Assembly (NCBI GenBank): GCA_964388235.1
Contig: CAYLXN010000001.1
Coordinates: 15,655 to 79,654, forward strand
Direction: 5' to 3'
Length of the DNA stretch: 64,000 nt
Source of the DNA: an uncultured Candidatus Saccharibacteria bacterium
GTDB lineage: Bacteria; Patescibacteriota; Saccharimonadia; Saccharimonadales; Saccharimonadaceae
In this document: positions 1-64,000 of the stretch, one piece after another
How the letters are laid out: every line of letters starts with the position of its first letter
How positions within the stretch are numbered: position 1 is the first letter of the stretch
The notes under the pieces: model-generated
What the model saw: the letters and a program-made list of their open reading frames with translations, nothing else
Database searches by the model: none
Told to the model about the DNA's origin: nothing
Made by a program: the position numbers and the translations under genes

Positions 1-734
1 ATCTCCTCTTCGTCGGAACCGCCTAAGCCAGCTTTAGTTAATTGATTAAAATTAGCATTAGTTTGCCAGACGCCGTCCGAAAAAGACAAGTAGCGACTAG
101 CGACTGCTCGATTTAAGGCCAGCATTAGATCTGGATCGCTTTGAGAAGCGGTCAATAATTTATCGCCAGACAAGTCGTCGTATTTTTTGTATTTAAATTT
201 AGTTAATCGATGATTATCGTCAGTTTCAACTTCAAAACCCTGATCTTTAAAGCTTTGTTTTAGTTTGTCGCTGACCGAGTAATAATCTTCGACGACTTGG
301 TATTTTGATGGTGGCGACTGAGCGTGATTGATTTTGTTTTGGACGGCAATTTTTGAGCGGTTATTAATACTTGGTTCTTGGTAATTGAGGTTGTCGACCA
401 GGGTCTGAGACCAGTGAACTATCAATAGCGGAAATGGCGCGAAGGCGGCGACTAGAAATAAAATTAAACCAACTATAGCAATAAAAGCCATCGCTGGTGA
501 TGATTTTTTAGCAATACTTATTCCCCTGCTGGAGCGGATATTTTGAGTAAAAGTAGTTTTTCTAGAAGTGGGATTGGGTGTTAATTCTTGTTTTCGGTAA
601 TTAACAGCCGAGGGAGCTGATTTTTTCTTGTTGTCAGTGCGTAGATTGGGGTTAAACTCTAAATTAGCCAATCTATTTTTGGTAGATTTTAATTTTGGCG
701 CTTGATTCTTATCCTGATCATCATCCCTGTTCAT
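1..734 (-). CDS. Partial CDS (runs off left edge): hypothetical N-terminally membrane-anchored protein, downstream of the VirB6-like genes on the same strand
   Basis: Hand translation from ATG at 734-732 (minus) gives MNRDDDQDKNQAPKLK... It has one hydrophobic helix (AMAFIAIVGLILFLVAAFAPFPLLIV) followed by a soluble region. The frame stays open to position 1. It is absent from the ORF track because it is truncated. Confidence 0.5.
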   Translation of the reverse strand, partial: MNRDDDQDKNQAPKLKSTKNRLANLEFNPNLRTDNKKKSAPSAVNYRKQELTPNPTSRKTTFTQNIRSSRGISIAKKSSPAMAFIAIVGLILFLVAAFAPFPLLIVHWSQTLVDNLNYQEPSINNRSKIAVQNKINHAQSPPSKYQVVEDYYSVSDKLKQSFKDQGFEVETDDNHRLTKFKYKKYDDLSGDKLLTASQSDPDLMLALNRAVASRYLSFSDGVWQTNANFNQLTKAGLGGSDEEE

Positions 735-792
735 TAGTCATATTTTAATATAAAATACAACTTATAGCAACTATATTATTTAAAATTGAAGT

Positions 793-3700
793 TTAGCTAA
801 AATCATCAATTCGATCAAGGACGTATTTTTTGCCATCAGGCATAGTGGTCGTTGAGCGAACTCTGGCTTCGACTTGATTACGGAAAGTTGGATTGGTTCT
901 CAGTAAGTCTTCAAATTGCTGCTGTTCAATTCGCATATTTTTCTGCTTGTAAAGTAGATCAGCTCTTTTTTCAGCTGACAGGCTGGAGCCAGCCAAGTCA
1001 CGACTGATTTTTCTCAGTTCTCCATTGTAATCTTTTTGCTTAGCGTATGAAGGCTTAACTTGATAAGTTGGCAAACCAGAGAAGTATTCTCTGACAGCTT
1101 GCTCTTTTTGAGAATCTTGAGAGGTATCAGTAGGATCGCTAGTCCAAGTAAAGCCACCTGGATCTTTGCCTGCCTCAAGGTAATTGCCTTTGTTGCCTTG
1201 GTGATTTAATTTATACATGATCATCGCCGCTTCAGTGTGGCTACCCTCGGCTGATAATTTTCTAGCTACTTCCAAGGCGAAATTATTGATAAACTCTTGA
1301 CTGTAACCATTCTTTTCAGCGATTTGCAGACTGATAGTTAACTGCTGCTCGGTCAGAGCTCCTCCGTCAGCGGCAGTCAAGGCATTTTCCAAGATGGTTC
1401 TAACTTCAGTTGGATTAACGTGATTAATAATTGATTCACTAGATTTATTGCTAGTTGGAGTAATATTCGAAATCACAAAATTTTTGGCGTAATCTTTGTC
1501 GATTCTTTCGCTTTGTTCGGAAATTTCAGACATATCTTTTTTGACAGATTCAGTGTCAGGTAAATTAGCTAGGCTAGGTATTCTTGAAACAACTTCTTTT
1601 TCGGTTCGACCAGTAACTCCACTAATGCCAGTTTTAATTTTACCTCTGACATTTTCGACATTTTTCCTTCGTTGCTGGTAATCAGCTTGCTGTATCGATT
1701 GGCCGAGATCGGATCTTTTGAAACTGCTAGCGGCTTTGTCGCCAAGTTTGCCAAGGTTTCTAATTGAGCCACTGACCAGCGGCATTTTGCTAATTAGCTG
1801 GATGATTAATTTAGGAGCGATTAATAAAGGAATGAAAGCAAAAGAGATTGAAATTAATTTTCTGAAGCCGCTGGCTTTAGTTGACCAAGTTATTTTGTAA
1901 GCTAAATCACCGAAACCGAATAAGAAGGCGATAATTGGGTAGATTGCTAACATGGTGATGAATAACTTCAGCCATCGGCTAGATAAGTTTTTAGTGTTCG
2001 GTAATGCCATCAGGGCGATCGCTAGTGGTGATAGGAAGATGAGAATTACAATCGCGATGTGTCGGGCGGCAATGGCGGCTAAAGCAGCAACTGCGGTTAC
2101 TAGAGCTCCAATTAGTAATGGTAAGACTAGACTTAGGGCACCGAAAAAGCTAGCCGCCACGGTGACAGCCACTGCCCCGCCAGCTAATATAAAGAATTTT
2201 CCCTTGAGTGCTAGGTCAACAATATCGGCCAGTGGAGACTTTGAAGCAAAAGCTTCGTCGGCTAAATTGCTGAACATTATACTGATGTTGTCGCCAATAA
2301 TATTAGCAATATTAACCGCTAATGAGCATAAGAAAAATGAGATGTTGATCAAAATAGCGGTGATGATGAATTGCGGAATTATTTGCGATAGTCGCTGTTG
2401 TGAACCTATTGACGCCATTTGCATGACAATCAGGATTAAGCCGATGATTATCAATAGGCTGTTGGCGTAAGTGCGACTGATCATCCAGGCTTGGTTTAGA
2501 GAACTATCTGGCTCGAGCGCATCTTCGGGAAAAGCTAAAGCTAGTCGCAAAAGAGAGAAGGTTTTGTCGGCCGTTTTGCCAGCGAAACGAGTTAGAGGAC
2601 AGGTAACCATGGCATGGAAACCAGTTTGAGCACAAGCCGATTCGGCATCTTCAAGCTCCTCTTCTAATTTTTTGCGCATCTCTTCGTAATCCATGTCGTT
2701 TGAATATCGACTATCGGGTAGGTCTTTATAATAGCCTGCCGCATCTTTTTCGTTTTCAGTCATACACAACCAATCGGGATTGTTGTTTTTGTAATGGTCG
2801 TAGAGTTTTTGGACAGCGTCAATATCAGTCATTTGTTGGACTAAACGAGTTAATGACGAGCAATCCATCGGTTGGAGCCAAGCACCAGTTACTTGAATAG
2901 CTTCAATTTCACATTTACTATCAAACATGTCTAGGCAATTTTGCTTGAGTTCTTCAGTTAAAGATTCATTTCCTCCCTCATGTAGTACTTTCTTACAAAC
3001 TTCATCACGCCCAGATTCTTTAAGGCAGTCGTTCTTTATATCATCAGTAGTTATAGTTTGTTTTTGTTGCTGATCTTGGTTGAAAAAATTCAATCGTGGG
3101 TAGCCCTTTGATTCTTTCAGGCCGTTAGTGTTGCAGTCCCTAAAGCCACTATCTATTGCGGTGATGAATGAATCGTCTACTGCTTGATTAGGGAAACTAA
3201 AATCGGCACTGTCGTAGCGATTGAAGTAAAGGAAAGGTAAATCTTCATGAAAAACTGAGTCTTCTGGGGTTGGATTTGTGTGAGAATTGAAGCGTTCTTT
3301 AAAATATTTTAGGGTTGATGTTATTGGTGTTATGTTACTTACAACCGCCCACCGACTTTTTAGGTTTGTTTGATATTTAGCTAACTGTTTTTCATAGTCT
3401 TTTACTAATTTATCGTGTTCTTTTTTTACATCCTCAGTTATATTGGTTGGGATTGATTTTGGGTCGAAATCGGTGAATTTTAACAGATCTACGGCGCCTT
3501 TATCGATAGAAGCGTTTAAGCCCATCATGTAATTTAGTCGTTGCCATTCTTCATAAGTTACGTCTTGACATGGTTGATTGTCTTTGTTGAAGTTTGGATC
3601 TTTACCGTCGGTGCAATTTTCCATTTTATCTAAAATTCGATTGGCAGTGACGACTATTTCTCGGACAATATCTTCACAAGGGTCGGATTCAGTGGGGGTA

Positions 3701-3885
3701 GCTTGGGAAGGGTTTTGACTAGTGTTGCTACTTGTAGTGGTTGATGGTTGACTGCCAGAAGCGTAAGAATTTAGTGAAATGCCATAAAAATAGACAATCG
3801 TTAAGGCTAGTAAGATAGTGCCAATTGCTAAAAAATTAAGTGACTTGTTTTTAATAATTAGAGTAGATGGTTGTTTCTTAGGCAT
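793..3885 (-). CDS. VirB6/TrbL-like polytopic membrane protein, paralog 1 of 5 (1030 aa)
   Basis: It has an N-terminal anchor helix, an S/T-rich linker and a Cys-containing ectodomain. A multi-helix hydrophobic core follows (CAQTGFHAMVTCP..., IIPQFIITAILINISFF, NIIGDN, LALPNTKNL, AIYPIIA) that shares motifs with the four upstream paralogs. It ends in a roughly 330-aa non-hydrophobic tail. The family call is by topology and motif, not by search. Confidence 0.55.
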   Translation of the reverse strand: MPKKQPSTLIIKNKSLNFLAIGTILLALTIVYFYGISLNSYASGSQPSTTTSSNTSQNPSQATPTESDPCEDIVREIVVTANRILDKMENCTDGKDPNFNKDNQPCQDVTYEEWQRLNYMMGLNASIDKGAVDLLKFTDFDPKSIPTNITEDVKKEHDKLVKDYEKQLAKYQTNLKSRWAVVSNITPITSTLKYFKERFNSHTNPTPEDSVFHEDLPFLYFNRYDSADFSFPNQAVDDSFITAIDSGFRDCNTNGLKESKGYPRLNFFNQDQQQKQTITTDDIKNDCLKESGRDEVCKKVLHEGGNESLTEELKQNCLDMFDSKCEIEAIQVTGAWLQPMDCSSLTRLVQQMTDIDAVQKLYDHYKNNNPDWLCMTENEKDAAGYYKDLPDSRYSNDMDYEEMRKKLEEELEDAESACAQTGFHAMVTCPLTRFAGKTADKTFSLLRLALAFPEDALEPDSSLNQAWMISRTYANSLLIIIGLILIVMQMASIGSQQRLSQIIPQFIITAILINISFFLCSLAVNIANIIGDNISIMFSNLADEAFASKSPLADIVDLALKGKFFILAGGAVAVTVAASFFGALSLVLPLLIGALVTAVAALAAIAARHIAIVILIFLSPLAIALMALPNTKNLSSRWLKLFITMLAIYPIIAFLFGFGDLAYKITWSTKASGFRKLISISFAFIPLLIAPKLIIQLISKMPLVSGSIRNLGKLGDKAASSFKRSDLGQSIQQADYQQRRKNVENVRGKIKTGISGVTGRTEKEVVSRIPSLANLPDTESVKKDMSEISEQSERIDKDYAKNFVISNITPTSNKSSESIINHVNPTEVRTILENALTAADGGALTEQQLTISLQIAEKNGYSQEFINNFALEVARKLSAEGSHTEAAMIMYKLNHQGNKGNYLEAGKDPGGFTWTSDPTDTSQDSQKEQAVREYFSGLPTYQVKPSYAKQKDYNGELRKISRDLAGSSLSAEKRADLLYKQKNMRIEQQQFEDLLRTNPTFRNQVEARVRSTTTMPDGKKYVLDRIDDFS

Positions 3886-3891
3886 AGTGAA

Positions 3892-5910
3892 CTAGAGCGG
3901 ATGACCAGAATTAGTTAGGGCGCTATTGTAATTGTTGGCTGAAGCAATATTCATACCAGCGTTGTTTCGAGAATCACGGATTAATTGTGCTAGCTGGTTG
4001 TTGCCTCGTAAGTTTTGCTCAAGAGCTTGTCGATCAAGTCCGTTTGCAAAGGCAAAACCAGAAGTGCCAGCTATTTCAGTTGAGCTCTTTTGGCTGATAA
4101 TCCTACCGACATTATTAGCATATTGAGCGTCAGTGATGGAATTAAAGCTAGCGCCAGTTTCACGGCGAATATTAGCCATGGCTTCGAGGTCGTAGCGTCC
4201 ATTTTGTCGGGCCGATTCAATTACATTTTCATTTATTCTATCTATTTGATCAGCCGACATGCCATCTTTTTCTAATTTAGCCATTAATTCTCGATATTTT
4301 TCGCCGCCAAAATACTGGTTATCCTTGCGAGCGAAATTAACAGCGGCTGAGCCAACGCCAGCCCTGTCGGTTATTCTGCCGTCTTTGTCGATCATGCCGT
4401 TAGTTCTTAGCATAGCTAGATCCATTTCATTCATATTATTAGTGTCAATATTACGGTTATTGGTGTAGGCGTCTAGTAATTCTTGAGAGCCATTCATACT
4501 TAAGGCGCTGCTAACTTGGTCGGCGCGACTATTAAGCGTGTCTCGAGCTTCCTGAGCTTTGAGAATTGATCCAGAGAATCGTCTGGTTCTTTTGCCCAGT
4601 TTATTCATGACTTTGCCAGCTGGGTTTTTAGTTTCTAATTGGCCTAAAGTAGCTTTTGCGTTACGAACTTCGGCTTTCCTCTTTGAGATTCGGGCTGGAG
4701 CTGATCTGTCAGCTAAACTCTTAGCGCCACTAATGGCTTTATCACCCATGCTTCGCAGTTTTCCACCAATCATTGGCATGGCGGCCATTGAATTTTTAAT
4801 CAAAGTAGGCGCATAAATAATCGGTAAAACTTGAACTGCTTTAGCCATCAATAATAGTAATACACTACCTCCAGCAACAGCAGTAATTGTACTGCTAGCA
4901 AAACTTGATCCGCCAAATAAAGCCGCCACTACGGGGTAAGTCATCAGTGATGTTGACAAGAATTTTGACCAAAGCCGATAAAATGATTCGGTGTTGGGTA
5001 AGACGTTACTAACGAAAGCAATTGGCGAAATAGCGATCACGATAATTACAATGATGTCGCGAAGTGCTAGTAAAGCAATTACGACAATGATCGTCATGGC
5101 GATGCCGGCTAAAAGAACTAATCCGATAGCTAAAAGTGGCAATTTAAAAGAAGCGTAACTGGCGGCACTTACGGCGGTAGCCACACCAGCTGTTCCCACT
5201 GCAGCGCCCAATAAAATTTGACCGAAGATAGAGGTGATATCTTCGCCTTGATTTGGCGCTTGAAAAGCGGCGGCTGAGGCGGTTTTGAATAAACCATAGA
5301 GATTACTACCAATAATATTACTAATTTCAACTAAAGCAATAGTGATGTAATACGAGACATTAACCAAGAAAATAGCTACTAAAAATCTTGGTAATAAGCG
5401 CTTGGTATTATAGGCTGAGATGAAATTGCCAGTCATGTAGGAAATTAGTAAGATTAAGGCGAAAACGACAAATAGGCCATTAGCAATACCTCGAAACACT
5501 GACCAGATACTCTTCACGCCAGCGTCACTGACGAAGGCTTCGTCAATACTCATAAATGACATTGCATTTCCAGCTACGGTTTCTTCAAGTAGAGTAAATA
5601 AATAGTCGGTTGCTGAGGCCGCAGCTTCAGCGACAGGACATAAAATATTAGCGAGGATGTTATCAACTTTACAGTGTGAAAAGCCATTGTCGGTGGTCTG
5701 TGGTGGTTGTGTAGGAGTATTAGTTGTGTTATTGGTAGTGTTACTGGTTTGGGCTTGAACTGATGGGCTAAAAAATAAGCAATTTGAAAATATGACCGTC
5801 AGCAACAAACCGATGGAGAATAATTTAACTATTTTTTGCCCCGAAAACATCTTATAATGATTATGCTTGAAAAAAATAGATTTTGCAATTGTTTGTTTAA
5901 AATCCATCAA
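3892..5910 (-). CDS. VirB6/TrbL-like polytopic membrane protein, paralog 2 of 5 (672 aa, shortest ectodomain)
   Basis: It has a signal/anchor helix, a T/N-rich linker, and HCKVDNILANILCP just before the core. Core motifs are WSVFRGIANGLF, LLISYMTGN, LPRFLV, NVSYY, NIIGSN, LPNTESF and TYPVVA. The tail is about 280 aa. There is a 6-nt gap to paralog 1. Confidence 0.55.
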   Translation of the reverse strand: MMDFKQTIAKSIFFKHNHYKMFSGQKIVKLFSIGLLLTVIFSNCLFFSPSVQAQTSNTTNNTTNTPTQPPQTTDNGFSHCKVDNILANILCPVAEAAASATDYLFTLLEETVAGNAMSFMSIDEAFVSDAGVKSIWSVFRGIANGLFVVFALILLISYMTGNFISAYNTKRLLPRFLVAIFLVNVSYYITIALVEISNIIGSNLYGLFKTASAAAFQAPNQGEDITSIFGQILLGAAVGTAGVATAVSAASYASFKLPLLAIGLVLLAGIAMTIIVVIALLALRDIIVIIVIAISPIAFVSNVLPNTESFYRLWSKFLSTSLMTYPVVAALFGGSSFASSTITAVAGGSVLLLLMAKAVQVLPIIYAPTLIKNSMAAMPMIGGKLRSMGDKAISGAKSLADRSAPARISKRKAEVRNAKATLGQLETKNPAGKVMNKLGKRTRRFSGSILKAQEARDTLNSRADQVSSALSMNGSQELLDAYTNNRNIDTNNMNEMDLAMLRTNGMIDKDGRITDRAGVGSAAVNFARKDNQYFGGEKYRELMAKLEKDGMSADQIDRINENVIESARQNGRYDLEAMANIRRETGASFNSITDAQYANNVGRIISQKSSTEIAGTSGFAFANGLDRQALEQNLRGNNQLAQLIRDSRNNAGMNIASANNYNSALTNSGHPL

Positions 5911-8575
5911 TAATTCTCCTCGTGTTCATATCAAGACTGTTTTTATGAAAATCGATTGTCGATTTTAATTCGGGTGAACTGTTGTATAGCTCTCTTATAG
6001 CATCATGCCCGACGGGGTTTTCGATCGGGTCAATTGAACTGGTTTGCAGGCGAAGGTTGAAGGTATTTGGTTTGTTTTGGTCTTGAACGATTGGTTTAGT
6101 TAGGAATTCGCGTTGGAGGTTTTTCTTGTAAATTTGATCATAACGAGCCGCTTCGCTAGTGTTGGTGCGAATTGGTCGCCCCTTGCTAAAATCGCCATTG
6201 TTAAACTCTAAATTGGTTTTTATCGAGGCAATAGTATTGATATTGGTGGTGTTGTCAAGATTGTCGAGCATGTTACCGACGATAATATTCAGATCGGTAG
6301 CTGAGGCTCCTTGCTGGCTAGTCGTGGCGAGTACTAAATCAATTGTTTCGTCATCTTGAGTGGTTAATTGACGTGATTCTTTTTTGGCGGCGGCAACTAG
6401 ACCAGCTATTGTTGCTAGCTTCAGGCTAGTGTTGTCGGCGGTGTTGTGCTTGAACTGATTATAGACCGCTCGTTGATTGTCATTTAAGGTATTAATCGAT
6501 GAATCGCCAGCAGCAACTCTTGAGACTTGCTGCATGTCGTGGAAGCTGACACCTTCAGCCATTTTCTCGTAGTCTTTAGCTAGTTTTTGCTGAGCGTTGT
6601 ACGCTTGATTGGCCACACCTTTTGATACACGTCTCAAGGCGCTTTGAGCTCGACCAGTAACAGCAGCTGAAGGACTAGTTAACCAGTGGCTAAATTTATT
6701 ACCATACTCCCCTGTAACGGCTTTTTCGGCAGCTTTTTCGCGTTTTTGCTTGCGGGCGCGATGAAAGGCAGATTTTTCGTACTGTTTCTTGCCAAATCTA
6801 GACGCCATACTACTTGCCATGCCAATAAAACCACCAGCAACAGCCACTTTGCCGAGTGATTTAAAGATAACTATAGGCGTAATTAACATCGGAATAATTA
6901 ACGCTGACCACGGAATAAGAACTGAGAATACTTTCATCATATCAGCACCCGAAAGGATGTTGCCACTTAATATCGAATAGGCTAATAATCCACCACCAGA
7001 AAATAAAGCCACGGTCGGGTAAATCATTAGGCAAGCGATGAAAGCGTTAAACCACATACTGAAATATTTTTTAGTATTTGGTAAAGCATAAAGAGCAAAA
7101 GCTACTGGCGCTAAGGGTAATAAGACGATCAAAAGCGCATTACGGGCGGTTAGTAAAATCATCGTAATTGCAAAGGCAATAATCCATAATACTGCAACGA
7201 TAATTAATAATAGGATGAAAATTAACAATAAGAAAGCATCACCCCAACCGTAACTAGCTCGTAAATTACCACTGATATCAAAGTTGGCGCTGTTTGTCAC
7301 CCAGTCTGACCATTGAACTAATAAACTAAAAATCGACTCGCCGAAGATGTTTGACAAGTCAACAATTGCTTTAGCAAAGTAGGCTGAGGCATTGACTAAC
7401 AAGGCGGCAATTAGCCATTTGGGCAAAGTTTGCTTGATAGTGTAATTTGACAAACCAATACCACTTCCGATATAGTCGCCTGCTAAGTAGGAAATAAGCA
7501 TGATTATAGCTGCTACCACCAAGATTGAATTAGCGGTTACTTGGAAGATTCGCCAACTGTTAGTTAGTGCTGGTTGGTTAAAAACTGAGTCATCGTTTCT
7601 TAAAAACGGTTCGAGAATGTCGAAACTACTAGTTGATGCGTCAGCAAGTAACTCCCCTAGCCTGCAAAATAACCAGCTCATGCCACCAGCGGCGTAGCAA
7701 TATTTAACACCGTTATCAGCCTTGTCTTGGTCTAATTTGGCGCCAGCTTGACTGGCATCTAGTGCATCAAGGGCGTCTCTTAATTCTTTTTCTTTATTAA
7801 TGTAATTTTCGATCATAGTTTTGGTATCTAAATCAGGTGTAGGCCAGTTGGGTGTTAAGCCAGCGCTAATGGTGTTGCTATAGAGATGTTGTAAGATAGT
7901 CGGGCTAAGTCGACCAGCACCAAAGAGTGACTGACCGTCTTGATCAATGACCGCTAAACATTTTTCCCGGCTAAATTTAGGGTCTTTTCGATTACAAATC
8001 GCGATGATGTCGTTGGTGACTTGGTTTGAGTCAGGGGTGTTCGTTGATAAAGTCGCACCCTTGCCGTTGTCGGTACAAATTTTATTAGCTGGTTTGCCTG
8101 CAGGGTTAGATGAACCAGTGTCTCTTCCTTCAGCAATACTAGGGGTAGCAATCTCTAATGATGAATAATAAGTACAGTAAAAAACTTTTTTGTTTACTGT
8201 TTGATTATTGCCAGAGTTTTCTACAGTACCAGTTGTTTTAATTGGATTACCATCTTTGTCGTAGACATCATCCCACCTTATTGAGGCTCTACCTACACCA
8301 CCCGATCCAGATTCGGTTTTTTGATCTGGATTAAAGCTACCATTAACATTTAAGCTGACAAAAAAGTTAAGCATTCGTCGATCGTTGGCAGATAACGGAT
8401 CTTCTCCAGTCGCGGCGTTGCTGATTAATTTCATTTTTAAATACTCACTAGTGATCATGATTTCGTCATAATCAAGTATTTGGGCGTTAGCCGAAGCGCT
8501 ATTTAGTGAAAATAGTAAACTAAAAACGACAAACAGTAGAATTGGCATTTTTCTAGTTTTAAAATTAAAAATCAT
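5897..8575 (-). CDS. VirB6/TrbL-like polytopic membrane protein, paralog 3 of 5 (892 aa)
   Basis: It has a signal peptide and an ectodomain of about 290 aa. Core motifs are YCYAAGGMSWLFCR, WRIFQVTANS, MLISYLAG, LPKWLI, NASAY, NIFGES, ALPNTKKY and IYPTVA. A long tail follows. It overlaps paralog 2 by 14 nt. Confidence 0.55.
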   Translation of the reverse strand: MIFNFKTRKMPILLFVVFSLLFSLNSASANAQILDYDEIMITSEYLKMKLISNAATGEDPLSANDRRMLNFFVSLNVNGSFNPDQKTESGSGGVGRASIRWDDVYDKDGNPIKTTGTVENSGNNQTVNKKVFYCTYYSSLEIATPSIAEGRDTGSSNPAGKPANKICTDNGKGATLSTNTPDSNQVTNDIIAICNRKDPKFSREKCLAVIDQDGQSLFGAGRLSPTILQHLYSNTISAGLTPNWPTPDLDTKTMIENYINKEKELRDALDALDASQAGAKLDQDKADNGVKYCYAAGGMSWLFCRLGELLADASTSSFDILEPFLRNDDSVFNQPALTNSWRIFQVTANSILVVAAIIMLISYLAGDYIGSGIGLSNYTIKQTLPKWLIAALLVNASAYFAKAIVDLSNIFGESIFSLLVQWSDWVTNSANFDISGNLRASYGWGDAFLLLIFILLLIIVAVLWIIAFAITMILLTARNALLIVLLPLAPVAFALYALPNTKKYFSMWFNAFIACLMIYPTVALFSGGGLLAYSILSGNILSGADMMKVFSVLIPWSALIIPMLITPIVIFKSLGKVAVAGGFIGMASSMASRFGKKQYEKSAFHRARKQKREKAAEKAVTGEYGNKFSHWLTSPSAAVTGRAQSALRRVSKGVANQAYNAQQKLAKDYEKMAEGVSFHDMQQVSRVAAGDSSINTLNDNQRAVYNQFKHNTADNTSLKLATIAGLVAAAKKESRQLTTQDDETIDLVLATTSQQGASATDLNIIVGNMLDNLDNTTNINTIASIKTNLEFNNGDFSKGRPIRTNTSEAARYDQIYKKNLQREFLTKPIVQDQNKPNTFNLRLQTSSIDPIENPVGHDAIRELYNSSPELKSTIDFHKNSLDMNTRRIIDGF

Positions 8576-11500
8576 AGAACTATCCTGTCAGGTGTGATGC
8601 CGTTAGCAACAATAACTTCTCGAGTGTCATCTGGATTAAACTGGGTAATACCAAGACTAGTAAAGGCTTCATTGACTGAACCAAAAGCAGTGTTATTGCC
8701 CAAAGCTTTGGAGTAAGCATTCATGGAATCGAGAAGAGTTTGATTGATGGCGTTTTTCTCATTGTTTGTCAATAAATCGTGGCCATGAGCCGAGGCAAAA
8801 AATGGTTGCTCTTCGAGTGGCAGCAAAGTGCCGGTAACTGGGTCGACAGCTGGCGGTTGTTTAATTTCGTTTTTTATGGTCGTAAAGCTGGTACCGTTAT
8901 GGGTGTGCATGTGGTGCTGGCTTTTGTAGAGTAGTTTGGCGGCTTCCAAAATAGATTCATCTAAATTAGCGATAACGACAGGATCAAGGTGGTCATAGCT
9001 TTTCAGGACATCATAAAGATTAGTCTGTCTAATCCTTTGCGGATCTTCAGGTAAATCTCTGATCATACTTTTGACGATATCGGTTGTTGAGGTGGCGATA
9101 TCACTGCCAGACGAATATAATTCTGCGGCTAATTTTTCCTTGGCTGTTCTCAGGTCTTGCTGATTATTAGCCGCTGGTCCGCGTTGCAAATATTGATTTG
9201 AGTTGATACTCAATATGCCGAAACCTTTAGCTGCATCTTTGGCTTTGGCGTTTAATATGTTTTGATCAATTTTAATATCTTTAACCAGTAGCGGTTTGAA
9301 ATTATAACCATCATTGTCAGCTAGTGACCAATCATTATCCTGTATATTTTTCTTTTTGGCGGTGGCTTTTTTAATAACCTCCATGAAGCTATTTTCTTGA
9401 GTAATATCACCAATCGTGTTTTGATCGAAGAAAAGGATTTTTAGGTCAGGATGAGAATCGTCTGACGGGTCGATAACAAATTCTTTATCGCCGTTGGCCA
9501 ACCGTTCTTGGTTGATGTATTTGGAGATAAGAGCCATTTTTTTCTGATCAAGGTTTTGAAGAGACGCTAGGCCTTTGCGTATTTGAATCATGTTATTATT
9601 CTGAGTATTAGTTATGGCATTCACTCCTCCGTTACCAATTCCAACATTGATGGTAGTTGCGGTTAAGACATTAACTAATGAATTTACATCCATATCGTTA
9701 TAGCCAGTACTTAGTTTAGTTAAACGACTTTTTAGATCGGCCGTCGCTTGATTGATAATGCTATTTTTCTCACTATCAGTTAGTGACATGGTATTGGAGC
9801 CCGTTAGGACGTCATTTCTTATCTGTTGGATAGCTTCGTTTTCGATGGCAGAGAAATCGAGTTTGGTGTTTGAATTATTGTTGAAATTGTTAATTACCTC
9901 TCTAGAAATAACTTGATCAATATTTAAAGTCACGGTTTTATCTGGACCAACTGAGTAAGCTTGACTTGAGCCAATACTGGAGCGTATAGCTTGAACGTTT
10001 TTGGGTGGCGTGTAAGCTTCATAACCAATAATCGATTCAATGATAGCTACTTGCTGAACTTGACCATTTTTTAGCGCGGTAATACGAGCTTTTTTGAGTT
10101 CATTTTCAATTACACTCAAATCTGCGCCCTGCTCGTAAGCTTTTTTGTAGACATCAATGTAAAATTGTGGGTTGCTGACGCCATTTATAATAGCGGCATT
10201 AGCTGCCGAGAATTGGAAAATTTGAGAATTTTTGCCGTATCGAGCGGTAATAGCGTCGTAAACTGCTCGGTCTTCGGTGTTTAAGCCTTCGCTTGATCCC
10301 ATATGAATAGCTCGGATCAAAGCTGGACTGTGTTTGATCGAATCGGTGATATCATTAGCCATTTTGCTTTGAGTATAATTAACTTTGTTGGTGCTTTTGG
10401 CAACAATACCGCCAGTCAAGCGATTAAAATAGCTATTTCGGCCGAGTTTAGACATTATTCGACCAGATTTTTTTGATAAATTAGCTTTCAAGCCATCGCC
10501 AGGTACGGCTCCGTAGAGAAACTGCTTGTTTTTTAGAGATTGTTGATCTCTGATAGCTTGAGAAGCTGGTAGGTTTTTGCCAAAATTCCAACCAGCACCA
10601 GTTAATTTCTCAAAAGATTGGCTGAGTTTTGCGCCAGCTATTGGCACACCTCTCATTAATTCAATGATGATTTTCGGCACCAGTAGTATTGACAAGGCAG
10701 GTAAAGCAAAGGCTGCTAATTGAAATAAAATATTACCCGAGGCGTTAGTTAAGATTTTAGAAGTTAATTTACTGAGACTTAAAATCAAGACAGTTATTGG
10801 ATAAACACTGACGCAAGCTATAAACATTTTTAGCCATTTATTAAAGACATTGTCAAGATTTGGGATTGACATTGTGGCGATAGCGAGAGGTGCTAAAATT
10901 ACCAAGAGGATGATGGCGGCATAGCGAAATGATAATAGGAAAACGGCAAAAGTTAAGCCGATAAACACAGCTGGTAAGATTACCAATAGAAAGAATAATC
11001 CACCTAGTAAGATTACACTGCCAGCAACTGCGGCGACAGTTAAGATACTACCGGTTACGATGGCAGCTATTTTTAACTGAGGACCAGGGATGGCTTTAGT
11101 CACGCCATCAATTAACCCACCGATGTTATCACCCAAAATATCAGCCACAGTTATGATCAATCGGCTGAGATATAGAGAAATGGTTACCAATAGGACGCTA
11201 ATTAACAGCTTGGGCAGCATGATTTTGATCTGGTAATTTGATAGGCCGTTGTTGGTAATATATGAAATCAACAACACCAAGAAGCCAATGACGATAATCG
11301 AAAAGGCAATGTTGCGCACTACTCCCCAGATTGATTCGACTCTCTGATCAATAATATTTGGATTGACAGAAATTAGGCTGTCGAGTAAGCTAGATGATTT
11401 ATCGGCCGCCGAAACAGAGGTGGTGGCTAGCGGGCAGACGATCCATTTGGCAGTAATAAGATCAGTATCAAGAGCTGCACAAATATCACCGCCATTGTTG

Positions 11501-12813
11501 GGTTCAGAGATGGAATTGGCGACACAGTTATTAGCAAATACCTTACAATCAACTCGTTTTTTAGTGTTGGTAGTGTGGGTTTCTTCGCACATTTTCAAGA
11601 TCGCATTTGGAGCTCGGGAGTTGATATCTTTTTCTTCCTCGTTTTCGCTGTATTGAGGATTGTAATTGATTTGATTGGATTTATCCAAGAAGCGAGCATC
11701 AATAGCGCTACAGTCCTCGCTAGTGGCCAAGTCAGCCATTATTTCTGAGAGTGATTTATCACATTCTTTTTCGAGGGCGTCAATTAATTTTTCATTTTGG
11801 CAATCTTTGCTGCAATATTCTGGCAGGGCTTGTTTGACGACTTCATTGTCGGTTTCGGGGCAATTGGAGCTACATAAATCCCTAATTTTAGTTACCTTGC
11901 CAGCTCGTACACCGCCAGCGCATTCGTTGGCTTCAAAATCTTGGCCAAGAAAAGAATTGACACCTCTAGCTACAGAAATCTTTTTTCCAATCATCGGAAT
12001 GAATATCTCATTGGCAGCGGCTTCTAGTGATTGAGCGTCATTGCAGTTTTTAAAAATAAATTGATTATCTTTGCCTGGATTTTTTGTATTAAAAAATCCT
12101 TCTAATACCCTAGAAAAAGGAGCCGCATTTTTACATGGATTGTGTTTGCTTCCATCGCCGCTATGCATGATAACTTGTTTGGTGCCTCCATTATATATTG
12201 ATTGGCAAATTAAATTGGGATCATTTGGGTCTTGACGAGTTGAGGCTAAGATTTTACCACTGCCTGATACTGGGTCGATATCTACAATCAGCCCAAACTT
12301 GTCAGCTGCAGTGATGTTCTTGGTTTGTGAGGTTTTATTGGCTTCTGTATAGAGCGCTTGCAAAAAATCTGACGTATAATATTCGCCAACTGATAAATTA
12401 GCGTTAGCTTTAGTGAAAGTAACCGAACCCTCTTGAGCGTCGTATATTGCCCCGCTAGCATTGGTTTCACTGAGTTTCTTGGCAATCTCTTTCCAAATAC
12501 CACCTTTCATGACAATTTGACCGTTTTCGTAAGTGGCGGTTGTCGAGGTGATCACTTCACAGTTTGGGTCACCACCACTAGCGGGTTTGCAGTAGCAAGG
12601 CTCACCTGAGTCAGCACACCAAAAACTACCCGCCCGACAATTGCCATCGGCACTGGCTTTGGTTTTGTCTTTAAAACTAATCGTCCCTCCAGAACTGACT
12701 GAACTTTGGGCCAGAGCGTGATTAGTGGAGACACCACTAATGTAAGTTAAACCTAAGCAAAAAATCGCCAGCAAACCGATTATTTTGGCTAAACTCCACC
12801 TATTCGTAGACAT
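8572..12813 (-). CDS. VirB6/TrbL-like polytopic membrane protein, paralog 4 of 5 (1413 aa, Cys-rich ectodomain, about 700-aa tail)
   Basis: It has a signal peptide and an ectodomain of about 470 aa with roughly twenty Cys by my count. Core motifs are CAALDTDLITAKWIVCP, WGVVRNIAFS, LLISYITNN, LPKLLI, ILGDN, SIPNLDN and VYPITV. It overlaps paralog 3 with a 4-nt ATGA overlap. A TATAAT at 12826-12821 (minus) lies 7 nt before its ATG. Confidence 0.55.
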   Translation of the reverse strand: MSTNRWSLAKIIGLLAIFCLGLTYISGVSTNHALAQSSVSSGGTISFKDKTKASADGNCRAGSFWCADSGEPCYCKPASGGDPNCEVITSTTATYENGQIVMKGGIWKEIAKKLSETNASGAIYDAQEGSVTFTKANANLSVGEYYTSDFLQALYTEANKTSQTKNITAADKFGLIVDIDPVSGSGKILASTRQDPNDPNLICQSIYNGGTKQVIMHSGDGSKHNPCKNAAPFSRVLEGFFNTKNPGKDNQFIFKNCNDAQSLEAAANEIFIPMIGKKISVARGVNSFLGQDFEANECAGGVRAGKVTKIRDLCSSNCPETDNEVVKQALPEYCSKDCQNEKLIDALEKECDKSLSEIMADLATSEDCSAIDARFLDKSNQINYNPQYSENEEEKDINSRAPNAILKMCEETHTTNTKKRVDCKVFANNCVANSISEPNNGGDICAALDTDLITAKWIVCPLATTSVSAADKSSSLLDSLISVNPNIIDQRVESIWGVVRNIAFSIIVIGFLVLLISYITNNGLSNYQIKIMLPKLLISVLLVTISLYLSRLIITVADILGDNIGGLIDGVTKAIPGPQLKIAAIVTGSILTVAAVAGSVILLGGLFFLLVILPAVFIGLTFAVFLLSFRYAAIILLVILAPLAIATMSIPNLDNVFNKWLKMFIACVSVYPITVLILSLSKLTSKILTNASGNILFQLAAFALPALSILLVPKIIIELMRGVPIAGAKLSQSFEKLTGAGWNFGKNLPASQAIRDQQSLKNKQFLYGAVPGDGLKANLSKKSGRIMSKLGRNSYFNRLTGGIVAKSTNKVNYTQSKMANDITDSIKHSPALIRAIHMGSSEGLNTEDRAVYDAITARYGKNSQIFQFSAANAAIINGVSNPQFYIDVYKKAYEQGADLSVIENELKKARITALKNGQVQQVAIIESIIGYEAYTPPKNVQAIRSSIGSSQAYSVGPDKTVTLNIDQVISREVINNFNNNSNTKLDFSAIENEAIQQIRNDVLTGSNTMSLTDSEKNSIINQATADLKSRLTKLSTGYNDMDVNSLVNVLTATTINVGIGNGGVNAITNTQNNNMIQIRKGLASLQNLDQKKMALISKYINQERLANGDKEFVIDPSDDSHPDLKILFFDQNTIGDITQENSFMEVIKKATAKKKNIQDNDWSLADNDGYNFKPLLVKDIKIDQNILNAKAKDAAKGFGILSINSNQYLQRGPAANNQQDLRTAKEKLAAELYSSGSDIATSTTDIVKSMIRDLPEDPQRIRQTNLYDVLKSYDHLDPVVIANLDESILEAAKLLYKSQHHMHTHNGTSFTTIKNEIKQPPAVDPVTGTLLPLEEQPFFASAHGHDLLTNNEKNAINQTLLDSMNAYSKALGNNTAFGSVNEAFTSLGITQFNPDDTREVIVANGITPDRIVL

Positions 12814-12880
12814 AAGCTTTATTATACACGAAAAGCCAAAAATGATTAAGCAAGTTTAAATGATTATACGGGTGGAGAGA

Positions 12881-15580
12881 TTAATTATTTAGAAAATTAT
12901 CCAAGCCGTTTTTTAGTTCTTCAAGCTGAGCCCTAGCTGCTGGCTTGAGGGTTTTAGCCAATTCTTCGGAATTTAATACACTGTTGGCGTTGTCTAGAGT
13001 GCGCCGCATCATATCTCTTGATTCTGGTTTGGTTTTTAAGGCGGCTAAATAATCACCAACCGTTGTTGTAATGGTTTGATTGCCGTCTTTGTATTTAAAA
13101 CTATAGCTTGGGTCTTTAAAAACTGAAGCATATTTTTCCAAACCTTTTGGATCTTCTTTTGATAATCCATCAATTGACAACGACCCTTTGGACATATTGT
13201 CCAAAGCCGCTTTGACGAGTAAATCAGGATCGAATTTACCGTGAGCGATCTGCTCAGGTATGTTTCCGCCATAAACAGAAACCTTATCTGGAATACCATT
13301 AGGATACATACTAGAGCCAACTACTTCGGCCAGAACATGAGCGCTGCCGCCTTCTTTAGTGGCAGCAATAATCTTATCTACATTGGGGGCAAAGGCTATT
13401 TTCATTTGGTTAATAGCGGCTGTTTCTCTAACTAATAAATCATTAACATCAAAGGTTTTATGGGAAACCACCTTATTACCGTTGGCATCATAATCAACAT
13501 GAGAAGCGGTGATAGATCTGTTACCTAAAATTAAGTCCATCTCATCTTCACCTTTTAGGCCATAATGTTCAAACAATTTAGCCATATTTTCAACATTTTC
13601 AGAGTGTTCTTTGCGTTGAGCTGCAATGGCTTTCGATAGAACTCGGTTTTTACCAGCGGTAGTGCCTCTCTCAACACCGGCTGCATCCATCAAGAAGGTC
13701 GTTCTAGGAGCAACACCAAAACTAACTGGCACTTCCATATCCTTGGCTAGTAAGTCATTATAGGTTTGGGCTTTGACTGATTCAGCCACACTAGTGGCGC
13801 TTTCATCGAGTCTTCGCTGTAGGCTGGCTTTGGCGATTTCAACTTCCCAGTTATTATCCAAACTAGACCAATTAACTTCGAATTTCTTAGTGGCTTCATT
13901 ATAGGTAGGTTTCACCTTTCGCAAGGTTTCAGCGCGCAATTCTTGCTCTTTGCGCTCAAGGTGCTGTTTTGAAGCTTCGAGTGAATCGTTGGCGTAGGTA
14001 TTTAATAAACTAGTTTTAAAGGCACGATCGTTGACATTAGCCATGTCTTTTTTAATCTGGGCTTCTCTTATATTGCCGTAAGCTTCGGTTCGTTGAGTGC
14101 TCAGACGTTTTTGCTTGTCAGCAAATTGAGCAATCTTTTGAGTGAAGCCGCGGGCTCGATTTTCATCCGAAATATAGCGAGCCTTGGCTTCGTCCTTCTT
14201 TGAATCAGAGTAATTTTTGACTTGATTTTGGAAGCGATCCAGAAAACCTTTGGATTTATCGTTAACCAAGCCAACTAGTCGATCGCCCGCTTTGACTAAC
14301 ACAGGAGCAACAATCAGTGGCGCTACCCGAACCAATAAGCCTAAAATAACCATCGGAAAACCATCGGCTGTGTGAATAATTACATCGCCAGCTAGTTGTG
14401 AGGCGCCAAATAACAGTGAAAATAAAGGAAACACGGCTAACATATTGATAAATGTTTGGCGCCATTTATCAAATAAATCCTCAGTATTTGGTAAAAGCAT
14501 AGCTACACAAGCGATTGGGGCGATCGCCACTAAAGCTATGATGATCGCTTGTCGGGCTGCCAGGGTAATGATAGCCACAATGACCGCGATAGTGGCGCCA
14601 ACCAAGCTTGGTAATACTAAAAAGAATGATGCAACTACCCCACCCGCTGAGGCAATGGCGAAATTAATACCTGCGATAGCGGTGGCTCCAGACAAGATGG
14701 CGGCAGTGAGGTCTTTCCAATTAAGATCAGCGCTACTTTGACTGCCACTCAACGATTGAACCCGGATATTTTCAAAAAAATCATAAGTATTGTAGCCAAT
14801 GATATTAAAAACATCGATAGTTAATGAGCAGAGATAATAAGACAAATTAACCAAAGCCGCAGCTACAATTAACTTTGGTAGAAGTTTTTTGACTTCATAA
14901 ACCGAAAAGGCGTTGTTGGTCATATAAGAATAAATCAACAGTAAGCCAGCCACTACAAATAGTGAATTGGCAATGCCTCGCATGATGCCCCAAACTTTAA
15001 ACAAAACGGTATTGTTTCCAGTTGGTAATGGTTGAATTTCGACGAACTTGACCACCACATCAAATAGATAATCCATACCTTCGGCTAAGAAGTTACTAAT
15101 TGGACATACCAGCCAGCCAAGAGTTGGGATGTTGCAGGTTTTGGCATAGTCTGATTTGTTTTCATAAGGAGTTAAGTTTTGAGTATTTGAGGGGTTGGTC
15201 GGCCTACCGGTTTGTGGGTCAAGCTTGTAGGTTTGATAATTATAAGCGGTTGAATTTTTTGGATCTTGTTCATCGCTAGGAGCGATCGCTTCCATAGTGC
15301 CATTGTTTTCGTAAGACCAGTACTTTGTACCAGGAGCAAAACTCGTGCCGTCATCTCGGGCTGAAGTTTTCGGTCCAGAAAAGGTTTTGCCCTGATATTC
15401 GATCGAATCGCCCTGCCACTTAATGTCACTCGCTTCGATTGCTAAAGAATTATGATTCAGATAGAACAGATTAAATAAGGTCGCAACAAAAACAATTGCG
15501 ACTCCAATTATAAGTGACCTAATTCTAGTTGAATTAGGAAGCGGTAATTTTGCCTCCAACATACCATGCAATAATATCAT
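12881..15580 (-). CDS. VirB6/TrbL-like polytopic membrane protein, paralog 5 of 5 (899 aa), first gene of the operon
   Basis: It has an anchor helix and an ectodomain of about 130 aa. Core motifs are TCNIPTLGWLVCP, WGIMRGIANSLF, LLIYSYMTNN, LPKLIV, NLSYY, NIIGYN, LLPNTEDL and VFPLFS. The tail is about 430 aa and predicted coiled/charged. The true start may be the Met 6 codons downstream (15562). Confidence 0.55.
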   Translation of the reverse strand: MILLHGMLEAKLPLPNSTRIRSLIIGVAIVFVATLFNLFYLNHNSLAIEASDIKWQGDSIEYQGKTFSGPKTSARDDGTSFAPGTKYWSYENNGTMEAIAPSDEQDPKNSTAYNYQTYKLDPQTGRPTNPSNTQNLTPYENKSDYAKTCNIPTLGWLVCPISNFLAEGMDYLFDVVVKFVEIQPLPTGNNTVLFKVWGIMRGIANSLFVVAGLLLIYSYMTNNAFSVYEVKKLLPKLIVAAALVNLSYYLCSLTIDVFNIIGYNTYDFFENIRVQSLSGSQSSADLNWKDLTAAILSGATAIAGINFAIASAGGVVASFFLVLPSLVGATIAVIVAIITLAARQAIIIALVAIAPIACVAMLLPNTEDLFDKWRQTFINMLAVFPLFSLLFGASQLAGDVIIHTADGFPMVILGLLVRVAPLIVAPVLVKAGDRLVGLVNDKSKGFLDRFQNQVKNYSDSKKDEAKARYISDENRARGFTQKIAQFADKQKRLSTQRTEAYGNIREAQIKKDMANVNDRAFKTSLLNTYANDSLEASKQHLERKEQELRAETLRKVKPTYNEATKKFEVNWSSLDNNWEVEIAKASLQRRLDESATSVAESVKAQTYNDLLAKDMEVPVSFGVAPRTTFLMDAAGVERGTTAGKNRVLSKAIAAQRKEHSENVENMAKLFEHYGLKGEDEMDLILGNRSITASHVDYDANGNKVVSHKTFDVNDLLVRETAAINQMKIAFAPNVDKIIAATKEGGSAHVLAEVVGSSMYPNGIPDKVSVYGGNIPEQIAHGKFDPDLLVKAALDNMSKGSLSIDGLSKEDPKGLEKYASVFKDPSYSFKYKDGNQTITTTVGDYLAALKTKPESRDMMRRTLDNANSVLNSEELAKTLKPAARAQLEELKNGLDNFLNN

Positions 15581-15661
15581 CTACTAGGATAAAAGTCAAT
15601 CAATATAACCCTAATTTGCTAAAAGTAAAAGTTTATGTTTATAATTTAACAATTTAAAATC

Positions 15662-15690
15662 TTGCAAGCTGGTTAATAATTAGTTATAAT
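15662..15690 (+). promoter_or_regulatory. Sigma70-type promoter for the pilin-like array (TTGCAA-17 nt-TATAAT)
   Basis: TTGCAA at 15662-15667, a 17-nt spacer, and TATAAT at 15685-15690. The ATG at 15701 lies 10 nt downstream with no obvious SD. It sits in the 120-bp divergent intergenic region. Confidence 0.5.
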
Positions 15691-15700
15691 CAAATCAATT

Positions 15701-16219
15701 ATGAAGAAAATTTCAACAAAAAAAATAAAAAAAGCCACTAAAATATTTGTAGTCAGTGCGTTTAGTTTTGGGTTATTAATATTATCAGTAGCAAACACCT
15801 CTTCTGTGATTGCGAACAATCAATACTATCCTGGAGCTAGTGTAAATAATCCTGGTAGTTCTAGCTCATCCGGAGGAGCTCCAGGCTCAACAGGTACCGG
15901 TACTGGAAATAGCAGCAACAACAGTAGCAATAGTAATAGCGGCGGCAGCGGCTCAACTGGGATTGATCAATGTAAGGGTCGAACTGATGGTAGCGGCATT
16001 AACTGTTTAGTCGAATTAGTAGTTAATATTTTAAGTATGGCGGTTGGCGGCGTGGCGCTGCTGATGATGGTTGTGGGGGCTGTAATGTATGCTTCGGCTG
16101 GTGATGATTCTGGTCGAGTGGCGGCTGCAAAAGGAATTATTACTAAAACTGTCATCGGAGTAATCGTTTATGTCTTTTTGTACGCAATTCTCAACTTTGT
16201 TATTCCAGGTGGTATTTAG
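15701..16219 (+). CDS. T4SS pilin-like (VirB2/TrbC-type topology) protein 1, with long S/G/N-rich linker
   Basis: 172 aa with a signal peptide and a low-complexity stretch (GSSSSSGGAPGSTGTGTGNSSNNSSNSNSGGSGSTG). One Cys (C91, in QCKGR) follows the linker and a second (C102) lies in the NCLVELVV helix start. Then come two hydrophobic helices flanking an ASAGDDSGRVAAAKG loop, the same layout as the downstream paralogs. Confidence 0.55.
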   Translation: MKKISTKKIKKATKIFVVSAFSFGLLILSVANTSSVIANNQYYPGASVNNPGSSSSSGGAPGSTGTGTGNSSNNSSNSNSGGSGSTGIDQCKGRTDGSGINCLVELVVNILSMAVGGVALLMMVVGAVMYASAGDDSGRVAAAKGIITKTVIGVIVYVFLYAILNFVIPGGI

Positions 16220-16887
16220 TGATGAAACAAAAAATGAATTTAATTATATTGACGCTTATTGCTAGTCTTGGTTTTTGCTTAATAATCCCCTCCTCATCTG
16301 TATTAGCTTCGTGTAGTGGTGGTCAGAAAATCTTAACTTTTCCATTTTGGTATGACGGCGCTTTAGACGCTAATTGTAATCCTACTGGCAGTGAAAGTCA
16401 GATGGTTAATAGGATCATTCTGAACGTTGCCGATATTATTTTTCAATCGGTAGCTTATATATCAGTGGTGTTTGTGATAATTGGTGGTTTCAAATATATG
16501 ACAGCCATGGGTGATCAAGGGATGATGGCGAGCGCTAAAAAGACAATTGTCAATGCCGTGACTGGGTTGGTAATTGGGGCTTTATCATCAGCAATAATTA
16601 ATCTCGTCTTTAAGACTTTCATGGGTAGTAGTTCGTCGAGTGGTGGTTTACCAGAAGTTAATCTTGATAATACTGCTATTAAAAATGGACTCAACACTGC
16701 CTTTGGTTGGGCGGGAGTGATTTGTGTGATAGTTATTATCGGTAGTGGCTTGCTGTATGTGACCGCCGTTGGTGATCAGGCGAAAATCACTAAAGCTAAG
16801 AAAACACTCATCGGCGCAGTGATTGGTTTGATTGTGGTGATCATGAGTTTTGCAATAGTTAACTTTGTCTTAGGATCGATTGGGTAG
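16219..16887 (+). CDS. Tandem (fused) double T4SS pilin-like protein 2
   Basis: 222 aa with a signal peptide followed by two consecutive helix-loop-helix pilin modules (..VFVIIGGFKYMTAMGDQGMMASAKKTIVNAV.. and ..VIIGSGLLYVTAVGDQAKITKAKKTLIGAV..). An ATG at 16222 is the more likely start. The GTG at 16219 overlaps the upstream stop. Confidence 0.55.
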   Translation: MMKQKMNLIILTLIASLGFCLIIPSSSVLASCSGGQKILTFPFWYDGALDANCNPTGSESQMVNRIILNVADIIFQSVAYISVVFVIIGGFKYMTAMGDQGMMASAKKTIVNAVTGLVIGALSSAIINLVFKTFMGSSSSSGGLPEVNLDNTAIKNGLNTAFGWAGVICVIVIIGSGLLYVTAVGDQAKITKAKKTLIGAVIGLIVVIMSFAIVNFVLGSIG

Positions 16888-16890
16888 GTT

Positions 16891-17250
16891 ATGAAAATAA
16901 AAACATTAATCTTAGTTGTCTTTACGACTTTAACCCTAACTGGTGGCTTAATGATGCCCAGTGTTTACGCCACTAATCCCTCGTGCTCAGCTTCTGGTAA
17001 TTCTAATGTAGTTTGTCGTAACAACCCAGACCTCAATACTGTCACTAAGAATGTTCTAAAAGGATTATTTGCCATAATTGGCGCTCTGAGTGTGATCGTA
17101 ATTATTGCCAGTGGAATTATATACGCCACCTCAGCCGGAGATCAGGGTCGGATTACTATGGCTAAACAGGCTTTATTTGGGGCGGTAATCGGTTTAATAA
17201 TTTCGATCCTCGCTTACGCAATCGTCAACTTTATTGTTGATAAATTTTAA
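16891..17250 (+). CDS. T4SS pilin-like protein 3
   Basis: 119 aa with a signal peptide and a Cys pair. The pilin module reads LFAIIGALSVIVIIASGIIYATSAGDQGRITMAKQALFGAVIGLIISILAYAIVNFIV. Confidence 0.6.
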   Translation: MKIKTLILVVFTTLTLTGGLMMPSVYATNPSCSASGNSNVVCRNNPDLNTVTKNVLKGLFAIIGALSVIVIIASGIIYATSAGDQGRITMAKQALFGAVIGLIISILAYAIVNFIVDKF

Positions 17251-17318
17251 TTTTTATTAGTAATCTGAATATGCTAAAATATTTAGCAAGTTTTAACTAA
17301 AGAAAGGAATAAAACAAT

Positions 17319-17687
17319 ATGAAACAGGCGTCAAAGCGAATCATTGCTGGCGGCTTAACCTTAGGAGCTGGTCTAAGGTCTCAATCAGCGTTGGCTATTT
17401 CGGAGCTGAAAAAAGGTATAGCCGATGTTAATCCCGGAGGACCAACCGATCTTATGGGTAGTGACGGTATCTTTAAGAAAGCCGTTAACGTTCTCCTGTT
17501 CTTGATCGGTGCAGTGAGTGTGATTATGATTATCTACGGTGGCATTCGTTATGTGACTTCTGGCGGCAATCAAAACCAAGTTACCGCTGCTAAAAATACC
17601 ATTCTCTACGCTGTAGTCGGCTTGGTAATTGCGATTTTAGCTTACGCCGCAGTTAACTTTATCGTTTCTTCATTCACAACTCCATAA
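17319..17687 (+). CDS. T4SS pilin-like protein 4
   Basis: 122 aa with the module LLFLIGAVSVIMIIYGGIRYVTSGGNQNQVTAAKNTILYAVVGLVIAILAYAAVNFIV. It has its own upstream -10-like box (TGCTAAAAT) and an AAAGGA SD. Confidence 0.6.
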   Translation: MKQASKRIIAGGLTLGAGLRSQSALAISELKKGIADVNPGGPTDLMGSDGIFKKAVNVLLFLIGAVSVIMIIYGGIRYVTSGGNQNQVTAAKNTILYAVVGLVIAILAYAAVNFIVSSFTTP

Positions 17688-17758
17688 TTTGGTTTACAAA
17701 TAATAACGGTTGTGCTATAAATAATAAAGAATAATATAAATTAATAAAGGAAAAGAGT

Positions 17759-18163
17759 ATGAAACAAAATATAAAAACTTTAATCATGATGTCACTGCTG
17801 GTGCTAGGTTTTTCGGCGGCAGTAACTGGCGTGTTTAATTACGGAGCCGTTATGGCTTCATCAGGAAGTTTTACTTTGAAAGATGGTATTGATTCAGCTA
17901 AACCTGCTGAAGCTCCAGAGGATTTATTTGGTAATGCTGGTATTTTTCAGACAGTAGTTAATGTCCTGCTGTTTTTGATCGGTGCAGTTAGTGTGATTAT
18001 GATTATCTACGGTGGTATTCGTTATGTGACTTCTGGCGGCGACCAAGGGGCAATTACTTCAGCTAAAAATACAATCTTGTTTGCGGTGGTTGGCTTAATT
18101 GTAGCTATCCTGGCTTACGCAATTATTAGGTTTGTTGTCAGTTCATTCGGTATTAGTATTTAA
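17759..18163 (+). CDS. T4SS pilin-like protein 5
   Basis: 134 aa with the module LLFLIGAVSVIMIIYGGIRYVTSGGDQGAITSAKNTILFAVVGLIVAILAYAIIRFVV. It has its own -10-like box and an AAAGGAAAAG SD. Confidence 0.6.
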   Translation: MKQNIKTLIMMSLLVLGFSAAVTGVFNYGAVMASSGSFTLKDGIDSAKPAEAPEDLFGNAGIFQTVVNVLLFLIGAVSVIMIIYGGIRYVTSGGDQGAITSAKNTILFAVVGLIVAILAYAIIRFVVSSFGISI

Positions 18164-18182
18164 AGAAAATTACACTTATAGA

Positions 18183-18215
18183 ATAGCAGCCCTTAACTAG
18201 AGCTGCTATTTTTTA
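18183..18215 (+). terminator. Intrinsic terminator after the pilin array
   Basis: Hairpin ATAGCAGC (18183-18190) / GCTGCTAT (18202-18209) followed by a T-run. Confidence 0.6.
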
Positions 18216-18231
18216 TTTGTTAAATTATTAT

Positions 18232-18267
18232 AATAAAAATAGACTAATGATAATTCACTAGTCTATT
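18232..18267 (-). terminator. Intrinsic terminator after hsp20-family gene
   Basis: 9-bp stem AATAGACTA (18238-18246) / TAGTCTATT (18259-18267). A T-run follows on the minus strand. Confidence 0.45.
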
Positions 18268-18284
18268 TCTCGGTAATTCTTTAT

Positions 18285-18788
18285 TTATAGGTCAGACACG
18301 ACAGGTATCTTAACTGGAATTTGTTGTTGAATCTTCTCAAAGCTGATAGTCAATACTCCATCCTTGAGTACTGCCTCGACTTCATCTTCCTTGACAGGAA
18401 TTGGTAAGGCTAAGGTCCGGGTGAACTCTCCCCAGTAGCACTCCATAATGTGATAAGCCGAAACATCTTCTTCGTCACCGCTCGATAAAGTACCACTAAT
18501 GGTCAGAATCCCTTCTGAGATGCTGACATCAAGTTCTTTTTTATCAACCCCAGCTGTTCTAGCTTTGATTATTAGCTTTTCTGGTGTTTCGAAAACGTCA
18601 ACCGCTAGCTGTCCAGGAAAATCTTCTTCATCTTCCCAGGTTGTCTCTTCTTGGTCTTCTGGTTCGGGTGTGGTGTCTTCTTGAGGTTCGGTTTCTGTTG
18701 GTTCGTCGACTAACTCGCTATCGTCGCCCAAGAATCCCGACACTAAGTCGTCATCTATTAAAAGGTCATTTTCGTTTTTTTGAGCCAT
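18285..18788 (-). CDS. Hsp20/alpha-crystallin family small heat-shock protein with acidic N-terminal extension
   Basis: The alpha-crystallin domain is recognisable (DVFETPEKLIIKARTAGVDKKELDVSISEGILTISG...GEFTRTLALPIPVKEDEVEAVLKDGVLTISFEK). A GGAGGAG SD lies upstream. Confidence 0.8.
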   Translation of the reverse strand: MAQKNENDLLIDDDLVSGFLGDDSELVDEPTETEPQEDTTPEPEDQEETTWEDEEDFPGQLAVDVFETPEKLIIKARTAGVDKKELDVSISEGILTISGTLSSGDEEDVSAYHIMECYWGEFTRTLALPIPVKEDEVEAVLKDGVLTISFEKIQQQIPVKIPVVSDL

Positions 18789-18904
18789 TCTACTCCTCCG
18801 CTTTTTTATGCAATTATTTGCATCATTGGTAAATATTCTCGTTTATTATAACGCTAAAAGATGATATAATCAATATAACTAATGGTTAAAATGTAAAAAT
18901 TACA

Positions 18905-19606
18905 ATGTTTGATAAAGCCCTCAGTCTACTAGCCCCTCACCACTGTAAAAGCTGCCAAAAAATAGGCAAAAGTTTATGTGATAGTTGTAAAAATAACATC
19001 AAAGATCAACATCCAGCTAGAATAGAAAAGTGTATTATTTGTCAAAAAACCAGCTCGGCTGGGCTTTGCTGGCATCGAGGGTTTAATTTTAATCAAGTTT
19101 ATTACCTTAATTATCGACAGGGGATTTTAAAGGATCTAATTAATAGTTATAAATTTGATTTACAGCGTGATCTAGCGACACCACTAGCGGAAATTATGGC
19201 GCCGATTCTGCCTGATCAGCAAGGACTTTGTTTGGTACCGATGCCAACGATCAAGACACATCAGCGCCAACGCGGCTTTGATCATATGGAATTATTAGCC
19301 AAGCAAATTGCCAAGCTTAAAAATTACCACTACTGCCCTGTCCTGCGTCGGCAGACTAATCAATCACAACAGGGCTTGTCTCGATCTGAGCGACTACAAA
19401 ACGCTAAAGCGGCTTTTAGTTGTCAGCAAACACTTGACTCAGAGGCGGAATATTTATTACTAGATGATATTTGGACGACGGGTGCTAGTTGTCGCTATGC
19501 GGCCAATGCTTTATTGCAAGCTGGAGCTAAAAAAGTATCAGTGGCAATTTTCTTAAGACAGCCAATGACTAAATCTGGCAAAAAGCCACAAATAATGGTA
19601 GAATAA
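18905..19606 (+). CDS. comFC: ComF-family phosphoribosyltransferase-like protein (ComFC)
   Basis: It has an N-terminal CxxC...CxxC zinc-ribbon-like motif and a C-terminal PRTase signature LLLDDIWTTGAS. Confidence 0.7.
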   Translation: MFDKALSLLAPHHCKSCQKIGKSLCDSCKNNIKDQHPARIEKCIICQKTSSAGLCWHRGFNFNQVYYLNYRQGILKDLINSYKFDLQRDLATPLAEIMAPILPDQQGLCLVPMPTIKTHQRQRGFDHMELLAKQIAKLKNYHYCPVLRRQTNQSQQGLSRSERLQNAKAAFSCQQTLDSEAEYLLLDDIWTTGASCRYAANALLQAGAKKVSVAIFLRQPMTKSGKKPQIMVE

Positions 19607-19633
19607 TTGTCTAGCGAGCTAGTTCGCTATTTT

Positions 19634-19723
19634 GGAGAGATGTCCGAGTGGTTGAAGGAGCTGGTCTTGAAAACCAGTATGCGGGGAACCGTATCGAGGG
19701 TTCGAATCCCTCTCTCTCCGCCA
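19634..19723 (+). tRNA. tRNA-Ser (anticodon UGA), CCA encoded
   Basis: Hand fold: acceptor GGAGAGA/TCTCTCC, anticodon loop CTTGAAA, long variable arm, T-loop GGTTCGAATCC. Confidence 0.85.
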
Positions 19724-19726
19724 TTT

Positions 19727-19802
19727 GGGGTATTAGCTCAGTTGGTAGAGCGCTTCGCTGGCAGCGAAGAGGTCAACGGTTCAAATCCGTTATACTCCAC
19801 CA
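19727..19802 (+). tRNA. tRNA-Ala (anticodon GGC), CCA encoded
   Basis: Hand fold: acceptor GGGGTAT/ATACTCC with the G3:U70 alanine identity pair, anticodon loop CTGGCAG, T-loop GGTTCAAATCC. Confidence 0.85.
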
Positions 19803-19860
19803 TATATTTATCAAAAGTATAGCTTGATTTTTATGGCTGAGACAGCCATAATAAGAAGCA

Positions 19861-20676
19861 ATGAAATTATTCCGCCAACGAAAAACTAAAACTAACTCCC
19901 CTGCTTGTGGGGACTTAATTTGCTTGAAGCATTTAGAGCGCTGGTTTGGCTATGGTGATGCGACGACGCGTGCGGTGCGTGAAGTCGATTTGACGATTCC
20001 GGCTGGTCAATTTGTGATGATTATGGGGCCAAGTGGCTGTGGTAAGACGACCTTGCTAAATATTCTGGGTTTACTTGATCACTCTTCGGGTGGCCAATAT
20101 TTTTTGAATGGCGTTGAGGTAAGTCGGCTTAGTCGTCGATCACGAGCTAGGATTCGCAATCAAAAAATTGGCTTTATTTTTCAGAATTATAATCTAGTAC
20201 CTCGGTTAAACGTAATCGATAATGTTGGCTTGCCGCTGCTATATTCGGGTAAAAGCAAGACTTATCGCTTGGAGCGATCGAGTCAAGTGTTGGCGGATTT
20301 TAATTTACAGAATCGCGAATATTATATGCCGTGGCAGTTGTCTGGTGGTCAGGTTCAAAGAGTGGCGATTGCTCGGGCATTGGTTAATAAACCGGAGCTG
20401 ATTTTGGCCGATGAGCCAACTGGCGCAGTCGATTCACGAGCTAGTCATATTATCATGGAGGAATTATACCGCATCAATCAACAAGGTAATACCATCGTGA
20501 TGGTAACTCACAATCCAGCTTTGACGGCTTACGCTGATCGGATTATTACCATGAGCGATGGCCAAATCGTTTCAGATGTTGACAATAACTCAGGGCAGAA
20601 AAAAGTTTATCCCAAGATCCAATTAGCTAGTAATCGATTGGCGACCAAGTCTTACTTCAGGGAGGTTAAATCATGA
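19861..20676 (+). CDS. ABC transporter ATP-binding protein (MacB/LolD-like)
   Basis: Walker A GPSGCGKTT, signature LSGGQVQR, Walker B LILADEPTGAVD. Confidence 0.85.
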   Translation: MKLFRQRKTKTNSPACGDLICLKHLERWFGYGDATTRAVREVDLTIPAGQFVMIMGPSGCGKTTLLNILGLLDHSSGGQYFLNGVEVSRLSRRSRARIRNQKIGFIFQNYNLVPRLNVIDNVGLPLLYSGKSKTYRLERSSQVLADFNLQNREYYMPWQLSGGQVQRVAIARALVNKPELILADEPTGAVDSRASHIIMEELYRINQQGNTIVMVTHNPALTAYADRIITMSDGQIVSDVDNNSGQKKVYPKIQLASNRLATKSYFREVKS

Positions 20677-21914
20677 TTAAATTTCTAGGCTTTAATCATA
20701 TCGCAACGGCTTTTAGCAGCTTTCGAGCCAATAAATTCCGAACCGCCTTGACTATTGTAGGAATTAGTGTTGGTATTGGTTTGCTGACTTTGATTGTGGC
20801 GTTACAAACGACTTTCACTAAGATGACCGATCGGCAGGTCAATGGTTTTTATCGGGATCGAGTGTTGGTCATTAAGCCCCAACAGGCAAAAACTAAATCA
20901 TTATTTAATCTTAATACTAGTAATAACGAAGGCTTTAAGGTGGTTGATTTTCTAGATGAAACTGACCTGCAGGCAATCAGTAAAGTTCCTGGTGTAAAAA
21001 CAATTGCTCCGCTTTTACATATTGAGACTAATGTTCAGGCTCGGCAAAAAAGTCATCAACATCAGACAATTATTGCTACTACACCTGATTTTCTGAAGAC
21101 AGTTAATCTTAAAATTAACAAGGGCGGCCAATTTCTTGACGATGATATTATCCCGAACGCTGCGGTTATTGGGAAGAGTTTAGCTAATCGATGGTATGAC
21201 GTTGAACAAGTTATCGGCCATACATTTCAAGTCCAAGATTATTCATTTACGATCGTGGGAGTTTTTGACGATCAGCAAACATTAGATGGGCATGGAACTG
21301 ATTTCTCTCAAGTGGCGATTGTTAATTTAGCAGCCGCTAATCAAATTAGCCGTGAATTGGGCTTGTTAAATCAGATCAACGTGGTAATTGACGATCAAAA
21401 AAATGAAGCGCAAATCAAAGCTAAAATTAATCAAGTGCTTGAAAAAAACCATTCAGTCGCTCATAGTTTCGATGTTCTCTCTCCCGCTCAGATCCAACAA
21501 CAACAGACTGATCAAATTAAACCGCTGATCGAAGTAGTTAATACTATGGCGATCATCGCTCTGGTGATCGGTGCGATTGGGGTAATGAATATTATGTTGG
21601 TTAATGTCTCAGAACGCACTCACGAAATCGGTGTACGACGGACGATTGGCGCGACTAGCCTGAATATCGTCAATCAATACTTAATTGAGTCGGTTCTGTT
21701 TTGTCTGGTTGGTGGCGTGATTGGAGTTGGTTTAGCGATTGTGGCTTGGTTCGTCATTCAAACTCAACTTGGTTTTGGCCTAGAGGTGGTATTTGATTGG
21801 ATGGTGATCGTTAAGATGTTAGTTATTGCCAGTTTAATTGGTATGGTGGCTGGTTTAATTCCTAGCCTAAGGGCAGCTAGTAAAGATCCGATTGAGTCAC
21901 TTAGAAAATTCTAA
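20673..21914 (+). CDS. ABC transporter permease (FtsX/MacB-type)
   Basis: It has an N-terminal TM helix, a large periplasmic-type domain and a C-terminal FtsX-like 3-TM bundle (ERTHEIGVRRTIGAT). It overlaps the ATPase gene with an ATGA overlap. Confidence 0.75.
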   Translation: MIKFLGFNHIATAFSSFRANKFRTALTIVGISVGIGLLTLIVALQTTFTKMTDRQVNGFYRDRVLVIKPQQAKTKSLFNLNTSNNEGFKVVDFLDETDLQAISKVPGVKTIAPLLHIETNVQARQKSHQHQTIIATTPDFLKTVNLKINKGGQFLDDDIIPNAAVIGKSLANRWYDVEQVIGHTFQVQDYSFTIVGVFDDQQTLDGHGTDFSQVAIVNLAAANQISRELGLLNQINVVIDDQKNEAQIKAKINQVLEKNHSVAHSFDVLSPAQIQQQQTDQIKPLIEVVNTMAIIALVIGAIGVMNIMLVNVSERTHEIGVRRTIGATSLNIVNQYLIESVLFCLVGGVIGVGLAIVAWFVIQTQLGFGLEVVFDWMVIVKMLVIASLIGMVAGLIPSLRAASKDPIESLRKF

Positions 21915-22857
21915 GCTCGATCTCTGAATTAATTAGCGATTGTTGATTTAAAGCGGCTAGATAAGCGGCGGTTAATTCTGCTAATACCAGTCCTGACCAA
22001 AAACTATCTAGTAGTGATGAATGTGATAATTCAATTAGCCGTGAATGCGGTATTTTACCTGACAAGACTCGGTCTTTAGCAAAAAAGTATTGATTGTCAG
22101 TTTTAGGAGTTCGGTTGGATACTAGGTCGATTACGGCAAAATTTTTCTCAATTGGATGAGACCACCAGCCTTCTTTGCCAAAGTCGGCAAATTGATCAAT
22201 TGATTCGGAGAAACAGAGGTTTTTGGCTCGTTGATTGGTGGTCATTTGCCACCAGTGAGCGACTAGCGATAATTCATTAGCGTAAATTAAGTAGCCGCTC
22301 TTGCCAACTATGAAATTAGCTAATTGTTTAGCTTGATTGGTCGAGGTGGGAAAATTAGTTGACCAGTTGTCGATATCTTTTCGAGCTTGCTGAAAACTAT
22401 TATTCAGCTGCTGACAATTTTCAGGATTAAATAAATAATTTCGATCAACAGCTTGCAATCCCCCAGTTAGCAGCTCAAGTTCTTGGTTAGTTGATTGGCA
22501 ATTAATTAACTCTAAATTAGCGCGACTGGTGATCAGTTGTTTAATAATTGGCAACTGATCAGCTTGATGCCAGCGATCATTGGTAATGAATAGAGTGTTG
22601 CTGGTTAGTAAATTATGATAATTATCTAGCTGCTCATAGTTAACAAAATCAGCTGACAAGCCCAAGCGCTTAAGGATTGCTACTAATGTTTCGAGGCCGA
22701 TATTAGATTGAAATTCTGATAAAGCCACAACTCGTTGGAGCCTAGGAGTTTGATTTGTCGCTTGATAATTACCAAAAGTGTAATTAAAAAATGAGCCTAA
22801 TTGTTGTTCGAACATTAAGACTTTGAATTGATCGAGATATTGTAAGTCATCCAACAT
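21901..22857 (-). CDS. Divergent SIS / bifunctional PGI-PMI-like protein (tentative)
   Basis: The C-terminal part (WWQMTTNQRAKNLCF...HSRLIEL...AAYLAALN) resembles the bacterial PGI/PMI C-terminal domain. The N-terminal GMGGS-type motif looks degenerate. This is a weak call. Confidence 0.3.
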   Translation of the reverse strand: MLDDLQYLDQFKVLMFEQQLGSFFNYTFGNYQATNQTPRLQRVVALSEFQSNIGLETLVAILKRLGLSADFVNYEQLDNYHNLLTSNTLFITNDRWHQADQLPIIKQLITSRANLELINCQSTNQELELLTGGLQAVDRNYLFNPENCQQLNNSFQQARKDIDNWSTNFPTSTNQAKQLANFIVGKSGYLIYANELSLVAHWWQMTTNQRAKNLCFSESIDQFADFGKEGWWSHPIEKNFAVIDLVSNRTPKTDNQYFFAKDRVLSGKIPHSRLIELSHSSLLDSFWSGLVLAELTAAYLAALNQQSLINSEIELRIF

Positions 22858-22954
22858 AATTTATGATAAAAAAGCTAGTATTTTTTAAAAGCTTATGCTA
22901 TCATAATACAATAAAAGCATAAATAAATCTATAAATTAGAAATTAAGGGGTGGC

Positions 22955-23425
22955 ATGGACAATAAACAACTACAAGATGAACAAGAATTAGCTAAGGTGT
23001 TAGCTGGAGTTAGTGACCAGATTAATATGGCAACTGCTCCTACTGACAAGAAAAAGAACGATTCGAAAAAACCTGAAGACAAGGATAAAGATAAGGCGGC
23101 TGATGTTACGGTGCCAGATTTTACTGGCCAGTTGGACCAAATTGATCAACCTAAGGCGGCTACCGAAACTAAGCCATTAGCTGAATTGGACGAGTTAAAG
23201 TTAAGTGCAATTAACGATTTGCGACCATTAGTTGACAAACTAAATCTGCCACTTGAGGAAAAGTTTGATACTTACCTGCTGTTGATTCGGTCAACTGACG
23301 ATTCGTCATTGTTGCAGCCAGCTTATGAAGTAGCTCGGCAAATTGAAGACGAAACTAAGCGCGCTGAAGCCTTGCTCAATGTAATTAAAGAAATTGATTA
23401 TTTTAACTCTCGCAATAAAAAATAA
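22955..23425 (+). CDS. Hypothetical acidic/lysine-rich protein
   Basis: 156-aa ORF with an AAGGGGTG SD. No motif recognised. Confidence 0.5.
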   Translation: MDNKQLQDEQELAKVLAGVSDQINMATAPTDKKKNDSKKPEDKDKDKAADVTVPDFTGQLDQIDQPKAATETKPLAELDELKLSAINDLRPLVDKLNLPLEEKFDTYLLLIRSTDDSSLLQPAYEVARQIEDETKRAEALLNVIKEIDYFNSRNKK

Positions 23426-23447
23426 AAACTTTTGAGTTTTAAGTTAA

Positions 23448-23480
23448 AATAACCTTCGATTAGATCGAAGGTTATTTTTG
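23448..23480. terminator. Bidirectional intrinsic terminator between convergent genes
   Basis: Perfect hairpin ATAACCTTCGAT / ATCGAAGGTTAT flanked by an A-run and a T-run. Confidence 0.65.
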
Positions 23481-23498
23481 TTTGGGCTTAGAATTGGC

Positions 23499-25139
23499 TT
23501 ACATCATGCCCATGCCAGACATATCAGGTCCAGCTGGTTGATTTTTTTCAGGTAGATCAACTACCAAAGCGCCCATGGTGATAGCAGTTGCGGCAATCGA
23601 AACCGAGCTTTGAACTGCCTCTTTGGTGACGCGAACTGGGTCAATTACACCGTCTGATTTGAGGTCAACCAGCCCTTTTTCAGGGGTAACAACATTAATA
23701 CCGTAACCAGCCTTGCCGTCCTCGACCTTAGCTAGTAGCGCATCAGCGTTTAAGCCAGCATTTTTGACGATGTGGGTGAAAGGTTGCTTGAGGGCGACTT
23801 TGACAATTTCACGTCCAGCGGCGATTGAGCCACTACCTTTGGATTTGAGTTTGTCCGCCAGATTGACTAGAGTTACTCCCCCACCAGCGACAATACCTTC
23901 GGCTAGAGCTGCTTTGGTGGCAGCCACAGCATCATCCACGCGGTATTTCTTTTCGTCAATTTCAGTTTCGCTAGCGCCGCCAACTTTTATCACGGCTACT
24001 TTACCCTGAAGACTAGCTTGGCGATTCATCATTTGTTCTTTGTCGTATTCGCTAGGAGCGTGTTCCATCCAAGCGTCTAGTTGGTTAATTCGATGCGCTA
24101 CTGCTTCTTTGGCGCCAGCGCCTTCGATGATTGTGCTTTCGTCCTTGCCAACAATCACTTTGCGGGCTGAACCAAGTACCTCCAAACCGACATTATCAAA
24201 AGTCATGCCTTTGTCGGCCGAAACGACGGTTGCACCCGTCAAGACAGCGATGTCTTCGAGGATATCTTTACGGCGGTCACCAAAAGCTGGTGCTTTAATA
24301 GCTACTGAATTAAAGACACCCTTGAGCTTGTTTAAGACTAAGATGCTCAGTACGTCGCCGTCAACCTCGTCAGCAATAATCACCAAATCTTTCATCCCAG
24401 CTTGAGCCATTTTCTCGAGGAAACCAACAAATTCTTGAGCGTTGGACATTTTCTGATCAGTGACTAAAATAGCTGGTTTTTCGTAAACTGCTTCTTGGCG
24501 GTTGGCGTCAGTGACGAAAAATGGACTGACGAAGCCTTTGTCAATTGAAAAGCCTTCGACAACTTCGCTCTCCATGGTCAATCCTTGTCCAGCTTCGACG
24601 GTAACCACACCATCTTTGCCGATCTTTTCGATCACGTTGGCAATTAATTTACCGATTTCGGTTGAACCAGCGCTGATAGTAGCGACTTCGGCGACTCGGT
24701 TGTGGTCGTTTTCGATTGATTCAGCTAACTTTGATAACTCAGCGATGATTTCAGCTCCCGCCTGTTCGATCCCCTGGCGTAATTCTTGCGGATTGTGACC
24801 AGCGGCAATCAAGCGATTAGCTTCGCGCATGATTTCATAGGTTAAAATTGTAACCGTGGTGGTGCCATCGCCAGCGATTTTGTTTAATTTGGTGGCAGCT
24901 TGTTTTATCAGATCCGCCCCAACTTTATAACCAAGGGTTTGCTCGTCGTCCTCTGGTAAATCAACACTTTCAGCTACGGTCACGCCGTCGTGGGTGATAG
25001 TTGGTGCGCCGTAAGATTTGGCGATCATCACGTTGTGGCCTTTGGGGCCAAAAGTTACCTTGACCGCGTCATAGAGCATCTTAGCTCCAGCCATGATTCG
25101 CGATCGCGCTTCATCATCATAATAAACTATTTTTGCCAT
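23499..25139 (-). CDS. groL: Chaperonin GroEL (Cpn60)
   Basis: Full-length match to the GroEL pattern (AGDGTTTVTIL, GGVTLV, C-terminal GMGMM). Confidence 0.97.
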   Translation of the reverse strand: MAKIVYYDDEARSRIMAGAKMLYDAVKVTFGPKGHNVMIAKSYGAPTITHDGVTVAESVDLPEDDEQTLGYKVGADLIKQAATKLNKIAGDGTTTVTILTYEIMREANRLIAAGHNPQELRQGIEQAGAEIIAELSKLAESIENDHNRVAEVATISAGSTEIGKLIANVIEKIGKDGVVTVEAGQGLTMESEVVEGFSIDKGFVSPFFVTDANRQEAVYEKPAILVTDQKMSNAQEFVGFLEKMAQAGMKDLVIIADEVDGDVLSILVLNKLKGVFNSVAIKAPAFGDRRKDILEDIAVLTGATVVSADKGMTFDNVGLEVLGSARKVIVGKDESTIIEGAGAKEAVAHRINQLDAWMEHAPSEYDKEQMMNRQASLQGKVAVIKVGGASETEIDEKKYRVDDAVAATKAALAEGIVAGGGVTLVNLADKLKSKGSGSIAAGREIVKVALKQPFTHIVKNAGLNADALLAKVEDGKAGYGINVVTPEKGLVDLKSDGVIDPVRVTKEAVQSSVSIAATAITMGALVVDLPEKNQPAGPDMSGMGMM

Positions 25140-25420
25140 TATTTATCTCCTTTCGTTTTGACGACTGCCAAAACATCTTCCTCTTTGACGATCAGATAAT
25201 CGGTGTCGTCGATCTTAATTTCAGTTGAAGTGTATTCTTTAAACACGATTGATTGGCCTTTAGTGATGGTTTTGACATCTGGGCCGACAGCCACTACTTC
25301 GGCTGAGTTAGATTTTTCTTGTGAATTAGTTGGTAAATATAAACCACTGGCGGTCTGAGTTTTGGCTTCGGGTTTGACGGCCACAACTCGGTCGGCAAGC
25401 GGTTGGATTGGTATAGTCAT
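25139..25420 (-). CDS. groS: Co-chaperonin GroES (Cpn10)
   Basis: 93 aa (IQPLADRVVV..GLYLP...VKEEDVLAVV). It has an AAGGAGA SD and a 1-nt TAATG overlap with groEL. Confidence 0.95.
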   Translation of the reverse strand: MTIPIQPLADRVVAVKPEAKTQTASGLYLPTNSQEKSNSAEVVAVGPDVKTITKGQSIVFKEYTSTEIKIDDTDYLIVKEEDVLAVVKTKGDK

Positions 25421-25455
25421 TGTAATCTCCTTCCCTTGTTATTGTTACTAGTTTT

Positions 25456-25497
25456 ATTATAGCAATAAAATTAGCACTTGCAAGTGTAGAGTGCTAA
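25456..25497 (-). promoter_or_regulatory. groES promoter overlapping a CIRCE (HrcA operator) inverted repeat
   Basis: CIRCE is TTAGCACTT-N9-GAGTGCTAA at 25471-25497. On the minus strand TTGCAA (25483-25478) is followed by 16 nt and TATAAT (25461-25456). Confidence 0.8.
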
Positions 25498-25529
25498 TTT
25501 ATGGCTTTACTTTAATCTAAAAAAATTGT

Positions 25530-26813
25530 TTAATTTGACTTTAATAGCTTTTCGATTTCTTGGCGGTCATTCCAGGGGATTTTCTGACCATCAACAATTC
25601 GGAATTGCTCATGCCCCATGCCGGTGATTAGAACTGTGTCGCCTGCTTCGGCTTGTTTGAGAGCGGCGGTGATAGCTTCGCGGCGATCAGCGATTTCAGT
25701 CATCTTAGCTTTTGTCTCTGTTCGATTGATACCGTCAATGATCATCTGGCGAATCTGATCAGCGTTTTCGGTGTAGTTTTCTTCATCAGTGACGTAAATC
25801 TGATCGGCTAATTTAGCGGCAATTTCCCCCATAATCGGTCGCTTAGCCTGATCACGGTCGCCGCAAGCGCCAAATACCAGATGGATTTGGCCGTCGGTTG
25901 TTTGTCGAGCATAATTAAGTAGACGCTCAAGTGCGTCAGGAGTATGGGCGTAGTCAACGATAATATCTAGATCGTGTTGATTTTTAACTCGTTCCAGTCG
26001 CCCATCAAGTTGCTTTAAGTTAGCAATTCCCTGCTGAATTTGCTTAGGTTTAATTCCCAGCACAATGGCGGCCAGACTAGCTGCCGCGATATTATAAGCG
26101 TTAAATTCGCCAGCCAAGCTAGTGGTTAATTCTAGAGTCTGATTGCCGTAGGTTAATTCTAAGTCCATCTGGGATTTATCAATCTTCAAGATTTTAATTT
26201 GCAAATCAGCGCCCTTATCTCGTCCGTAAGTCAAACTCTTGTTGGCTGGCAAATGCAAGAAATCTTCAGCGTGCGGATCGTCAAGATTTATCAAGCCAAA
26301 CTTGGGATGCATATCCCAAAGTTTCTGCTTGGCTTCCAGATATTTGGCCATTGTTTTGTGATAATCAAGGTGATCTTGAGTTAAGTTAGTAAAAATCGCC
26401 AATTCCAGATCAAAATCAGGGAACTTGTGCTGATCGAGAGCGTGCGACGTTGCCTCAATCAACACATAATCAACTTGTTTATCTTTAGCTTGTTTGAAAA
26501 ACTTTAGGAGCTGTTCGGTGGTAGGGATGGTAGCGTTGAAAGTATTAACTTGACGCTCGCCGGCCATTTCGATAGTGGCGGTACTGAACATGGCGGTGGT
26601 TAAACCAGCTTGTTTGAGAATTGAATTAAGGTAATTAACAGTGGTAGTTTTGCCGTTTGTGCCAGTGACGGCAATGATTTTTAGTCCAGTTGTTGGATGG
26701 CCATATTTCTGGTCAAGTAGTTTTAGTCGACTGCGGCGATAGATTTCCTCTAGCCAGCGAACCAACCGAGCAGGCATCAAGCGACGAACTAATTTAGTTA
26801 ATTTATTTTTCAT
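25530..26813 (-). CDS. murE: Mur ligase family protein, MurE-like, short N-terminus
   Basis: P-loop VTGTNGKTTT and the MurE-typical DYAHTPDALERLL are present. At 427 aa it is shorter than typical MurE. The DNPR position reads EENY. Confidence 0.65.
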   Translation of the reverse strand: MKNKLTKLVRRLMPARLVRWLEEIYRRSRLKLLDQKYGHPTTGLKIIAVTGTNGKTTTVNYLNSILKQAGLTTAMFSTATIEMAGERQVNTFNATIPTTEQLLKFFKQAKDKQVDYVLIEATSHALDQHKFPDFDLELAIFTNLTQDHLDYHKTMAKYLEAKQKLWDMHPKFGLINLDDPHAEDFLHLPANKSLTYGRDKGADLQIKILKIDKSQMDLELTYGNQTLELTTSLAGEFNAYNIAAASLAAIVLGIKPKQIQQGIANLKQLDGRLERVKNQHDLDIIVDYAHTPDALERLLNYARQTTDGQIHLVFGACGDRDQAKRPIMGEIAAKLADQIYVTDEENYTENADQIRQMIIDGINRTETKAKMTEIADRREAITAALKQAEAGDTVLITGMGHEQFRIVDGQKIPWNDRQEIEKLLKSN

Positions 26814-29800
26814 TAGTATCTAGCTGGTAATTCTTTCAGACTAGTGGTTTTGAAGACGTTATTACCAGAGGCAGCTGAGTAGCCAAATAAGTAGGCATCA
26901 GGTCGGAAGTTGAAGATTTCAGCTGGTAAATTAGTGTTATGAATGGTGCCATTAGCCTCTTGGATGGCGTTTTGGTTGGCAACCAGAGCTACATCCGCCC
27001 AAGCTCCATTTATATTGCGCAGTTCAGAGCCAGTATCTGAGAAGCTAGTTCGGCGAGGCTTTAGTTGGTTGGCGATTATTGGACCGTTAACTACTAATTG
27101 TTGAGCGCAGGTTTTAGCGCTTAAGTTACCGCCTTGGTTGCAGGTATTGATTAAAGCATTGCCATTATTATTGTCAGCGACTAACCAAGCGTCAACTTTA
27201 GTTACACCTGGGTCGATGGTAATTAGCCGGTCAGAAATTAAGATTAATTGAGGAATGTCAGCGATTGATCCGATGCCATTTTGTGCATAATTAATATTGT
27301 GTTTAACTTCAATCCCTTCTTTAGCTAGGATAACCACTCGCCTACCTTTAGGAATGTTTAGTGGTTCGGTGATGGTGATCGCACGGTCGGCTTTGATGAT
27401 GAAGAATTTATCATTGAGTGGCTTAGGACCGAGGTTGTTCAGATAAGCATTGTTGAGTCGGAAAGACACGGTCTCTCTTTTGTCTGCGTTGTTTAGGTCA
27501 CTGAAATAACCAGCTATGCTCAGATGAGAGCTGTTAGCTGACCTCAAGTGAGAGATGTTGTTACTGCTGCTGAAGCGACCTAACTTATTATTGACGTTAG
27601 CGAAAGTTAAGCTATTGAAGTAGGGACTGTTAATACCGGTTCGGCGCAAGTAGCCAGAGTTGGTGGCGAAGTTAGTGATCGGGCCGTTGGCTACGGCGTC
27701 ATATTCCGTCCAGCTTCCGTGACGACGACCGCTAATAGTGGTATTGTTGGTTGAAATAGAGCCTGTAGTTAGCACTCCCCCGCCTCGGACCTGTAATTTT
27801 GGTCGCTTATCGATGACGATACAGTTAGGCGTGCCGTGGAACCAAGAATCTCGATTGGCTTTGGTAATTTCTTGATCGTACCATGGTTTGACCGAAACTA
27901 CGAAGCAGATCTTGGTACCAACTGGGATGTTTTCAGGAATTCTGTAGCTGAGGTTATTAGCGATGGCTTTGGATTGCTCGGTGGCAGTCAAGGAAGTGTT
28001 GCCCCCAGTTAATTTATTACACTCAGTAGCTTTAGCTGGACCATTTGGATTGGTGTAAAATTCACAAGCAGCACTGCCCGAACTAAATTTTTTGCCTAAA
28101 TTAGTAGTGATTTGATTGTAATTAATGCCAGAACTTGGGATTACAAATCGATCGAGGCTCCATTGGATTGGCTTAGTTTGAGTAGCGTCTAAGTGAGGAT
28201 AACTACCGTTTTTATCTTTGTTGATAGTTGGTTGATTGATAGTAATTTGTGAACCTGGAGCCGTGCCGCCATCAATACCGACGGTGGTGTCGTTGATATT
28301 GTAATTATACGGCACGTAGGCGCAGACAATACTAGAATTGGCGGTTCCGGTTGGAGAGTAGTTGTTGATTGAATTATACTGAGATGGAGTGATTGATAAC
28401 TGACGGCAGATTCTTTTTCCAACATCCTCTGGCTTAACCTGTATCTGGAGTAGCCAAGTTTGGTTCCTAGTGTCTATGTAGAAGCGGTCCCTAGTCTGGG
28501 AGAAGGATGAATAAGGGTCTTTGATTATAGGTCTGAGTGGGTGGTTTGTGATCAGCTTTGTCTGCTGATTTAGCCGCCAAGAAAAACGAAAAGTTATGTA
28601 TTTATTATTGGCTGAAGCAACGACATCAGATGTTTGGTAGGCTCTTTGGTCGCTTCGACAGCCATCTTGTCCTCCAGATACACTAGGGTCACCGCAAGTA
28701 ACACCTGCGCCTACAATTGAGTTCCATATTTGAGGGTTGCATTGAGATGAGCCTTTAGGGTGCCAGCCTGAAGGGCATGATTCTTCGAATGAAGATGTGT
28801 TGTCCTGACCTTTTCCAGTTTGACAGCACTCGACTTTAGGCTTTGGCGGAATTTGGCAGATTGCGCTGCCAGCAGGAGCGTAATCACCTGTACATGAAGA
28901 CATTTGGTATAAAGGATTGAAGCCACTGTATTTTTTACAGCAACTAACTTTTGGGTTAGCGGGTGGATTTGTAGGATTGGTGGGGGTCGACCCAGCTTCT
29001 CTTCGAACAAAAAGACCATAAAAAGCAAAGGCATTAGCATCTGTGTGCGGGGCGGTTGGTCGTACGTAAACTTTGTCGTAAACGATCGCATCTATAGTGT
29101 TATTACCTGTTCGGAGATGGTTAGTGACGTCTATGTCTTGGCTAATACCACTGGGATTGGCCTGCGCATTTTGAGCTTTATACCAACTACTGCTATTTAC
29201 TCTTATATATGCCATATCATCCATAGCATGACGGAGAATTACTCTTCCTCCATTGGCTTTTGCTGATTCTAAAATTTGCGATGTGAGGTAAAAATTAGTT
29301 TGCAGACTAGTAGAGCCAAAAGAAGTCAGATAATAATGTCCTGCATGACTACCACCGTTGTCAGAGTATGAAGTGTAGCCGCTTATTTTATTTTGATTTT
29401 TGTCTGAAAAAAGAGTTCTATTGATGATTGGAGCCATACCGTTTTTTGATGGGGTGTTTTCGCCAAACGCAAGGTTAGCCATATTTTGACCAAGTCCACT
29501 TGCGTACATCATCGCATTAGCTCCCCTGCAAGGAGTTGCATAGTTGGCGCTAGAGCAATTGAAAAAGGCTGCAAGTTGATAAGGTGCGGCAAAGTTGGCG
29601 GTTAGACTTGTGTAGCCTTTATGACAAATGCTTTTATATCCCATCGTGCTGCTACTGAGGTATAGTTGAACCTTACCGTCTAAGTCTCTATTGCATTGTT
29701 CTAGGCCGTCATTTAAATGGGGGATGGGTGGAGATATACTAGTGCTATAGCGTTGCAGTCTAGCGTAAGTAGGGGCATATGCGCTACCTGAGCCTGTGAT

Positions 29801-29986
29801 TACTAAATCGCCATTAGAATCTTTAAACTGTGTGTATTTGTAACCCGAAGTCGCAAAAGTTGGTGTTTTGCTGAAATCTAAAAAAATCAAGCTATTAGCA
29901 ATGGCTAGTGCTAAAAAGCTACATTTGATTATTTTGCGAATAAAAGTTTTTTTAAGAGTCATGGATTTATCTTTCATTTTTATCAC
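26813..29986 (-). CDS. Large secreted Cys-containing hypothetical protein (1057 aa)
   Basis: It has a signal peptide and a possible PA14-like segment (HAMDDMAYIRVNSS). A P/T/N linker is followed by a CC-containing Cys cluster. Its stop overlaps the murE ATG (TAATG). Confidence 0.6.
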   Translation of the reverse strand: MIKMKDKSMTLKKTFIRKIIKCSFLALAIANSLIFLDFSKTPTFATSGYKYTQFKDSNGDLVITGSGSAYAPTYARLQRYSTSISPPIPHLNDGLEQCNRDLDGKVQLYLSSSTMGYKSICHKGYTSLTANFAAPYQLAAFFNCSSANYATPCRGANAMMYASGLGQNMANLAFGENTPSKNGMAPIINRTLFSDKNQNKISGYTSYSDNGGSHAGHYYLTSFGSTSLQTNFYLTSQILESAKANGGRVILRHAMDDMAYIRVNSSSWYKAQNAQANPSGISQDIDVTNHLRTGNNTIDAIVYDKVYVRPTAPHTDANAFAFYGLFVRREAGSTPTNPTNPPANPKVSCCKKYSGFNPLYQMSSCTGDYAPAGSAICQIPPKPKVECCQTGKGQDNTSSFEESCPSGWHPKGSSQCNPQIWNSIVGAGVTCGDPSVSGGQDGCRSDQRAYQTSDVVASANNKYITFRFSWRLNQQTKLITNHPLRPIIKDPYSSFSQTRDRFYIDTRNQTWLLQIQVKPEDVGKRICRQLSITPSQYNSINNYSPTGTANSSIVCAYVPYNYNINDTTVGIDGGTAPGSQITINQPTINKDKNGSYPHLDATQTKPIQWSLDRFVIPSSGINYNQITTNLGKKFSSGSAACEFYTNPNGPAKATECNKLTGGNTSLTATEQSKAIANNLSYRIPENIPVGTKICFVVSVKPWYDQEITKANRDSWFHGTPNCIVIDKRPKLQVRGGGVLTTGSISTNNTTISGRRHGSWTEYDAVANGPITNFATNSGYLRRTGINSPYFNSLTFANVNNKLGRFSSSNNISHLRSANSSHLSIAGYFSDLNNADKRETVSFRLNNAYLNNLGPKPLNDKFFIIKADRAITITEPLNIPKGRRVVILAKEGIEVKHNINYAQNGIGSIADIPQLILISDRLITIDPGVTKVDAWLVADNNNGNALINTCNQGGNLSAKTCAQQLVVNGPIIANQLKPRRTSFSDTGSELRNINGAWADVALVANQNAIQEANGTIHNTNLPAEIFNFRPDAYLFGYSAASGNNVFKTTSLKELPARY

Positions 29987-29992
29987 TATATT

Positions 29993-30541
29993 TTAATCAA
30001 CTCGATTAATAAATATTTCTTTAGCGAACATATCGTATTTAGTGTCGCTTTCGTTTAGACCGCCAAACTCCCTTGCTTTATCGGAACCGATAATCGAAAC
30101 TTGCATAGGTGTACCGCCAGAAATAGAGTCAATACTTCTATCTGGTTCAAGTTCAGTTTTATCAGTATAGTAAGCTTTGGTATGGTCTGAAGCATAGAGT
30201 GTCAAGTCGCTGTTTTTGAATTCGCTAGTACCATCTTCTTTAAAATATTCTAGAGATTGAGTAATGGTCAGTTCTTTGGTTTCTGGGTTGTAGGATTTGA
30301 AATTGCCTTCATATATAGTTCCGTCTTCGTTGCTAAGTTCGATGACCGCCTCCTGCTTCTCTTTCTCAGCTAGCTTGGCTTTGGTTTGGGTCAATTCTTC
30401 ATTTTTATTTCCATAAGGCAAGTTGGTGCCGACGAAAATTCCGATCGCCAAGCCGACGATAAATAGCACCGCCAATAAACCAATGATAATATAATTTTTG
30501 TTGTCGGTCTTTGCTTTTTTGGGGGTTGTTTTCGATGCCAT
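29993..30541 (-). CDS. Hypothetical N-terminally membrane-anchored protein (182 aa)
   Basis: It has a single TM helix (YIIIGLLAVLFIVGLAIGIFVG) followed by a soluble domain. It ends 6 nt upstream of the 1057-aa gene. Confidence 0.55.
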   Translation of the reverse strand: MASKTTPKKAKTDNKNYIIIGLLAVLFIVGLAIGIFVGTNLPYGNKNEELTQTKAKLAEKEKQEAVIELSNEDGTIYEGNFKSYNPETKELTITQSLEYFKEDGTSEFKNSDLTLYASDHTKAYYTDKTELEPDRSIDSISGGTPMQVSIIGSDKAREFGGLNESDTKYDMFAKEIFINRVD

Positions 30542-30657
30542 TTATGAGCTCCATTTATAATAATTAATAGTTTATAAAATACATAACCATTTTAGCAGTT
30601 TTAAATATAAAGTAAAGAAATATTGCTAGTCGAAGATTCATAGTATAATAATTAGCA

Positions 30658-31692
30658 ATGAGGATTTTAGGGATTGAAACTAGTTGTGATGAAACCGCAG
30701 TGGCGATCGTCGAGGATGGTCAGCGGATTTTGGCAGATGTGGTTTTTTCGCAAATTGATCTGCACGCGGCGTTCGGTGGCGTGGTGCCAGAGGTAGCGGC
30801 GCGATCGCATTTAGAAATAATCAATCCATTGGTGGAGCGGGCTTTGAATGAAGCTAAGACTAGCTGGGAGGAAATTGATGCGATCGGGGTAACTTACGCA
30901 CCTGGATTGATTGGCTCGCTGTTGATCGGCACTCTCGCCGCCCGAACTTACGCTGTGACGCACAATATTCCCCTCTATTCGATTCATCATACTCTGGCTC
31001 ATTTTTATGCTAACTATTTAGCAGTTGATTCGATTGCCTTTCCTCACCTGTCACTGGTGGTCAGTGGCGGTCACACTCAATTGGTGTTGTTTAATTCACA
31101 ACATAACTTTAAATCTTTAGGTCAGACTCAGGACGATGCGGTCGGTGAGGCTTTTGATAAGGTGGCCAAAATTATCGGTCTGCCCTACCCCGGTGGGCCA
31201 GCGATTCAAACGGCGGCTTTGCAAGGTGATCCAGACCGATTTAAATTGCCGATCAGTAAGATGCAGCGACCTTATGATGTCAGTTTTTCGGGTTTAAAAA
31301 CTGCGGTGCTGCGGCAGGCTCAGCAACTAATTGGTGAAGACTATAGTTTTCCATCTGGCGAGATTGCTAATCGGTTGTCACCTCAGGATAAGTTCGATTT
31401 GGCGGCTAGTTTTCAGCAGACGGCAGTTAAAACCTTACTAAAGGTTTGTCAGAGAGCGGTTGATAATTTTCAGCCTCAGTCGGTCTCACTGGCTGGCGGT
31501 GTGGCGGCTAATCAATTACTGCGTCAAACTTTCCAGCAAAATTTCTCCAAATTAATCGTGCCAGAACTAAAATTTACTGGCGATAATGCTGCCATGGTGG
31601 CAGTGACAACCTATTATTTGTCGCAAACCAACTCCCCTGTTGATCCGTATGATTTTGAAGTTGAGCCGAGTTTATCGCTCGATCAGTTATAA
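30658..31692 (+). CDS. tsaD: tRNA N6-adenosine threonylcarbamoyltransferase TsaD
   Basis: MRILGIETSCDETAVAIV..., HLEGH-equivalent region, and GGVAAN. Confidence 0.9.
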   Translation: MRILGIETSCDETAVAIVEDGQRILADVVFSQIDLHAAFGGVVPEVAARSHLEIINPLVERALNEAKTSWEEIDAIGVTYAPGLIGSLLIGTLAARTYAVTHNIPLYSIHHTLAHFYANYLAVDSIAFPHLSLVVSGGHTQLVLFNSQHNFKSLGQTQDDAVGEAFDKVAKIIGLPYPGGPAIQTAALQGDPDRFKLPISKMQRPYDVSFSGLKTAVLRQAQQLIGEDYSFPSGEIANRLSPQDKFDLAASFQQTAVKTLLKVCQRAVDNFQPQSVSLAGGVAANQLLRQTFQQNFSKLIVPELKFTGDNAAMVAVTTYYLSQTNSPVDPYDFEVEPSLSLDQL

Positions 31693-31695
31693 TTT

Positions 31696-32649
31696 ATGGT
31701 AAAATTTAAAGTAATGAAGAGGCATTTTTTAGCAAGTGAAGCTTGGTCTAGGTTCCAAAAAACTAAAAATTTGGAGACTATCTTCGCTGAAGGCAAAGGT
31801 TGGTTGTACGCAGCCATTGTTGAGACTGACAAAATTAACCCTCGCTTGTACTGCCCGCGCTCTCCTCAGGTTGAGTCAGTGGAGGCTTTGCAGGCGGCGT
31901 TGAAAGATCTAGAGACCAAAGCCAAGGAAAACGACGTCTGGTTTGTACGGATCGAGCCGGATGGGGCTAATATAAATTCCAAAGATTTAATTGGCTTGGG
32001 CTATCATCGGGTTAAGGATTACCAGCCGAGCCTGACTTGGCTTTTGGATCTCTCCCCTTCTGAAGATGAATTGATTGCTAACATGAAACAAGCTAACCGC
32101 AATTTGTATCGAAACTACCAAAAGAAAGGCTTGGAGTTTTGTGAAGCTGACAGTTCAGACGAAATCGAGCATTTAATCAAGCTTTTCGAAAAAATATCAC
32201 AACATAAAACTGTGAAATTTCACCCCCCAAAATACTTCAGAAATCTGGCCTCTTCTATGATAGATTCGGGTTCAGCCCACTTGTTTCATGTGAAAAAAGA
32301 TGGTAAAATAATAGCCTCAAGTTTAGTTTATGACGACAACACTACCCGCTATTACGCACATGCAGCTAGTGATCACGATCAGCGAAAATTAGGAGCTGGT
32401 TCAGTTCTATTAACTAATATGATCATCGATGCTAAGCGACGAGGTTTGAAAAGCTTTGATTTTTACGGAGTTACTGATAGTGCTAATCCCGATCACCCGT
32501 GGTACGGATTTACTAAGTTTAAGCAAAGTTTTGGTGGTGAGTATTATCGTTATCTTGGCACCTGGGAGAAACCAATCAAGGCACTCCCCTATTGGATTTA
32601 TCGACAAGTTTTAAAATTGACTCGATTACTCAAAAAAATCCGCCCATGA
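31696..32649 (+). CDS. FemAB-family peptidoglycan interpeptide-bridge aminoacyltransferase
   Basis: The C-terminal half (YYAHAASDHDQRKLGAGSVLL...FDFYGV...GFTKFKQSFGG) is typical of FemAB / lipid II aminoacyl transferases. Confidence 0.65.
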   Translation: MVKFKVMKRHFLASEAWSRFQKTKNLETIFAEGKGWLYAAIVETDKINPRLYCPRSPQVESVEALQAALKDLETKAKENDVWFVRIEPDGANINSKDLIGLGYHRVKDYQPSLTWLLDLSPSEDELIANMKQANRNLYRNYQKKGLEFCEADSSDEIEHLIKLFEKISQHKTVKFHPPKYFRNLASSMIDSGSAHLFHVKKDGKIIASSLVYDDNTTRYYAHAASDHDQRKLGAGSVLLTNMIIDAKRRGLKSFDFYGVTDSANPDHPWYGFTKFKQSFGGEYYRYLGTWEKPIKALPYWIYRQVLKLTRLLKKIRP

Positions 32650-32692
32650 TATAATTTAAGCAAACTAAATAACTGAGAAATGAGAGAAGAAA

Positions 32693-35257
32693 ATGGAATT
32701 AGCTAGCAAATATCAGCCCAGTCAATTAGAACCGACTATCTATGCGATGTGGGAAAAAAGTGGGGTATTTAACCCCAGTGGCGAAGGCGAGCCTTACTCA
32801 ATCGTGATGCCGCCACCAAACGCTAACGGTAATTTGCACATAGGTCATGCTTTGACGGTTAGCCTTCAGGATCTGTTGGCGCGTTATTACCGAATGAAAG
32901 GCCGCGATGTGGCTTATATTCCAGGGGCTGATCACGCTGGTTTCGAAACGTGGGTGGTGTTTGAAAAGCATCTTGCCAAACAGGGGAGAGGCCGGCACGA
33001 ATTTTCACGTGACCAGTTGTATCAGATGGTTTGGGATTTTGTGGCCAAAGAGCGGGGTAATATGGAGCTGCAATTGCGAGCTTTGGGTGTTAGCTGTTCT
33101 TGGAATGATTTGGTATTTACGCTGGATGAAAAAGTTATCAAGGGCGTGTATCAAACCTTCAAAAAATTATGGGATGATGGGCTGGTTTACAGAGGTGAGC
33201 GGATTGTTAATTATTCGACTAAATACCAAACTAGTTATGCTGATATTGAGGTAGACAACAAAGAAGTTGAAGGGGTGCTGTATAAGATTGCCTACCCAAT
33301 ACTTGATGAGGTTGGGGAGTTGGTAGTAGCAACCACGCGTCCTGAGACGATGTTTGGCGATGTGGCGATTGCGGTTAACCCCGAAGATGATCGCTACAAG
33401 AAATTTATTGGTAAAGAAGTGATATTGCCGCTGACCAATCGCGAAATTCCAGTGATTGCTGATGAATATGTTGATCCTGAATATGGAACAGGGGTGTTAA
33501 AAATCACTCCAGCCCACGATCCAAACGATTTTGAGTTGGGGCAAAAATATCAATTTGAGCCGATAAAAGTCATCGATTTTGATGGGACGATGATTAATGT
33601 TCCAGCTGGTTTTGTTGGGTTGACTGTCGATGAGGCGAGGAAGAAAACCATTGCTGCGCTCGAGGCTCAAGAGCTGTTGCGCGGTTCTGAGACCATAAAA
33701 CACGTGGTTGGTTTTGACTATAAATCGGGCTTGCCGATCGAGCCGATGATCAAGGATCAATGGTTCTTAAAAGTTAGGCCCTTGGCGGAGAGAGCCAAGC
33801 AGGCGTTGGTTGACGGCCAGATAAAGTTTTACCCCGAGAGTAAGAAGCGAGTTCTAATTCAATACCTGGACAATCTTCGAGATTGGAATTTATCACGCCA
33901 AATCGCTTGGGGGATTCCGATTCCAGCTTTTCAGAATAGCGAAAATTGTGATGATTGGATTTTTGACGATCGCGTTGACCAAAAAGAGCTGGAGATTAAC
34001 GGCAAGATTTATTATCGCGAAGAGGATACTTTTGACACTTGGTTCTCGAGTGGGCAGTGGCCATTTTTGACAACTGATTACTTAGAAAATGGTAAATTAG
34101 CTCGATTTTACCCTAATAATTTGATGGAAACCGGAGCTGATCTGTTGGATCGCTGGGTGGCGCGGATGATCATGTTGGGTTTGTATATGACCGATAAAGT
34201 GCCGTTTGAGGAAGTTTATATGCACGGCATGGTGCTGGACTCTAATTCGCAAAAAATGAGTAAATCCAAGGGTAATGTTGTGAATCCGATGGAAATTATC
34301 GGCGAGTATGGCTCCGATGCCTTAAGAATTGGGGTAATTAGTAATCGTTCAGCTGGGCAAAATCAAGCTTTTTCTACTTCGAGCGTGGTTGCTGGGCGCA
34401 ATTTCTGCAACAAACTTTGGAATATGGCGCGGTTTGCTCAATCGAAAATTGATGATAACTTCAAAGTGGAATATTTAGACGGTGTTACGGCGGTTTCAGA
34501 GGCTGACAATTGGATTTTAATTCGGCTTAATCAAGCCATCAAGCAAGTTGAGGATAATTTGGCTAATTATCGATTTGCTGAGGCGATGGAAACGATTTAC
34601 CACTTCTTGTGGAGTAACGTTGCGGATTGGTATGTCGAAAGTGCAAAAACCAATCTCAATCCGCAGTTATTGGCATATGTTCTCGAGTCTTGCCTCAAGC
34701 TGGCTCATCCGTTTGCGCCTTTTACAACTGAAGCGATTTGGCAATCACTACCTTGGCGTGAAGATTTGCTGATTAAGCAATCATTTCCAGAATCAAACCA
34801 AATTGTGGTTGATTCAACTAAGGCAAATGCTTTTGATGATATAATTAAAATAGTTGAAGAAACTAGATATCTCAATGCATCGCTGCCTGGATATAAAAAA
34901 TATGATTTAATTTATGTTTCTGATGAGCTAATTGCTAATAATCGAAAATTAATCAAACATTTGGCAAACCTCAAGGATGTTATTCAACAAGATAATCCAG
35001 TTGGAATTCGAATTGCCAACACAGCTCATAATTGTTGGCTAAAAGTTGATGCGGAAACTCTCTACCGTCATCAGTCTGATTTAGAAGTGCGACTGCTCGA
35101 GACTCGCGCCCAGGCGGCTAAATTAGCTCAACGCTTAGAAAATCAAGCCTATTTGGCGAAGGCGCCGGCTAAACTAGTCGATGAGTCAAGGTCGCAACTT
35201 AAACAAACTGAAGAGTTAATTGCTCGGTTAGAAAAAGAACTAGAAGTCCTCGAGTAG
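32693..35257 (+). CDS. valS: Valine--tRNA ligase
   Basis: HIGH motif (PNANGNLHIGHAL), KMSKS motif (KMSKSKGN) and a C-terminal coiled coil. Confidence 0.95.
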   Translation: MELASKYQPSQLEPTIYAMWEKSGVFNPSGEGEPYSIVMPPPNANGNLHIGHALTVSLQDLLARYYRMKGRDVAYIPGADHAGFETWVVFEKHLAKQGRGRHEFSRDQLYQMVWDFVAKERGNMELQLRALGVSCSWNDLVFTLDEKVIKGVYQTFKKLWDDGLVYRGERIVNYSTKYQTSYADIEVDNKEVEGVLYKIAYPILDEVGELVVATTRPETMFGDVAIAVNPEDDRYKKFIGKEVILPLTNREIPVIADEYVDPEYGTGVLKITPAHDPNDFELGQKYQFEPIKVIDFDGTMINVPAGFVGLTVDEARKKTIAALEAQELLRGSETIKHVVGFDYKSGLPIEPMIKDQWFLKVRPLAERAKQALVDGQIKFYPESKKRVLIQYLDNLRDWNLSRQIAWGIPIPAFQNSENCDDWIFDDRVDQKELEINGKIYYREEDTFDTWFSSGQWPFLTTDYLENGKLARFYPNNLMETGADLLDRWVARMIMLGLYMTDKVPFEEVYMHGMVLDSNSQKMSKSKGNVVNPMEIIGEYGSDALRIGVISNRSAGQNQAFSTSSVVAGRNFCNKLWNMARFAQSKIDDNFKVEYLDGVTAVSEADNWILIRLNQAIKQVEDNLANYRFAEAMETIYHFLWSNVADWYVESAKTNLNPQLLAYVLESCLKLAHPFAPFTTEAIWQSLPWREDLLIKQSFPESNQIVVDSTKANAFDDIIKIVEETRYLNASLPGYKKYDLIYVSDELIANNRKLIKHLANLKDVIQQDNPVGIRIANTAHNCWLKVDAETLYRHQSDLEVRLLETRAQAAKLAQRLENQAYLAKAPAKLVDESRSQLKQTEELIARLEKELEVLE

Positions 35258-35276
35258 ATAGTGCTTTTAGAAAAAT

Positions 35277-35306
35277 AATCAACCTTGCTGGCTAGCAGGG
35301 TTGATT
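35277..35306. terminator. Hairpin between convergent valS and rlmH
   Basis: AATCAACCTTGCT / AGCAGGGTTGATT with one G-U pair. Confidence 0.5.
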
Positions 35307-35308
35307 GG

Positions 35309-35761
35309 TTAATAGTGATGATAAGGCTGGTTGCGATTAATTGCTTGAGCTCGGTAAATTTGTTCGGTTAATAATAAGCTGACAAGCTGATGCGGAAAAA
35401 CTAATTTTGACAAACTCCAGATAAAATCCGCCCGCTGTTTGACTTCTTGATTAACTCCGTAGGCGCCACCGATAATGAAAGTTAATTTATGAGATAATTG
35501 TTGGTCGATCAATTTGGCCAGAGCGGGGGAGTCAAAGATCGAACCAGTTTCGTCGAGCAAGATTACAAATTGATCGGGTTTAACTTGGCTTAAGATTTGC
35601 GCTGATTCGTGGTTTTTAGCCGCCAGGACGTCGTTTAGACCGCTGGGACGAATCCAATTCCAGTTTATTTTATAAGCTGGTTCTAGGCGCTTAGAAAAGG
35701 TCGCAATTCCTTCCTTGATGTAGGGTTGGTGTTTCTTGCCAACGGCAATGACGGTAATCAT
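35309..35761 (-). CDS. rlmH: 23S rRNA (pseudouridine1915-N3)-methyltransferase RlmH (SPOUT)
   Basis: 150 aa (IIGGAYG...FPHQLVSLLLTEQIYRAQAI). Confidence 0.85.
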   Translation of the reverse strand: MITVIAVGKKHQPYIKEGIATFSKRLEPAYKINWNWIRPSGLNDVLAAKNHESAQILSQVKPDQFVILLDETGSIFDSPALAKLIDQQLSHKLTFIIGGAYGVNQEVKQRADFIWSLSKLVFPHQLVSLLLTEQIYRAQAINRNQPYHHY

Positions 35762-35763
35762 AG

Positions 35764-36159
35764 CTAGAGCTTGGTGGTGAATAATTTTTTGGCCATAGTT
35801 TCGAGTTCAAACTGGCTAGCTTGAGGTGCATCATGATTGAGAAACTCATCAACTTCATCAAACGGAATCAAGTGAACGTGAGCGTGTGGAACATCGGCGC
35901 CGACTACCTGAACACCGACATATTTAGTGCCGAGTTTATTTTTCAGGTGGCTGCCGAGTTGTTTGGTAGTTAGCATCAGATAACTGTAATCGTCATCAGT
36001 CATTTGCCAGATGAATTCGACTGGTTTTTTAGGGATTAGCAGAGTGTGTCCAGGTCGATTGGGAGCAATATCTAAAAACGCCAGTACTTTGTCATCCTCG
36101 TAGATTTTATGGGCTGGTATCTCGCCCGCGATAATTTTGCTAAAAATTGTATCTTCCAT
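35764..36159 (-). CDS. HIT-family (histidine triad) protein
   Basis: It carries the HAHVHLIP histidine triad and the IFSKII.GEIP N-terminus. Confidence 0.9.
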   Translation of the reverse strand: MEDTIFSKIIAGEIPAHKIYEDDKVLAFLDIAPNRPGHTLLIPKKPVEFIWQMTDDDYSYLMLTTKQLGSHLKNKLGTKYVGVQVVGADVPHAHVHLIPFDEVDEFLNHDAPQASQFELETMAKKLFTTKL

Positions 36160-36227
36160 GCAATTCCTTTCGCTTACTTCTTTGATTTTTATTATAGCAA
36201 ATGAAAAACTCTGCCAATAGGCAGAGT

Positions 36228-36467
36228 TTAGAGAAAATAGGTTATGACAACTTCCCCTTCACTGACTTCTGTACGAAGGCGCACTTTTTTGGAGCCTTCT
36301 TTAAAATATCCAGTCAGTGCGTTTTTTGACAGATCAGGATCTAAGATCCTATGTCCGTCAATAATAAGAGGCTCTCCTTTTTTATAATAGGCTTCGAGCC
36401 TATTATAAAATTCGTCTGGTGAGATTTTTAATTTTTTGTATCTCACCTTTATTTGACAATTTTTCAT
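36228..36467 (-). CDS. Hypothetical small protein (79 aa)
   Basis: ORF only, visibly AT-rich, no motif recognised. Confidence 0.4.
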   Translation of the reverse strand: MKNCQIKVRYKKLKISPDEFYNRLEAYYKKGEPLIIDGHRILDPDLSKNALTGYFKEGSKKVRLRTEVSEGEVVITYFL

Positions 36468-36559
36468 GTCAAATCCCTCCTTTCTCTTTTTTGTTTCGCT
36501 ACCGAAACGTTGGATTATTTTATCATATATTTATTAAATAGTCAATAAAATAAAGATCA

Positions 36560-38263
36560 TTAAACTGATGGGAACTTTAGTTTTGCTAGAGATTTTTCCT
36601 TTCTTTCTTCGTAAATATCTTGCAATTCTTTGTCGTTGCCTGCGGAGACAAACTCAAGATAATCAGAAAAGGTGTTAACCCAAAATAGAATCTCTTTTTT
36701 TATTGACCCCATTCTCTCCACCGAAGACATTGGCAGAAAGAGATTATTTTTAGTCTGGGTGTTTTCCATTTGGTTTTTGTCAAGGATCTCTCTTTCACTA
36801 GCCTCAGTTTCCTTTTTCGAACGCACTGGTTTAGAAGCATTGTTAGAGCTGTTGGTGTATTTAATTTTCTGGTTTTTGCTAAGTGATTTCATGTATTTTG
36901 TCATTCGGTCACGATTTTCGGTTTGGGTTTTATTAAGTAACTTTATAGCTGGCATTTCTTCGTTATAGTTTAGGAACAAGCTATTTTTATTAGGATCTAA
37001 CACAGCTCTTTCGGTCACTATTGTTTCTAATCTTTCGTTGAGCTTTATTGTTTTTTCAACTCGCAATTTAAAGTCCCCTGAGTAGATATGAGACCATAGT
37101 GGTAGGGATAGATTGTCCATTACCCTTAGCTTTTCCAAGTCCATAGAATCATAAGTCTTTAGCTTGTCTTTCTTTATTTTGTAGGCATTATCTCTTGATG
37201 ATTTGATATCGATTGGTACAATAGCTGTTTTATAATTATTATTTAGTATGTCATATTCTGAAGCAAAAACGTATTGATTATTTTTGTTAAGTTTTACTTT
37301 ACTAGCGATAAAGAAATCGACTCCTCTTGAGTCTTGTTCAGGAGTTGCATCCAAAATTGTAAATAAATCGGTTTCATCGAATGTAGTCAGAAATTCTGAA
37401 AAAGCAATTTCATGTTGCATTCCTAGGAAGACTTCCTTTAATTTTTTGATATGATACTCTATTAAGCGGTTAATCTCTTTATCCGTTCTTCCGAGCTTAT
37501 ATTGCTCTTCGCGCGTCTCCATGGCTTTAGAGTAGTAATTTTTGATACGGTCGTCAAGGTCAAAATTGCTGTTTTCGGCTTGTTTTAAGCTAGCTATGGC
37601 TTCGTAAACCTCGTTGTTGAAGGGTAATGTAAAAAGCTCTTTTATTGTATTTTTTAAACCCTGTTTATTTGCGTACTTGGCAGGTCTTGAATCATTCTCT
37701 CTTTTCCAGAGAGCTTTTTGAAAAATTTGCATTAAAACAGGCCTCTTTTGTTGTTGAAAAGTAGGTAGTCTGCGAGTATCGGCTAGTGCTTCAGCCTCTC
37801 TTTTGTCGATATATTGATGAATGTTTTCTTTATTAATTAACTGCAACAAACCACTTCCTTCGAAATAAGGAGAGATAGAATCGATTAAGATTTTTTCTTG
37901 GTAAGTTAAAAAAAGGGGGGGTGAATCTTTTTCTTGGCTAATCTCTTGAGTAGCTTCTTTGTTTGGTTCTGATTCTTCTGTTTTTTTCAGCACACCTGAA
38001 CGGTCAAGTACCTCACTAGCTAATTTGAAAGCCGCTTCATCCTTTAGATTGGAGAAAAAAGCTTCCTCTTCTTCTGTATACAATTTAATGCCTAGATCCC
38101 TGTATTTATTCATCCACTGCTCTTCGGTTAGGGAGCCAGCCGCTTTCTTTTTTTCTGCCCCCTCAAAATTAGATGATTCATCATTCTCAACGGGTGAAAT
38201 TTGATTTTCTTCAAACTTCTTTTGATCTTCTTCGTTATTATTGCCACCTTCTTTTTCCATCAA
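36560..38263 (-). CDS. Hypothetical protein (567 aa), possible PD-(D/E)xK-like nuclease core
   Basis: Long AT-rich ORF with an acidic N-terminus. The central HEIAFSEF...GVDFFIA...VPIDIKSS fits an E...D...DxK pattern. This is speculative. Confidence 0.5.
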   Translation of the reverse strand: MMEKEGGNNNEEDQKKFEENQISPVENDESSNFEGAEKKKAAGSLTEEQWMNKYRDLGIKLYTEEEEAFFSNLKDEAAFKLASEVLDRSGVLKKTEESEPNKEATQEISQEKDSPPLFLTYQEKILIDSISPYFEGSGLLQLINKENIHQYIDKREAEALADTRRLPTFQQQKRPVLMQIFQKALWKRENDSRPAKYANKQGLKNTIKELFTLPFNNEVYEAIASLKQAENSNFDLDDRIKNYYSKAMETREEQYKLGRTDKEINRLIEYHIKKLKEVFLGMQHEIAFSEFLTTFDETDLFTILDATPEQDSRGVDFFIASKVKLNKNNQYVFASEYDILNNNYKTAIVPIDIKSSRDNAYKIKKDKLKTYDSMDLEKLRVMDNLSLPLWSHIYSGDFKLRVEKTIKLNERLETIVTERAVLDPNKNSLFLNYNEEMPAIKLLNKTQTENRDRMTKYMKSLSKNQKIKYTNSSNNASKPVRSKKETEASEREILDKNQMENTQTKNNLFLPMSSVERMGSIKKEILFWVNTFSDYLEFVSAGNDKELQDIYEERKEKSLAKLKFPSV

Positions 38264-38289
38264 TACATCCTCTGTTATAATTTCTAATT

Positions 38290-38378
38290 TGGCGGAGAGA
38301 GAGGGATTCGAACCCTCGAAAGCCAGGGGCTTTACCGCTTTTCGAGAGCGGCCAGATCAACCACTCCTGCATCTCTCC
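38290..38378 (-). tRNA. tRNA-Ser (anticodon CGA), CCA encoded
   Basis: The reverse complement folds with acceptor GGAGAGA/TCTCTCC, anticodon loop CTCGAAA, a long variable arm and GGTTCGAATCC. Confidence 0.85.
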
Positions 38379-38468
38379 GTTTAGATTATTTTAACAAACT
38401 GAAGCTAAAAAGAAAAATTATTAAAACAGCCCGCTGTAGAACGGGCTGTTTGTTGTTTGAAAATAAAC

Positions 38469-38801
38469 TTAAATTTCAATTGGTGCTGCTGGGTCTTCAG
38501 CTTCAGGGAGTTTATTTAGGCTATCTTGAAAAATTCCAGGGATGACAAAGCCAGCAATTAAATAAATTAAGAACCACATGATTGTGTTGTCATCTTTCTT
38601 GACGACTTGCGAGTAGCCTTCGCAGAATTTGTAAGCCCAGTACAGGTTGGCGATAGGCAAGATCAGTAGCCAGGCGGTCGGAATTTCAGCCCCTAGCGAA
38701 TTAATTTCTTTTTTCTGTTGAACCATCCAATAGATGCCATAAATGCCAAAAGTCACAAAAGTTAGTATATACGCAGTTACAATATTACGTTTTTTGATCA
38801 T
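38469..38801 (-). CDS. Small membrane protein (DUF4234-like), 110 aa
   Basis: The start was moved to the internal Met (MIKKRNIV...) because the upstream 87 nt overlap tRNA-Arg. It has a YGIYWM motif and three hydrophobic helices. Confidence 0.5.
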   Translation of the reverse strand: MIKKRNIVTAYILTFVTFGIYGIYWMVQQKKEINSLGAEIPTAWLLILPIANLYWAYKFCEGYSQVVKKDDNTIMWFLIYLIAGFVIPGIFQDSLNKLPEAEDPAAPIEI

Positions 38802-38826
38802 ATTTTCCCTTTCTAGGATTAATTTT

Positions 38827-38903
38827 TGGTACACCCGATACGATTCGAACGTACGACCTTTGGCTCCGCAAGCCAACGCTCTATCCAACTGAGCTACGGG
38901 TGC
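38827..38903 (-). tRNA. tRNA-Arg; anticodon reads GCG in my hand fold
   Basis: The reverse complement is GCACCCGTAGCTCAGTTGGATAGAGCGTTGGCTTGCGGAGCCAAAGGTCGTACGTTCGAATCGTATCGGGTGTACCA. It resembles the bacterial tRNA-Arg(ACG) body but has G at position 34. Confidence 0.75.
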
Positions 38904-38949
38904 ATGGTTGATATTCTACTTTAAAAAATGATTTTTGGCAATCAGCAGT

Positions 38950-39477
38950 TTACAAACCGATTTTTTGGATAATTTGGTCGATTAAATTTAGCTCGATTTT
39001 TTGCATCGGCAAAATAGCGCCGATAAAATCCACGATCTCTTCGCCTAACTCATCAGGGAAATTAAGCGATAAACCTTGTCCAAAACGTTTGTGCGGGATT
39101 AAAATAATAGTGAAAGATTGGTTTAGATTTTTTTGTAGACCAAATGATTTAAATTCGTCAAATGGATAGGCCTTGGAGTCGATGTAGATATGTTCTTTGG
39201 ATAAGGCATATTTGATCGAGAAATCAGAGCGGCGCAAGTAGAAAATTAAGGCAATAATTAGCACCACTAAAACTACGGTGAATAAAATATCTTTGAGTAA
39301 AAATAGAGCTACGGCGATCATTGCCACGAAAGCTAAACCTAGAACCAAATACCAATTTTTTGAATGATGCTTTTTTTCTTCCTGATAATCCCAAGCAATG
39401 CTGATTTCGGAATCAGTTTCAGCCGATTTTTCAGGGTTGGTTGGTGTGATTTTGGGGTCTGAATCTAAATTTGCCAT
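38950..39477 (-). CDS. Hypothetical membrane protein (175 aa, two TM helices + C-terminal soluble domain)
   Basis: ORF with a hydrophobic pair (WYLVLGLAFVAMIAVALFLL / ILFTVVLVVLIIALIFY). Confidence 0.5.
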   Translation of the reverse strand: MANLDSDPKITPTNPEKSAETDSEISIAWDYQEEKKHHSKNWYLVLGLAFVAMIAVALFLLKDILFTVVLVVLIIALIFYLRRSDFSIKYALSKEHIYIDSKAYPFDEFKSFGLQKNLNQSFTIILIPHKRFGQGLSLNFPDELGEEIVDFIGAILPMQKIELNLIDQIIQKIGL

Positions 39478-39640
39478 AATTTACCTAACTTTCATTAATT
39501 GTCGATGAATTAAATTATAGCAGAATTATTTTTTGCCACAATCGAAATAAGGTTACAGCTTTCACTTGTTTCATTCGCTCCACCGACTCTCGCTTTCGCT
39601 TTGCTCATACGCGAGAGCTTGATTCTTTTCTGCTGCGAAA

Positions 39641-39670
39641 TTAAACAGAGGTCAAATGACCTCTGTTTAA
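39641..39670. terminator. Perfect hairpin abutting the 3' end of tRNA-Ser(GCU)
   Basis: TTAAACAGAGGTC-aaat-GACCTCTGTTTAA, followed by TTTGGCGGAG. Confidence 0.5.
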
Positions 39671-39672
39671 TT

Positions 39673-39765
39673 TGGCGGAGGAGGAGAGATTCGAACTCTC
39701 GCTACAGATTTCTCCGTACTAACGATTTAGCAAACCGTCCCCTTCAGCCTCTTGGGTACTCCTCC
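39673..39765 (-). tRNA. tRNA-Ser (anticodon GCU), CCA encoded
   Basis: The reverse complement folds with acceptor GGAGGAG/CTCCTCC, anticodon loop TTGCTAA, a long variable arm and AGTTCGAATCT. Confidence 0.8.
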
Positions 39766-39998
39766 GCAATTATCAGAGCTGTGTTGTTTCACGAAGCTCC
39801 TGCCTAAAACGTAACCTCCTCATTTTGGCTGAGGGGACGGCAACCGTCCAGTGGTTTACGTTTCACGCAGCAGCCTCCTATGGTACTCCTCCGCATCGAA
39901 GCTTTTGTATTTCACGAAGCTCCTGCCTAAAACGCAATATTCCTCAGCTGAGGGGACGGCAACCGTCCAGCAATTTACGTTTCACGCAGCAGCCTCCT
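39755..39998. repeat. Two tandem copies (period about 127 bp) of a tRNA-Ser(GCU)-derived structured repeat
   Basis: Both copies share these blocks: GGTACTCCTCCGCA (tRNA 5' end plus flank), TTTCACGAAGCTCCTGCCTAAAACG, CTGAGGGGACGGCAACCGTCCAG and TTTACGTTTCACGCAGCAGCCTCCT. Confidence 0.7.
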
Positions 39999-40133
39999 TG
40001 GCTTGACAACCAACCCTAACTACAGGAGGTGAATCACATTTTAGCATAGTTTCAGATAAAAGTTAATAATTAATCTAGACAAAATGAACACCATTTGCTA
40101 TAATTACAACATAATTTTGAAAGGATTAAAAGC

Positions 40134-40559
40134 ATGAAATTTATGACAAAAAACATATTTGCTAGTCTGGGACTGATTGTTGGCATGATGCTATCGTCTT
40201 TTGGCGGTGCTAATGTTTTGGCTTTGCCGCAAGCAATTGACGGGGGAGTGCCAGCAGGAGTTGAGGCAGCGCGAGGTGCTAATCAACCAAGTGAATTATT
40301 TGGTGATCAAGGTATTTTTCAGCGAATTACTAATATTTTGCTGTTTCTGATTGGCGTTTTGAGTGTGATTATGCTGATTGTTGGTGGCTTACGCTACGTC
40401 TTGTCGGGTGGCAATCAACAGGCAGTTGGGGCCGCTAAAAACACTATCCTCTATGCCATCGCTGGTTTAATTATCGCTATTTTGTCTTACGCCATCATAA
40501 ACTTCGTAATGACAACCTTTACTGGCGGCGCTGGTTACTCGGGTGGTATTGACGCATAA
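40134..40559 (+). CDS. T4SS pilin-like protein 6 (satellite copy)
   Basis: 141 aa with a signal peptide and the module LLFLIGVLSVIMLIVGGLRYVLSGGNQQAVGAAKNTILYAIAGLIIAILSYAIINFVM. Upstream are TGCTATAAT and an AAAGGA SD. Confidence 0.6.
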   Translation: MKFMTKNIFASLGLIVGMMLSSFGGANVLALPQAIDGGVPAGVEAARGANQPSELFGDQGIFQRITNILLFLIGVLSVIMLIVGGLRYVLSGGNQQAVGAAKNTILYAIAGLIIAILSYAIINFVMTTFTGGAGYSGGIDA

Positions 40560-40631
40560 ATAAACATAGCCGTTTTGGTTTAATTCTGCTATAATCTCCT
40601 TATTAACAATAATTAATAAGTAGATTTTCAG

Positions 40632-42071
40632 ATGAAAAAGAGATTTTTTGCTGGCTTGGGCGCTTTGCTCTTGGTGGCAATTGGTTGGTTGGGTATGTCT
40701 GACTCGACTCAAGCAGCGGATTTATGGAATGGTCAAAAGCATTTCTATACCGTTCAAATGCGTGACGATGGCCGGGCGATCACTTACGCGAAACTGGTTT
40801 TTATGAACGATAGCGACACTGACCAGACTGAGTTTAAATTTAAATTACCAGAGGGTGTAAACGCAGATAATCTTTCAGGTCAACAAGTGCTAGCGCCGTT
40901 GAAAGATGAGCAGCGGGTTTGTAAAACTTATGAAACTAAAGATCAGTTTTTAGTTCGGGTTCCTAGCTACAGAGACGATTCGTTTGCCGACGATGCTTAC
41001 CAAAGAATGCGCGAGTGTAAAGAATACGATCGCAGCGCTGGCGATTACGACAATGATTTTAATTTCTACGACAATACCTTGTCTAGTGACTACCGTTCAT
41101 TTAGTTATTACCAAGATTCGAAAAACAAGGAAGGCTTTCACTATGCTAAATTGGATCCGAAGCGAGAGGGTGATCAATATGTTTTCACCTTGAATCAGCC
41201 GATCAAAGCTCACAAGCAAGGGGCAATTTTGGTGACTTACACTAGTGCTGATTTTACAACTAATATTTTGGGGCGTTTTAGCTATAATTACAAAACTTTA
41301 GCCGTCGAAAGCATGGTTGACGAGGCTAATGTGTCGATCAATTTTGATGAAAGTTTGTATGCTAAAGACACCGCTAAGCAAACTCGAGAAATCTCAGGAA
41401 TATCAATATCTGAAGGGATGTCTGCTTCACTAGATAGCGGACTTAGGAGATCACAGAGTGTTATTGAAAGAAGAGAGAGTAATATTGGTCAGGGTGGCTA
41501 TATTCATAAGCAGCAAGTTGATATTTTGCCTAATGAAAGTACAAGCATCAAGGGTGTGTATGCAACGACTAAATTTATGCTAAAAATCGGTGATTACGCC
41601 AAGATGTTGCTGGTGATCATCGCTATCGCCGCTGCGATTATTCTGGTGGTGTTTTTCTACCGCCGTTATCGCCGCAAGCATCCAAAACCAGTGTCGCAAC
41701 CAGTGGTAGTTAAGGGTGAGGGTTTGGAGGTTGTTGATCAGACAGTTGTCACCAAGTCAGTCGCTCTTTTTGACTTATTTAAAATTTCGTTGGTCAGTGT
41801 AATTGGGACGGTAGCGGTTATTTTTCTGACAATTTTCTTAACAGCAGGAATTTTAGTCGCGGCTAATACAAGCTCTTCCAGCGGACATTCAGATTATATG
41901 ACTTTTGGAATGATGTTAATGATTGCTGTAGGTTACTCGGGAGTCGTCCTGCCGTTGATGTATATCCGTCGTTTTAGCCATCGTGACCAATTCATCTGGG
42001 GGTTAATCCAAGTTGGTATGTTTGTGTTTGTGGCATCAGCGTCAATGTTTTTGACTTCATTTCTTTTTTAA
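40632..42071 (+). CDS. Hypothetical membrane protein (479 aa): signal peptide, about 300-aa ectodomain, C-terminal multi-TM region
   Basis: The ORF follows the pilin-like gene. It has a TM helix plus RRYRRKHPKP stop-transfer sequence, then 3-4 further helices. Confidence 0.55.
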   Translation: MKKRFFAGLGALLLVAIGWLGMSDSTQAADLWNGQKHFYTVQMRDDGRAITYAKLVFMNDSDTDQTEFKFKLPEGVNADNLSGQQVLAPLKDEQRVCKTYETKDQFLVRVPSYRDDSFADDAYQRMRECKEYDRSAGDYDNDFNFYDNTLSSDYRSFSYYQDSKNKEGFHYAKLDPKREGDQYVFTLNQPIKAHKQGAILVTYTSADFTTNILGRFSYNYKTLAVESMVDEANVSINFDESLYAKDTAKQTREISGISISEGMSASLDSGLRRSQSVIERRESNIGQGGYIHKQQVDILPNESTSIKGVYATTKFMLKIGDYAKMLLVIIAIAAAIILVVFFYRRYRRKHPKPVSQPVVVKGEGLEVVDQTVVTKSVALFDLFKISLVSVIGTVAVIFLTIFLTAGILVAANTSSSSGHSDYMTFGMMLMIAVGYSGVVLPLMYIRRFSHRDQFIWGLIQVGMFVFVASASMFLTSFLF

Positions 42072-42092
42072 TAATTTGCTAACTATCTAAAA

Positions 42093-42122
42093 TTAAACCG
42101 AGGCTAAGCGACCTCGGTTTAA
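42093..42122. terminator. Hairpin after the 479-aa gene, abutting a tRNA-Ser 3' fragment
   Basis: TTAAACCGAGG-loop-CCTCGGTTTAA. It has the same TTAAAC/GTTTAA ends as the hairpin at 39641 but a compensatorily different middle. Confidence 0.5.
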
Positions 42123-42124
42123 TT

Positions 42125-42140
42125 TGGCGGAGAGAAGGGG
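42125..42140 (-). pseudogene. Orphan 16-nt copy of the 3' end of tRNA-Ser(GGA)
   Basis: TGGCGGAGAGAAGGGG is identical to 42304-42319 (T-stem 3' strand, acceptor 3' strand and CCA). The sequence diverges immediately afterwards. Confidence 0.6.
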
Positions 42141-42269
42141 GGTGGCGCTCGCTTTGCTCGCTATATCCGTTGGCTCATGAAAAATGTAAACGCTTTTTCA
42201 TTTTACGGCGCTTCACGAACCCTGTTTTACTCCGCAAAAACGGGGTTCTCGGTCGCCTATTTCACAGCA

Positions 42270-42303
42270 AACTAAAAAGAGATCAAAAGATCTCATTTTA
42301 GTT
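42270..42303. terminator. Hairpin abutting the 3' end of tRNA-Ser(GGA)
   Basis: AACTAAAAAGAGATC-aaaa-GATCTCATTTTAGTT with one mismatch. Confidence 0.45.
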
Positions 42304-42393
42304 TGGCGGAGAGAAGGGGATTCGAACCCCTGATACGGTTGCCCGCATACACGCTTTCCAAGCGTGCTCCTTCAGCCACTCGGACATCTCTCC
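42304..42393 (-). tRNA. tRNA-Ser (anticodon GGA), CCA encoded
   Basis: The reverse complement folds with acceptor GGAGAGA/TCTCTCC, anticodon loop TTGGAAA, a long variable arm and GGTTCGAATCC. Confidence 0.85.
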
Positions 42394-42409
42394 ATTTAGG
42401 ATAGATTTA

Positions 42410-42781
42410 TTATAGCAAATTTATTATTTTTGGGATAAAGATTAGCGAACCGACGAAGGCTGCTACGATCGCTGTGATCAGGACAGCAGCGGCGGACAAG
42501 TCTTTAATTTTGCGAATTTGCTCGCGCTTCTCGAGGCAAACAAAGTCCATAATGTTCTCGATGGCGGTGTTGAGGGTTTCGGTCGCTAACACCAAGCCGA
42601 TCATGATTGCTAGCACACAAATTTCAACTATGGGCGCTTTAAGAATAATTGCCACCGCAATTACGCCGATCGAGGCTAGTATATGAACAAAATAATTTCG
42701 CTCCTCGACAATTAACAATCTAATCCCGTCAATCGCGTGGGTGAAGCTCAACAAAAAAGCTTTCATGAATCGCCAAAACAT
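42410..42781 (-). CDS. dgkA: Diacylglycerol/undecaprenol kinase family protein (DgkA-like)
   Basis: Three TM helices with [14 protein letters not shown], typical of prokaryotic DAGK. The start was moved to the internal Met (42781) because a terminator and a TATAAT box (42794-42789, 7 nt before that ATG) lie inside the longer ORF. Met at 42766 is also possible. Confidence 0.7.
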
Positions 42782-42810
42782 GACTCTAATTATACAACTA
42801 ACAAGCCAAA

Positions 42811-42840
42811 ATAAAAACTCCACCGAATAAATCGGTGGAG
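42811..42840 (-). terminator. Intrinsic terminator ending the candidate ncRNA
   Basis: On the minus strand: CTCCACCGA-tttat-TCGGTGGAG followed by TTTTT (plus-strand A-run at 42813-42817). Confidence 0.6.
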
Positions 42841-43471
42841 GAAAACTCTATCTAATAATTTGTAACTGGTAAAACCAGCTACGCTAGGGCTTTATTTAAT
42901 TAATCTTGCGATTAACCAAATTACAAATTACTTTTTAAGGTAATTTGCTCTTTAGTCCTAGGTTCTGCTAGCATAAAATGTCTATAATCAGCATCAACTA
43001 AAGAAACTTTAATCAACAACTGTCATAAATCACTACACTAGCAGAGTCTAGAACTAAAACAGACTCTAGAGAGTTAACCTCGATAACTAATAGCCAACAA
43101 ATTTGACCAGACAAAGTCTTAAATCTAATCTGGGCCAATTAATTATAGTGATAGTCATCAGAACCAACCAGATCTAAACATTACTGTTTAAAAATGATTA
43201 ATCAGACGCAGTCAGGGGAGACTGTCGATAGATTGTAGTATTCACCAACCCTCAAATTAGCTAGTTAACTAAAGATAAAGTCAGATACAAATTGTAGCTA
43301 AAATTATCCGAATGACTAATTTCTTTGACAAAACTAGTAACTCGGTTAACTAGCTAAGTTGAAGGTTAGTAAGTCTATCAATTCATCAAGTAATCGGTGA
43401 TTAACTGGTGAATTATTACATAGGTTTAATGTTCGCGCTTTCGGGTGAGGTTTTGGTCTCATCAAAAGCGT
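42813..43471 (-). ncRNA. Candidate large non-coding RNA (about 650 nt), family unknown
   Basis: The stretch is ORF-free in all six frames apart from one spurious 66-aa ORF. It is bounded by a consensus promoter and an intrinsic terminator. It contains several perfect long-range inverted repeats, e.g. TTAGCTAGTTAAC 43257-43269 / GTTAACTAGCTAA 43345-43357. Confidence 0.4.
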
Positions 43472-43477
43472 AATTGC

Positions 43478-43506
43478 ATTATAGCATAAGCATTTTAATT
43501 TGTCAA
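43478..43506 (-). promoter_or_regulatory. Consensus sigma70-type promoter (TTGACA-17 nt-TATAAT) on the minus strand
   Basis: On the minus strand TTGACA = 43506-43501, the spacer is 17 nt, and TATAAT = 43483-43478. Confidence 0.6.
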
Positions 43507-43547
43507 TAAAAATGTTGTAATTGTAGTCAAAAATACAGCAAAACAAA

Positions 43548-43579
43548 TGAAAAAGTCCTTCTCCACAAGGGAGAAGGAC
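43548..43579 (-). terminator. Intrinsic terminator after the 134-aa gene
   Basis: GTCCTTCTCC (43555-43564) / GGAGAAGGAC (43570-43579), followed on the minus strand by TTTTT. Confidence 0.65.
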
Positions 43580-43591
43580 GAAATGAACTAG

Positions 43592-43996
43592 TTAGAAGCA
43601 GTATTTGGACAATTTGTCCAATAATTTTTCTGTTTCTTTTTTTGAGAACCCTAAATGCTTTTCCCAGAAATTATATCTTCTGGAGAAGCGGGACTCTGCT
43701 CCTCTAAGACGATCAAGAATCACTTCTTTATCGTCCAAAGACACCTCCCATAAGCCTCTGTCTTCTGGGGCGAACCACAATTCCGCCACTCTGCAGTAGA
43801 CCTGGTGGGCTTCGTTGTCGGAAAAATAGACGATTCCGTCTACTTTTTCCTCAATCACCAACGAAAGAAACACGGCTTCTTGACCAAAAGAATAATATGG
43901 TCTTTTTTTGTCGTAGTACTCAGCAAATTCCTCAGAGTACTCTTCTTCTTTAAATTTTTCCGCTGCTTCCAGCGGATTTTTAAAACAATTATCCAT
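43592..43996 (-). CDS. Hypothetical acidic protein (134 aa)
   Basis: ORF with a GGAGGAAAT SD-like sequence upstream. No motif recognised. Confidence 0.5.
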   Translation of the reverse strand: MDNCFKNPLEAAEKFKEEEYSEEFAEYYDKKRPYYSFGQEAVFLSLVIEEKVDGIVYFSDNEAHQVYCRVAELWFAPEDRGLWEVSLDDKEVILDRLRGAESRFSRRYNFWEKHLGFSKKETEKLLDKLSKYCF

Positions 43997-44152
43997 AATT
44001 TCCTCCTTATAGATAATTCTTAGTTAGACACCTCCTATTCCTTTGGCACCTAGCTTTCGACATTATAGCATAAAAACACAAAAAGTCAATAGATTAGCTG
44101 TTAAATTTGGTTGAGTTGCAGGGGGTGGAGTTTTTTTGCTATAATAAAGTCG

Positions 44153-45814
44153 ATGAAACAAATTGAGGTTTTGATCCAACAGGTGATCGCCGACTTGTGG
44201 CAGCAGTCGGTTGATTTGGAATTGACGCCGACTAAACCTGAGTTTGGCGACCTAGCGACTAATGTGGCGATGCGGCTGGCTGGTCAAATTGGCGCTCAGC
44301 CGCGGGAAGTTGCCGAGCAGATTGTGGCTAGGCTGGCTGATCAACCGTTGATTGCTGATGCCAGCGTGGCAGGGCCAGGATTTATTAATCTGCGATTATC
44401 TGATCAGGCAATTGCCGAAGCGTGGGCGAGCAAGATTGATTTAATTTATCAAGATCAGGTAGTGGTCTGTGAATTTTCTGATCCAAATCCGTTTAAAGTT
44501 TTGCACGCAGGGCATTTATATACTAGTGTGGTCGGTGAAGCGATTGCTATTTTAGTCGAAGCCACTGGTGGCAAAGTCTATCGGTTAAACTTCGGTGGTG
44601 ATGTTGGCTTGCACGTCGGTAAGACCATGTGGGCGATTCTACAAGCGTTAGGTGGTGAGCAGCCTGGCGAATTAGCCAAAGTGCCTGTCGCTGACCGCTC
44701 AGATTGGTTGGCGGCGCGCTATGTCGAAGGTTCGCAGGCGTTTGAGGACGATGCAGCGGCGGAAGCTGAGATTCGCCAGTTAAACCAACGAGTTTATCAA
44801 ATCCATCAACAGGATGATCACCAATCTAATTTAGCTCAGATTTATTGGCAGACACGAGACTGGAGTTATGATTATTTTAAAGCTTTTTATCAGCGGATTG
44901 GGGTTAAATTTGATCGTTTTTACCCTGAAAGTGCGGTGGCTGAGCGGGGACTAGCCGAAGTTCAGGCTCAAATTGGCCAAACTTTCACCGAATCAGATGG
45001 AGCAGTGGTGTTTGAGGGTGAAAAATTTGGTTTGCATACTCGAGTGTTTATCAATAAGCAAGGTTTGCCAACTTACGAAGCTAAAGATGTTGGTTTGGCG
45101 TTTACGAAGTATGACGATTATCATTATGATAAGTCGATTATTATTACGGCTGATGAGCAGAAGCAGTACATGGAAGTGGTGTTGAAGGCGCTGGAGCAGT
45201 TTGCGCCGCAAGTGTCGGAGACGACAACTCACATCACGCATGGGATGGTCAAATTAGCTGGTGGCGAGAAGATGAGCAGCCGCAAGGGGAACTTCCTGCG
45301 AGCGGTCGACGTACTAGATGTTGCTAGCCAGGCTCAGGCTGAGCAAAATAGCCAAGCTAACGAAGCTGTGTCGCTAGGGGCGGTTAAGTATTCGTTCCTC
45401 AAGGTTCGGGTTGGCGGTAATCTGATTTACGATCCCGAAGAATCAGTCAGTTTGGCTGGTAACAGCGGGCCGTATTTGCAGTATGCTCATGCTCGAGCTT
45501 GCTCGGTGTTAGCTAAGCTGAGCGAGGAGTCAGATTTGGCTGATCAGTTGAGGTTCGATCCCGATGAGCGCAATTTAGCTCTAAAATTAATCGGTTTTAA
45601 TGCGGCAATTGAGACGGCGGCTCGGGAGTTTTTGCCGCATGTAGTTTGTAATTATTTGTATGAATTAGCCCAGGAATTTAACCGTTTTTATGAACAATCG
45701 CCGATTATTGGCTCTGATCGACAAGCAATTCGGACTCAATTAGTGCGCCGTTATCGCCAGACATTGGCTGACGGTTTGAAAATATTAGGCATTAAACCAC
45801 TGGAGAAAATGTAA
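44153..45814 (+). CDS. argS: Arginine--tRNA ligase
   Basis: Class I HIGH-type motif (LHAGHLYT), KMSSRKGN in place of KMSKS, and a C-terminal DALR anticodon-binding region. The start was moved to the ATG at 44153, 7 nt after TATAAT (44140-44145). Confidence 0.9.
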   Translation: MKQIEVLIQQVIADLWQQSVDLELTPTKPEFGDLATNVAMRLAGQIGAQPREVAEQIVARLADQPLIADASVAGPGFINLRLSDQAIAEAWASKIDLIYQDQVVVCEFSDPNPFKVLHAGHLYTSVVGEAIAILVEATGGKVYRLNFGGDVGLHVGKTMWAILQALGGEQPGELAKVPVADRSDWLAARYVEGSQAFEDDAAAEAEIRQLNQRVYQIHQQDDHQSNLAQIYWQTRDWSYDYFKAFYQRIGVKFDRFYPESAVAERGLAEVQAQIGQTFTESDGAVVFEGEKFGLHTRVFINKQGLPTYEAKDVGLAFTKYDDYHYDKSIIITADEQKQYMEVVLKALEQFAPQVSETTTHITHGMVKLAGGEKMSSRKGNFLRAVDVLDVASQAQAEQNSQANEAVSLGAVKYSFLKVRVGGNLIYDPEESVSLAGNSGPYLQYAHARACSVLAKLSEESDLADQLRFDPDERNLALKLIGFNAAIETAAREFLPHVVCNYLYELAQEFNRFYEQSPIIGSDRQAIRTQLVRRYRQTLADGLKILGIKPLEKM

Positions 45815-46386
45815 TGGCAAAACCAACGATTAACCAGCAAAAAATCCTCTGGATTGATATGGAAATGACGGGGCTGGATGCCGATCGAGATCTGATTTTA
45901 GAGTTGGCGGCGATTGTGACCGATTGGCAGTTAAATGAACTGGGCACAATTGAATTAGTGTTGCAACAAGATCAAGTTGTACTGGAGCAGGCGATAGCGG
46001 CCAATCAGTTTTGGCTGACTCAGACTGAGACTCGTGATCAATTGTTGGCTCAAAATCAGCAAGGTTTGACTCGGGTAGAGTTTGTGCGGCGATTAGAAGG
46101 TTTTATTCAGCAGCAATTTGAAATCGAAGCCCCAGCGGCTGATATCGTCTTGGGTGGTAATACGATTCGGGCTGATCGGGCTTTTATTGATCAGCAATTG
46201 CCAGAAATTAGCCGCTATTTGCATTATCGAATGCTTGATGTTAGTGCTTGGAAGGTTTATTTTGAGGCGGCACTGGGTAAAATTTATCCTAAGCCTGAAA
46301 ATCACCGCGCGCTAGAGGATATTCGTGGTAGTATCGCTGAACTAAACTACTTTTTGCAATTCGTAGAGGCGAAACGTGGTCAATAA
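45814..46386 (+). CDS. orn: Oligoribonuclease
   Basis: ILWIDMEMTGLD..., GGNTIRADRAFI, YRMLDVS, HRALEDIRGSIAEL (DEDDh exonuclease). Confidence 0.9.
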   Translation: MAKPTINQQKILWIDMEMTGLDADRDLILELAAIVTDWQLNELGTIELVLQQDQVVLEQAIAANQFWLTQTETRDQLLAQNQQGLTRVEFVRRLEGFIQQQFEIEAPAADIVLGGNTIRADRAFIDQQLPEISRYLHYRMLDVSAWKVYFEAALGKIYPKPENHRALEDIRGSIAELNYFLQFVEAKRGQ

Positions 46387-46720
46387 TTATCAAACTTATC
46401 GGCAGTTTTTGTTGGAGTTGGGGGAAGTTGAAGTTGACCTCGAGCGCTTGCCGGGCTATGAAATTTATCGACGAACTGATCTTGATTTGCCGAGTGATTT
46501 GAGGATTTTCGCAATTATTAAACTAAATAGCCAGCCGTTGCTGCTGGATATTGCCTCTGATCGGCAGCTAAGCCAAAAACTACAGACCGATTACGAATCG
46601 GTATTGCCGTCAAAGATCATGGATGCCAAAAGCTGGATTCAGGTGATTGATAGCGGACAAGTGGAGACTGAACAGATCAAAGATTTCTTGCGTTTAGCTT
46701 ATCATTTGGTTGCCAATTAG
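46376..46720 (+). CDS. MmcQ/YjbR-like small protein (tentative)
   Basis: 114 aa with a GTG start. The C-terminal ...KSWIQV...LRLAYHLV resembles the YjbR family. This is a weak call. Confidence 0.4.
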   Translation: MVNNYQTYRQFLLELGEVEVDLERLPGYEIYRRTDLDLPSDLRIFAIIKLNSQPLLLDIASDRQLSQKLQTDYESVLPSKIMDAKSWIQVIDSGQVETEQIKDFLRLAYHLVAN

Positions 46721-47628
46721 TCGTAATTTAAATCGACCTCATGCATGGCTTTTTGGGTAATTTCAATATTTTCGCGATTAGTTTTTATAATTTCTTTTAA
46801 TTTTTGGTCTTGGGTTTGTTGATCGAGTCGATTCATTAATAGCAGCGTCTGGTCGACGATGTGAGAGATTTCGTTTCGGTAGTTTCTATCGAGGGTGCCA
46901 GCCAGTACAGCCTCGTCGAGCTTTTTAGTTATTTCTTCAGTCGATTCAGCGTCGACGTTGATTTTAGTCACCACTTTAGGCTTGGTTTTGGTCTCCTTGG
47001 CGGCTTCGGCAGCGGCTTTGTTAGCAATCTCAATTGAGTATTCAGTCATATCATTAGTTAAACCAGATAATGCCTGTTGAGTATTGGCGTTGGCGGTTTT
47101 TAGTTGGGAATTTCTGATCTTAGAATAATATTCGGTTGATAAGCTATTGGCGGCTTTAACTCTGGCTAACAGGGCGACGTTTAAGTCGTTGGATGAAACT
47201 TTTTGTGGGCGAGCAAAGACAAGCAGGCCAATTAGAGCCAAAATTAACAGTCCACCCAAACCAATTAAAACTAGCATCGGTTTTGTTAATTTAGGGAATT
47301 TAGTTTTTGGCTTAACGTTGGTGGTGTTTATTTTATCAAGAAATTGCTCCGCGTAACTTGATTGTGTTGTTACGGGCGTGGTTTGAGTGTAAGTTGTGGG
47401 TTGTGGTGGTTGATTTTGAGGGGTGGAAGTTTGGGTCAGAGCCGATGGTTGTTGATTTTGAGGGCTTGGCGGTAGTGGCTGTGGTTGGTTAAATTGAGGT
47501 GGTTGAGGGGTTGGCTGCGGTGGTTGTTGAGGTGGGATCGGGTTGGGTTGCGGATCTGGCTGAAAATTAATATCCATTTCGGGCTTGGGCAAGGTAGGAA
47601 TTTGATTAGGGTCGGGTTGATTATTCAT
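46717..47628 (-). CDS. Hypothetical protein with P/Q-rich N-terminus, one TM helix and helical ectodomain
   Basis: 303-aa ORF with a low-complexity PQ region followed by MLVLIGLGGLLILALIGLLVF. Confidence 0.55.
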   Translation of the reverse strand: MNNQPDPNQIPTLPKPEMDINFQPDPQPNPIPPQQPPQPTPQPPQFNQPQPLPPSPQNQQPSALTQTSTPQNQPPQPTTYTQTTPVTTQSSYAEQFLDKINTTNVKPKTKFPKLTKPMLVLIGLGGLLILALIGLLVFARPQKVSSNDLNVALLARVKAANSLSTEYYSKIRNSQLKTANANTQQALSGLTNDMTEYSIEIANKAAAEAAKETKTKPKVVTKINVDAESTEEITKKLDEAVLAGTLDRNYRNEISHIVDQTLLLMNRLDQQTQDQKLKEIIKTNRENIEITQKAMHEVDLNYD

Positions 47629-47682
47629 AGTTCTATTTAAGCATAAAAAATTAACCTAGTAAAGAGTGATATAATAAAAATA

Positions 47683-49446
47683 ATGGAAGCAAAAGAAGAG
47701 GTCCGGGAGCGACTAAATATCGAGGATGTGATCGGTGAGTACGTGGAGCTGAAGCGAGCTGGGCGTAATTTTAAGGCGCTGAGTCCGTTTACCAGCGAAA
47801 AGACACCGAGCTTTATTGTTAGTCCTGACAAGCGGATTTGGCATGATTTTTCTAGCGGTAAAGGTGGTGACGTGTTTAGTTTTATTATGGAAGTGGAGGG
47901 GGTTGAGTTTAAGGAGGCGCTTAAAATACTCGCTCGCAAGGCGGGAGTGGAGCTGAAAATGTTCTCGAGCGTTCGCAGTCAAAAAATTGCTAAGCAAAAG
48001 CAGCGACTACTGGAGGCCAATCAAGTAGCGACTAATTATTTTCGGTTTGGGCTGACAAAAAATAAATTAGCCAATGATTACGCTTTTAAAGTTCGAACGT
48101 TAGATCAATCGATAATTGATAATTTTCAGATTGGTTACGCGCCAAATTTACGCGATCAATTGGTTAAAATCCTGATTAAAAAAGGCTTTACTAAGGATGA
48201 AATCGCTCAGGCCGGCTTGACTAATCAGTACGGTGGCGATCTGTTTCGGGCCCGGTTGATGATTCCGCTGATGGACGCTAGCGGGCAAGTTGTTGGCTTT
48301 ACTGGGCGAGGTTTGTCGGCTGATGCCATTCCTAAGTACTTGAATACGCCAGCGACTCTGATTTATGACAAAAGTCGGCTGGTGTTTGGCTTGAGTCAGG
48401 CTAAGGAGGCGATTCGCAAGACTGGCCAAGCGGTGATCGTTGAGGGTAATCTTGATGTAATTAGTTCGCATCAAGTTGGGGTTTGTAATGTGGTCGCCAC
48501 TTCTGGTACGGCGATGACGCTTGAGCATCTGAAAATTATTAATCGCTACACGACCGATGTTCGGTTGGCGTTTGATGCTGATAGTGCGGGAATTAGAGCC
48601 ACTGAGCGAGCTGTAGAACTAGCTCAGCAATTGGGTTTGGATATTAAAATTGTTAGCTTACCAGCTGGGTTCAAAGATCCTGATGAACTGGTGAAGCAAG
48701 ACTGGAAATTATGGCAAAAGGCGATTGACCAAGCTCAGCCAGCCATTGATTGGCTGTTATTGGTGCTGCAAAACGAGTTTGATTTGGCGACTGCTCAGGG
48801 GAAACGTGATTATTCACGACGAATTTTGGCGGTGATTAATAAACTTAGCGATGCGGTTGAAAAGAACGATTATTATCAGCGACTGGCGGAGATAATTGAC
48901 TTGCCATTGGAGGTGATTCTCGAGCAGTCAGATGAACAGCAGAGTGCTAAGCCAGCGGTTAATCGGCGCAAAAAACCGATTAAAGACCAGTTTCAATCAG
49001 AAGTTGATCATTTGGCTTATGAAAATGATTTGTTGGCTTTAGGGATACTGTCTACTGCGGTTCGTCAATTGTTTAACACTCAGTTAATGGCTGAAATTGC
49101 AACCGATAAGCGCCAGCAAATGATGGATTTTTTGATTAACAATCCTAAAATTGACAAAAATAGCTTTGATGACTTGCCCGATTTGGCAGTTTATGCTAAA
49201 ATTTTGTCTGAAGTGGCTGTCGAGCGACATTATTTGGACATGTCGAAAGCTAAACAATTAGCCGAAGCCAAACGCTTAATTAAGCAAGTGCATAAAAATT
49301 ATCAAAATCGAAAAAAAACTGAGCTTACTCAATCTTTGAAACAGGCCGAATTAGCTGGGGACGAGGCGGAAATTGTTCGGTTGACTGAGCTGTTACAACA
49401 ACAAATTAAGCTTGCTAGCCAAGCGCAAAAACAGAGAGGTGATTAG
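47683..49446 (+). CDS. dnaG: DNA primase DnaG (zinc-ligand-less zinc-binding domain)
   Basis: EKTPSF motif and a TOPRIM region ([18 protein letters not shown]). The CHC2 ligand positions read S/T/D/S. TGATATAAT ends 7 nt before the ATG. Confidence 0.9.
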
Positions 49447-50486
49447 TGGCGAAAAAGAAAGAAACCGAATTAACTGACCAAGAGTTAGACATTATAACTA
49501 ATCCGACTCCCGAGCAACAGGAGCGGATTGATCGAGTGATCGAAAAAGCTCGCTCTAACGTCATGGATCTGGACGAGCCGGATGCTGACGATTTAGCGGA
49601 AACTGAATCGATTGACGATTTGATTATGGATACTAGTCAGTTGATCGACGACATTGCTGACGATTCAGTGCGGTTATATTTGCATGAAATTGGTAAAATT
49701 CCGCTGTTAACTACTGAGGAAGAAAATGCTATAGCTTGGCGAATTATTGATGGTGAACAAAAAGCCAAAGATGAGATGGCTGAAGCTAATATGCGTCTGG
49801 TGGTATCAATTGCCAAGCGCTATTCTGGGCGTGGTTTAGATTTTTTGGACTTGATTCAAGAAGGAAACACTGGCTTGTTACGAGCAGTTGAAAAGTTTGA
49901 TCCGAACAAAGGTTTTAAATTTTCGACCTATGCTACTTGGTGGATTCGACAAGCAATTACTCGAGCGATCGCTGATCAAGCTCGAACGATTCGGATCCCA
50001 GTTCACATGGTGGAAACGATCAATAAGTTGATGCGCACTCAGCGGCGGATGACTCAAAAACTCAACCGCGAGCCAACTATGGATGAATTATCAAAAGAGC
50101 TTGATATGGAAGTTGATAAAATTGAATATATCATGAAAATCAAGCAAGAAATTAGTTCGCTTGATGCGACGGTTGGTCGTGATGATGATGACGATTCAGT
50201 TTTGGGAGATTTTATTGGCGATGATGAAGCTAAATCGCCAGAAGAGTCGGCCACTTACAAATTACTTCAAGAGCAGATTGATTTAATTCTTAAATCTTTA
50301 TCAGAGCGAGAGCAGAAGATTCTCAAGATGCGGTTTGGTCTGGGTGGTACTAAGAGTCACACGCTCGAAGAAGTCGGTCAAGAATTTGCCGTCACACGGG
50401 AGCGAATTCGCCAAATCGAAGCCAAAGCGTTAGCGAAATTGCGCAAAAATAAAGACTCGCGCAAACTACACGATTATTTAGATTAG
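49446..50486 (+). CDS. rpoD: RNA polymerase sigma factor RpoD (sigma70 family)
   Basis: Region 2 ([31 protein letters not shown]) and region 4 ([20 protein letters not shown]). The GTG start overlaps the dnaG stop. Confidence 0.95.
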
Positions 50487-50530
50487 AAAATTGGTTAGCT
50501 AATATCAGTAATTTTAGCTATAATTAAATT

Positions 50531-53119
50531 ATGACTAGAATTGCAATTATAGATGGTAAAAGCGTGTTTTATCGGGGCTATTATGCCATGGGTAATTTGG
50601 CGTTGCCCGATGGCACGCCGACTGGCGGAGTCTACGGCTTTACTTCGATTTTGCTGGCGACCATCGAGCAACTCCGGCCAGATAATATTTATGTGGCGTG
50701 GGACATCAAAGGCACGAGTACTTCCAAGCGAACCAAGCTTTATCCACAGTATAAAGCTGGTCGCAAGGCACCGCCTGAAGATTTTTACGCTCAAATTCCT
50801 TACCTAAAAGAAGTGCTAGCAGCCTTTAACATTCCGTTTTATGAAGTTGATGATTATGAAGCTGATGATATAATTGGCACGTTATCGAGACAAGCAACTG
50901 AACAGCAAAATATCGAAACTTTTATTATTAGCAGTGATCTTGACATGTTGCAGCTGCTCGACAAACGTGTCAAGATGTACGCTCTCAAAACTGGTTTTTC
51001 AAAAATTGAACAATATACGCCTGAATATTTTGAAGCCAAGCATGGCTTAAAAGTTGAACAATTTTTGGACCATAAGGCTCTGCGTGGCGATCCGAGCGAT
51101 TCGATCCCAGGCGTGGCGGGCGTTGGCGAAAAGACGTCGGTTGAGTTACTGAAAAAGTATGGTAGTTTGGATCAGATTTATGAGTCAATTGATGAGATTA
51201 AAGCCGCTAAACCAGCGGTAGCGAAGAAATTAATCGCCGACAAAGACATGGCCTTCTTGAGCCGAGACTTAGCGCGAATTTATTGTGACGCGCCGATTAA
51301 ATTAGATTTGGCGGCGGGTAAATTAAGTGAGGCTGAAGCGAAAAATATGGCGGCAGTGCTGGAGCGATTTGCTTTTCGGTCGCTGGTGGCCAGAGTTAAT
51401 AAAATATTTAATCAGCAATTAGCGGTTGATGATCAACAAATTGGTTTGTTTAGTAGCGATGCGGCTAGTCAGCCTGAAACGATTGAACAATTGGCAATTA
51501 AGCGTGATTTAAAACAGTTTTTGAAGCTCAAATTAAACCAACCATTTCTGCTAGAAATTATATCAGATAAGATATATTTATCACCGATTGAGGCAGCTGA
51601 AATTTTTGAATTTGAATTAACAAAAAGTCAATTAGATAAGTTAAATTTAGCTGACTTGGGTGAGCTGGTGAGTTATGACTTTAAGCAAACTTTAAGCCGG
51701 CTGGATGAGGTTGAAAATTACCGTAAAATTACTGATCTTAGTTTTGCGACCAGTCAGATTTATGATTTGAACCAAGCTGAATTCTTGATCGACTCACTGA
51801 CGCCGCGGCAAAAATTAGCCGAAGTCCAATTGACTAATTTTAGTCGGCTCAAGGAGATGTACCGCCATCAGCAAGCTGAATTTGAGCAGTTAAAATCGGT
51901 TCATCGGTTGGCACACCAGATCGATTTTGCATTGATTCCGGTGTTGTTTCTGATGGAAAAACGGGGCGTGAAAATTGATCGAGTTCGTTTTTCTGAATTG
52001 TCGGAGCAATTTGCCGAGCAGCTGGCTAAATTGGAAACAGCAATCCATGATCTAGCAGACGAGCAGTTTAATATTAATTCACCGCAACAGCTAGGGCGGA
52101 TTTTGTTCGAAGTTTTGGAATTGCCAACCAAGGGTATCAAGAAAACCAAAACTGGTTTTTCGACTGGTAAAAAAGAGCTGGATAAATTGGTTGATTTGCA
52201 CCCAATTATTCGCCAAATTGGCCACTATCGTGAGGTAATGAAAATCAAGAGTACTTATATCGACGCCTTGCCGGAGCAGGCCGACGAGCATGATTTAATT
52301 CATTCGACTTTTACTCAAGATGTGACTTCGACTGGGCGTTTGTCGTCGCTCAATCCCAATTTGCAAAATATTCCGATCAAAACGAAGTTGGGGCGACTAG
52401 TTCGCAGTGGATTTGTGGCTGATACGGGCAAAATTTTACTGAGTGCTGATTATTCACAGTTTGAACTGCGGATTGCGGCGGCGATTTCTGACGATCAAGA
52501 GATGATTGAGATTTTTAACTCGGATCTGGACGTGCACACCGAGATGGCGGCGCAGATTTTTGAAACTGAATATGATCAGGTCACGCCTGAGCAGCGGCGG
52601 ATTGCCAAGACGGTTAATTTTAGCATTCTTTATGGGGCGGGGCCGCGTAACTTGTCGCAAACTACGGGCTTGAGTTATGCTGAAAGCAAGCAGTTGATTG
52701 AGCGTTATTTTGAAGTTCGGCATAAATTACGCCAGAAGATGGATCAGATTTTTAATCAAGCCAAAACTGATGGCTACGTCGAGACTTACTTCGGTAGGCG
52801 TCGACCAGCGCCAGACATCGATAGTAGTAATTTTCAAGTGCGAGAGGCGGCTAAGCGGGCGGTGGTTAATATGCCGTTTCAGGGGACGGGCGCTGACCTA
52901 ATGAAAATGGCAATGATAAAAGTTGAACAGCAATTAGCGAAATTTGACGGAGCAGAGCAGATTTTGCAGATTCATGACTCGATTTTGCTGGAAATCAAGC
53001 CAGAAGACGAAGCCGAGATTCGCCAGTTGGTCACCGAGACAATGATTAATATTTATCCACAATTAGGCGTGAAGCTAGCCGTGGAAATCAAATCTGGTCA
53101 AACTTGGCAAGAATTGTAA
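50531..53119 (+). CDS. polA: DNA polymerase I
   Basis: 5'-nuclease N-terminus, polymerase motifs (DYSQFELRI, RRIAKTVNFSILYG, QIHDS). The central 3'-5' exonuclease-like region lacks obvious DxE. Confidence 0.95.
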   Translation: MTRIAIIDGKSVFYRGYYAMGNLALPDGTPTGGVYGFTSILLATIEQLRPDNIYVAWDIKGTSTSKRTKLYPQYKAGRKAPPEDFYAQIPYLKEVLAAFNIPFYEVDDYEADDIIGTLSRQATEQQNIETFIISSDLDMLQLLDKRVKMYALKTGFSKIEQYTPEYFEAKHGLKVEQFLDHKALRGDPSDSIPGVAGVGEKTSVELLKKYGSLDQIYESIDEIKAAKPAVAKKLIADKDMAFLSRDLARIYCDAPIKLDLAAGKLSEAEAKNMAAVLERFAFRSLVARVNKIFNQQLAVDDQQIGLFSSDAASQPETIEQLAIKRDLKQFLKLKLNQPFLLEIISDKIYLSPIEAAEIFEFELTKSQLDKLNLADLGELVSYDFKQTLSRLDEVENYRKITDLSFATSQIYDLNQAEFLIDSLTPRQKLAEVQLTNFSRLKEMYRHQQAEFEQLKSVHRLAHQIDFALIPVLFLMEKRGVKIDRVRFSELSEQFAEQLAKLETAIHDLADEQFNINSPQQLGRILFEVLELPTKGIKKTKTGFSTGKKELDKLVDLHPIIRQIGHYREVMKIKSTYIDALPEQADEHDLIHSTFTQDVTSTGRLSSLNPNLQNIPIKTKLGRLVRSGFVADTGKILLSADYSQFELRIAAAISDDQEMIEIFNSDLDVHTEMAAQIFETEYDQVTPEQRRIAKTVNFSILYGAGPRNLSQTTGLSYAESKQLIERYFEVRHKLRQKMDQIFNQAKTDGYVETYFGRRRPAPDIDSSNFQVREAAKRAVVNMPFQGTGADLMKMAMIKVEQQLAKFDGAEQILQIHDSILLEIKPEDEAEIRQLVTETMINIYPQLGVKLAVEIKSGQTWQEL

Positions 53120-53172
53120 ACTTCCAGATTGTGAAAATTGACAAGATAGGATTAAGTGTTTATTATTAAGTT

Positions 53173-53784
53173 ATGAAAAAAGAGAAAATTAAGCGGATTG
53201 TACCAGTTGTTTTAATTATTGTTGTGTCACTAATCGCACTGTTTGCGATTTGGCTATTGGGGCGAGCGATTTTTAAGCCTGGCAAGAAAGAAAATACTCA
53301 GTCGCAAATTTCGGTTGCGCGAGAAGCTTTGCTGTCGGCGGAAGTTAGTCGAGGCACAACCATGACGGTGCGTGGTCCGATTACCGCTGATGAGACTTTT
53401 AAAACCTACCAACTTACTATCAAACCGAACGAGCGTCGAATGGTAACTTATGAGGGTTACTTGGGGGCAGTTATTAATAGCAAAGATTACACCAATAACA
53501 CTGCGGCTTATGAGGAATTTGTCTACGCGCTAGACAAAGCACAGATGGTGAACGCTAATCCGCTAGAAGGCGCCGACGACGACACGCGTGGGGTGTGTGC
53601 GGCTGGTAGGCTGATTGAATTTGATTTAACTAATAACGGTGCGTCTAATTATCACCTGTGGACTTCAACCTGCAAGGGTTCACCGGGGTCGTTCAGAGCT
53701 TCATCGGAGCAAATTCGCAGCTTATTCATGAAACAGATTCCTGATGCTAGCGCGCTATTAAAAGAAGCTAAGATTAATTTCTAA
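53173..53784 (+). CDS. Hypothetical N-terminally anchored protein (203 aa)
   Basis: ORF with one TM helix (VVLIIVVSLIALFAIWLLG). Confidence 0.5.
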   Translation: MKKEKIKRIVPVVLIIVVSLIALFAIWLLGRAIFKPGKKENTQSQISVAREALLSAEVSRGTTMTVRGPITADETFKTYQLTIKPNERRMVTYEGYLGAVINSKDYTNNTAAYEEFVYALDKAQMVNANPLEGADDDTRGVCAAGRLIEFDLTNNGASNYHLWTSTCKGSPGSFRASSEQIRSLFMKQIPDASALLKEAKINF

Positions 53785-54668
53785 TGCCAGAACTACCAGA
53801 GGTTGAAACTGTCAAGCGAGGCTTGGGTCAATTGATCATTGGCAAGCAATTTGCCAAAGTTAAATCTGACACAGCCAAGAGTTTTCCTAATTCAGAAACT
53901 GATGTCGAGGCGTTTTTGGTTGGGGCTAAAGTTAAGCAACTTCATCGGCGCGGCAAATCGATTATTACTAATCTGAATTCGGATTATAGTTTGGTGACGC
54001 ACTTGAAGATGACGGGCCAGTTGGTTTATCGTGATCCGACTGATTTGAGTCAGAATTATGGTGCTGGTCATCCGACTGATAGCTTGATTGGTGATTTGCC
54101 AGATCGATCAACGCGAGTGATTTTTAATTTTACTGACGGGACGAAGTTATTTTTTAATGATCAGCGTAAATTTGGTTGGATCAAATTATTGCCGACGGTG
54201 GAAGTTGATAATTTGCCATTTATCCAAAAACTGGGACCAGAGCCGCTTGAGGACGACTGGACGGCTGAACAATTTATTGCTCGAATTCGGCGGCGCGCTC
54301 GCTCTAAAATCAAACCTGCGATTCTCGATCAATCGGTGGTGGCGGGAGTAGGTAATATTTATGCTGATGAAAGTTTGTTTGTGGCGCGAATTCACCCCGA
54401 GACGTTGGTTGAGCAACTGACAGACGAGCAGTTGACAGCACTGCATGGAGCGATTAAAACTGTTTTGCAAAAAGGAATTGACGAAGGTGGGTCTTCGAGT
54501 CGGAATTATGTTGACGCCAAAGGTGAGCGCGGTGATTATTTAGATTACGCGTTTGTTTATGGTCGAACTGGTCAGCCGTGCCGAGTTTGCGGCCAGCCGA
54601 TCGCTAAAATAAAGGTGGCTGGCCGAGGCACGCATTTTTGTCCTGTTTGTCAGCCAAAAAATGACTAA
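53784..54668 (+). CDS. mutM: Formamidopyrimidine-DNA glycosylase
   Basis: MPELPEVETV N-terminus, H2TH region, and a C-terminal CxxC...CxxC zinc finger. Confidence 0.92.
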   Translation: MPELPEVETVKRGLGQLIIGKQFAKVKSDTAKSFPNSETDVEAFLVGAKVKQLHRRGKSIITNLNSDYSLVTHLKMTGQLVYRDPTDLSQNYGAGHPTDSLIGDLPDRSTRVIFNFTDGTKLFFNDQRKFGWIKLLPTVEVDNLPFIQKLGPEPLEDDWTAEQFIARIRRRARSKIKPAILDQSVVAGVGNIYADESLFVARIHPETLVEQLTDEQLTALHGAIKTVLQKGIDEGGSSSRNYVDAKGERGDYLDYAFVYGRTGQPCRVCGQPIAKIKVAGRGTHFCPVCQPKND

Positions 54669-55594
54669 TGTTGTTGGTGGTAGCTGGCGATCACGGGTTT
54701 TTAAGAGATCAAAAAATTCATGATTTGAGTCGGGAATTTAAGTTGCCAATTCAAAGACTGGCTATTGATAATTTAACTGCTGATCAATTTCGTTTAGAGC
54801 TTTCGAAGCAAGATCTGTTCGCTGAAAAAAGGCTGATTGTAATTAAAAATTTGTCGAAAAATGCTGATTTGCGTCAGGTTGGGCTCGATTTGTTTGAGCA
54901 ACTGCAAGCTGATCAAGATTTGGTGTTGATTGATGAAGAAGAAGAGATTGATATGCGGACTAAGTTTGCGAAAACAGTGAATCAGGCTGGTGTTTTAAGT
55001 CAGTTTAAATTACCAAAAGATTACGACGAAGTGGCGGCTAAAGATTTTATTATTACGCAAGCGGAGAAATTAAAACTCGAGCTGTCATCTAAGCAGGCGG
55101 GGCTGATTTGGCAGCGAGTTGGGGCTGATCCTTGGCAGCAAGTGGCAGCGGTGAAAAAGCTGGCTTGCTTGGGGCAGGCAGTGACTGACCAGCAAATTGA
55201 AACCTATATTGATCAAAAGCCAGAGGCGGTGGCGTTTAAGATTTTTGATCATTTATGGTCGGGCGATTTGTTAATTTTGGAGCGAGACCTGACCGCCTTG
55301 AGACAGTCTGGAGAAGTGGCGCCGCGATTTCTAGGTTTAATTACTAGCCAGGCAGTTAACTTGGCCGCTGTCAAAGCCGCCAACAGTCTGTCGCAGGCGC
55401 AAGCAGAATTGGGGTTACATCCGTTTGCGGTCAAGCAACTGTGGCAGCGGGCACAGCAGGTTAATTGGCGACAAGTAAAGCTTTTAATCAATAGCTTGAC
55501 AGCAATCGATCAGCAAACTAAATCACTTAAGGCTGAGCCGTGGGAATTGATTAATACGGGTTTGTGGCAGTTAGTACTGGACTTGAAAAAATAA
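54668..55594 (+). CDS. holA: DNA polymerase III delta subunit (HolA-like)
   Basis: Size, position and the N-terminal LF.EKRLIVIKN-type segment fit HolA. The match is of moderate quality. Confidence 0.55.
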   Translation: MLLVVAGDHGFLRDQKIHDLSREFKLPIQRLAIDNLTADQFRLELSKQDLFAEKRLIVIKNLSKNADLRQVGLDLFEQLQADQDLVLIDEEEEIDMRTKFAKTVNQAGVLSQFKLPKDYDEVAAKDFIITQAEKLKLELSSKQAGLIWQRVGADPWQQVAAVKKLACLGQAVTDQQIETYIDQKPEAVAFKIFDHLWSGDLLILERDLTALRQSGEVAPRFLGLITSQAVNLAAVKAANSLSQAQAELGLHPFAVKQLWQRAQQVNWRQVKLLINSLTAIDQQTKSLKAEPWELINTGLWQLVLDLKK

Positions 55595-55624
55595 AACACC
55601 CGAGTCGAGTCGGGTGTTTTTTTG
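55586..55624. terminator. Bidirectional intrinsic terminator between holA and rpsT
   Basis: AACACCCGA / TCGGGTGTT hairpin flanked by an A-run and a T-run. Confidence 0.7.
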
Positions 55625-55635
55625 ATTCTAAAATA

Positions 55636-56031
55636 TTATTTAGTAGCTTTTTTAGCTGGCGCTTTTTTGACAGCGGGTTTTTTAGCTGGAGCCTTGGTGG
55701 CAGATTTTTCAGGAGTGGCTTTTTTGGCTGGAGCTTTTTTAACTGGCTTAGTCGCAGTCGCTTTGGCTTTGGTAGCTGTGGCTAGTTTGACGTTATTAGC
55801 TTTAGCAATCTTGGATAAGCTGGCTTTTTTGCGACTAGCTGTGTTTAATTTCAATAAACCTTTCTTGACTGCCTTGTCAATTTGACTTTGAGCAGTGGCT
55901 AGGCCTTCTTGAGTGGGTTTAGTGGTGAAATTCTTAATTACAGCTCGCAACTCTCTCTTGAGTTCACGATTGTGATCGCGTCTTTTGTTGGCTTGTCGCA
56001 TGCGTTTAGTAGCTGATTTGATAATTGGCAT
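55636..56031 (-). CDS. rpsT: 30S ribosomal protein S20 with K/A/P-rich C-terminal extension
   Basis: The MPIIKSATKRMRQANKRRDHNRELKRELR core is followed by a tail of about 45 aa (KKAPAKKATPEKSATKAPAKKPAVKKAPAKKATK). Confidence 0.9.
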   Translation of the reverse strand: MPIIKSATKRMRQANKRRDHNRELKRELRAVIKNFTTKPTQEGLATAQSQIDKAVKKGLLKLNTASRKKASLSKIAKANNVKLATATKAKATATKPVKKAPAKKATPEKSATKAPAKKPAVKKAPAKKATK

Positions 56032-56228
56032 TTTTACCTTCCGTTAAAACTTTATATAATTAAATTTGACTGAAAGTAATTATACCCCAAAACTCTAAAA
56101 TGTAAAGCCCATTACTGCTTGAGGTGTAAAATTAAGCACAAGCTACTTGACAAAACAAAACTTTTTTGCTACAGTAAGATACATACCAATTTAAAAACAA
56201 AAAACAAATCTAAAAACAGGAACAAGCC

Positions 56229-58364
56229 ATGGATGAAAACGCACAACGCTCAAAATTAATTGAACAAGCCAAGCAAGCTAATAATATTTTAGTGGCGGTT
56301 AGTAGCAATCCAAGCGTCGATGAATTGTCGGCAGCTTTAGGTTTAACATTGATGTTAAACAAAAATGATCGTCGGGCAGTAGCGGTGTTTAGCGGCGAGA
56401 TTCCTGATGTATTGTCGTTTTTGAAGCCAGAAAAAACTTTTGACAAGAACGCTGATGGCTTGCGTGATTTTATCATTTCACTGGATCCGAAAAAGGCTGA
56501 CTACTTGCGCTACAAAGTAGTTGATGACATGGTGCGGATTTTTATTACTCCGAATAACACCGTGATTACCTCTAAAGATTTAGAATTTAGTCAGGGTGAT
56601 TATAATGTCGATATGGTAATTGCCGTTGGGGTGAGTAGTCAAGATCAACTAGATCAGGCTTTGCGTTCGCATGGCCGAATTTTGCATGACGCGGCGGTGT
56701 TCGCGATTAGTATTGGCAACCAAACCAGTAATCTAGGAACTGATAATTGGCACGATGCCAAGGCGGCTTCGTACGCGCAATTGATCGCGACTTTGCCAAG
56801 CTTGATTGATGCAGGTGAGGAAAATAACCAAGATTATGAATCGGCCATGGATAAGCAAGTAGCCAACGCTCTACTCACTGGTTTAGTGGCTACTACCAAT
56901 CGATTTAGTAACAATAAAACCAACGCGGAAATTATGACTTTGGCAGCTGAGCTGATGAAGGCGGGTGCTAATCAACAGTTAATCGCTAATCAATTAGCCA
57001 GTGGTGGCCGAAAGAAGAAAACTGGTTTAAGGACTGATAAACAAGGTCCGCAAAATCAGGTTAGTTTGCGATTAGATAAGAAGCAAGATCAATCATCAGA
57101 AGTCGAAGCTGATAATGACAATGCTTCGAAAAATAATAACCAAAAATCGCAAGTCGATAAGTCTAATAAGAATTCAGACAACAAATCAGTTGACAAAACG
57201 CCAGCTCCCAAAAAAGCCGAGAAGGGAGTGTTGAATATTAAGCAACAGCAGAAGTCATCGCCGAAGGAAGAAGTTAAGCAGGCTGACGCTAAATCAGAAA
57301 TTAAACCAGTTGAGGCCAAAACAACCTCAGAAGAACCCCCAAAAACTAAAGATATTGACCCAGCTAAACTAACCGAGAATGAAAAAGCTTTGGCTCGCAT
57401 GGCATCAGAAGGCAACAAGAATTTCACTGATTTGGATGAATATTCGCGAGAGTATATTGAAACGAAGCGCAACCAAACAGCTGACGATTTAGTGGCTAAA
57501 TTAAAACACCAAGAATTAAAAGTTGATCAACTTGAACCAGATTTTTCGCCGCAACCAGAAGTAGTTGAGCCAGTTCCAGCAACTCAGCCGCCAGTTCAAT
57601 CGCTGCAATCAGAGCCTGTCATGGCTCCGTTAGCACCACCAATGGCGCCTGAAATCAACCCCTTAGGGGAAATGGTGGCTAGCCAACCAGCTCCAATCGA
57701 ACAAAACATTAGTCCAGTGCCAATTGTTGCTGCTAGCGATGAAAAGATTGACCCCAATCAAGCTGCTCAAGAGCTGAATGCCCAAGCTGATCAGCTAACC
57801 GATCGGTTGCAGAAGCAGCTCGAAGCTTCAGAACAAAAATATACCACACCGGCGGCTAATCAACCAGTGGTAGAAGTGCCAAATTTTGCGGGACAACAGG
57901 CGGCGCTAGCCCCCGAAGCAATCAACCCACCAATCGACCAATTTACTCAGCCGGTCGCTAATCCACCAGCTGCTGCACCAACTGAAGTACCAATGCCGCC
58001 AATGCCACCAACATTTGATCCGAATAATCCAGCCATGCCGCCAATGCCGCCAACTTTTGATGGCTTAGAATCAGCAACTTCTCAATCTCAACCCAATCCA
58101 TTTAACCAACTGGTTGATCAAATGAATCAGCCTCCAACTGAGCAAGCTAACCAGATTGATCAGCCAGCTCTAGCAGCTCAAGCTGGGCAAACCGTCCAGC
58201 CCCAGCCCAAGCCTCAATCTGTTGACACCAATCCGTTTTTAGCTGATAGTAAGGCAGCTAGCGAAGTCTTAGGCGGTGGTCAAATGTCAAGCGGCTCAAT
58301 CGCCACACCATCAATTTATCCACAGCCTGACCCTGACAGCTCACAATTTGTTATCCCTGAATAA
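56229..58364 (+). CDS. Hypothetical protein: DHH-like N-terminal domain with degenerate catalytic motifs + long P/Q-rich tail
   Basis: ILVAVSSNPSVDELSAALGL resembles NrnA/DHH motif I but the Asp residues are substituted. No DHH triad was seen. The C-terminal 400 aa are low complexity, including PMPPMPPTFD repeated twice. Confidence 0.45.
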   Translation: MDENAQRSKLIEQAKQANNILVAVSSNPSVDELSAALGLTLMLNKNDRRAVAVFSGEIPDVLSFLKPEKTFDKNADGLRDFIISLDPKKADYLRYKVVDDMVRIFITPNNTVITSKDLEFSQGDYNVDMVIAVGVSSQDQLDQALRSHGRILHDAAVFAISIGNQTSNLGTDNWHDAKAASYAQLIATLPSLIDAGEENNQDYESAMDKQVANALLTGLVATTNRFSNNKTNAEIMTLAAELMKAGANQQLIANQLASGGRKKKTGLRTDKQGPQNQVSLRLDKKQDQSSEVEADNDNASKNNNQKSQVDKSNKNSDNKSVDKTPAPKKAEKGVLNIKQQQKSSPKEEVKQADAKSEIKPVEAKTTSEEPPKTKDIDPAKLTENEKALARMASEGNKNFTDLDEYSREYIETKRNQTADDLVAKLKHQELKVDQLEPDFSPQPEVVEPVPATQPPVQSLQSEPVMAPLAPPMAPEINPLGEMVASQPAPIEQNISPVPIVAASDEKIDPNQAAQELNAQADQLTDRLQKQLEASEQKYTTPAANQPVVEVPNFAGQQAALAPEAINPPIDQFTQPVANPPAAAPTEVPMPPMPPTFDPNNPAMPPMPPTFDGLESATSQSQPNPFNQLVDQMNQPPTEQANQIDQPALAAQAGQTVQPQPKPQSVDTNPFLADSKAASEVLGGGQMSSGSIATPSIYPQPDPDSSQFVIPE

Positions 58365-58365
58365 A

Positions 58366-59022
58366 ATGCAGTTACCTGACAATGGCCTAATTGCTGTCGA
58401 TAAACCGTCCGGCATCTCGAGTTTTGGGGTGGTGGCCAAGGTCAGGTTTCTTCTGCGCCAACAATACGATCGTAAGATAAAAGTTGGCCATACGGGTACG
58501 CTGGATCCGTTTGCTAGCGGCTTGATGCTATTGGTAGTTGGAGATTATTGTAAACAGGCTCAGCAGTACTCGAAACTTGATAAAACCTATCTAGCTAATA
58601 TCGTTTTAGGTAGCCAAACGACAACTTATGATCTTGAGGGGCGACAAAAGTTAATTGCTCGCAATCAGCCGTCGATTAAGCAAATTGAGGCGGTGATTGA
58701 GAATTTTAAGGGTAAAATTGAGCAACAACCGCCCAGTTTCAGTGCGATTAAAATTAATGGCCAGCGAGCCTATAAATTGGCTCGGGCAGGGGCGACTGTG
58801 GAAATGCCGAAACGGCAGGTTGAGATTTATCAGTTGGAAATTATTAATTATAATTACCCGAATTTGCAGCTAAAAGTCAAAGTCTCGTCAGGGACTTATA
58901 TTCGCAGTTTGGCGGTTGATTTGGGTCGTAATTTGGCTTCAGGTGGTTATCTGAGCGAATTGAGGCGGCTAGAAGTTGGCGATTTTAGGGTTGATGATAT
59001 CCAGTTATTAGTTGATTTTTAG
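58366..59022 (+). CDS. truB: tRNA pseudouridine(55) synthase TruB
   Basis: GLIAVDKPSGISSF and the catalytic HTGTLDPFASG are present. The start was moved to the ATG at 58366, since the longer ORF overlaps the upstream gene. Confidence 0.9.
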   Translation: MQLPDNGLIAVDKPSGISSFGVVAKVRFLLRQQYDRKIKVGHTGTLDPFASGLMLLVVGDYCKQAQQYSKLDKTYLANIVLGSQTTTYDLEGRQKLIARNQPSIKQIEAVIENFKGKIEQQPPSFSAIKINGQRAYKLARAGATVEMPKRQVEIYQLEIINYNYPNLQLKVKVSSGTYIRSLAVDLGRNLASGGYLSELRRLEVGDFRVDDIQLLVDF

Positions 59023-59052
59023 TTTCAGCTTGCTATAATAAGCGTAACTATT

Positions 59053-62000
59053 ATGGCATTACCACAAGAAGATTGGTCAGATGATAATTTTAGGCAACGG
59101 CCTAAATTACGGGTGGTGTCGGGGGATAATAATCCTAAGGAAGAGGTGGGAAAAAACCAGCCGCAGACTCCTAATAATGTAGTTAATCTTGATGATTATC
59201 GAGCCCGGCAAGCAGCGGCCTTGAGGCAAAAAGAAAGCCAAGCCGCCAATGATGCTCACAATCCAGGTTCGAGGCGCTACGAGAAAGATTTTGCTTTTGA
59301 CTCGAAGACGGGTAATTTTGATATTGAGGGGCGGGATTCTGAAGATGAAGCTGAGGCTGGTAACTTAGACGAGCAGGGTGATTCAACTGAAACAGCTCGC
59401 CAATTAGAAAATTCACCTCAGAAGCCTGATTCAACAGCAGTTAATTATTCTGATAAATCTCAGTCAGGCGGTGGCGGGGTGAAGGCTGCTGCTGCCAAGG
59501 GGGCGATTGATTATGCACGAGGTGGGGCAAAAAACTTTGGCCCAACTGGCATTTTGATTGCGATTCTGTTTTCGGCTTTGGGTATTGCCACGCCGGCCAC
59601 CATTACTTCAAGTGCGATTATGCAGGTAGCGGAGATCTTTGAAGAGCGGTTTAATACCCAAGCTAGTGGGATTGATAATCGTACTGGAGCCTTGAAGAGA
59701 AATAAATTTGCTTCAAAGATAAAGGAAAAAATTGAAAATTCCAAGCGTAAAAAAGAGCGTTTTGATACGATGTCGAAGGAAGATGTTGATCGCCATGGCA
59801 AGCAGTCGATTGAAGTTCAGACTACTGATGCTGGGACTGAGCTTGATCGAGCTGGCACTATTACCGATATGGAATTTACAGATCGTAACAAACAAGTAAC
59901 TAAAATTACTAATGATGTTGATTTTGACTCGAAGGTGATTAATGGTACCAATTATTCGATTAAAAATTCCAATCACAAAGCTCAAAAAGGCTGGGTCGGA
60001 GGAATGTACGACCGAATTTCGAGCAAGTTATCAACTAAGTTTAAATTAAGTCGATTAGGAATAACTCTGAATAAAAAGGCTGATCCCAATGCTAATAACA
60101 CTTCCGGCACAGGCACCAATAATCAAGGTGGACAGAACAACCAAGGTGGACAGAGTCAATCACCTGTGGATGAAGCTGTAAGTATAAGAGAGGGGATCGA
60201 CCAACAGATTGACAGTCAGGTTAATCCTGACAAATCAGGTGGTGGCTTGAAAGCTGGAAAAATTGATGGTGATACATCTCAATTAGACCCCAATCTTAAA
60301 GATGGCATTGATGCTGGGGTGAAAGATGCATCAGCTCTAGAGACTGAAATTACCGATATGGTGAAACAGGGTGATAAAACTATTGGGCCAAACCAAGGTG
60401 CTGATTTTACTGGCAAATGGGGGAAAACGCTGGATGGTCTTATGGGTGTTGGAGATAAAGTCGTGGCTCTGTGTTCAATCTATAGTACGTTCAGTACAAT
60501 AATGACCGATGCTCGTCTAGCGGTAGCGATTAAGTACGCTCGCTATGCGGCGACTTTCCTTGCTTTTACTGACACAATTAGATTAGGTACAGCCTCGGAG
60601 GAGGTGATTAGTGTTATTGGTAATAACTTAACTTTTAGTGAAGGTAAGGTTGATGCAAATGGCAGTTTAAGCTTGACTAAGAACGGTCTTGATTCTTATG
60701 GTTTTAATTATGCTCAAAAAGGCGAGGCTTCAAATATCCAAAATGATGCCTCAGCACTAAATCATGTTAATGCTCCAACGGGGGCTCCGGCTGCTTTCTT
60801 TGCTGAAGCCAAGGCTTTACTGGGGGCTAGTATGATAAACAAGCTAAACGATGCCTGTGGTTTTGTCGTTGATGTAGGCTCTAATCCTGTCATGAATTTG
60901 GTTGGTATGGGCGTTTCTGTTTTGTCTGCTGCTTCGCCTATTGCAGGGTTTGTAGCCGTTTTGGTAGATGTTGCAGTGGATAGTCTTGTTGGTCAAGCCG
61001 CTTCCGCGTTGGGTAAAAGTATGTTTGCAAAAGCAACTGGCTTGCCAGTAGGTAGCTTTACTAAGGGTGAGGACATGGGCAATGCCTTAGCCTCTGGTGC
61101 AGGCAAAGCGTTCAGTGGAATGGCACAGGCTGGCGGTAATGGTTTGATGACCAAGAAAGCCGCCGTAGCCTTTTTGATCAAGCAAGAAGAATACATTGCT
61201 GAACGAGGTAAGATGATTCGATCAGAGAAAAGTCCATTTGACCTCTCGACTCGGCACACTTTTCTTGGTAGTATTTTTAGCCAGTCGATGCCTTATTTAG
61301 GTAAGACCGCTTCATTGACGACAGCTGTTTCAGCTATTATGAATATGGGTTTTGCATCGATTGGTTCAGTTACGCCAGCTATTAAAGCTCAAGAAGCGGT
61401 GGCTTTACGAAAAAATGTCATGAATGCTTTGGAGCAGTGTCCTGACCCAGAAATGAAAGACGCGAGCGGTGAGTACCGGTTTGCGCTTGATCCGTTTTGT
61501 AATCCTGTTCAGGGCGTGCCAAATGAAGCTCTAAGCGGAGCTGCTAATTTTGATCCAAATGCAGTAGCCAACTTTATCTATACCAAAAATGGACATTATC
61601 AAGCAACTTATGATGCTGCCTCAGATCAATACAAAATTTCTAATGGTGGCAAAAAGCTCAATGGTAAGGTGGTAGATGAAACCAATATTATTAGTTCTTC
61701 GAATAGACCTTTGAAGCAAGACGGGGTTATTTATCAAGTAGCTTTGAAGGGTAGCGGCGAGCCAGCGCCTCGGTACAAGTATGTCATGCCAGTTGATTAT
61801 ACTTCGGCTGAATTTGATCCGACTTGCGATACTGCTAACGACATTCAGTGCGATCTATTGACTCGGCCTGAAGAAGTGAAAAGTGATGGTAAATCGGACA
61901 ACCCACTTTACGATTATTTGCGCAACTGTGTTGATCGGGGAGTTTACCCCTATGTTAATGGTATGAAATCAGATGATGGTGAATGGTTGGATGATGGTAG

Positions 62001-62613
62001 TAGTTGCCTTTTGGACACCGAAGAGAAGCAGAAATTTGCTTTGTATTTTGTTGATGAACGAACACAATGTCTGCTAGATGATGACAAGGAGTGCCAGCTA
62101 GAAGGTGAGGCAAGGAAATTTACTAGTGGGGCGGCTGGTGCTACTGCTGCCGCTGCCGGCTCGTCAGGCCCTGCCACTCTTGACCAAGCTCAAAATTCAG
62201 GTTGGGGTGGTTTTAGTAATGGTCAAATCCCGCCTGACAAGCTAGCACCTATACCATTTAAGACTAATCACAAGTTACATCCTGATGCCGCGGCTTCTTT
62301 AGGTTCTCTTAACGAAGCTTATAAAGCTAAGTTCGGTAAAGATATGTCCTTAACTGATAGTTATCGCAGTTACGATGCGCAAGTAGCTTGCCGCAGCGCT
62401 AAGGGCAGTATTTGTGCTGTACCAGGTACTTCAAATCATGGTTGGGGACTAGCAGTCGACTTTTCAGGTGGCATAAATAACTTTGGTACAGAACAGTATA
62501 AATGGATGAAAGACAATGCTCCGCAATACGGCTGGGTCCATCCACCGTGGGCAGAACCAGGTGGCCGTAATCCTGAAGCTTGGCACTGGGAATACGCTCG
62601 GCCAGTTCAATAG
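59053..62613 (+). CDS. Large membrane-anchored protein (1186 aa) with C-terminal M15/VanY-like zinc peptidoglycan peptidase domain
   Basis: About 165 aa of disordered N-terminus, one TM helix (GILIAILFSALGIATPATI) and a roughly 900-aa region of unknown fold. The C-terminus reads SYRSYDAQ...VPGTSNHGWGLAVDF...YGWVHP...EAWHWEY (H-x6-D...H zinc site). Confidence 0.7.
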   Translation: MALPQEDWSDDNFRQRPKLRVVSGDNNPKEEVGKNQPQTPNNVVNLDDYRARQAAALRQKESQAANDAHNPGSRRYEKDFAFDSKTGNFDIEGRDSEDEAEAGNLDEQGDSTETARQLENSPQKPDSTAVNYSDKSQSGGGGVKAAAAKGAIDYARGGAKNFGPTGILIAILFSALGIATPATITSSAIMQVAEIFEERFNTQASGIDNRTGALKRNKFASKIKEKIENSKRKKERFDTMSKEDVDRHGKQSIEVQTTDAGTELDRAGTITDMEFTDRNKQVTKITNDVDFDSKVINGTNYSIKNSNHKAQKGWVGGMYDRISSKLSTKFKLSRLGITLNKKADPNANNTSGTGTNNQGGQNNQGGQSQSPVDEAVSIREGIDQQIDSQVNPDKSGGGLKAGKIDGDTSQLDPNLKDGIDAGVKDASALETEITDMVKQGDKTIGPNQGADFTGKWGKTLDGLMGVGDKVVALCSIYSTFSTIMTDARLAVAIKYARYAATFLAFTDTIRLGTASEEVISVIGNNLTFSEGKVDANGSLSLTKNGLDSYGFNYAQKGEASNIQNDASALNHVNAPTGAPAAFFAEAKALLGASMINKLNDACGFVVDVGSNPVMNLVGMGVSVLSAASPIAGFVAVLVDVAVDSLVGQAASALGKSMFAKATGLPVGSFTKGEDMGNALASGAGKAFSGMAQAGGNGLMTKKAAVAFLIKQEEYIAERGKMIRSEKSPFDLSTRHTFLGSIFSQSMPYLGKTASLTTAVSAIMNMGFASIGSVTPAIKAQEAVALRKNVMNALEQCPDPEMKDASGEYRFALDPFCNPVQGVPNEALSGAANFDPNAVANFIYTKNGHYQATYDAASDQYKISNGGKKLNGKVVDETNIISSSNRPLKQDGVIYQVALKGSGEPAPRYKYVMPVDYTSAEFDPTCDTANDIQCDLLTRPEEVKSDGKSDNPLYDYLRNCVDRGVYPYVNGMKSDDGEWLDDGSSCLLDTEEKQKFALYFVDERTQCLLDDDKECQLEGEARKFTSGAAGATAAAAGSSGPATLDQAQNSGWGGFSNGQIPPDKLAPIPFKTNHKLHPDAAASLGSLNEAYKAKFGKDMSLTDSYRSYDAQVACRSAKGSICAVPGTSNHGWGLAVDFSGGINNFGTEQYKWMKDNAPQYGWVHPPWAEPGGRNPEAWHWEYARPVQ

Positions 62614-62649
62614 CTTGATTTTTCGGACTTGATATTGTAAGATAGACCA

Positions 62650-62916
62650 ATGATAAAGAAACAAACCAAACAACAGGTGATGGAGCAAACTCAACGTCAC
62701 AAAGACGACGTCGGCTCGCCAGAAGCTCAAGTGGCAGTTTTGACTGATCAGATCAAGACTTTGATCGATCATATCGATCAGAACCACCAAGACCAAAAAG
62801 CCCGCCGTGGGTTGATCCAAGCTGTTGGTAAGCGCAAAAAACTACTCAAATATCTTGAAAAAGTTGACTACGACGCTTACAAGCAGACGATCACCAAATT
62901 AGGTCTACGTAAATAA
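62650..62916 (+). CDS. rpsO: 30S ribosomal protein S15
   Basis: 88 aa (GSPEAQVAVLTDQIKTLIDHI...ARRGLIQAVGKRKKLLKYL). TTGATT-17-TAAGAT ends 6 nt before the ATG. Confidence 0.93.
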   Translation: MIKKQTKQQVMEQTQRHKDDVGSPEAQVAVLTDQIKTLIDHIDQNHQDQKARRGLIQAVGKRKKLLKYLEKVDYDAYKQTITKLGLRK

Positions 62917-62946
62917 GTAGCCTTATTTTCATCTCCTAATTGAGAT

Positions 62947-62975
62947 AAAAATAACACCCCTGATGGGGTGTTTTA
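62947..62975. terminator. Bidirectional terminator after rpsO
   Basis: AACACCCC-tgat-GGGGTGTT flanked by an A-run and a T-run. Confidence 0.65.
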
Positions 62976-63236
62976 GTTTATGGTTAACACGAAAAAATGA
63001 ATAATTTCATTTTTTGGTGTTTTTAAGCAGGCGTTGTACTTGCCTGCTTTGATCGACAAGGGGAGGACAAAAGTGCCATCAGCATCACTGCTGATAAAAG
63101 TGGCTACTTCTAACTTCCCTCCCTTTAAGATTCTTTCTAATTTCAACAGGAGTCTTTTAGACGACCCCAGCTCCTCGAAAGAGATGCTTCTTTCTTTGGA
63201 GGAGATGTTGACTTTAGGGTAAGCTAAGAGATTCAT
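62973..63236 (-). CDS. Hypothetical small protein (87 aa)
   Basis: AT-rich ORF with a 1-nt stop/start overlap with the upstream 125-aa ORF. Confidence 0.4.
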   Translation of the reverse strand: MNLLAYPKVNISSKERSISFEELGSSKRLLLKLERILKGGKLEVATFISSDADGTFVLPLSIKAGKYNACLKTPKNEIIHFFVLTIN

Positions 63237-63613
63237 TAGATCACCTCTTTATCTTCCGTAGGTTTGATCAGTCTTATCCTAATCTTAGCTACGGGGATGG
63301 TTGGCGGGAAGTATTCACTTCCTCTCTTTTTGGCTACAGTATAGAGGCAAACTTCATCTCCCACCTTGTAGCCATCTTCCTCAGGGAAAGAGAGGATAAA
63401 TTGATTATCTTTGTTAATCCAATAAACCCCCTTTTCTTGAGAAATACGACCATTTATTTCCCAAATGGACAAGCCTATTTTGCCAAGTGGCCCAGAAAAA
63501 GTAGAGTCACTTTTGGATAATTCGATCACCACTTTTTCATTTATTCCTGCCTTGATTTCTTTTATTTCTTTTTTTTCTCCTTCTTCTGATAGTCTGACTA
63601 TGAATTCTTTCAT
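63236..63613 (-). CDS. Hypothetical small protein (125 aa)
   Basis: AT-rich ORF with an AAGGAGGGG SD upstream. Confidence 0.5.
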   Translation of the reverse strand: MKEFIVRLSEEGEKKEIKEIKAGINEKVVIELSKSDSTFSGPLGKIGLSIWEINGRISQEKGVYWINKDNQFILSFPEEDGYKVGDEVCLYTVAKKRGSEYFPPTIPVAKIRIRLIKPTEDKEVI

Positions 63614-63823
63614 ATCAACCCCTCCTTATTTTTAAAGTACTATTTCCATACGATATCATGAAAATGAAATAAAATCAAGATAGTGCCACTGAGGCGGCTA
63701 TAATTAAAATTATTACTAAAATATGCTATAATAAAAATATTAATAATTTAAGCTAACTTAAGTGGTGGTTGAGTGATTTTAGGGGAAATTAATCATCCGT
63801 TACTTAAGTTGAAAAGGAGATGT

Positions 63824-64000
63824 ATGATTATCAACCCTCTGGGAAAAGATATTGTCGCGGTCACAACTGATTGGCTGGGGCGAGAATTAAAATTGGAAGT
63901 CAACCGAGTCGGCTTCCGAACCACTGGCAGCGTGCTAGTGACTTATGGCGACACCGTCGTTTTAGGTTCGGTGATGGTTGGCGCGGCCAATCCAAATATG
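63824..64000 (+). CDS. pnp: Polyribonucleotide nucleotidyltransferase (PNPase), 5' partial
   Basis: Hand translation gives MIINPLGKDIVAVTTDWLGRELKLEVNRVGFRTTGSVLVTYGDTVVLGSV... It has an AAAGGAGA SD, follows rpsO as in most bacteria, and runs off the right edge. Confidence 0.8.
   Translation, partial: MIINPLGKDIVAVTTDWLGRELKLEVNRVGFRTTGSVLVTYGDTVVLGSVMVGAANPNM

Follow-up and report, generated by a model that had tools for sequence, protein, structure and literature searches.

Five tandem extended VirB6/TrbL-like proteins in a chromosomal type IV secretion locus of Candidatus Saccharibacteria

Introduction

The function of 'extended' VirB6 proteins is acknowledged as an open question in a 2025 review of type IV secretion systems (T4SS) (PMC12857230), and why host-dependent bacteria multiply them is open too. 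The Rickettsiales, which are hard to approach genetically, have so far been the sole well-known case. For Saccharibacteria the T4SS has already been published together with its VirB6 genes and pilin arrays (PMC10633639; PMC12102498); T4SS genes proved essential for epibiotic growth in the one species tested, S. epibionticum, where SEML1_0013 and SEML1_0011 are large VirB6/T4SS-like proteins (PMC10633639), and a monoderm conjugation-type ancestry has been proposed for the T4SS of Patescibacteria (PMC12102498). The locus described here lies in a 64,000-nucleotide stretch of DNA (the window), in which a reading of the sequence alone (the original prediction) had picked out five tandem, enlarged VirB6/TrbL-like membrane proteins in one operon. 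The locus raises the question whether these five proteins are VirB6 components of a T4SS, and what a five-fold expansion would mean for such a machine.

Results

Five consecutive ORFs beside a divergent pilin array

ORF calling reproduces the five consecutive minus-strand ORFs at 793-15580 with their predicted coordinates and sizes. They are designated paralogs A to E; the features of the window discussed below are as follows.

3-734, minus strand: 5' 244 codons of a VanY-protein ortholog, the next operon gene, running off the window start
793-3885, minus strand: paralog E, 1030 aa, core at residues 412-698
3892-5910, minus strand: paralog D, 672 aa, core at residues 74-372
5897-8575, minus strand: paralog C, 892 aa, core at residues 287-590
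8572-12813, minus strand: paralog B, 1413 aa, core at residues 445-720
12881-15580, minus strand: paralog A, 899 aa, core at residues 140-432, adjoining the pilin array
15581-15700, no strand assigned: intergenic region of 120 bp between the VirB6 and pilin arrays, presumed bidirectional promoter
15701-18163, plus strand: pilin array, five divergent VirB2-like genes (PF18895 T4SS_pilin)
40134-40559, plus strand: sixth pilin paralog, 141 aa, unlinked (phmmer E 2e-10 to 1e-32 against the array pilins)

The tight packing noted originally is present: B and C overlap by 4 nt, C and D overlap by 14 nt, and D and E are separated by 6 nt. The gap between A and B (67 nt) is wider than the other junctions of the array. 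The true start of paralog A is probably M7 (at 15562), since the alignment with its ortholog begins there. The database copy of D (P0001, an identical protein labelled TrbL_3) begins one codon in, at the ATG at 5907, which gives 671 aa and a C/D overlap of 11 nt; an exact look-up gave no database record for paralog E. P0001 is recorded on an NCBI contig of 93,973 bp and on two short Logan contigs that stop within E; the source samples are SRR12349262 and SRR12349273. A reading of the array as pseudogenes or decaying duplicates was ruled out, all five ORFs being intact, with full-length orthologs and conserved cysteines. Scanning the VirB6 array for promoters and terminators gave no internal signal above chance when compared with shuffles. 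Promoter-like hexamer pairs are present on both strands of the 120 bp region (15599 to 15571, 15629 to 15602, 15616-15645 and 15662-15690); these are consensus matches only, their region-wide count not exceeding that in shuffles.

Beyond this region, the five small plus-strand ORFs divergent from paralog A (15701-16219, 16219-16887, 16891-17250, 17319-17687 and 17759-18163) all pass the gathering score of Pfam PF18895 T4SS_pilin (E 2e-6 to 1.3e-14), as expected of the VirB2-like pilins proposed as neighbours. The original prediction had placed no VirB4, VirD4, relaxase or integrase in the window, and this stands: phmmer over the whole 64 kb matched no VirB4, TrsD-like protein or PrgI, and Pfam scans of the larger ORFs in the window, several of which have no Pfam match, gave no VirD4, relaxase or integrase. 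The remaining 48 kb encode GroEL, a Mur ligase, TsaD, ValRS, ArgRS, DnaG, RpoD, PolA, Fpg and tRNAs. The T4SS locus is thus chromosomal, with housekeeping genes around it, and its interpretation as a mobile element was ruled out by the lack of relaxase and integrase, the housekeeping flanks and the even GC content.

Only the membrane core is shared

All 10 pairwise BLASTP comparisons among A-E are significant (E 1.7e-40 to 4.4e-25, 26-32% identity), with the matches limited to the hydrophobic core and ~100 aa after it; the shared polytopic core spans ~300 aa, and alignment of the five cores has 19 invariant columns. Pairwise comparison of the isolated ectodomains and of the isolated tails gave nothing better than E 0.1, and neither part has similarity to any Pfam or NCBIfam family. 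The five ORFs are therefore paralogs in which the core alone is homologous, far beyond chance, so that the expectation that the cores would align in an all-against-all comparison while the rest is unrelated proved correct.

The three-part plan proposed for the proteins (N-terminal helix with ectodomain, hydrophobic core, long tail) is borne out in A-E. The N-terminal hydrophobic helices bear AxA-like signal-peptidase motifs (ALA-Q, ANA-Q, VQA-Q) and are followed by six or seven hydrophobic segments per protein, where five or more TM helices were taken to define a polytopic core. The ectodomains vary from about 30 to 400 aa and contain 2-20 Cys; the tails (300-693 aa) contain none, and over the first 60 aa past the final hydrophobic segment the net charge is +5 to +11. 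The extremes are found in B, with a ~400-aa ectodomain containing 20 Cys and a Cys-free tail of 693 aa, and in D, the shortest copy, where the part preceding the core is merely a Thr/Asn/Gln/Pro-rich linker. E has a ~370-aa ectodomain with 12 Cys and a tail of 332 aa. Of the recurring core motifs originally listed most were right, such as LPNT/IPNL and [IVT][YF]P, which are common to all five paralogs, but not all hold throughout. The spacing of the Cys pair is x9 in A, x10 in C, D and E, and x14 in B, outside the predicted range; C has C-R in place of C-P, and E lacks the W..R..AN and LLISY motifs.

Probable membership of the core in the VirB6/TrbL superfamily

Taken one by one the tests of the core are not decisive, yet all of them point to VirB6 only, and the core very probably belongs to the VirB6/TrbL superfamily (COG3704). 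Pfam TrbL (PF04610) matches four of the five ORFs at 13.6-21.4 bits, below the gathering score of 25.9 (E 0.0085 for A, 0.0015 for B, 2.3e-4 for C and 0.058 for E), and gives no match in D. Among 24 diverse cores of the family TrbL is matched in 11 at E < 0.01 (best E 8.6e-7). PF19590 TrbL_3 is a precomputed database label on C, D and four copies of the Saccharibacteria relative described below, without a PF19590 match in the local Pfam scan. Weak matches to NCBIfam, each in just one family member and far below the cut-off, are to CD3337_EF1877 (E 5e-4 to 1.5e-3; E 0.0015 for paralog A), MMCAP2_0566 (E 8e-5) and Mbov_0396 (E 2e-3), all conjugal-transfer membrane proteins of monoderms.

The same answer comes from searches against proteins of known structure. 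A profile of the 24 sequences against 177,635 PDB sequences has TrwI as its sole match (E 0.043), whereas a profile of the five sequences had no match in PDB sequences. Aligning profiles with hhalign against four IncW/IncN VirB6 proteins (reference sequences obtained by tblastn) gives E 4.5e-5 with 69% probability over 105 columns in the C-terminal third of the core. The Trp of the motif P-N-T-x3-[FS]-x2-W is present without exception in the five ORFs and in 24 of 24 family cores, and in both hmmsearch, where PxT...F..W is the aligned motif, and hhalign it is placed opposite the Trp of TrwI 'PTHRFFDQW'. VirB6 has an essential Trp in its TM-cytoplasmic segment (PMC2653234).

Structure models of D and E were compared with 350,542 PDB chains using Foldseek, and in both cases ranks 1-5 are TrwI/VirB6 chains. 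The E core model (pLDDT 72.4, pTM 0.62) is all-helical with long hydrophobic helices and matches TrwI with a probability of 0.84-0.99, the next match having 0.11; E values of 0.034-0.16 and TM(target) of 0.31-0.46 over 260-283 columns are below the usual same-fold cut-offs. The full-length AF2 model of D is poor (pLDDT 58.9, pTM 0.35), which makes its TrwI ranking a weak result. The VirB6/TrbL reading of the original prediction is supported by the profile and structural comparisons, which point uniquely to this superfamily, each with a modest score.

The array is conserved in a Saccharibacteria relative

A CPR-like genome had been suspected, and the closest genome is indeed that of an uncultured Candidatus Saccharibacteria bacterium. 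This genome, referred to here as the relative, has all five VirB6 genes in the same order as 1:1 full-length orthologs, with identities of 52.7% (A), 40.9% (B), 50.9% (C), 49.6% (D) and 41.8% (E); identity is thus 41-53% between orthologs vs 24-34% between paralogs. Ortholog pairs have NJ bootstrap values of 97-100%. Conservation is highest in the core (58-69% identity), with 37-56% in the ectodomain and 39-52% in the tail, and ectodomain cysteines are kept (19 of 21 in B, 12 of 12 in E, and 6 of 6 in a further Cys-rich ectodomain). Because each of the five has a full-length 1:1 counterpart at this level of identity, the five-copy expansion is, judged from these sequences, old and maintained.

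In the relative (locus L008) the VirB6 array is followed by VanY, a lysozyme, three small genes, PrgI (VirB3-like, E 1e-11), a TrsD-like gene (TraC_F_IV-like, 254 aa) and a VirB4-type ATPase (P-loop_TraG 6e-23, AAA_10 1e-11). The product of 3-734 has 58.6% identity over 227 aa (E 2e-80; phmmer E 5e-80) to the relative's VanY (L003), a VanY-domain (peptidoglycan peptidase) protein of 939 aa. Through orthology the array therefore most likely belongs to a T4SS cluster with VirB4, the window itself ending inside the VanY ortholog. As the relative has the same five genes and then VanY through to VirB4, the VirB4 ATPase of the source genome most likely lies ~8 kb beyond the window start. The original prediction had concluded from the window that the rest of the machine is elsewhere or non-canonical; by synteny it is probably neither, and would continue directly past window position 1.

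The relative was recovered depending on the query: a scan of genome contigs with E alone gave no relative, and the alignment of E with its ortholog returned the relative's contig only. Word-index protein searches gave three proteins with D, none with the five-core profile and none with the VanY fragment; family members were gathered by exhaustive HMMER search instead.

Related loci carry one or two copies

Across 80 metagenomic loci there are one or two VirB6-like genes each and never five; one locus with three ORFs appears to contain a split gene. Wherever the flank reaches that far, T4SS-context loci have the layout B6-B6-PrgI-TrsD-like-VirB4, and those whose upstream flank is covered also have the divergent pilin-array/VirB6 arrangement; no other VirB6 candidate was detected in these T4SS-context loci. 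At 11 loci a lone family member has no T4SS gene within 10 kb, and family members can therefore exist outside a T4SS locus.

Paralog A scores 369 bits on an HMM of the pilin-proximal copies vs 304 on the second-copy HMM, by which measure it is of the mainstream, pilin-proximal type. B-E score equally poorly on both (165-231 bits), lie on long branches and group together at 72% NJ bootstrap within the Patescibacteria family. Assigning B-E to the two canonical subtypes was attempted and failed, given the equal HMM scores and positional labels that are inconsistent across loci in the NJ tree. Both HMMs and NJ tree place the orphan copies with the A-like type and not with the B-E type. In a library of 1.84 billion proteins, the best 150 clusters contain full-length orthologs of B-E from this lineage only. 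Against one or two such genes in related loci, the expansion in this lineage is unusual yet not unprecedented; copy number (from one or two to five) is the only new element, the T4SS itself having been published.

Discussion

A-E are very probably extended VirB6/TrbL members of the chromosomal monoderm-type (MPF-FATA-related) T4SS that Saccharibacteria/Patescibacteria have in common, expanded to five. On this interpretation the window would hold the proximal half of the T4SS locus (pilin array, divergent VirB6 array and the start of the VanY hydrolase gene), with paralog A as the mainstream copy, B-E as lineage-restricted, long-branch copies, and all five presumably kept by purifying selection along their whole length. 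Each protein would be exported via its predicted Sec signal peptide, placing the Cys-rich or linker-like N-domain on the outer side of the membrane, within the wall or past it. The conserved helical core would act as a membrane platform, whose counterpart in R388 is a VirB6 pentamer serving VirB2 pilin assembly and substrate passage. VirB6 and VirB5 form the stalk base in R388 (PDB 7o3v/8rt9 entry titles; review PMC12857230). The Cys-free, basic, helical tail may face the cytoplasm, where it could dock VirB4, the TrsD-like protein or substrates, and the diversified ectodomains may serve as the wall-spanning or host-contact parts missing from other monoderm systems.

That the proteins are not VirB6 at all, an unrelated polytopic family such as an ABC-2-type permease that merely sits beside T4SS genes, is highly improbable. 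Every VirB6 similarity score is sub-threshold and the KEGG label of the ML1 homologs is K01992 (ABC-2 permease), but VirB6/TrbL came out first or alone in five independent searches, none of which gave an ABC-2 permease. The weak NCBIfam matches are without exception to monoderm conjugal-transfer membrane proteins, and the family holds a conserved position across metagenomic T4SS loci that offer no other VirB6 candidate. A narrower version, in which only paralog A (and possibly one other) serves the T4SS while B-E were recruited as adhesins, wall-anchoring proteins or a transporter, would fit the long branches and low subtype scores of B-E, their restriction to this lineage among the best 150 clusters and the existence of orphan family members away from T4SS genes. 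We consider it quite unlikely: the orphans are A-like, B-E retain the invariant residues of the family including the VirB6 Trp, and their place in both genomes is within the T4SS operon, with A on one side and the hydrolase, PrgI and VirB4 genes on the other.

A more serious competitor, which we hold to be possible though doubtful, is that the paralogs are alternatives and not partners, that is, stage- or host-surface-specific VirB6 variants, perhaps paired with particular pilins, that provide host-range or surface variation. Between orthologs it is the ectodomains that diverge most, and between paralogs they are unrelated, the two adjacent virB6 genes of TM7x show opposite expression changes when initial encounter is compared with stable symbiosis (10.1101/2022.03.25.485537), and pilin arrays have been read as host-range or surface variation (PMC12102498). 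Against this, the translational packing (overlaps of 4 and 11-14 nt, gap of 6 nt) and the lack of internal promoter or terminator signals above chance argue for co-expression from one operon, the conserved ectodomain cysteines indicate conserved folds and not rapid diversification, and the two genomes have kept all five genes in an unchanged order.

Under the preferred reading of A-E as partners in one T4SS, the paralogs are most likely co-assembled into one heteromeric platform. A bolder form of this idea, which we put forward as speculative and rather unlikely, is that A-E together make up one VirB6 ring as its five protomers, an obligate 1:1:1:1:1 heteropentamer replacing the R388-type homopentamer, with RvhB6 of Rickettsia as an independent second instance. 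Were this so, each position would have a distinct extracellular domain and cytoplasmic tail, the host-contact machine would be asymmetric and span the wall, and both the count of five in the two lineages and the fixed-order retention of every copy would be explained.

The locus provides a second five-fold expansion, independent of the first, in a phylum of monoderm epibionts; one species of this phylum has an essential T4SS and has lately become open to genetics. It offers a comparative handle in the recurring features (five copies, a shared core only, private ectodomains and tails) and in the question whether the number of paralogs follows from the five-fold symmetry that the VirB6 platform has. 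The Patescibacteria T4SS, hitherto described with 'a' VirB6, normally has two paralogs and can carry five, a copy-number range relevant to annotation and to models of how Patescibacteria cells tap their hosts.

Comparison with known systems

The nearest known systems are those of S. epibionticum (SEML1_0013/SEML1_0011) and N. lyticus (TM7x_00055/TM7x_00060), chromosomal loci of the same phylum whose VirB6-like proteins belong to the same family (~900-1100 aa, TrbL/VirB6-like core), with paralog A being of their mainstream type. These loci share with ours the divergent pilin array, PrgI, TrsD-like gene, VirB4, peptidase and lysozyme. They differ in having two copies and a small gene between them, where ours has five consecutive copies with none, in the hydrolase genes, which follow VirB4 there and lie between the VirB6 array and PrgI here, and in having no full-length counterpart of B-E, which, among the best 150 clusters, are found in this lineage only.

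Like TrwI of R388 and VirB6 of A. tumefaciens, A-E have a polytopic helical core, lie in a T4SS operon with adjoining pilin genes and possess a TM/cytoplasmic segment whose PxT...F..W Trp aligns to TrwI; sequence identity is ~15%, with TM-scores of 0.31-0.46 and a profile alignment restricted to the last third of the core. The canonical VirB6 has 300-350 aa, whereas A-E are larger by a factor of 2-4 and have a signal peptide, an ectodomain and a long tail. TraG of F and SXT-type elements combines a VirB6-like membrane domain with a large extracytoplasmic domain implicated in partner-cell contact, namely mating-pair stabilization and entry exclusion. A-E likewise join a VirB6-like domain to large extensions, although the TraG extension is C-terminal. 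With the monoderm VirB6 analogues (PrgH of pCF10, the CD3337/EF1877 family and Mycoplasma ICE proteins) they share the proposed monoderm ancestry, but those proteins are present as single copies and without VirB2-like pilins.

The closest parallel in pattern is Rickettsia, whose RvhB6a-e are five tandem paralogs of 1055, 674, 971, 886 and 1154 aa that are homologous in the TrbL domain only; Ehrlichia and Anaplasma have four VirB6 paralogs (PMC2653234). The array described here likewise has five tandem enlarged copies with homology in the TrbL domain only, where divergence is ~80% in Rickettsia vs 68-75% here, and in both cases each paralog is conserved between genomes and the bacteria have reduced genomes and depend on a host (PMC2653234). 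The differences are in the machine and its target: the rvh system is a diderm MPF-T system with VirB7-10, whereas the present one is monoderm and MPF-FATA-like, with PrgI and a TrsD-like gene and without VirB7-10 in the loci of the relative and the metagenomes; the extensions of A-E comprise an N-terminal ectodomain and a C-terminal tail, unlike those in Rickettsia; and the host is a bacterium instead of a eukaryotic cell. Since A-E nest in the Patescibacteria family, with B-E grouping at the bootstrap given above, and the locus has monoderm components, the duplications are independent. The Rickettsiales parallel drawn in the original prediction is apt in exactly the sense proposed there: the five-fold expansions, with RvhB6 compared by pattern, represent convergence and not membership of one group.

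Organization of the VirB6-like array

The operon encodes five VirB6/TrbL-like membrane proteins, A to E in gene order, each built of an N-terminal domain (ectodomain), a polytopic core and a tail.

A: 12881-15580, minus strand, ORF of 899 aa
B: 8572-12813, minus strand, ORF of 1413 aa
C: 5897-8575, minus strand, ORF of 892 aa
D: 3892-5910, minus strand, ORF of 672 aa
E: 793-3885, minus strand, ORF of 1030 aa

From A to E the genes are separated by a 67 nt gap, a 4 nt overlap, a 14 nt overlap and a 6 nt gap; the C/D overlap is 11 nt rather than 14 if D begins at ATG, as in its database copy. D was probably called too long (5907-5910), the database version beginning at this ATG, one codon past a TTG. 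The start of A was probably also called too long (15562-15580): the orthologue alignment opens at M7 (15562), and the first codons as annotated overlap with a promoter-like -10 box.

Every one of the ten BLASTP pairings of A to E is significant (E = 1.7e-40 to 4.4e-25, 26-32% identity), with alignments limited to the hydrophobic core and ~100 residues beyond it. MAFFT alignment of the five cores gives 19 invariant columns. Comparison of the ectodomains alone and of the tails alone among A to E gave no match better than E = 0.1. The five proteins thus have one common core with private flanks, as the original prediction had it; its coordinates and sizes for the ORFs are exact, and the sequence motifs it listed are largely correct, with minor exceptions.

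Each N-terminus has a hydrophobic helix and, after it, an AxA-type motif. In A to E the N-domains have 2, 20, 6, 2 and 12 cysteines, including a conserved pair at the core edge, and the tails (300-693 aa) have none; over the 60 residues past the last hydrophobic segment the net charge is +5 to +11. The AxA helix, the cysteine distribution and the positive charge suggest an exported, disulphide-bonded N-domain and a cytoplasmic tail.

Identity of the core

Pfam TrbL/VirB6 (PF04610) is the best or only match for four of the five ORFs, at 13.6-21.4 bits (E = 2.3e-4 to 0.058), all below the family threshold of 25.9 bits. Precomputed database labels place PF19590 (TrbL_3) on C, D and the copies of a relative (contig CAZPHO010000003.1). 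An exhaustive HMMER search of 1.84 billion representative proteins with a five-core profile returned 20,706 clusters at E ≤ 1e-3 (5,856 at E ≤ 1e-30); among the best 150, almost all proteins are 850-1150 aa long. Pfam TrbL matches 11 of 24 diverse family cores drawn from this search at E < 0.01 (best 8.6e-7), and the profile of these 24 has a single match among 177,635 PDB sequences, TrwI, the VirB6 of plasmid R388 (E = 0.043). Aligned by hhalign with four IncW/IncN VirB6 proteins taken from plasmid records, the same profile gives E = 4.5e-5 (probability 69%, 105 columns). The family's invariant P-N-T-x6-W segment is matched to PTHRFFDQW of TrwI by the PDB search and by hhalign alike; the Trp of this segment is invariant and essential in VirB6 (PMC2653234). 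NCBIfam gives sporadic weak matches in the family, all to conjugal-transfer membrane proteins of monoderms.

The AF2 model of the E core, made from the 24-sequence alignment (pLDDT 72.4, pTM 0.62), was compared with 350,542 PDB chains by Foldseek. TrwI chains fill ranks 1-5 [probability 0.84-0.99, E = 0.034-0.16, TM 0.31-0.46, 260-283 columns], and the first other match has a probability of 0.11. A poorer model of full-length D has the identical top five. No test is decisive alone, yet all point to VirB6/TrbL and nowhere else. The profile, hhalign and Foldseek results, each modest, agree with the predicted assignment, and the cores are very probably a distant, enlarged branch of the VirB6/TrbL superfamily.

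The surrounding locus

The array is flanked by pilin genes on one side and a hydrolase gene on the other.

15701-18163, divergent, directly upstream of A to E: five T4SS_pilin genes, all above the PF18895 gathering score
734 to beyond the window start, minus strand: 5' part of a VanY orthologue, 244 residues

In the relative, whose contig bears the title 'uncultured Candidatus Saccharibacteria bacterium', the five genes recur in unchanged order (998, 1448, 861, 669 and 1002 aa). Its array is followed by a 939 aa VanY-domain protein (58.6% identity between its N-terminus and the ORF from 734), a Phage_lysozyme2/C39 protein, three small genes, PrgI (the VirB3 analogue, E = 1e-11), a TrsD-like gene (254 aa, weak TraC_F_IV match) and a VirB4-type ATPase (P-loop_TraG 6e-23, AAA_10 1e-11, DUF87). 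Because this ATPase lies ~8.3 kb past the last VirB6 gene of the orthologous locus, that of the window genome would probably lie just beyond the window start. The original prediction rightly noted that the window has no such ATPase, the lack of which in the genome would have counted against it; the orthologous locus has one. The rest of the machine, which the prediction took to be elsewhere or non-canonical, probably adjoins the window, and the system is a known one.

The remaining 48 kb are ordinary chromosome (GroEL, Mur ligase, TsaD, FemAB, ValRS, ArgRS, DnaG, RpoD, PolA, Fpg, six tRNAs), in which domain scans found no relaxase, coupling protein or integrase. Four of the six tRNA genes are tRNA-Ser (anticodons tga, cga, gct, gga), the others tRNA-Ala and tRNA-Arg; they lie at 19634-19802, 38290-38903, 39673-39765 and 42304-42393, and Rfam confirms five of the six. 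A sixth VirB2-like pilin paralogue (40134-40559, plus strand, 141 aa; phmmer E = 2e-10 to 1e-32 against the array pilins) stands apart from the five-gene array by ~22 kb; in canonical metagenomic loci, too, a single additional pilin is encoded on the opposite strand a few kb past the array. A second very large VanY-domain protein (59053-62613, plus strand, 1186 aa, VanY at residues 1072-1182) matches the T4SS-linked VanY of the relative at E = 1e-103, which makes it a paralogue of the hydrolase gene running off the window start. Four large ORFs have no Pfam match at E ≤ 1e-5.

26813-29986, minus strand, ORF of 1057 aa
36560-38263, minus strand, ORF of 567 aa
40632-42071, plus strand, ORF of 479 aa
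56229-58364, plus strand, ORF of 711 aa

Adjoining the 1057 aa ORF is a 182 aa protein (29993-30541, minus strand) weakly like small protein s3 of the relative's T4SS locus (E = 7e-4).

Age and distribution of the expansion

A to E each have a 1:1 orthologue in the relative, with 41-53% identity over the full length and neighbour-joining bootstraps of 97-100%; identity between paralogues is 24-34%, in the core only. The expansion thus predates the split of the two genomes. Orthologue identity is 58-69% in the core, 39-52% in the tails and 37-56% in the ectodomains, whose cysteines are kept (19/21, 12/12, 6/6). Full-length orthologues with conserved cysteines indicate that each of the five copies persists as a folded protein distinct from the others. 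A belongs to the mainstream clade (subtype HMM scores 369 versus 304 bits). B to E are long branches, grouped at 72% support in what could be long-branch attraction, and match the two canonical subtypes equally poorly.

Copy number was examined in 80 metagenomic loci around a family gene, taken with flanks of up to 10 kb, all ORFs being scanned with the core HMM and with pilin, PrgI, TrsD-like, VirB4, VanY and lysozyme sequences; the loci are the best matches to a mainstream member, so lineages are unevenly sampled. The canonical layout has about six pilins on one strand. The opposite strand carries two VirB6 genes, often 1-2 kb apart, and then PrgI, the TrsD-like gene and VirB4; VanY and lysozyme come next in loci whose flank is long enough. 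Every T4SS locus among the 80 has exactly two VirB6-like genes, and none of the 80 has more; an apparent third copy in one locus is an adjacent split ORF. In the canonical loci (L009-L088) the hydrolases come after VirB4, and between the two VirB6 copies there is often a gene of 1-2 kb; in the five-copy lineage (L003/L008 of the relative) VanY, lysozyme and three small genes stand between the array and PrgI.

Family members also occur outside T4SS loci: 11 of the 80 (L026, L031, L033, L034, L037, L041, L042, L046, L053, L070, L072) hold an orphan single copy with no T4SS gene nearby. These orphans, ~880-1120 aa long, belong with A to the mainstream type, and the 10 kb on either side of them lack pilin, PrgI and VirB4 genes. 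Of the sequences examined, five-copy arrays are confined to the window, two short Logan contigs from its organism, and the relative. In the exhaustive search, the best 150 clusters include full-length matches to B to E from the genomes of the window and the relative only, and the remaining clusters resemble A, in the core only.

Proposed role of the five paralogues

One operon would express all five proteins together, and each would be inserted so that its N-domain faces outward and its tail the cytoplasm. The cores may build a platform in the membrane that supports assembly of the VirB2-like pilins and lets substrate pass through; the diversified ectodomains may serve as wall-spanning or host-contact elements, and the helical tails may engage VirB4, the TrsD-like protein or cargo. 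In R388, VirB6 and VirB5 form the stalk base (PDB 7o3v/8rt9 entry titles; PMC12857230). VirB6 subunits are conserved across Gram-negative and Gram-positive T4SSs, and the role of the extensions in 'extended VirB6' proteins is stated as unknown (PMC12857230).

We rank first the co-assembly of A to E into a heteromeric platform, because the genes are tightly coupled in translation, keep a fixed order and are all retained. The paralogues may instead be alternative, condition-specific subunits, which we place second; the two adjacent virB6 genes of TM7x (N. lyticus), whose expression changes in opposite directions in a transcriptome preprint (10.1101/2022.03.25.485537), favour this reading. Exaptation of B to E to a role outside the T4SS ranks third. 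If A to E do co-assemble, they could form a strict 1:1:1:1:1 heteropentamer mirroring the five-fold VirB6 platform.

Comparison with known systems

The closest known system is the Saccharibacteria T4SS, of which the window locus is a member. A T4SS region with genes for VirB4, VirB6 and an array of secreted small proteins has been known from across Saccharibacteria since 2020 (PMC7427843). Southlakia epibionticum requires the cluster SEML1_0006-0019 for epibiotic growth, and in the annotation table of this cluster the large SEML1_0013 ('TrbL/VirB6') and SEML1_0011 ('Type IV secretion system protein') adjoin six pilins, PrgI and VirB4 (PMC10633639). A phylum-wide survey describes 480 VirB6 homologues and pilin arrays that range from 2 to 11 genes, writes of 'the detected virB6 gene' and leaves VirB6 arrays unmentioned (PMC12102498); none of the papers that name both Patescibacteria and VirB6 reports a multi-copy VirB6 array. 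The observation behind the original prediction is confirmed and its interpretation supported. The machine was already known, and only the lineage-specific expansion from one or two VirB6 paralogues to five is new.

The closest analogue of the five-copy feature is the Rickettsia rvh system, with five tandem RvhB6 proteins of 674-1154 aa that are ~80% divergent even in the TrbL domain and have unrelated flanks (PMC2653234); these might likewise be heteropentameric. The envelope type and the accessory genes differ between the two systems and the duplications arose independently, so the likeness is convergent.

Follow-up and report, generated by a model that had tools for sequence, protein, structure and literature searches.

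What does a tandem series of five small genes build when it stands beside divergent VirB6-like genes in a bacterium that lives on other bacteria, and do all its members serve the same function? The locus that raises this question lies in a 64,000-nucleotide stretch of DNA (the window) from a MAG that GroEL places within Candidatus Saccharibacteria (TM7), whose members live attached to host bacteria as epibionts. We consider it probable that the five genes form a VirB2-like pilin array of a chromosomal, monoderm-type (MPF-FATA-like) type IV secretion system (T4SS). This reading draws on direct observations, namely PF18895 membership, protein anatomy, the neighbouring VirB6-like genes, and a gene order and positional orthology that are conserved across Saccharibacteria.

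To our knowledge, Saccharibacteria T4SSs are the only monoderm T4SSs that apparently have pilins, and we know of no T4SS pilus observed in any Patescibacterium. A "Sec-secreted array" of 4-6 genes has been described in Saccharibacteria, including Nanosynbacter lyticus TM7x (McLean et al., 2020; PMC7427843), and six pilins are reported for both Southlakia ML1 and TM7x (PMC12857230, PMC7427843). In Southlakia epibionticum, the sole genetically tested member of the Saccharibacteria, the T4SS and the pilin series are essential, the latter by Tn-seq (Wang et al., 2023; PMC10633639). Across Patescibacteria, 441 arrays of 2-11 genes each have been catalogued (Quinonero-Coronel et al., 2025). The array type is therefore already published, and this locus is an ordinary further example, interpreted correctly by a previous sequence-only reading and explained by earlier work; new here are the synteny across five genomes, the positional orthology, the TGCTAWAAT boxes of g4 and g5, and a conversion-like tract.

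The sequence-only reading had described five consecutive small ORFs on the + strand at 15701-18163, and the observation of a five-gene pilin-like array is confirmed. Each ORF opens with a signal peptide, behind which comes a hydrophobic hairpin of two helices, and since g2 contains two hairpin modules the array comprises six. Patescibacterial VirB2-like pilin arrays are recognized by at least two pilin genes in tandem; here there are five, arranged as follows.

15701-16219, + strand: g1, position-1 pilin-like protein (172 aa; PF18895 28.2 bits)
16222-16887, + strand: g2, two-module fusion (221 aa; PF18895 54.4 bits over two stretches; NF045849 44.8 bits)
16312-16626, + strand: module 2a of g2, followed by a GSSSSSGG linker
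16627-16884, + strand: module 2b of g2
16891-17250, + strand: g3, single-module pilin-like protein (119 aa; PF18895 38.6 bits)
17319-17687, + strand: g4, terminal-type pilin-like protein (122 aa, no Cys; PF18895 37.3 bits)
17759-18163, + strand: g5, terminal-type pilin-like protein, closest paralog of g4 (134 aa; PF18895 30.3 bits)

Every N-terminus is K-rich and continues into a hydrophobic h-region and a small-x-small site (from hydropathy, with cleavage judged by eye). The putative cleavage sites in g1-g5 are VIA/N, VLA/S, VYA/T, ALA/I and VMA/S, and the Ala at -1 is invariant in a 38-sequence alignment. Between signal peptide and hairpin, g1 carries the long S/G/N low-complexity linker noted previously and a Cys pair, and it ends in NFVIPGG. 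We placed the g2 start at ATG 16222, where an independent gene call in L034 also begins (the alternative GTG 16219 would give 222 aa); the protein has a signal peptide, a Cys pair, and modules at residues 40-135 and 136-222. A third Cys pair lies in the mature N-terminus of g3, which starts 3 nt past the g2 stop codon. These three Cys pairs are in keeping with N-terminal segments of g1-g3 that lie outside the cytoplasm. AlphaFold2 models of g2 and g3 (pLDDT 80-88) show a signal helix, a disordered linker and two-helix hairpins, with helices at 48-80/85-118 in g3 and at 58-94/99-134 and 151-181/186-220 in g2. Hydropathy for every ORF and AlphaFold2 for g2 and g3 agree with the signal peptide and helix-loop-helix previously proposed; every mature module has two hydrophobic helices, which measure ~30-37 residues in the models. 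The loop and end motifs proposed alongside fit most modules, though not all: the loop of g2a reads MGDQ and that of g2b VGDQ, g1 has AKG in place of AK[KNQ], and NF[IV] is replaced by NLV in g2a and RFV in g5.

Family membership is clear. All five proteins exceed the PF18895 (T4SS_pilin) gathering score of 26.6 bits, in agreement with precomputed matches on identical proteins, and they have the layout of that family, a predicted cleavable signal peptide followed by a hydrophobic hairpin. The name T4SS_pilin was given by inference. The match of all five ORFs to both layout and family is far beyond chance; profile matches and hairpin models point the same way, and the T4SS-pilin-like interpretation is supported. 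The outcome that the sequence-only reading had named as its refutation, no match to a pilin family combined with models at odds with a helical hairpin, did not occur. With a profile of the six modules we retrieved 67,564 cluster representatives at E<=1e-3 and, in another search, 7,671 close matches; among the close matches listed, 120 of 120 carry PF18895 and many also carry PF04956 (TrbC/VirB2). A word-index search with the single sequence of g3 returned only 3 matches, so that an alignment query was needed. Against NCBIfam NF045849 (Mbov_0395 pilin-like conjugal transfer protein; cut-off 40 bits), g2 passes as a sum over its two modules, g3 (27.8 bits), g4 (27.5 bits) and g5 (22.4 bits) fall below the cut-off, and g1 has no match.

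Searches for canonical VirB2 gave no direct link. The sequence-only reading had called the proteins VirB2/TrbC-type pilins; the pilin assignment holds through PF18895, whereas none of the five window proteins matches PF04956 at E<=0.1. Among 38 relatives, 21 match PF04956 at E<=1, all sub-threshold (best 8.3e-6). By hhalign, the family aligned to Agrobacterium tumefaciens VirB2 alone with a probability of 0.2%, and to seven authentic MPF-T VirB2/TrbC proteins from plasmids with 8% (E 0.004), where helix 1 and the signal-peptide site line up; neither value is strong enough to count. A PDB sequence search with the family HMM gave a single chance match (E 1.1). Foldseek of the g3 and g2 models against the PDB had best E-values of 0.3-0.6, with VirB2/TraA absent from the best 50 of 300 matches (E<=10); those listed are just generic helical hairpins and bundles, a simple hairpin not being discriminating, and VirB2 kinship is therefore neither shown nor excluded by fold. 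A tblastn search of g5 against 72,556 plasmids found just marginal unannotated matches (E 7e-4 to 6e-3), which therefore provide no evidence of a plasmid-borne relative.

Patescibacterial arrays are expected within or beside a T4SS cluster of VirB4, PrgI/VirB3 and VirB6 genes, and the window shows the VirB6-like part of such a setting. As proposed, the array is divergent from an operon of multiplied VirB6-like genes, which are listed here with the intervening control region.

793-3885, - strand: VirB6-like (TrbL-type) paralog
3892-5910, - strand: VirB6-like (TrbL-type) paralog
5897-8575, - strand: VirB6-like (TrbL-type) paralog
8572-12813, - strand: VirB6-like (TrbL-type) paralog
12881-15580, - strand: VirB6-like gene a, divergent from the array (899 aa)
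15581-15700, unstranded: AT-rich divergent control region separating VirB6-like gene a from g1 (consensus matches only)
15599-15571, - strand: promoter-like TTGACT-17-TATTAT (consensus match only)
15662-15690, + strand: promoter-like TTGCAA-17-TATAAT (consensus match only)

These five consecutive genes are mutually paralogous (BLASTP E 1e-25 to 1e-40) and share a polytopic core; they match PF04610 below threshold, and identical or orthologous proteins have precomputed PF19590 (TrbL_3) matches. VirB4, PrgI and a coupling protein were not found within the 64-kb window, where a Pfam search of the partial ORF at the left edge was uninformative. In the related genomes L039 and L040, the syntenic array adjoins a divergent operon of VirB6-like, PrgI, TraC-like and VirB4 genes, with VirB4 followed by an M23 peptidase in L040 and by an unannotated 1014-aa gene in L039.

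The gene order VirB6-like / array / Hsp20 / ComF-like is the same in 5 of 5 Saccharibacteria genomes. Within the array, the ending NF[LIV]IPG is confined to position 1, where each of the five genomes has it, and position 3 always lacks a signal peptide. Modules 1-3 of the window share 72, 84 and 69% identity with their positional counterparts in the sister species L036, versus 35, 40 and 51% with their best paralogs in the window. By these comparisons the array positions are orthologous across genomes, and positions 1-3 remain conserved orthologs even though GroEL of the compared genomes is only ~63-74% identical to that of the window. The two modules of g2 are separate ORFs in L036 (138 aa and 101 aa, the latter without signal peptide). 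Natural fusions join positions 2+3 here and positions 3+4 in L039 and a widespread class of 166-172 aa; overall they range from 2 to 17 modules, with the longest in other organisms. The terminal type behaves differently: copy number, for which a comparison had been suggested, varies from two here to four in L036, and this type is duplicated lineage by lineage. In L036, paralogs.6 and.7 do not differ at all in the hairpin core while being only 69% identical overall, and functional diversification of the N-terminal segment is possible in the terminal type.

Control elements also set the terminal pair apart. The g1-g2-g3 gaps measure -1 to 3 nt, g1 has no evident Shine-Dalgarno (SD) sequence, and spacers occur only before g4 (68 nt) and g5 (71 nt), in and around which the following were found.

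17272-17280, + strand: extended -10-like box TGCTAAAAT upstream of g4
17303-17309, + strand: SD AAAGGAA upstream of g4
17502-17567, + strand: near-identical 66-nt tract in helix 1 of g4 (2 mismatches to 17975-18040 in g5)
17713-17722, + strand: extended -10-like box TGCTATAAAT upstream of g5
17746-17752, + strand: SD AAAGGAA upstream of g5
18180-18216, + strand: intrinsic-terminator-like hairpin and T-run closing the array after g5 (dG -17.9)

The proposal that g4 and g5 each have their own box and SD is borne out: AAAGGAA and a box fitting TGCTA(A/T)AA(A)T precede both. In the window, 13 of 22 copies of TGCTAWAAT are intergenic, though intergenic DNA makes up 8% of it; ten copies stand 14-66 nt ahead of a start on the same strand, among them those of g4 and g5 and that of a small ORF which directly precedes groEL, where L036 has its Cpn10/groES gene. 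The box is also conserved in L036 spacers upstream of equivalent genes. It appears to act like a -10 element of this organism, and because of this enrichment and conservation g4 and g5 could plausibly be expressed independently. The two are close paralogs, as described before, with 67% identity in the mature part and 78% in the hairpin core versus 24-56% for the other, divergent pairs. DNA flanking the 66-nt tract is 57-77% identical (overlapping 30-nt windows) with many synonymous differences, and the tract is probably a product of gene conversion between g4 and g5. In L036, L037, L039 and L040, too, a strong hairpin lies behind the final pilin gene. An AT-rich 28-nt inverted repeat (15632-15659 / 18210-18237, 82% complementary) flanks the array, likely by chance, and Rfam and tRNA scans found no feature inside the array.

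On the pilin reading, each precursor would be inserted via Sec, and signal peptidase I would cleave it behind the conserved Ala. What remains would be a membrane hairpin whose two termini face outwards and whose Y-x-[ST]-x-x-G-[DN]-[DQ]...A-K loop faces inwards. The VirB4/PrgI/VirB6 machine, which adjoins the array in relatives, would draw subunits from this membrane pool and assemble a filament or conduit that spans the envelope or extends outside the cell, in the direction of the host bacterium. The six modules would then be non-redundant subunit types. Positions 1-3 (g1, g2a, g2b) and probably g3 may be low-copy specialised subunits on one translationally coupled transcript, and the terminal type (g4, g5), with its own promoter, strong SD and lineage-by-lineage amplification, may be the bulk subunit, nearly invariant in its hairpin and fast-changing in its exposed N-terminal segment. 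From gene organisation only, we infer such a major/minor division of labour among the modules.

Conjugation systems of monoderm and wall-less bacteria are not known to have pili. The proteins might accordingly be membrane-embedded structural subunits of the T4SS channel that line or cap the VirB6 translocon and never form an extracellular pilus, which we hold to be unlikely. The g2 score above the cut-off for NF045849, a family of Mycoplasma ICEs that g3-g5 match less well, points in this direction, as do the tight genomic coupling to five VirB6-like genes and the natural fusions of 2-17 modules, which are awkward as units of a helical homopolymer; Patescibacterial T4SSs are, moreover, MPF-FATA-like, a class reported without pili (PMC12102498). 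Yet the layout is that of VirB2-type pilins, which are themselves membrane-resident before polymerisation, the 21 of 38 relatives with sub-threshold PF04956 matches (best 8e-6) lean the same way, a walled cell needs a spanning structure, and variable N-terminal segments on an invariant core suggest an exposed surface.

A further reading is that each of the six modules has a fixed place in the order of a single heteromeric T4SS filament or conduit of a monoderm and cannot be exchanged for another, and that VirB2 paralogs, having diverged, fill the tip or base roles which VirB5 has elsewhere; we regard this as quite unlikely. Were it true, the natural fusions would mark neighbouring subunits in the assembly, the VirB6 expansion and variable terminal pilin N-termini would serve engagement of different host surfaces, and the VirB6 and terminal-pilin expansion would be convergent with Rickettsiales.

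One-at-a-time switching has been proposed for the VirB2 paralogs of Anaplasma and Bartonella, and the sequence-only reading had suggested antigenic switching here. It is very unlikely that the multiplicity mainly serves an antigenic or phase-variable switch in which redundant pilins take turns and only a single paralog is expressed at any time. The promoter-like boxes of g4 and g5, the copy-number difference between close relatives, the gene-conversion-like tract and the quickly diverging N-terminal segments would suit such switching. However, we found no invertible segment or promoter, homopolymeric tract or coding tandem repeat in the array, positions 1-3 are orthologs conserved across the compared genomes despite their GroEL divergence, g1-g3 would be co-expressed because they are translationally coupled, and Southlakia needs its pilin series in full (PMC10633639). 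McLean et al. (2020; PMC7427843) likened the array to the ptx/ptl arrangement, and signal peptides, small size and adjoining T4SS genes would suit soluble effector or toxin subunits that are secreted via Sec and exported by the T4SS. Such a role is hardly credible, since two long hydrophobic helices in every mature module make these integral membrane proteins rather than soluble cargo, and they match PF18895.

The locus offers a clean comparative case with six conserved positions, one natural fusion, five VirB6 paralogs paired with the array and, in the sister species, recently duplicated genes that have a promoter and a terminator of their own, and it could guide subunit-by-subunit genetics and structural work on what the array builds.

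Multiple VirB2 paralogs also occur in the rvh T4SS of Anaplasmataceae, and the parallel with Rickettsiales drawn by the sequence-only reading stands for the multiplied pilin and VirB6 genes. It is an analogy only, because the organism belongs to Candidatus Saccharibacteria; GroEL rules out a Rickettsiales affiliation. Both involve extended VirB6-like genes in a reduced-genome obligate symbiont (PMC2653234, PMC3556328), but the rvh system is a diderm MPF-T type of an unrelated lineage, whereas the relatives L039 and L040 carry monoderm-type PrgI, TraC-like and VirB4 genes, and the resemblance is convergent at best. The canonical VirB2/TrbC pilins of Gram-negative MPF-T systems, such as A. tumefaciens VirB2 (PF04956), share the signal peptide with an Ala-rich cleavage site (predicted here), the short mature N-terminus, the hydrophobic hairpin with short polar loop and a length of ~100-130 aa; unlike them, the window proteins have no significant sequence or profile match, come from a monoderm, form six types instead of one, and have no reported VirB5, VirB7, VirB9 or VirB10 partners. 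The 80-residue hairpin profile of the Mbov_0395 family aligns end to end with the modules and belongs to the same broad MPF-FATA world, although that family is encoded on a mobile element and serves conjugation. Closest are the arrays of Southlakia ML1 (SEML1_0006-0019) and TM7x, from the same phylum, with PF18895 pilins (six there, six modules here), divergent paralogs, adjoining VirB6-like T4SS genes and a ComF/GntX-like gene nearby (PMC7427843, PMC10633639, PMC12102498, PMC12857230). The present locus differs from them in the fusion of two modules in g2, in five VirB6 paralogs replacing a single VirB6 and in the absence of VirB4/PrgI from the window, and from published arrays in the similarity of g4 and g5 (67%, core 78%), compared with a reported maximum of 54% within arrays.

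A T4SS-pilin-like array had been proposed for positions 15701-18163 from the sequence alone, and this observation was confirmed and its interpretation supported, with all five array proteins (g1-g5) matching the T4SS_pilin family PF18895 above the Pfam gathering score. The array genes, taken from the ORF listing, and the two genes downstream of the array are as follows.

15701-16219, plus strand: g1, 172 aa
16219-16887, plus strand: g2, 222 aa from a GTG start
16891-17250, plus strand: g3, 119 aa
17319-17687, plus strand: g4, 122 aa
17759-18163, plus strand: g5, 134 aa
18285-18788, minus strand: Hsp20 gene
18905-19606, plus strand: ComF/GntX-like phosphoribosyltransferase gene

In an independent gene prediction, made on a Logan contig of identical sequence, g2 begins at the ATG at 16222 and has 221 aa. 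The ORF listing and hydrophobicity pattern bear out five small plus-strand ORFs with a signal-peptide-like start and a helix-loop-helix: each N-terminus opens with a lysine-rich segment, followed by a hydrophobic stretch and then a small-x-small site, after which two hydrophobic helices are separated by a short polar loop. In the AlphaFold2 model of g3, a linker modelled at low confidence connects a signal helix to a two-helix hairpin (pLDDT 80-88), and the g2 model contains two such hairpins in tandem. The proposal of one module per gene holds for four genes; g2 carries two complete hairpin modules with a GSSSSSGG joint, so that the array consists of six modules in five genes. The loop and helix motifs described earlier occur in most modules and are not universal; the invariant module residues are Y, A-K, V, G and A. 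The S/G/N low-complexity linker of g1 is present, and g4 and g5 are indeed close paralogs (67% identity in the mature part and 78% in the hairpin core, versus 24-56% for other pairs).

The NCBIfam model NF045849, a Mycoplasma-ICE pilin-like protein, was matched by g2 above the cut-off and by g3-g5 below it. In a set of 1.84 billion proteins, a six-module profile matched 67,564 cluster representatives (E<=1e-3); it also yielded 7,671 close matches. All 120 of the close matches listed carry PF18895, and many of these carry PF04956 (TrbC/VirB2) besides. A Pfam profile search gave no PF04956 match in g1-g5, and 21 of 38 relatives matched it weakly (best 8e-6). Alignment with hhalign against seven authentic VirB2/TrbC proteins from conjugative plasmids was weak (8% probability), with the signal-peptide site and helix 1 in register, and Foldseek was uninformative because the fold is so simple. 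That these proteins may work like VirB2 is suggested by layout, Pfam family assignment and genomic association, rather than by demonstrated homology or an observed pilus.

The array is divergently transcribed, as had been described, from a VirB6-like gene (VirB6a; 12881-15580), which lies 120 nt ahead of g1 on the other strand. This gene is one of five large, consecutive minus-strand genes (793-15580) encoding mutual VirB6-like paralogs of 899, 1413, 892, 672 and 1030 aa, which are 26-32% identical to one another across a polytopic core (277-442 aligned residues; E 1e-25 to 1e-40). Their own TrbL/VirB6 matches are sub-threshold, and proteins identical or orthologous to them carry precomputed TrbL_3 matches. 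The operon has a further minus-strand ORF at 1-~735 (MNRDDDQDKNQ...) that runs off the left edge of the window; its product has a single TM segment followed by a hydrophilic domain, and it has no Pfam match. The VirB6-like expansion is common to the window, the sister-species MAG L036 and L037. The L036 VirB6a ortholog (4260-7274) has an assembly gap towards its 3' end, seen as consecutive N (X in translation), which makes its stated length of 1004 aa unreliable. No VirB4, PrgI or coupling protein was detectable within the 64-kb window. The more distant Saccharibacteria L039 and L040 have only one VirB6-like gene opposite the syntenic array, followed by PrgI, a TraC-like gene and VirB4; the next gene encodes an M23 peptidase in L040, and in L039 it is unannotated and codes for 1014 aa.

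Downstream of the array, all five Saccharibacteria genomes have a strong terminator, the convergent Hsp20 gene and the ComF/GntX-like phosphoribosyltransferase gene. The other genes of the window are the usual chromosomal housekeeping ones (aminoacyl-tRNA synthetases, PolA, DnaG, sigma-70, Mur ligase and tRNAs). Judged by its GroEL sequence, 95% identical to that of MAG CAZPHO01 and 62-74% to those of other Saccharibacteria/Saccharimonadales MAGs, the window belongs to Candidatus Saccharibacteria.

Modules extracted with an HMM from five Saccharibacteria genomes and compared in an identity matrix show, at the level of sequence, that array positions are orthologous across genomes. An NF[LIV]IPG ending occurs in the first array gene of 5/5 genomes and in 0 of the other 27 modules, and position 2 is 84% identical to its sister-species counterpart versus <=40% to any paralog. 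Position 3, always without a signal peptide, is a separate ORF of 93-101 aa in L036, L037 and L040; in the window it is joined to position 2, and in L039 to position 4. The g2 gene (16222-16887) is an in-frame fusion of positions 2 and 3, also found in the independent Logan assembly L034; its L036 counterparts are two ORFs (7870-8286 and 8295-8600), the second without a signal peptide. A both-ends-out topology would make such fusions topologically neutral. A conserved two-module class of 166-172 aa without a signal peptide (P0004-P0016; L039 10001-10519) represents positions 3 and 4 fused, distinct from the 2+3 fusion of the window. Public data also contain "poly-pilin" proteins with many tandem PF18895/PF04956-like hairpin modules.

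L047 8001-13328: P0144, 1775 aa, 17 modules
P0160: 1147 aa, 11 modules
P0124: 820 aa, 8 modules

The source of P0144 is probably archaeal, since its contig also encodes ribosomal protein L39e. We found no mention of poly-pilin-type fusions in the Patescibacteria T4SS paper PMC12102498.

The terminal (g4/g5) type is the best conserved and has been duplicated lineage by lineage, with two copies here and four in L036. Two L036 copies have identical hairpin cores and only 69% identity overall, because the signal peptide and mature N-terminal segment differ. Ahead of each of the two youngest L036 copies lies its own strong terminator hairpin, TGCTATAAAT box and SD (9887-10000 and 10412-10527); these cassettes are near-identical, so that the duplicated unit in L036 is a whole transcription unit. 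Pilins of the window are 51-69% identical to those of L036, a level close to that of VirB6a (56%) and of several genes nearby (62-70%) and far below GroEL (95%) or Hsp20 (89%). A 66-nt helix 1 tract differs by only 2 mismatches between g4 (17502-17567) and g5 (17975-18040), while the aligned flanking DNA is 57-77% identical (overlapping 30-nt windows), with synonymous changes in most conserved codons, which suggests recent gene conversion.

Gaps between g1, g2 and g3 are -1 to 3 nt, and the g3-g4 and g4-g5 spacers are AT-rich and measure 68 and 71 nt. The sequence-only reading correctly gave g4 and g5 their own -10-like box and SD: AAAGGAA and a TGCTA(A/T)AA(A)T box lie ahead of both. This box has 22 copies in the window (examples at 17272, 17713, 25456(-), 30589(-), 36191(-), 39514(-), 40096, 40587, 44062(-) and 59031), 13 of them within the intergenic 8%, a strong enrichment. 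For ten copies, an ORF on the same strand starts 14-66 nt downstream; these ORFs include g4, g5 and a small ORF immediately before groEL, where L036 has its Cpn10/groES gene. One copy is directly upstream of tRNA-Ser (42304-42393). The box is probably this organism's extended -10 promoter element; since it behaves like one, g4 and g5 may plausibly each have their own promoter. The g4-g5 spacer also holds three repeats of a 10-nt unit, AATAATAAAG, between the -10-like box and SD (17720-17749). The whole array is flanked by an AT-rich inverted repeat of 28 nt (15632-15659 and 18210-18237; 82% complementary), which is not obviously conserved in L036 and is probably due to chance in AT-rich spacers.

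We consider it probable that the array encodes VirB2-like subunits that would be inserted via Sec and assembled by a monoderm-type T4SS into a structure directed at the host, either spanning the envelope or extracellular; in it, conserved specialised types would stand alongside an amplified bulk type. Its main rival, in which the proteins stay membrane-embedded as channel subunits, appears unlikely. Switching among pilins, also raised earlier, is a weak and quite improbable reading, as we found no invertible element or slippery coding repeat, and a role as secreted effectors is weaker still and scarcely credible.

Arrays of this type have been described before. Four to six small signal-peptide proteins beside VirB4/VirB6 in Saccharibacteria were likened to ptx/ptl (McLean et al., 2020; PMC7427843), and array proteins were later annotated by structure as pilin subunits within a T4SS cluster that is essential, pilins included, by Tn-seq in Southlakia epibionticum (Wang et al., 2023; PMC10633639). 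Using PF18895 and PF04956, 441 arrays of 2-11 genes were reported in 383 assemblies, especially Saccharimonadia, with a mean within-array identity of 25% (maximum 54%), and the analogy with Bartonella/Anaplasma was drawn (Quinonero-Coronel et al., 2025; PMC12102498). A 2025 review describes six structurally conserved, sequence-divergent VirB2-like pilins and a possible conduit to the host (PMC12857230). The searched text of these four sources makes no mention of fused modules or positional orthology. The present array is an already known feature and a further member of the described system, to which our comparative details are modest additions rather than a new kind of system. The VirB6-like expansion beside it resembles, by analogy, the five rvhB6 genes of Rickettsia.

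Follow-up and report, generated by a model that had tools for sequence, protein, structure and literature searches.

Results

Genes and signals at the locus

The window, i.e., the whole 64-kb stretch of Saccharibacteria DNA analyzed here, carries on its minus strand an element whose flanking genes are dgkA, an orphan gene of 134 aa, and argS. Two lineages possess this element: that of the window (lineage A) and a single related one (lineage B), which comes from anaerobic-digester metagenomes and has an ArgRS 80% identical. The dgkA unit (42410–42794, minus strand) opens with its own -10 box (42794–42789), which the first-pass annotation had already set apart from the preceding interval; the ATG at 42781 stands 7 nt after the box, and the 123-aa product matches Pfam DAGK_prokar (E = 2.6e-27). 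The TATAAT sequence of the box and its spacing are conserved in lineage B, and dgkA is probably leaderless. Its -35 box is weak because the T-run of the element's terminator occupies that position.

A tRNA-Ser(GGA) gene (42304–42393, minus strand) follows 16 nt after dgkA. The tRNA adjacency reported earlier is real but looser than described, the tRNA gene lying about 420 nt downstream of the element on the far side of dgkA; the resemblance to GOLLD and ROOL that had been drawn from it is a loose one only. The order of the element, dgkA and tRNA-Ser is kept in lineage B and is the only conserved neighborhood. Genes for type IV secretion pilins are found nearby, and phage genes were not recognized near the element. 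Searches with Pfam and PADLOC assigned the flanking orphan genes to no known family or defense system and found no reverse transcriptase, recombinase or TnpB gene adjacent to the element. With dgkA, the orphan gene and argS as neighbors, a retron, DRT, bridge or omega RNA was rejected. Ribosome-binding sites of the GGAGG type are used in this genome, for example upstream of the 134-aa gene. Cumulative GC skew shows only a local dip across the region, which we read as lacking a switch of the replication-origin type.

The sigma-70 promoter of the element (43478–43506, minus strand) consists of TTGACA (43506–43501) and TATAAT (43483–43478), separated by the 17-nt spacer that the first-pass annotation had described. 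The hexamer score is 12/12, and the spacer ends in TGC, which makes the -10 element an extended one. An exact TTGACA-N16-18-TATAAT arrangement occurs once in the 64-kb window, the chance expectation being 0.07. Both hexamers are unchanged in lineage B, and the spacer has two substitutions. Upstream of the -35 box, the alignment of the two lineages contains a conserved, A/T-rich block resembling an UP element (43507–43537, minus strand). Conservation starts about 35 nt before the -35 box, and this marks the 5′ boundary. Beyond it, strains differ: the 134-aa gene, a gene of 109 aa, argS directly, or other genes are found there, and the upstream gene is missing from some strains that retain the RNA. 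The terminator of the 134-aa gene (43545–43579, minus strand; hairpin 43579–43555 plus T-run), correctly anticipated just upstream of the promoter, shields the RNA promoter from upstream transcription.

At the other end, the hairpin and T-run said to close the interval form an intrinsic terminator, H17 (42811–42840, minus strand). Its stem (42840–42818; 9 bp, 6 of them G-C) is followed by the U-tract TTTTTATTTT. Lineage B has a double change of a G-C pair to A-U in this stem, and one strain has C-G replaced by U-G. From these signals we infer transcription of an RNA of about 660 nt (42811–43471, minus strand) that would end in the U-tract. Its start is placed at A43471, the seventh nucleotide after the -10 box, by analogy with leaderless Saccharibacteria genes, in which the ATG occupies the seventh position after TATAAT. 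The whole element, with the upstream conserved block, spans 43537–42811 on the minus strand; it is exactly delimited by a consensus promoter and a terminator, both of which are kept in lineage B. All sequence features listed by the first-pass annotation were found where it had placed them or 1–2 nt away.

Size of the gap and coding potential

According to a crude gene map of the window, the 768-nt gap that holds the element is the largest one free of ORFs; the median gap is 68 nt and the 90th percentile is 207 nt, in line with the earlier remark that spacers elsewhere are short and this one is unusually long. A second apparent large gap (58365–59052) is covered by a 248-aa ORF, the product of which, by eye, resembles a pseudouridine synthase. 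That stretch was therefore rejected as a sister element, being coding.

No credible ORF had been recognized in the interval, and the comparison of lineages bears this out. The largest ORF in the region has 66 aa, a TTG start, and begins upstream of the promoter, while the largest sense-strand ORFs of lineage A are interrupted by stop codons in lineage B. ORFs open in both lineages reach 16–17 aa in the sense direction and at most 21 aa in the antisense direction, and start with TTG or GTG. The homologous region of lineage B contains no intact ORF of any size, contrary to what would be seen if a gene were decaying in the window. A coding or dual-function RNA was likewise rejected, since stop codons interrupt its larger ORFs in lineage B.

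Conservation between the two lineages

The RNA element is 87.6% identical between lineages A and B, and its 5′ 250 columns are 93% identical. By comparison, the neighboring genes for ArgRS, PolA and DgkA have nucleotide identities of 75–77%, with 41–55% at four-fold sites (about 52% overall). The conservation proposed as a check in the first-pass annotation is therefore present. Purifying selection on the element is as strong as that acting on codon positions one and two in essential genes. Recent horizontal transfer does not explain the high identity of the element, since the adjacent dgkA has diverged normally, and was rejected. Nor is the element an assembly artifact, as it is present in separate assemblies of both lineages (L082 and L096 for lineage A; L083–86 and L093–95 for lineage B). 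The argS contigs of lineage B (L081 and L009) end at or before the promoter, and the homologue was reached from the dgkA side.

Predicted fold

The minus-strand transcript has a minimum free energy of -234.9 kcal/mol, compared with -139.9 kcal/mol for shuffled sequences (z = -15.9). The z-score is -6.2 for the plus strand, and only -3.0 to -3.7 for the coding stretch 58365–59052 of the same window. The prediction places about 77% of the nucleotides in pairs, which form approximately 17 helices. The consensus fold comprises 257 pairs, 10 of them changed on both sides, and 97.4% of its cells are paired, compared with 31–44% in slid controls. Folds predicted separately for the two lineages have 215 of about 255 pairs in common. 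The G+C content of the RNA is about 33%, against 42–45% in the surroundings; structured RNAs in A/T-rich genomes usually show the reverse, being richer in G+C than their surroundings.

The 5′ end is predicted to form a 14-bp hairpin, H1 (43434–43472, minus strand), with a conserved ACCAAAAC loop; H1 is predicted independently in both lineages, and its two one-sided changes keep the pairing. The 5′ core domain (43225–43389, minus strand), the most conserved part of the RNA, is a three-way junction of H5, H6 and H7 closed by H4. H5 has 27 bp and contains the 13-nt inverted repeat 43257–43269/43345–43357, and H6 has 14 bp. Two double compensatory changes (U-A to C-G and A-U to G-C) lie beside the junction. 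H5 through H7 are predicted identically in both lineages, whereas H4 is less certain.

The core is followed by H8 (43209–43224, minus strand), a 5-bp hairpin with an invariant C-rich UCCCCU loop. Two of the five pairs of its stem have changed on both sides (CAGUC/GACUG to UGGUC/GACCA) while the loop remained unchanged; it is thus the loop itself that is conserved. The H9/H10 hairpin (43156–43208, minus strand) has eight one-sided changes, all of which keep the pairing, and ends in a tetraloop that is GUAA in lineage A and GCAA in lineage B, so that the GNRA pattern is retained. The other loops are invariant between lineages. H11 (43080–43151, minus strand) is an interrupted hairpin of 29 bp, which retains its pairing through one double and five one-sided changes (98.8% of cells paired). 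H13 (42950–43059, minus strand), a rod of 50 bp interrupted every 11–14 bp, is predicted in both lineages, and, with three double and six one-sided changes, 100% of its cells are paired. Hairpins H14, H15 and H16 (42862–42948, minus strand) complete the series; the loop of H14 is CCUUAAAAA, and H15 carries a GCAA tetraloop (42909–42906). In H16 (CTGGT..ACCAG), all five of the one-sided substitutions keep their pairs through G-U wobble, which works only on the minus strand.

Long-range pairing is predicted less consistently. H2, in which 43427–43411 pairs with 42860–42843 to enclose the span 42843–43427 (minus strand), is predicted in both lineages; in the comparison it has one wobble change and one broken pair, which lends it little support, and it may connect the 5′ and 3′ parts. 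H3, H4 and H12, also long-range, are folded differently when each lineage is modeled by itself; H3 and H12 do not appear when the lineage A sequence is folded alone and are therefore uncertain. The four inverted repeats listed in the first-pass annotation all exist, but only two of them, those of H5 and H16, are used in the supported fold; TAATTTGTAA/TTACAAATTA and AGAGTCT/AGACTCT are unused in the consensus. Repeat analysis of the region detected no internal repeat units or duplication within the RNA, and an origin by internal duplication was rejected.

Structure-preserving substitutions and strand

The significance of the fold was assessed in a non-circular manner: the fold was predicted from lineage A alone and the substitutions of lineage B were then mapped onto it. 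Of the 46 pairs touched by the 76 substitutions, 41 remain paired, 9 of them through changes on both sides, and 5 are broken. Random placement of the same changes breaks 27.3 ± 3.0 pairs, and never fewer than 16 in 2000 trials. Similarly, the sequence bearing the real substitutions folds with -240.5 kcal/mol, and those with randomly placed ones with -182 ± 9 kcal/mol. On the plus strand, the same substitutions keep 12 pairs and break 18. Since pairs are kept on the minus but mostly broken on the plus strand, the RNA corresponds to the minus strand. The covariation called for by the first-pass annotation is thus observed, on the minus strand only, and selection has preserved the RNA fold in lineage B. 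It should be noted that this comparison comprises two lineages and one divergence event and so holds for the structure as a whole, not pair by pair; with only two lineages in all searchable collections, individual pairs are not resolvable statistically in the way R-scape does it.

Searches for known families and further homologues

Scanning the whole 64-kb window with cmscan against Rfam 15 at gathering thresholds returned tRNAs only. For the region itself, hits at E values up to 10 were limited to sub-threshold noise (Teg49, JA04, L10 leader and similar), and the lineage B loci gave no match in Rfam. Accordingly, none of the families suggested earlier as candidates, namely ROOL, GOLLD, OLE, raiA and HEARO, was matched. 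Models of RNase P RNA, tmRNA, SRP RNA, 6S RNA, rRNA fragments and group I and II introns did not match, models of riboswitches, T-boxes and ribosomal-protein leaders gave nothing above noise, and ARAGORN found no tmRNA.

Searches for homologues beyond the two lineages were equally negative. Neither nhmmer nor blastn detected the region in 80 Saccharibacteria argS neighborhoods; a covariance model of the 5′ core (R1), run on 91 sources totaling 1.47 Mb, matched only its own input sequences; nhmmer with a profile had no match in additional dgkA loci; and a 20-mer scan of JGI metagenomes returned a single chance match of 21 nt (L097). Three conserved blocks had no match in IMG/VR, and blastn against phage and plasmid collections found none. 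In the lineages next in dgkA similarity (58%, 52% and 51% identity), dgkA has different neighbors and the element is absent. No second copy is present in the window or at any locus, and a multi-copy or mobile element was rejected. In the literature searched, no large orphan RNA of Saccharibacteria or other CPR is described. In two distant Saccharibacteria (L057 and L071), two other unannotated gaps fold strongly.

Discussion

The promoter and terminator, the stability of the fold, the conservation and the strand-specific, structure-preserving substitutions make it highly probable, in our opinion, that the element is a stand-alone gene for a non-coding RNA of about 660 nt on the minus strand. 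The suggestion that the RNA may be undescribed is supported by the failure to match any known family, together with the fold and the conservation; on sequence evidence, it is a new, lineage-restricted family of large non-coding RNAs.

Transcription would start near 43471 from the sigma-70 promoter (43506–43478) and end at the terminator (42840–42811). The product would then comprise, in order, a 5′ hairpin, a sequence-invariant three-way-junction core and long rods interrupted every 11–14 bp; two GNRA tetraloops, the UCCCCU loop and possibly a long-range 5′–3′ helix are further predicted parts. As to how it works, we favor, at slightly less than an even chance, a folded particle that is abundant, resists nucleases and acts in trans, comparable to OLE, ROOL, GOLLD and raiA. 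The 5′ core might be recognized sequence-specifically by a protein or another nucleic acid, while the 3′ two-thirds might be a structural scaffold in which only pairing is under selection. Because no data point to a partner or target, this mechanism is argued by analogy, and it is in this manner that we infer function altogether. The identity of the gene and its action in trans, taken together, are in our judgment somewhat better than an even proposition.

An RNAIII-like riboregulator acting in trans by base pairing, with conserved loops directed at the ribosome-binding region or another portion of target mRNAs, is an unlikely alternative. The RNA is large and has many hairpins with invariant loops; UCCCCU, ACCAAAAC, CCUUAAAAA and ACCGAUUAC are the candidate exposed ones. 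The UCCCCU loop is C-rich and is carried by a stem with two compensatory pair changes, and GGAGG-type ribosome-binding sites are used in the genome. However, the window contains 28 copies of the loop's complement AGGGGA, which are not visibly enriched ahead of start codons, and many genes of the group appear leaderless, having no ribosome-binding site to serve as a target. Moreover, both strands of the 27-bp H5 are near-invariant, which a regulator acting through loop seeds does not need. RNAIII and other Rfam sRNA models gave sub-threshold noise only, and a peptide ORF like hld is not conserved, the open 16–17-aa ORFs starting with TTG.

Processing of a precursor by RNase III or other nucleases into smaller RNAs, with the long helices as substrates, is very unlikely. 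The rods, of up to 50 bp in H13 and 27 plus 14 bp in H5/H6, do resemble substrates of double-strand-specific nucleases, and the resulting RNAs would be shielded by hairpins of high stability at the 5′ and 3′ ends. On the other hand, the helices are broken by bulges or internal loops every 11–14 bp, and interruptions this frequent tend to prevent cleavage by RNase III. Selection keeps the entire set of helices along with the possible end-to-end closing helix, and the RNA contains no repeated unit.

The element lies directly upstream of dgkA on the same strand, the RNA, dgkA and tRNA-Ser are the sole conserved linkage next to a variable upstream flank, and dgkA itself has a poor -35 box. Transcription may run on into dgkA to some extent, which would give the RNA a role in cis. 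That the whole RNA is a very long cis-acting dgkA leader, with the terminator (42840–42811) read through into dgkA and tRNA-Ser under a signal sensed by the leader, is nevertheless most improbable. The terminator is strong (9 bp, 6 G-C, and a long U-run), a competing anti-terminator pairing was not found by eye, and the conserved TATAAT of dgkA with the ATG 7 nt on is almost the leaderless layout of Saccharibacteria. A leader of 660 nt ahead of a 123-aa protein would be unprecedented, riboswitch, T-box and leader models had no match, and the next lineage out (DgkA 58% identical) has dgkA right behind another gene, without the element.

Finally, the region is A/T-rich, free of ORFs and rich in inverted repeats, with type IV secretion pilin genes nearby and strain-variable DNA immediately upstream, but that it is no RNA gene at all, i.e., a decaying pseudogene, neutral spacer or inverted-repeat DNA element (an origin of replication or transfer, a site of recombination or the remnant of a mobile element), is scarcely credible given the 87.6% identity against about 52% at neutral sites with substitutions that preserve structure, the 41 kept and 5 broken pairs on the minus strand against 12 and 18 on the plus strand, achieved through G-U wobble and not expected of duplex DNA, the lack of a second copy in the window or at any locus and of matches in phage, plasmid and viral collections, the merely local dip in GC skew, and limits that coincide exactly with a consensus promoter and terminator.

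Non-coding RNAs of more than about 400 nt are rare in bacteria, and the genomes of CPR (Patescibacteria) are tiny and contain very little DNA that is not coding. A 0.66-kb RNA under strong purifying selection in so compact a genome must therefore do something important. The RNA as a stand-alone folded particle might even be the first of a new class of giant "ornate" RNAs specific to Saccharibacteria, as CPR episymbionts, with a role beyond known RNA classes, although we regard this as rather doubtful. If true, an assembly of RNA alone or of RNA and protein is conceivable, connected with the epibiotic lifestyle or with the recycling of lipids or the envelope, the latter being suggested by the fixed linkage to dgkA. 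The folding gaps of L057 and L071 are a hint that large RNAs private to one lineage may be more widespread in reduced Saccharibacteria genomes. The element is a compact, well-delimited target for in vitro transcription, probing and cryo-EM, and a covariance model run over all Patescibacteria would distinguish the invention of one genus from a wider family.

Comparison with known RNAs

The candidate is like 6S RNA and similar RNAs in having a very strong promoter, long irregular rods with small bulges, and paired 5′ and 3′ regions. It is, however, more than three times longer than 6S RNA and multi-branched instead of a single rod; its rods lack the large central bubble, and the 6S model does not match.

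RNAIII of Staphylococcus aureus is a 514-nt regulatory RNA with multiple hairpins. Like RNAIII, the candidate is large, has its own transcription unit and is predicted to be highly structured, with long-range helices closing domains and C-rich hairpin loops that might bind G-rich mRNA sites. Unlike RNAIII, it has no conserved hld-like peptide gene, no model match, no target enrichment within the 64 kb and no adjacent quorum-sensing genes.

GOLLD, ROOL and OLE form homo-oligomeric, RNA-only complexes according to cryo-EM, and each new class, raiA included, has opened unexpected structural biology (PMC12286853); raiA RNA is abundant and has no known function (PMC12968392). The candidate differs from these four in having no covariance-model similarity to them, a far more restricted distribution (two lineages within a single clade of Saccharibacteria), a low G+C content, and much longer and more regular helices with few large conserved single-stranded regions. 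GOLLD and ROOL frequently reside in prophages and/or beside tRNA genes; no prophage context was recognized in the window, and the tRNA neighborhood of the candidate is a loose one. OLE is associated in genomes with oapA and other genes for OLE-associated proteins; the neighbors of the candidate are dgkA, the orphan 134-aa gene and argS. What the candidate has in common with OLE, ROOL and GOLLD is a gene that stands alone and has a comparable length (about 0.6–0.8 kb), and, with raiA as well, the predicted architecture of many helices, multi-way junctions and GNRA tetraloops, and the status of an orphan.

A discrete unit in the largest intergenic gap

By its sequence, the window is of saccharibacterial origin (Saccharimonadales). 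The best relatives of its ArgRS gene (44111-45814) are Saccharibacteria MAGs at 51–61% identity, with one at 81%. Among 5.8 billion protein clusters, only the identical protein and one 80% relative were found, all others being at or below 64%; this lineage is thus very thinly sampled. One of the samples with the 80% relative came from an anaerobic digester for pig manure (PMC13644194).

Intergenic gaps in the window have a median of 68 nt on a crude gene map, and the 768-nt gap between dgkA and a 134-aa orphan gene (43592-43996, minus strand), which has no match in Pfam, NCBIfam or PADLOC, is the largest. This gap contains a discrete unit with a promoter at one end and a terminator at the other. 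The minus-strand promoter (TTGACA at 43506-43501, a 17-nt spacer ending in TGC, and TATAAT at 43483-43478) scores 12/12 against the consensus and has an extended -10 element; the 64 kb contain a single exact TTGACA-N16-18-TATAAT, versus 0.07 expected. The 134-aa gene is closed by its own terminator (43579-43555), while the 3′ end of the interval is formed by a hairpin at 42840-42818 (9 bp, six of them G-C) followed by TTTTTATTTT. The longest ORF on either strand of the interval is 66 aa, and its start lies upstream of the promoter. The first-pass annotation, which had proposed an undescribed large structured RNA here, correctly described the promoter, both terminators and the ORF-free interval, and all four of its inverted repeats were found. 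A second apparent large gap in the window was rejected, as it actually holds a 248-aa ORF (58276-59022), presumably a pseudouridine synthase. As listed, this ORF overlaps by 89 nt the 3′ end of the preceding gene (56229-58364), which encodes a 711-aa low-complexity protein; its true start is probably a later codon.

Conservation between two lineages

The contigs that carry argS in the 80% relative stop at the promoter or short of it, so a homologue was sought from the dgkA side. Seven contigs from Logan and ENA (L083-L086 and L093-L095) have a dgkA homologue of 84% identity, and each carries the whole element, the alignment spanning window positions 43537 to 42364 (~82.7%). Since these contigs are mutually 99.3–100% identical, the comparison effectively involves two lineages, A (this genome) and B (the 80% relative), and rests on one divergence event. 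Two independent lineage A assemblies (L082 and L096; 99.98–100% identity to the window) carry the element, which rules out an assembly artefact.

Identity between A and B is 87.6% over the transcript and 92–98% across the first 200 columns, versus 75–77% nucleotide identity for ArgRS, an RNase T-like exonuclease, PolA and DgkA. In the compared neighbour genes, identity is 82–85% at first, 89–92% at second and 48–57% at third codon positions; four-fold sites agree at 52–55% in ArgRS, PolA and the exonuclease, and at 39–42% in DgkA and a 114-aa gene. Thus, constraint on the element resembles that on first and second codon positions of essential genes, and recent transfer of the segment cannot account for it, because the adjacent dgkA has diverged normally. 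Both promoter hexamers are unchanged in lineage B, with two substitutions in the spacer.

Conservation sets in ~35 nt ahead of the -35 box, and farther upstream the strains differ completely. In place of the 134-aa gene, L081 has a 109-aa gene (113-442) 39% identical to it; in L084, argS directly abuts the RNA promoter (1351-1411) and the 134-aa gene is absent; L083 has unrelated genes and DNA, including an 850-nt stretch without called genes (2347-3198). This hot spot of variation ends ~35 nt before the -35 box, and these differing flanks define the conserved unit as promoter, RNA, terminator, dgkA and tRNA-Ser. Every lineage B contig ends just as tRNA-Ser(GGA) begins, in a stretch of 28 nt that recurs unchanged in another tRNA-Ser (window 19634-19661). 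The window has four tRNA-Ser genes, counting a tRNA-Ser(CGA) at 38290-38378 that was detected by ARAGORN and is missing from the Rfam gathering-threshold scan. Two plus-strand copies of a ~24-nt direct repeat (GCTGAGGGGACGGCAACCGTCCAG), at 39832-39855 and 39951-39974, lie 119 nt apart in the 368 nt that separate tRNA-Ser(GCT) from a type IV secretion pilin gene; each has its own small hairpin, GGACGG..CCGTCC.

Fold stability and pair-preserving substitutions

For the predicted transcript (43472-42810, minus strand) the folding energy is -234.9 kcal/mol, versus -139.9 ± 6.0 for dinucleotide shuffles (z = -15.9), and for the plus strand it is -165.6 kcal/mol (z = -6.2). A coding stretch of the same window, taken as a control, gave z of -3.7 and -3.0, and six other ORF-free gaps of at least 350 nt in 1.3 Mb of Saccharibacteria DNA ranged from +1.9 to -9.5. 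Such predicted stability is exceptional at a G+C content of 33.6%. Two of these gaps, in distant Saccharibacteria, fold much more stably than their shuffles (L057:1987-2388, z -8.5/-5.7; L071:16406-16812, z -6.1/-9.5); neither has an Rfam match or shows kinship to the element by R1, a covariance model of its 5′ core, and they may be further unannotated structured RNAs.

For the substitution analysis the fold was predicted from lineage A only, so that B had no role in its definition. The 76 substitutions of B hit 46 predicted pairs, 41 of which are still standard (nine by two-sided change) and five broken; when the same substitution types were placed at random positions with the same base (2000 trials), 27.3 ± 3.0 pairs were broken (minimum 16), with 1.6 double changes. 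The plus-strand version kept 12 pairs and broke 18. Threaded into sequence A, the real substitutions gave -240.5 kcal/mol, versus -182.4 ± 9.3 (best -210) for random placement; the actual sequence of lineage B reaches -242.9 kcal/mol. RNAalifold on the A/B alignment yields 257 pairs, ten with compensatory double changes; 97.4% of cells are paired, versus 31–44% with partners slid by 1–3 columns, where double changes number 0–1. When A and B are folded separately as single sequences, 215 of ~255 pairs coincide. The one related lineage therefore does not lack conservation or covariation, the failing that the first-pass annotation had foreseen for a spurious candidate.

Individual helices, numbered H1-H17 from 5′ to 3′, follow the same pattern. 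All five one-sided substitutions in H16 (GUAGCUGGU-UUU-ACCAGUUAC) keep pairing via G-U wobble, which only a minus-strand RNA allows. In H8, two of five pairs are changed on both sides and the loop UCCCCU is kept; the terminator hairpin has one double change, G-C to A-U. These patterns show minus to be the RNA strand, and the fold and its local helices to be kept by selection.

Predicted architecture

The RNA reads from high to low window numbers, and all helices are predictions on the minus strand. A 5′-terminal hairpin (H1, 43472-43434) is followed by the long-range H2 (43427-43411 with 42860-42843), which would enclose the body. The core (H4-H7, 43389-43225) surrounds a three-way junction and includes H5, which does not vary. 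Next come H8 (43224-43209) with its C-rich loop; H9/H10 (43208-43156), whose loop is GUAA in A and GCAA in B, both GNRA tetraloops; H11 (43151-43080), an interrupted hairpin of 29 bp; and H13 (43059-42950), a 50-bp rod with interruptions every 11–14 bp. The 3′ part comprises H14 (42948-42923; loop CCUUAAAAA), H15 (42921-42894; GCAA tetraloop), H16 (42882-42862) and the terminator H17 (42840-42818). Pairing involves ~77% of columns, and G-U accounts for 39 of the 257 pairs. Folding predicts the local hairpins and H2 for A and B alike; H3, H4 and H12 are missing from the lineage A single-sequence fold, and their assignment is uncertain.

Two of the four inverted repeats of the first-pass annotation became helices, the 13-nt repeat as H5 and CTGGT..ACCAG as H16. 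The other two, TAATTTGTAA/TTACAAATTA and AGAGTCT/AGACTCT, are absent from the consensus fold; a U-to-C change in L083 would break the latter but strengthens a pair that the consensus fold does use. Two constraint regimes exist along the RNA: over the 5′ 250 nt the sequence itself is fixed (93% of paired and 92% of unpaired positions), and the 3′ 400 nt evolve largely through pair-preserving change, sequence being held in the 5′ part and pairing in the 3′ part.

Coding potential and known families

A coding reading was rejected. The longest lineage A sense ORFs (41, 39, 32 and 26 aa, with TTG starts) are stopped or truncated in B, so the relative lacks the intact ORF that would have marked the interval as a decayed gene. 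Between A and B there is a 1-nt deletion in the core, and the ORFs open in both lineages are short (16–17 aa sense, at most 21 aa antisense) with TTG or GTG starts.

Rfam 15 at threshold gives no family for the element in the window or in lineage B; at E up to 10 there are only fragments in the region, driven by terminators and A/U-rich runs. At the sensitivity of the Rfam models, this excludes ROOL, GOLLD, OLE, raiA and HEARO, as well as RNase P RNA, 6S, SRP RNA, introns, riboswitches, T-boxes and tmRNA, the last also by ARAGORN. No homologue was found by nhmmer, blastn or the core covariance model in 80 argS neighbourhoods of other Saccharibacteria, nor in the next dgkA lineages outward, IMG/VR, or phage and plasmid collections, and the 64-kb window has no second copy. 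JGI metagenomes likewise gave no homologue. The lone match there, 21 nt identical to the RNA core (L097, Ga0153978_1000556, 7136-7156), is attributed to chance because the contig, which is unusually poor in long ORFs, shares nothing else with the RNA. As far as can be seen, the element is restricted to one genus-level clade from anaerobic digesters.

Interpretation

We are highly confident that the element is a genuine structured RNA gene. Its mode of action is a more tentative matter; a protected, trans-acting folded particle with a recognised core and scaffold rods is a plausible reading, somewhat short of probable. High abundance of the RNA would follow from the consensus promoter, a rare kind in this genome, and hairpins would shield it at both ends. 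A protein or nucleic-acid partner might recognise the sequence of its core, with the rods serving as a scaffold.

Invariant loops could instead serve an RNAIII-like base-pairing regulator, but no target signal was found in the window, and we regard this as unlikely. A precursor processed by nucleases is less likely again, its helices being interrupted every 11–14 bp. Slightly less probable still is a cis-acting leader of dgkA, since dgkA retains in both lineages its own TATAAT with an ATG 7 nt on (42794-42779, minus strand). In four other Saccharibacteria loci (L045:810-848, L074:907-944, L077:11666-11703 and L077:17433-17470), an ATG starts at exactly the seventh nucleotide after the -10 box of a perfect consensus promoter; leaderless mRNAs seem common in Saccharibacteria. 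A DNA-level element or neutral spacer is very improbable, being contradicted by the conservation and by the strand-specific wobble evidence.

As to dgkA itself, beyond the two close lineages and one match at 58%, all named matches of DgkA (42410-42781) are from Bacteroidota (42–49% identity), which suggests that the gene may have been acquired horizontally; unnamed metagenome matches are nearer, to ~52%.

No large RNA of Saccharibacteria or CPR is described in the literature searched. Nothing found points to a mechanism of a new kind; the structured RNA described here is a new family within a known category, that of the orphan large bacterial ncRNAs.
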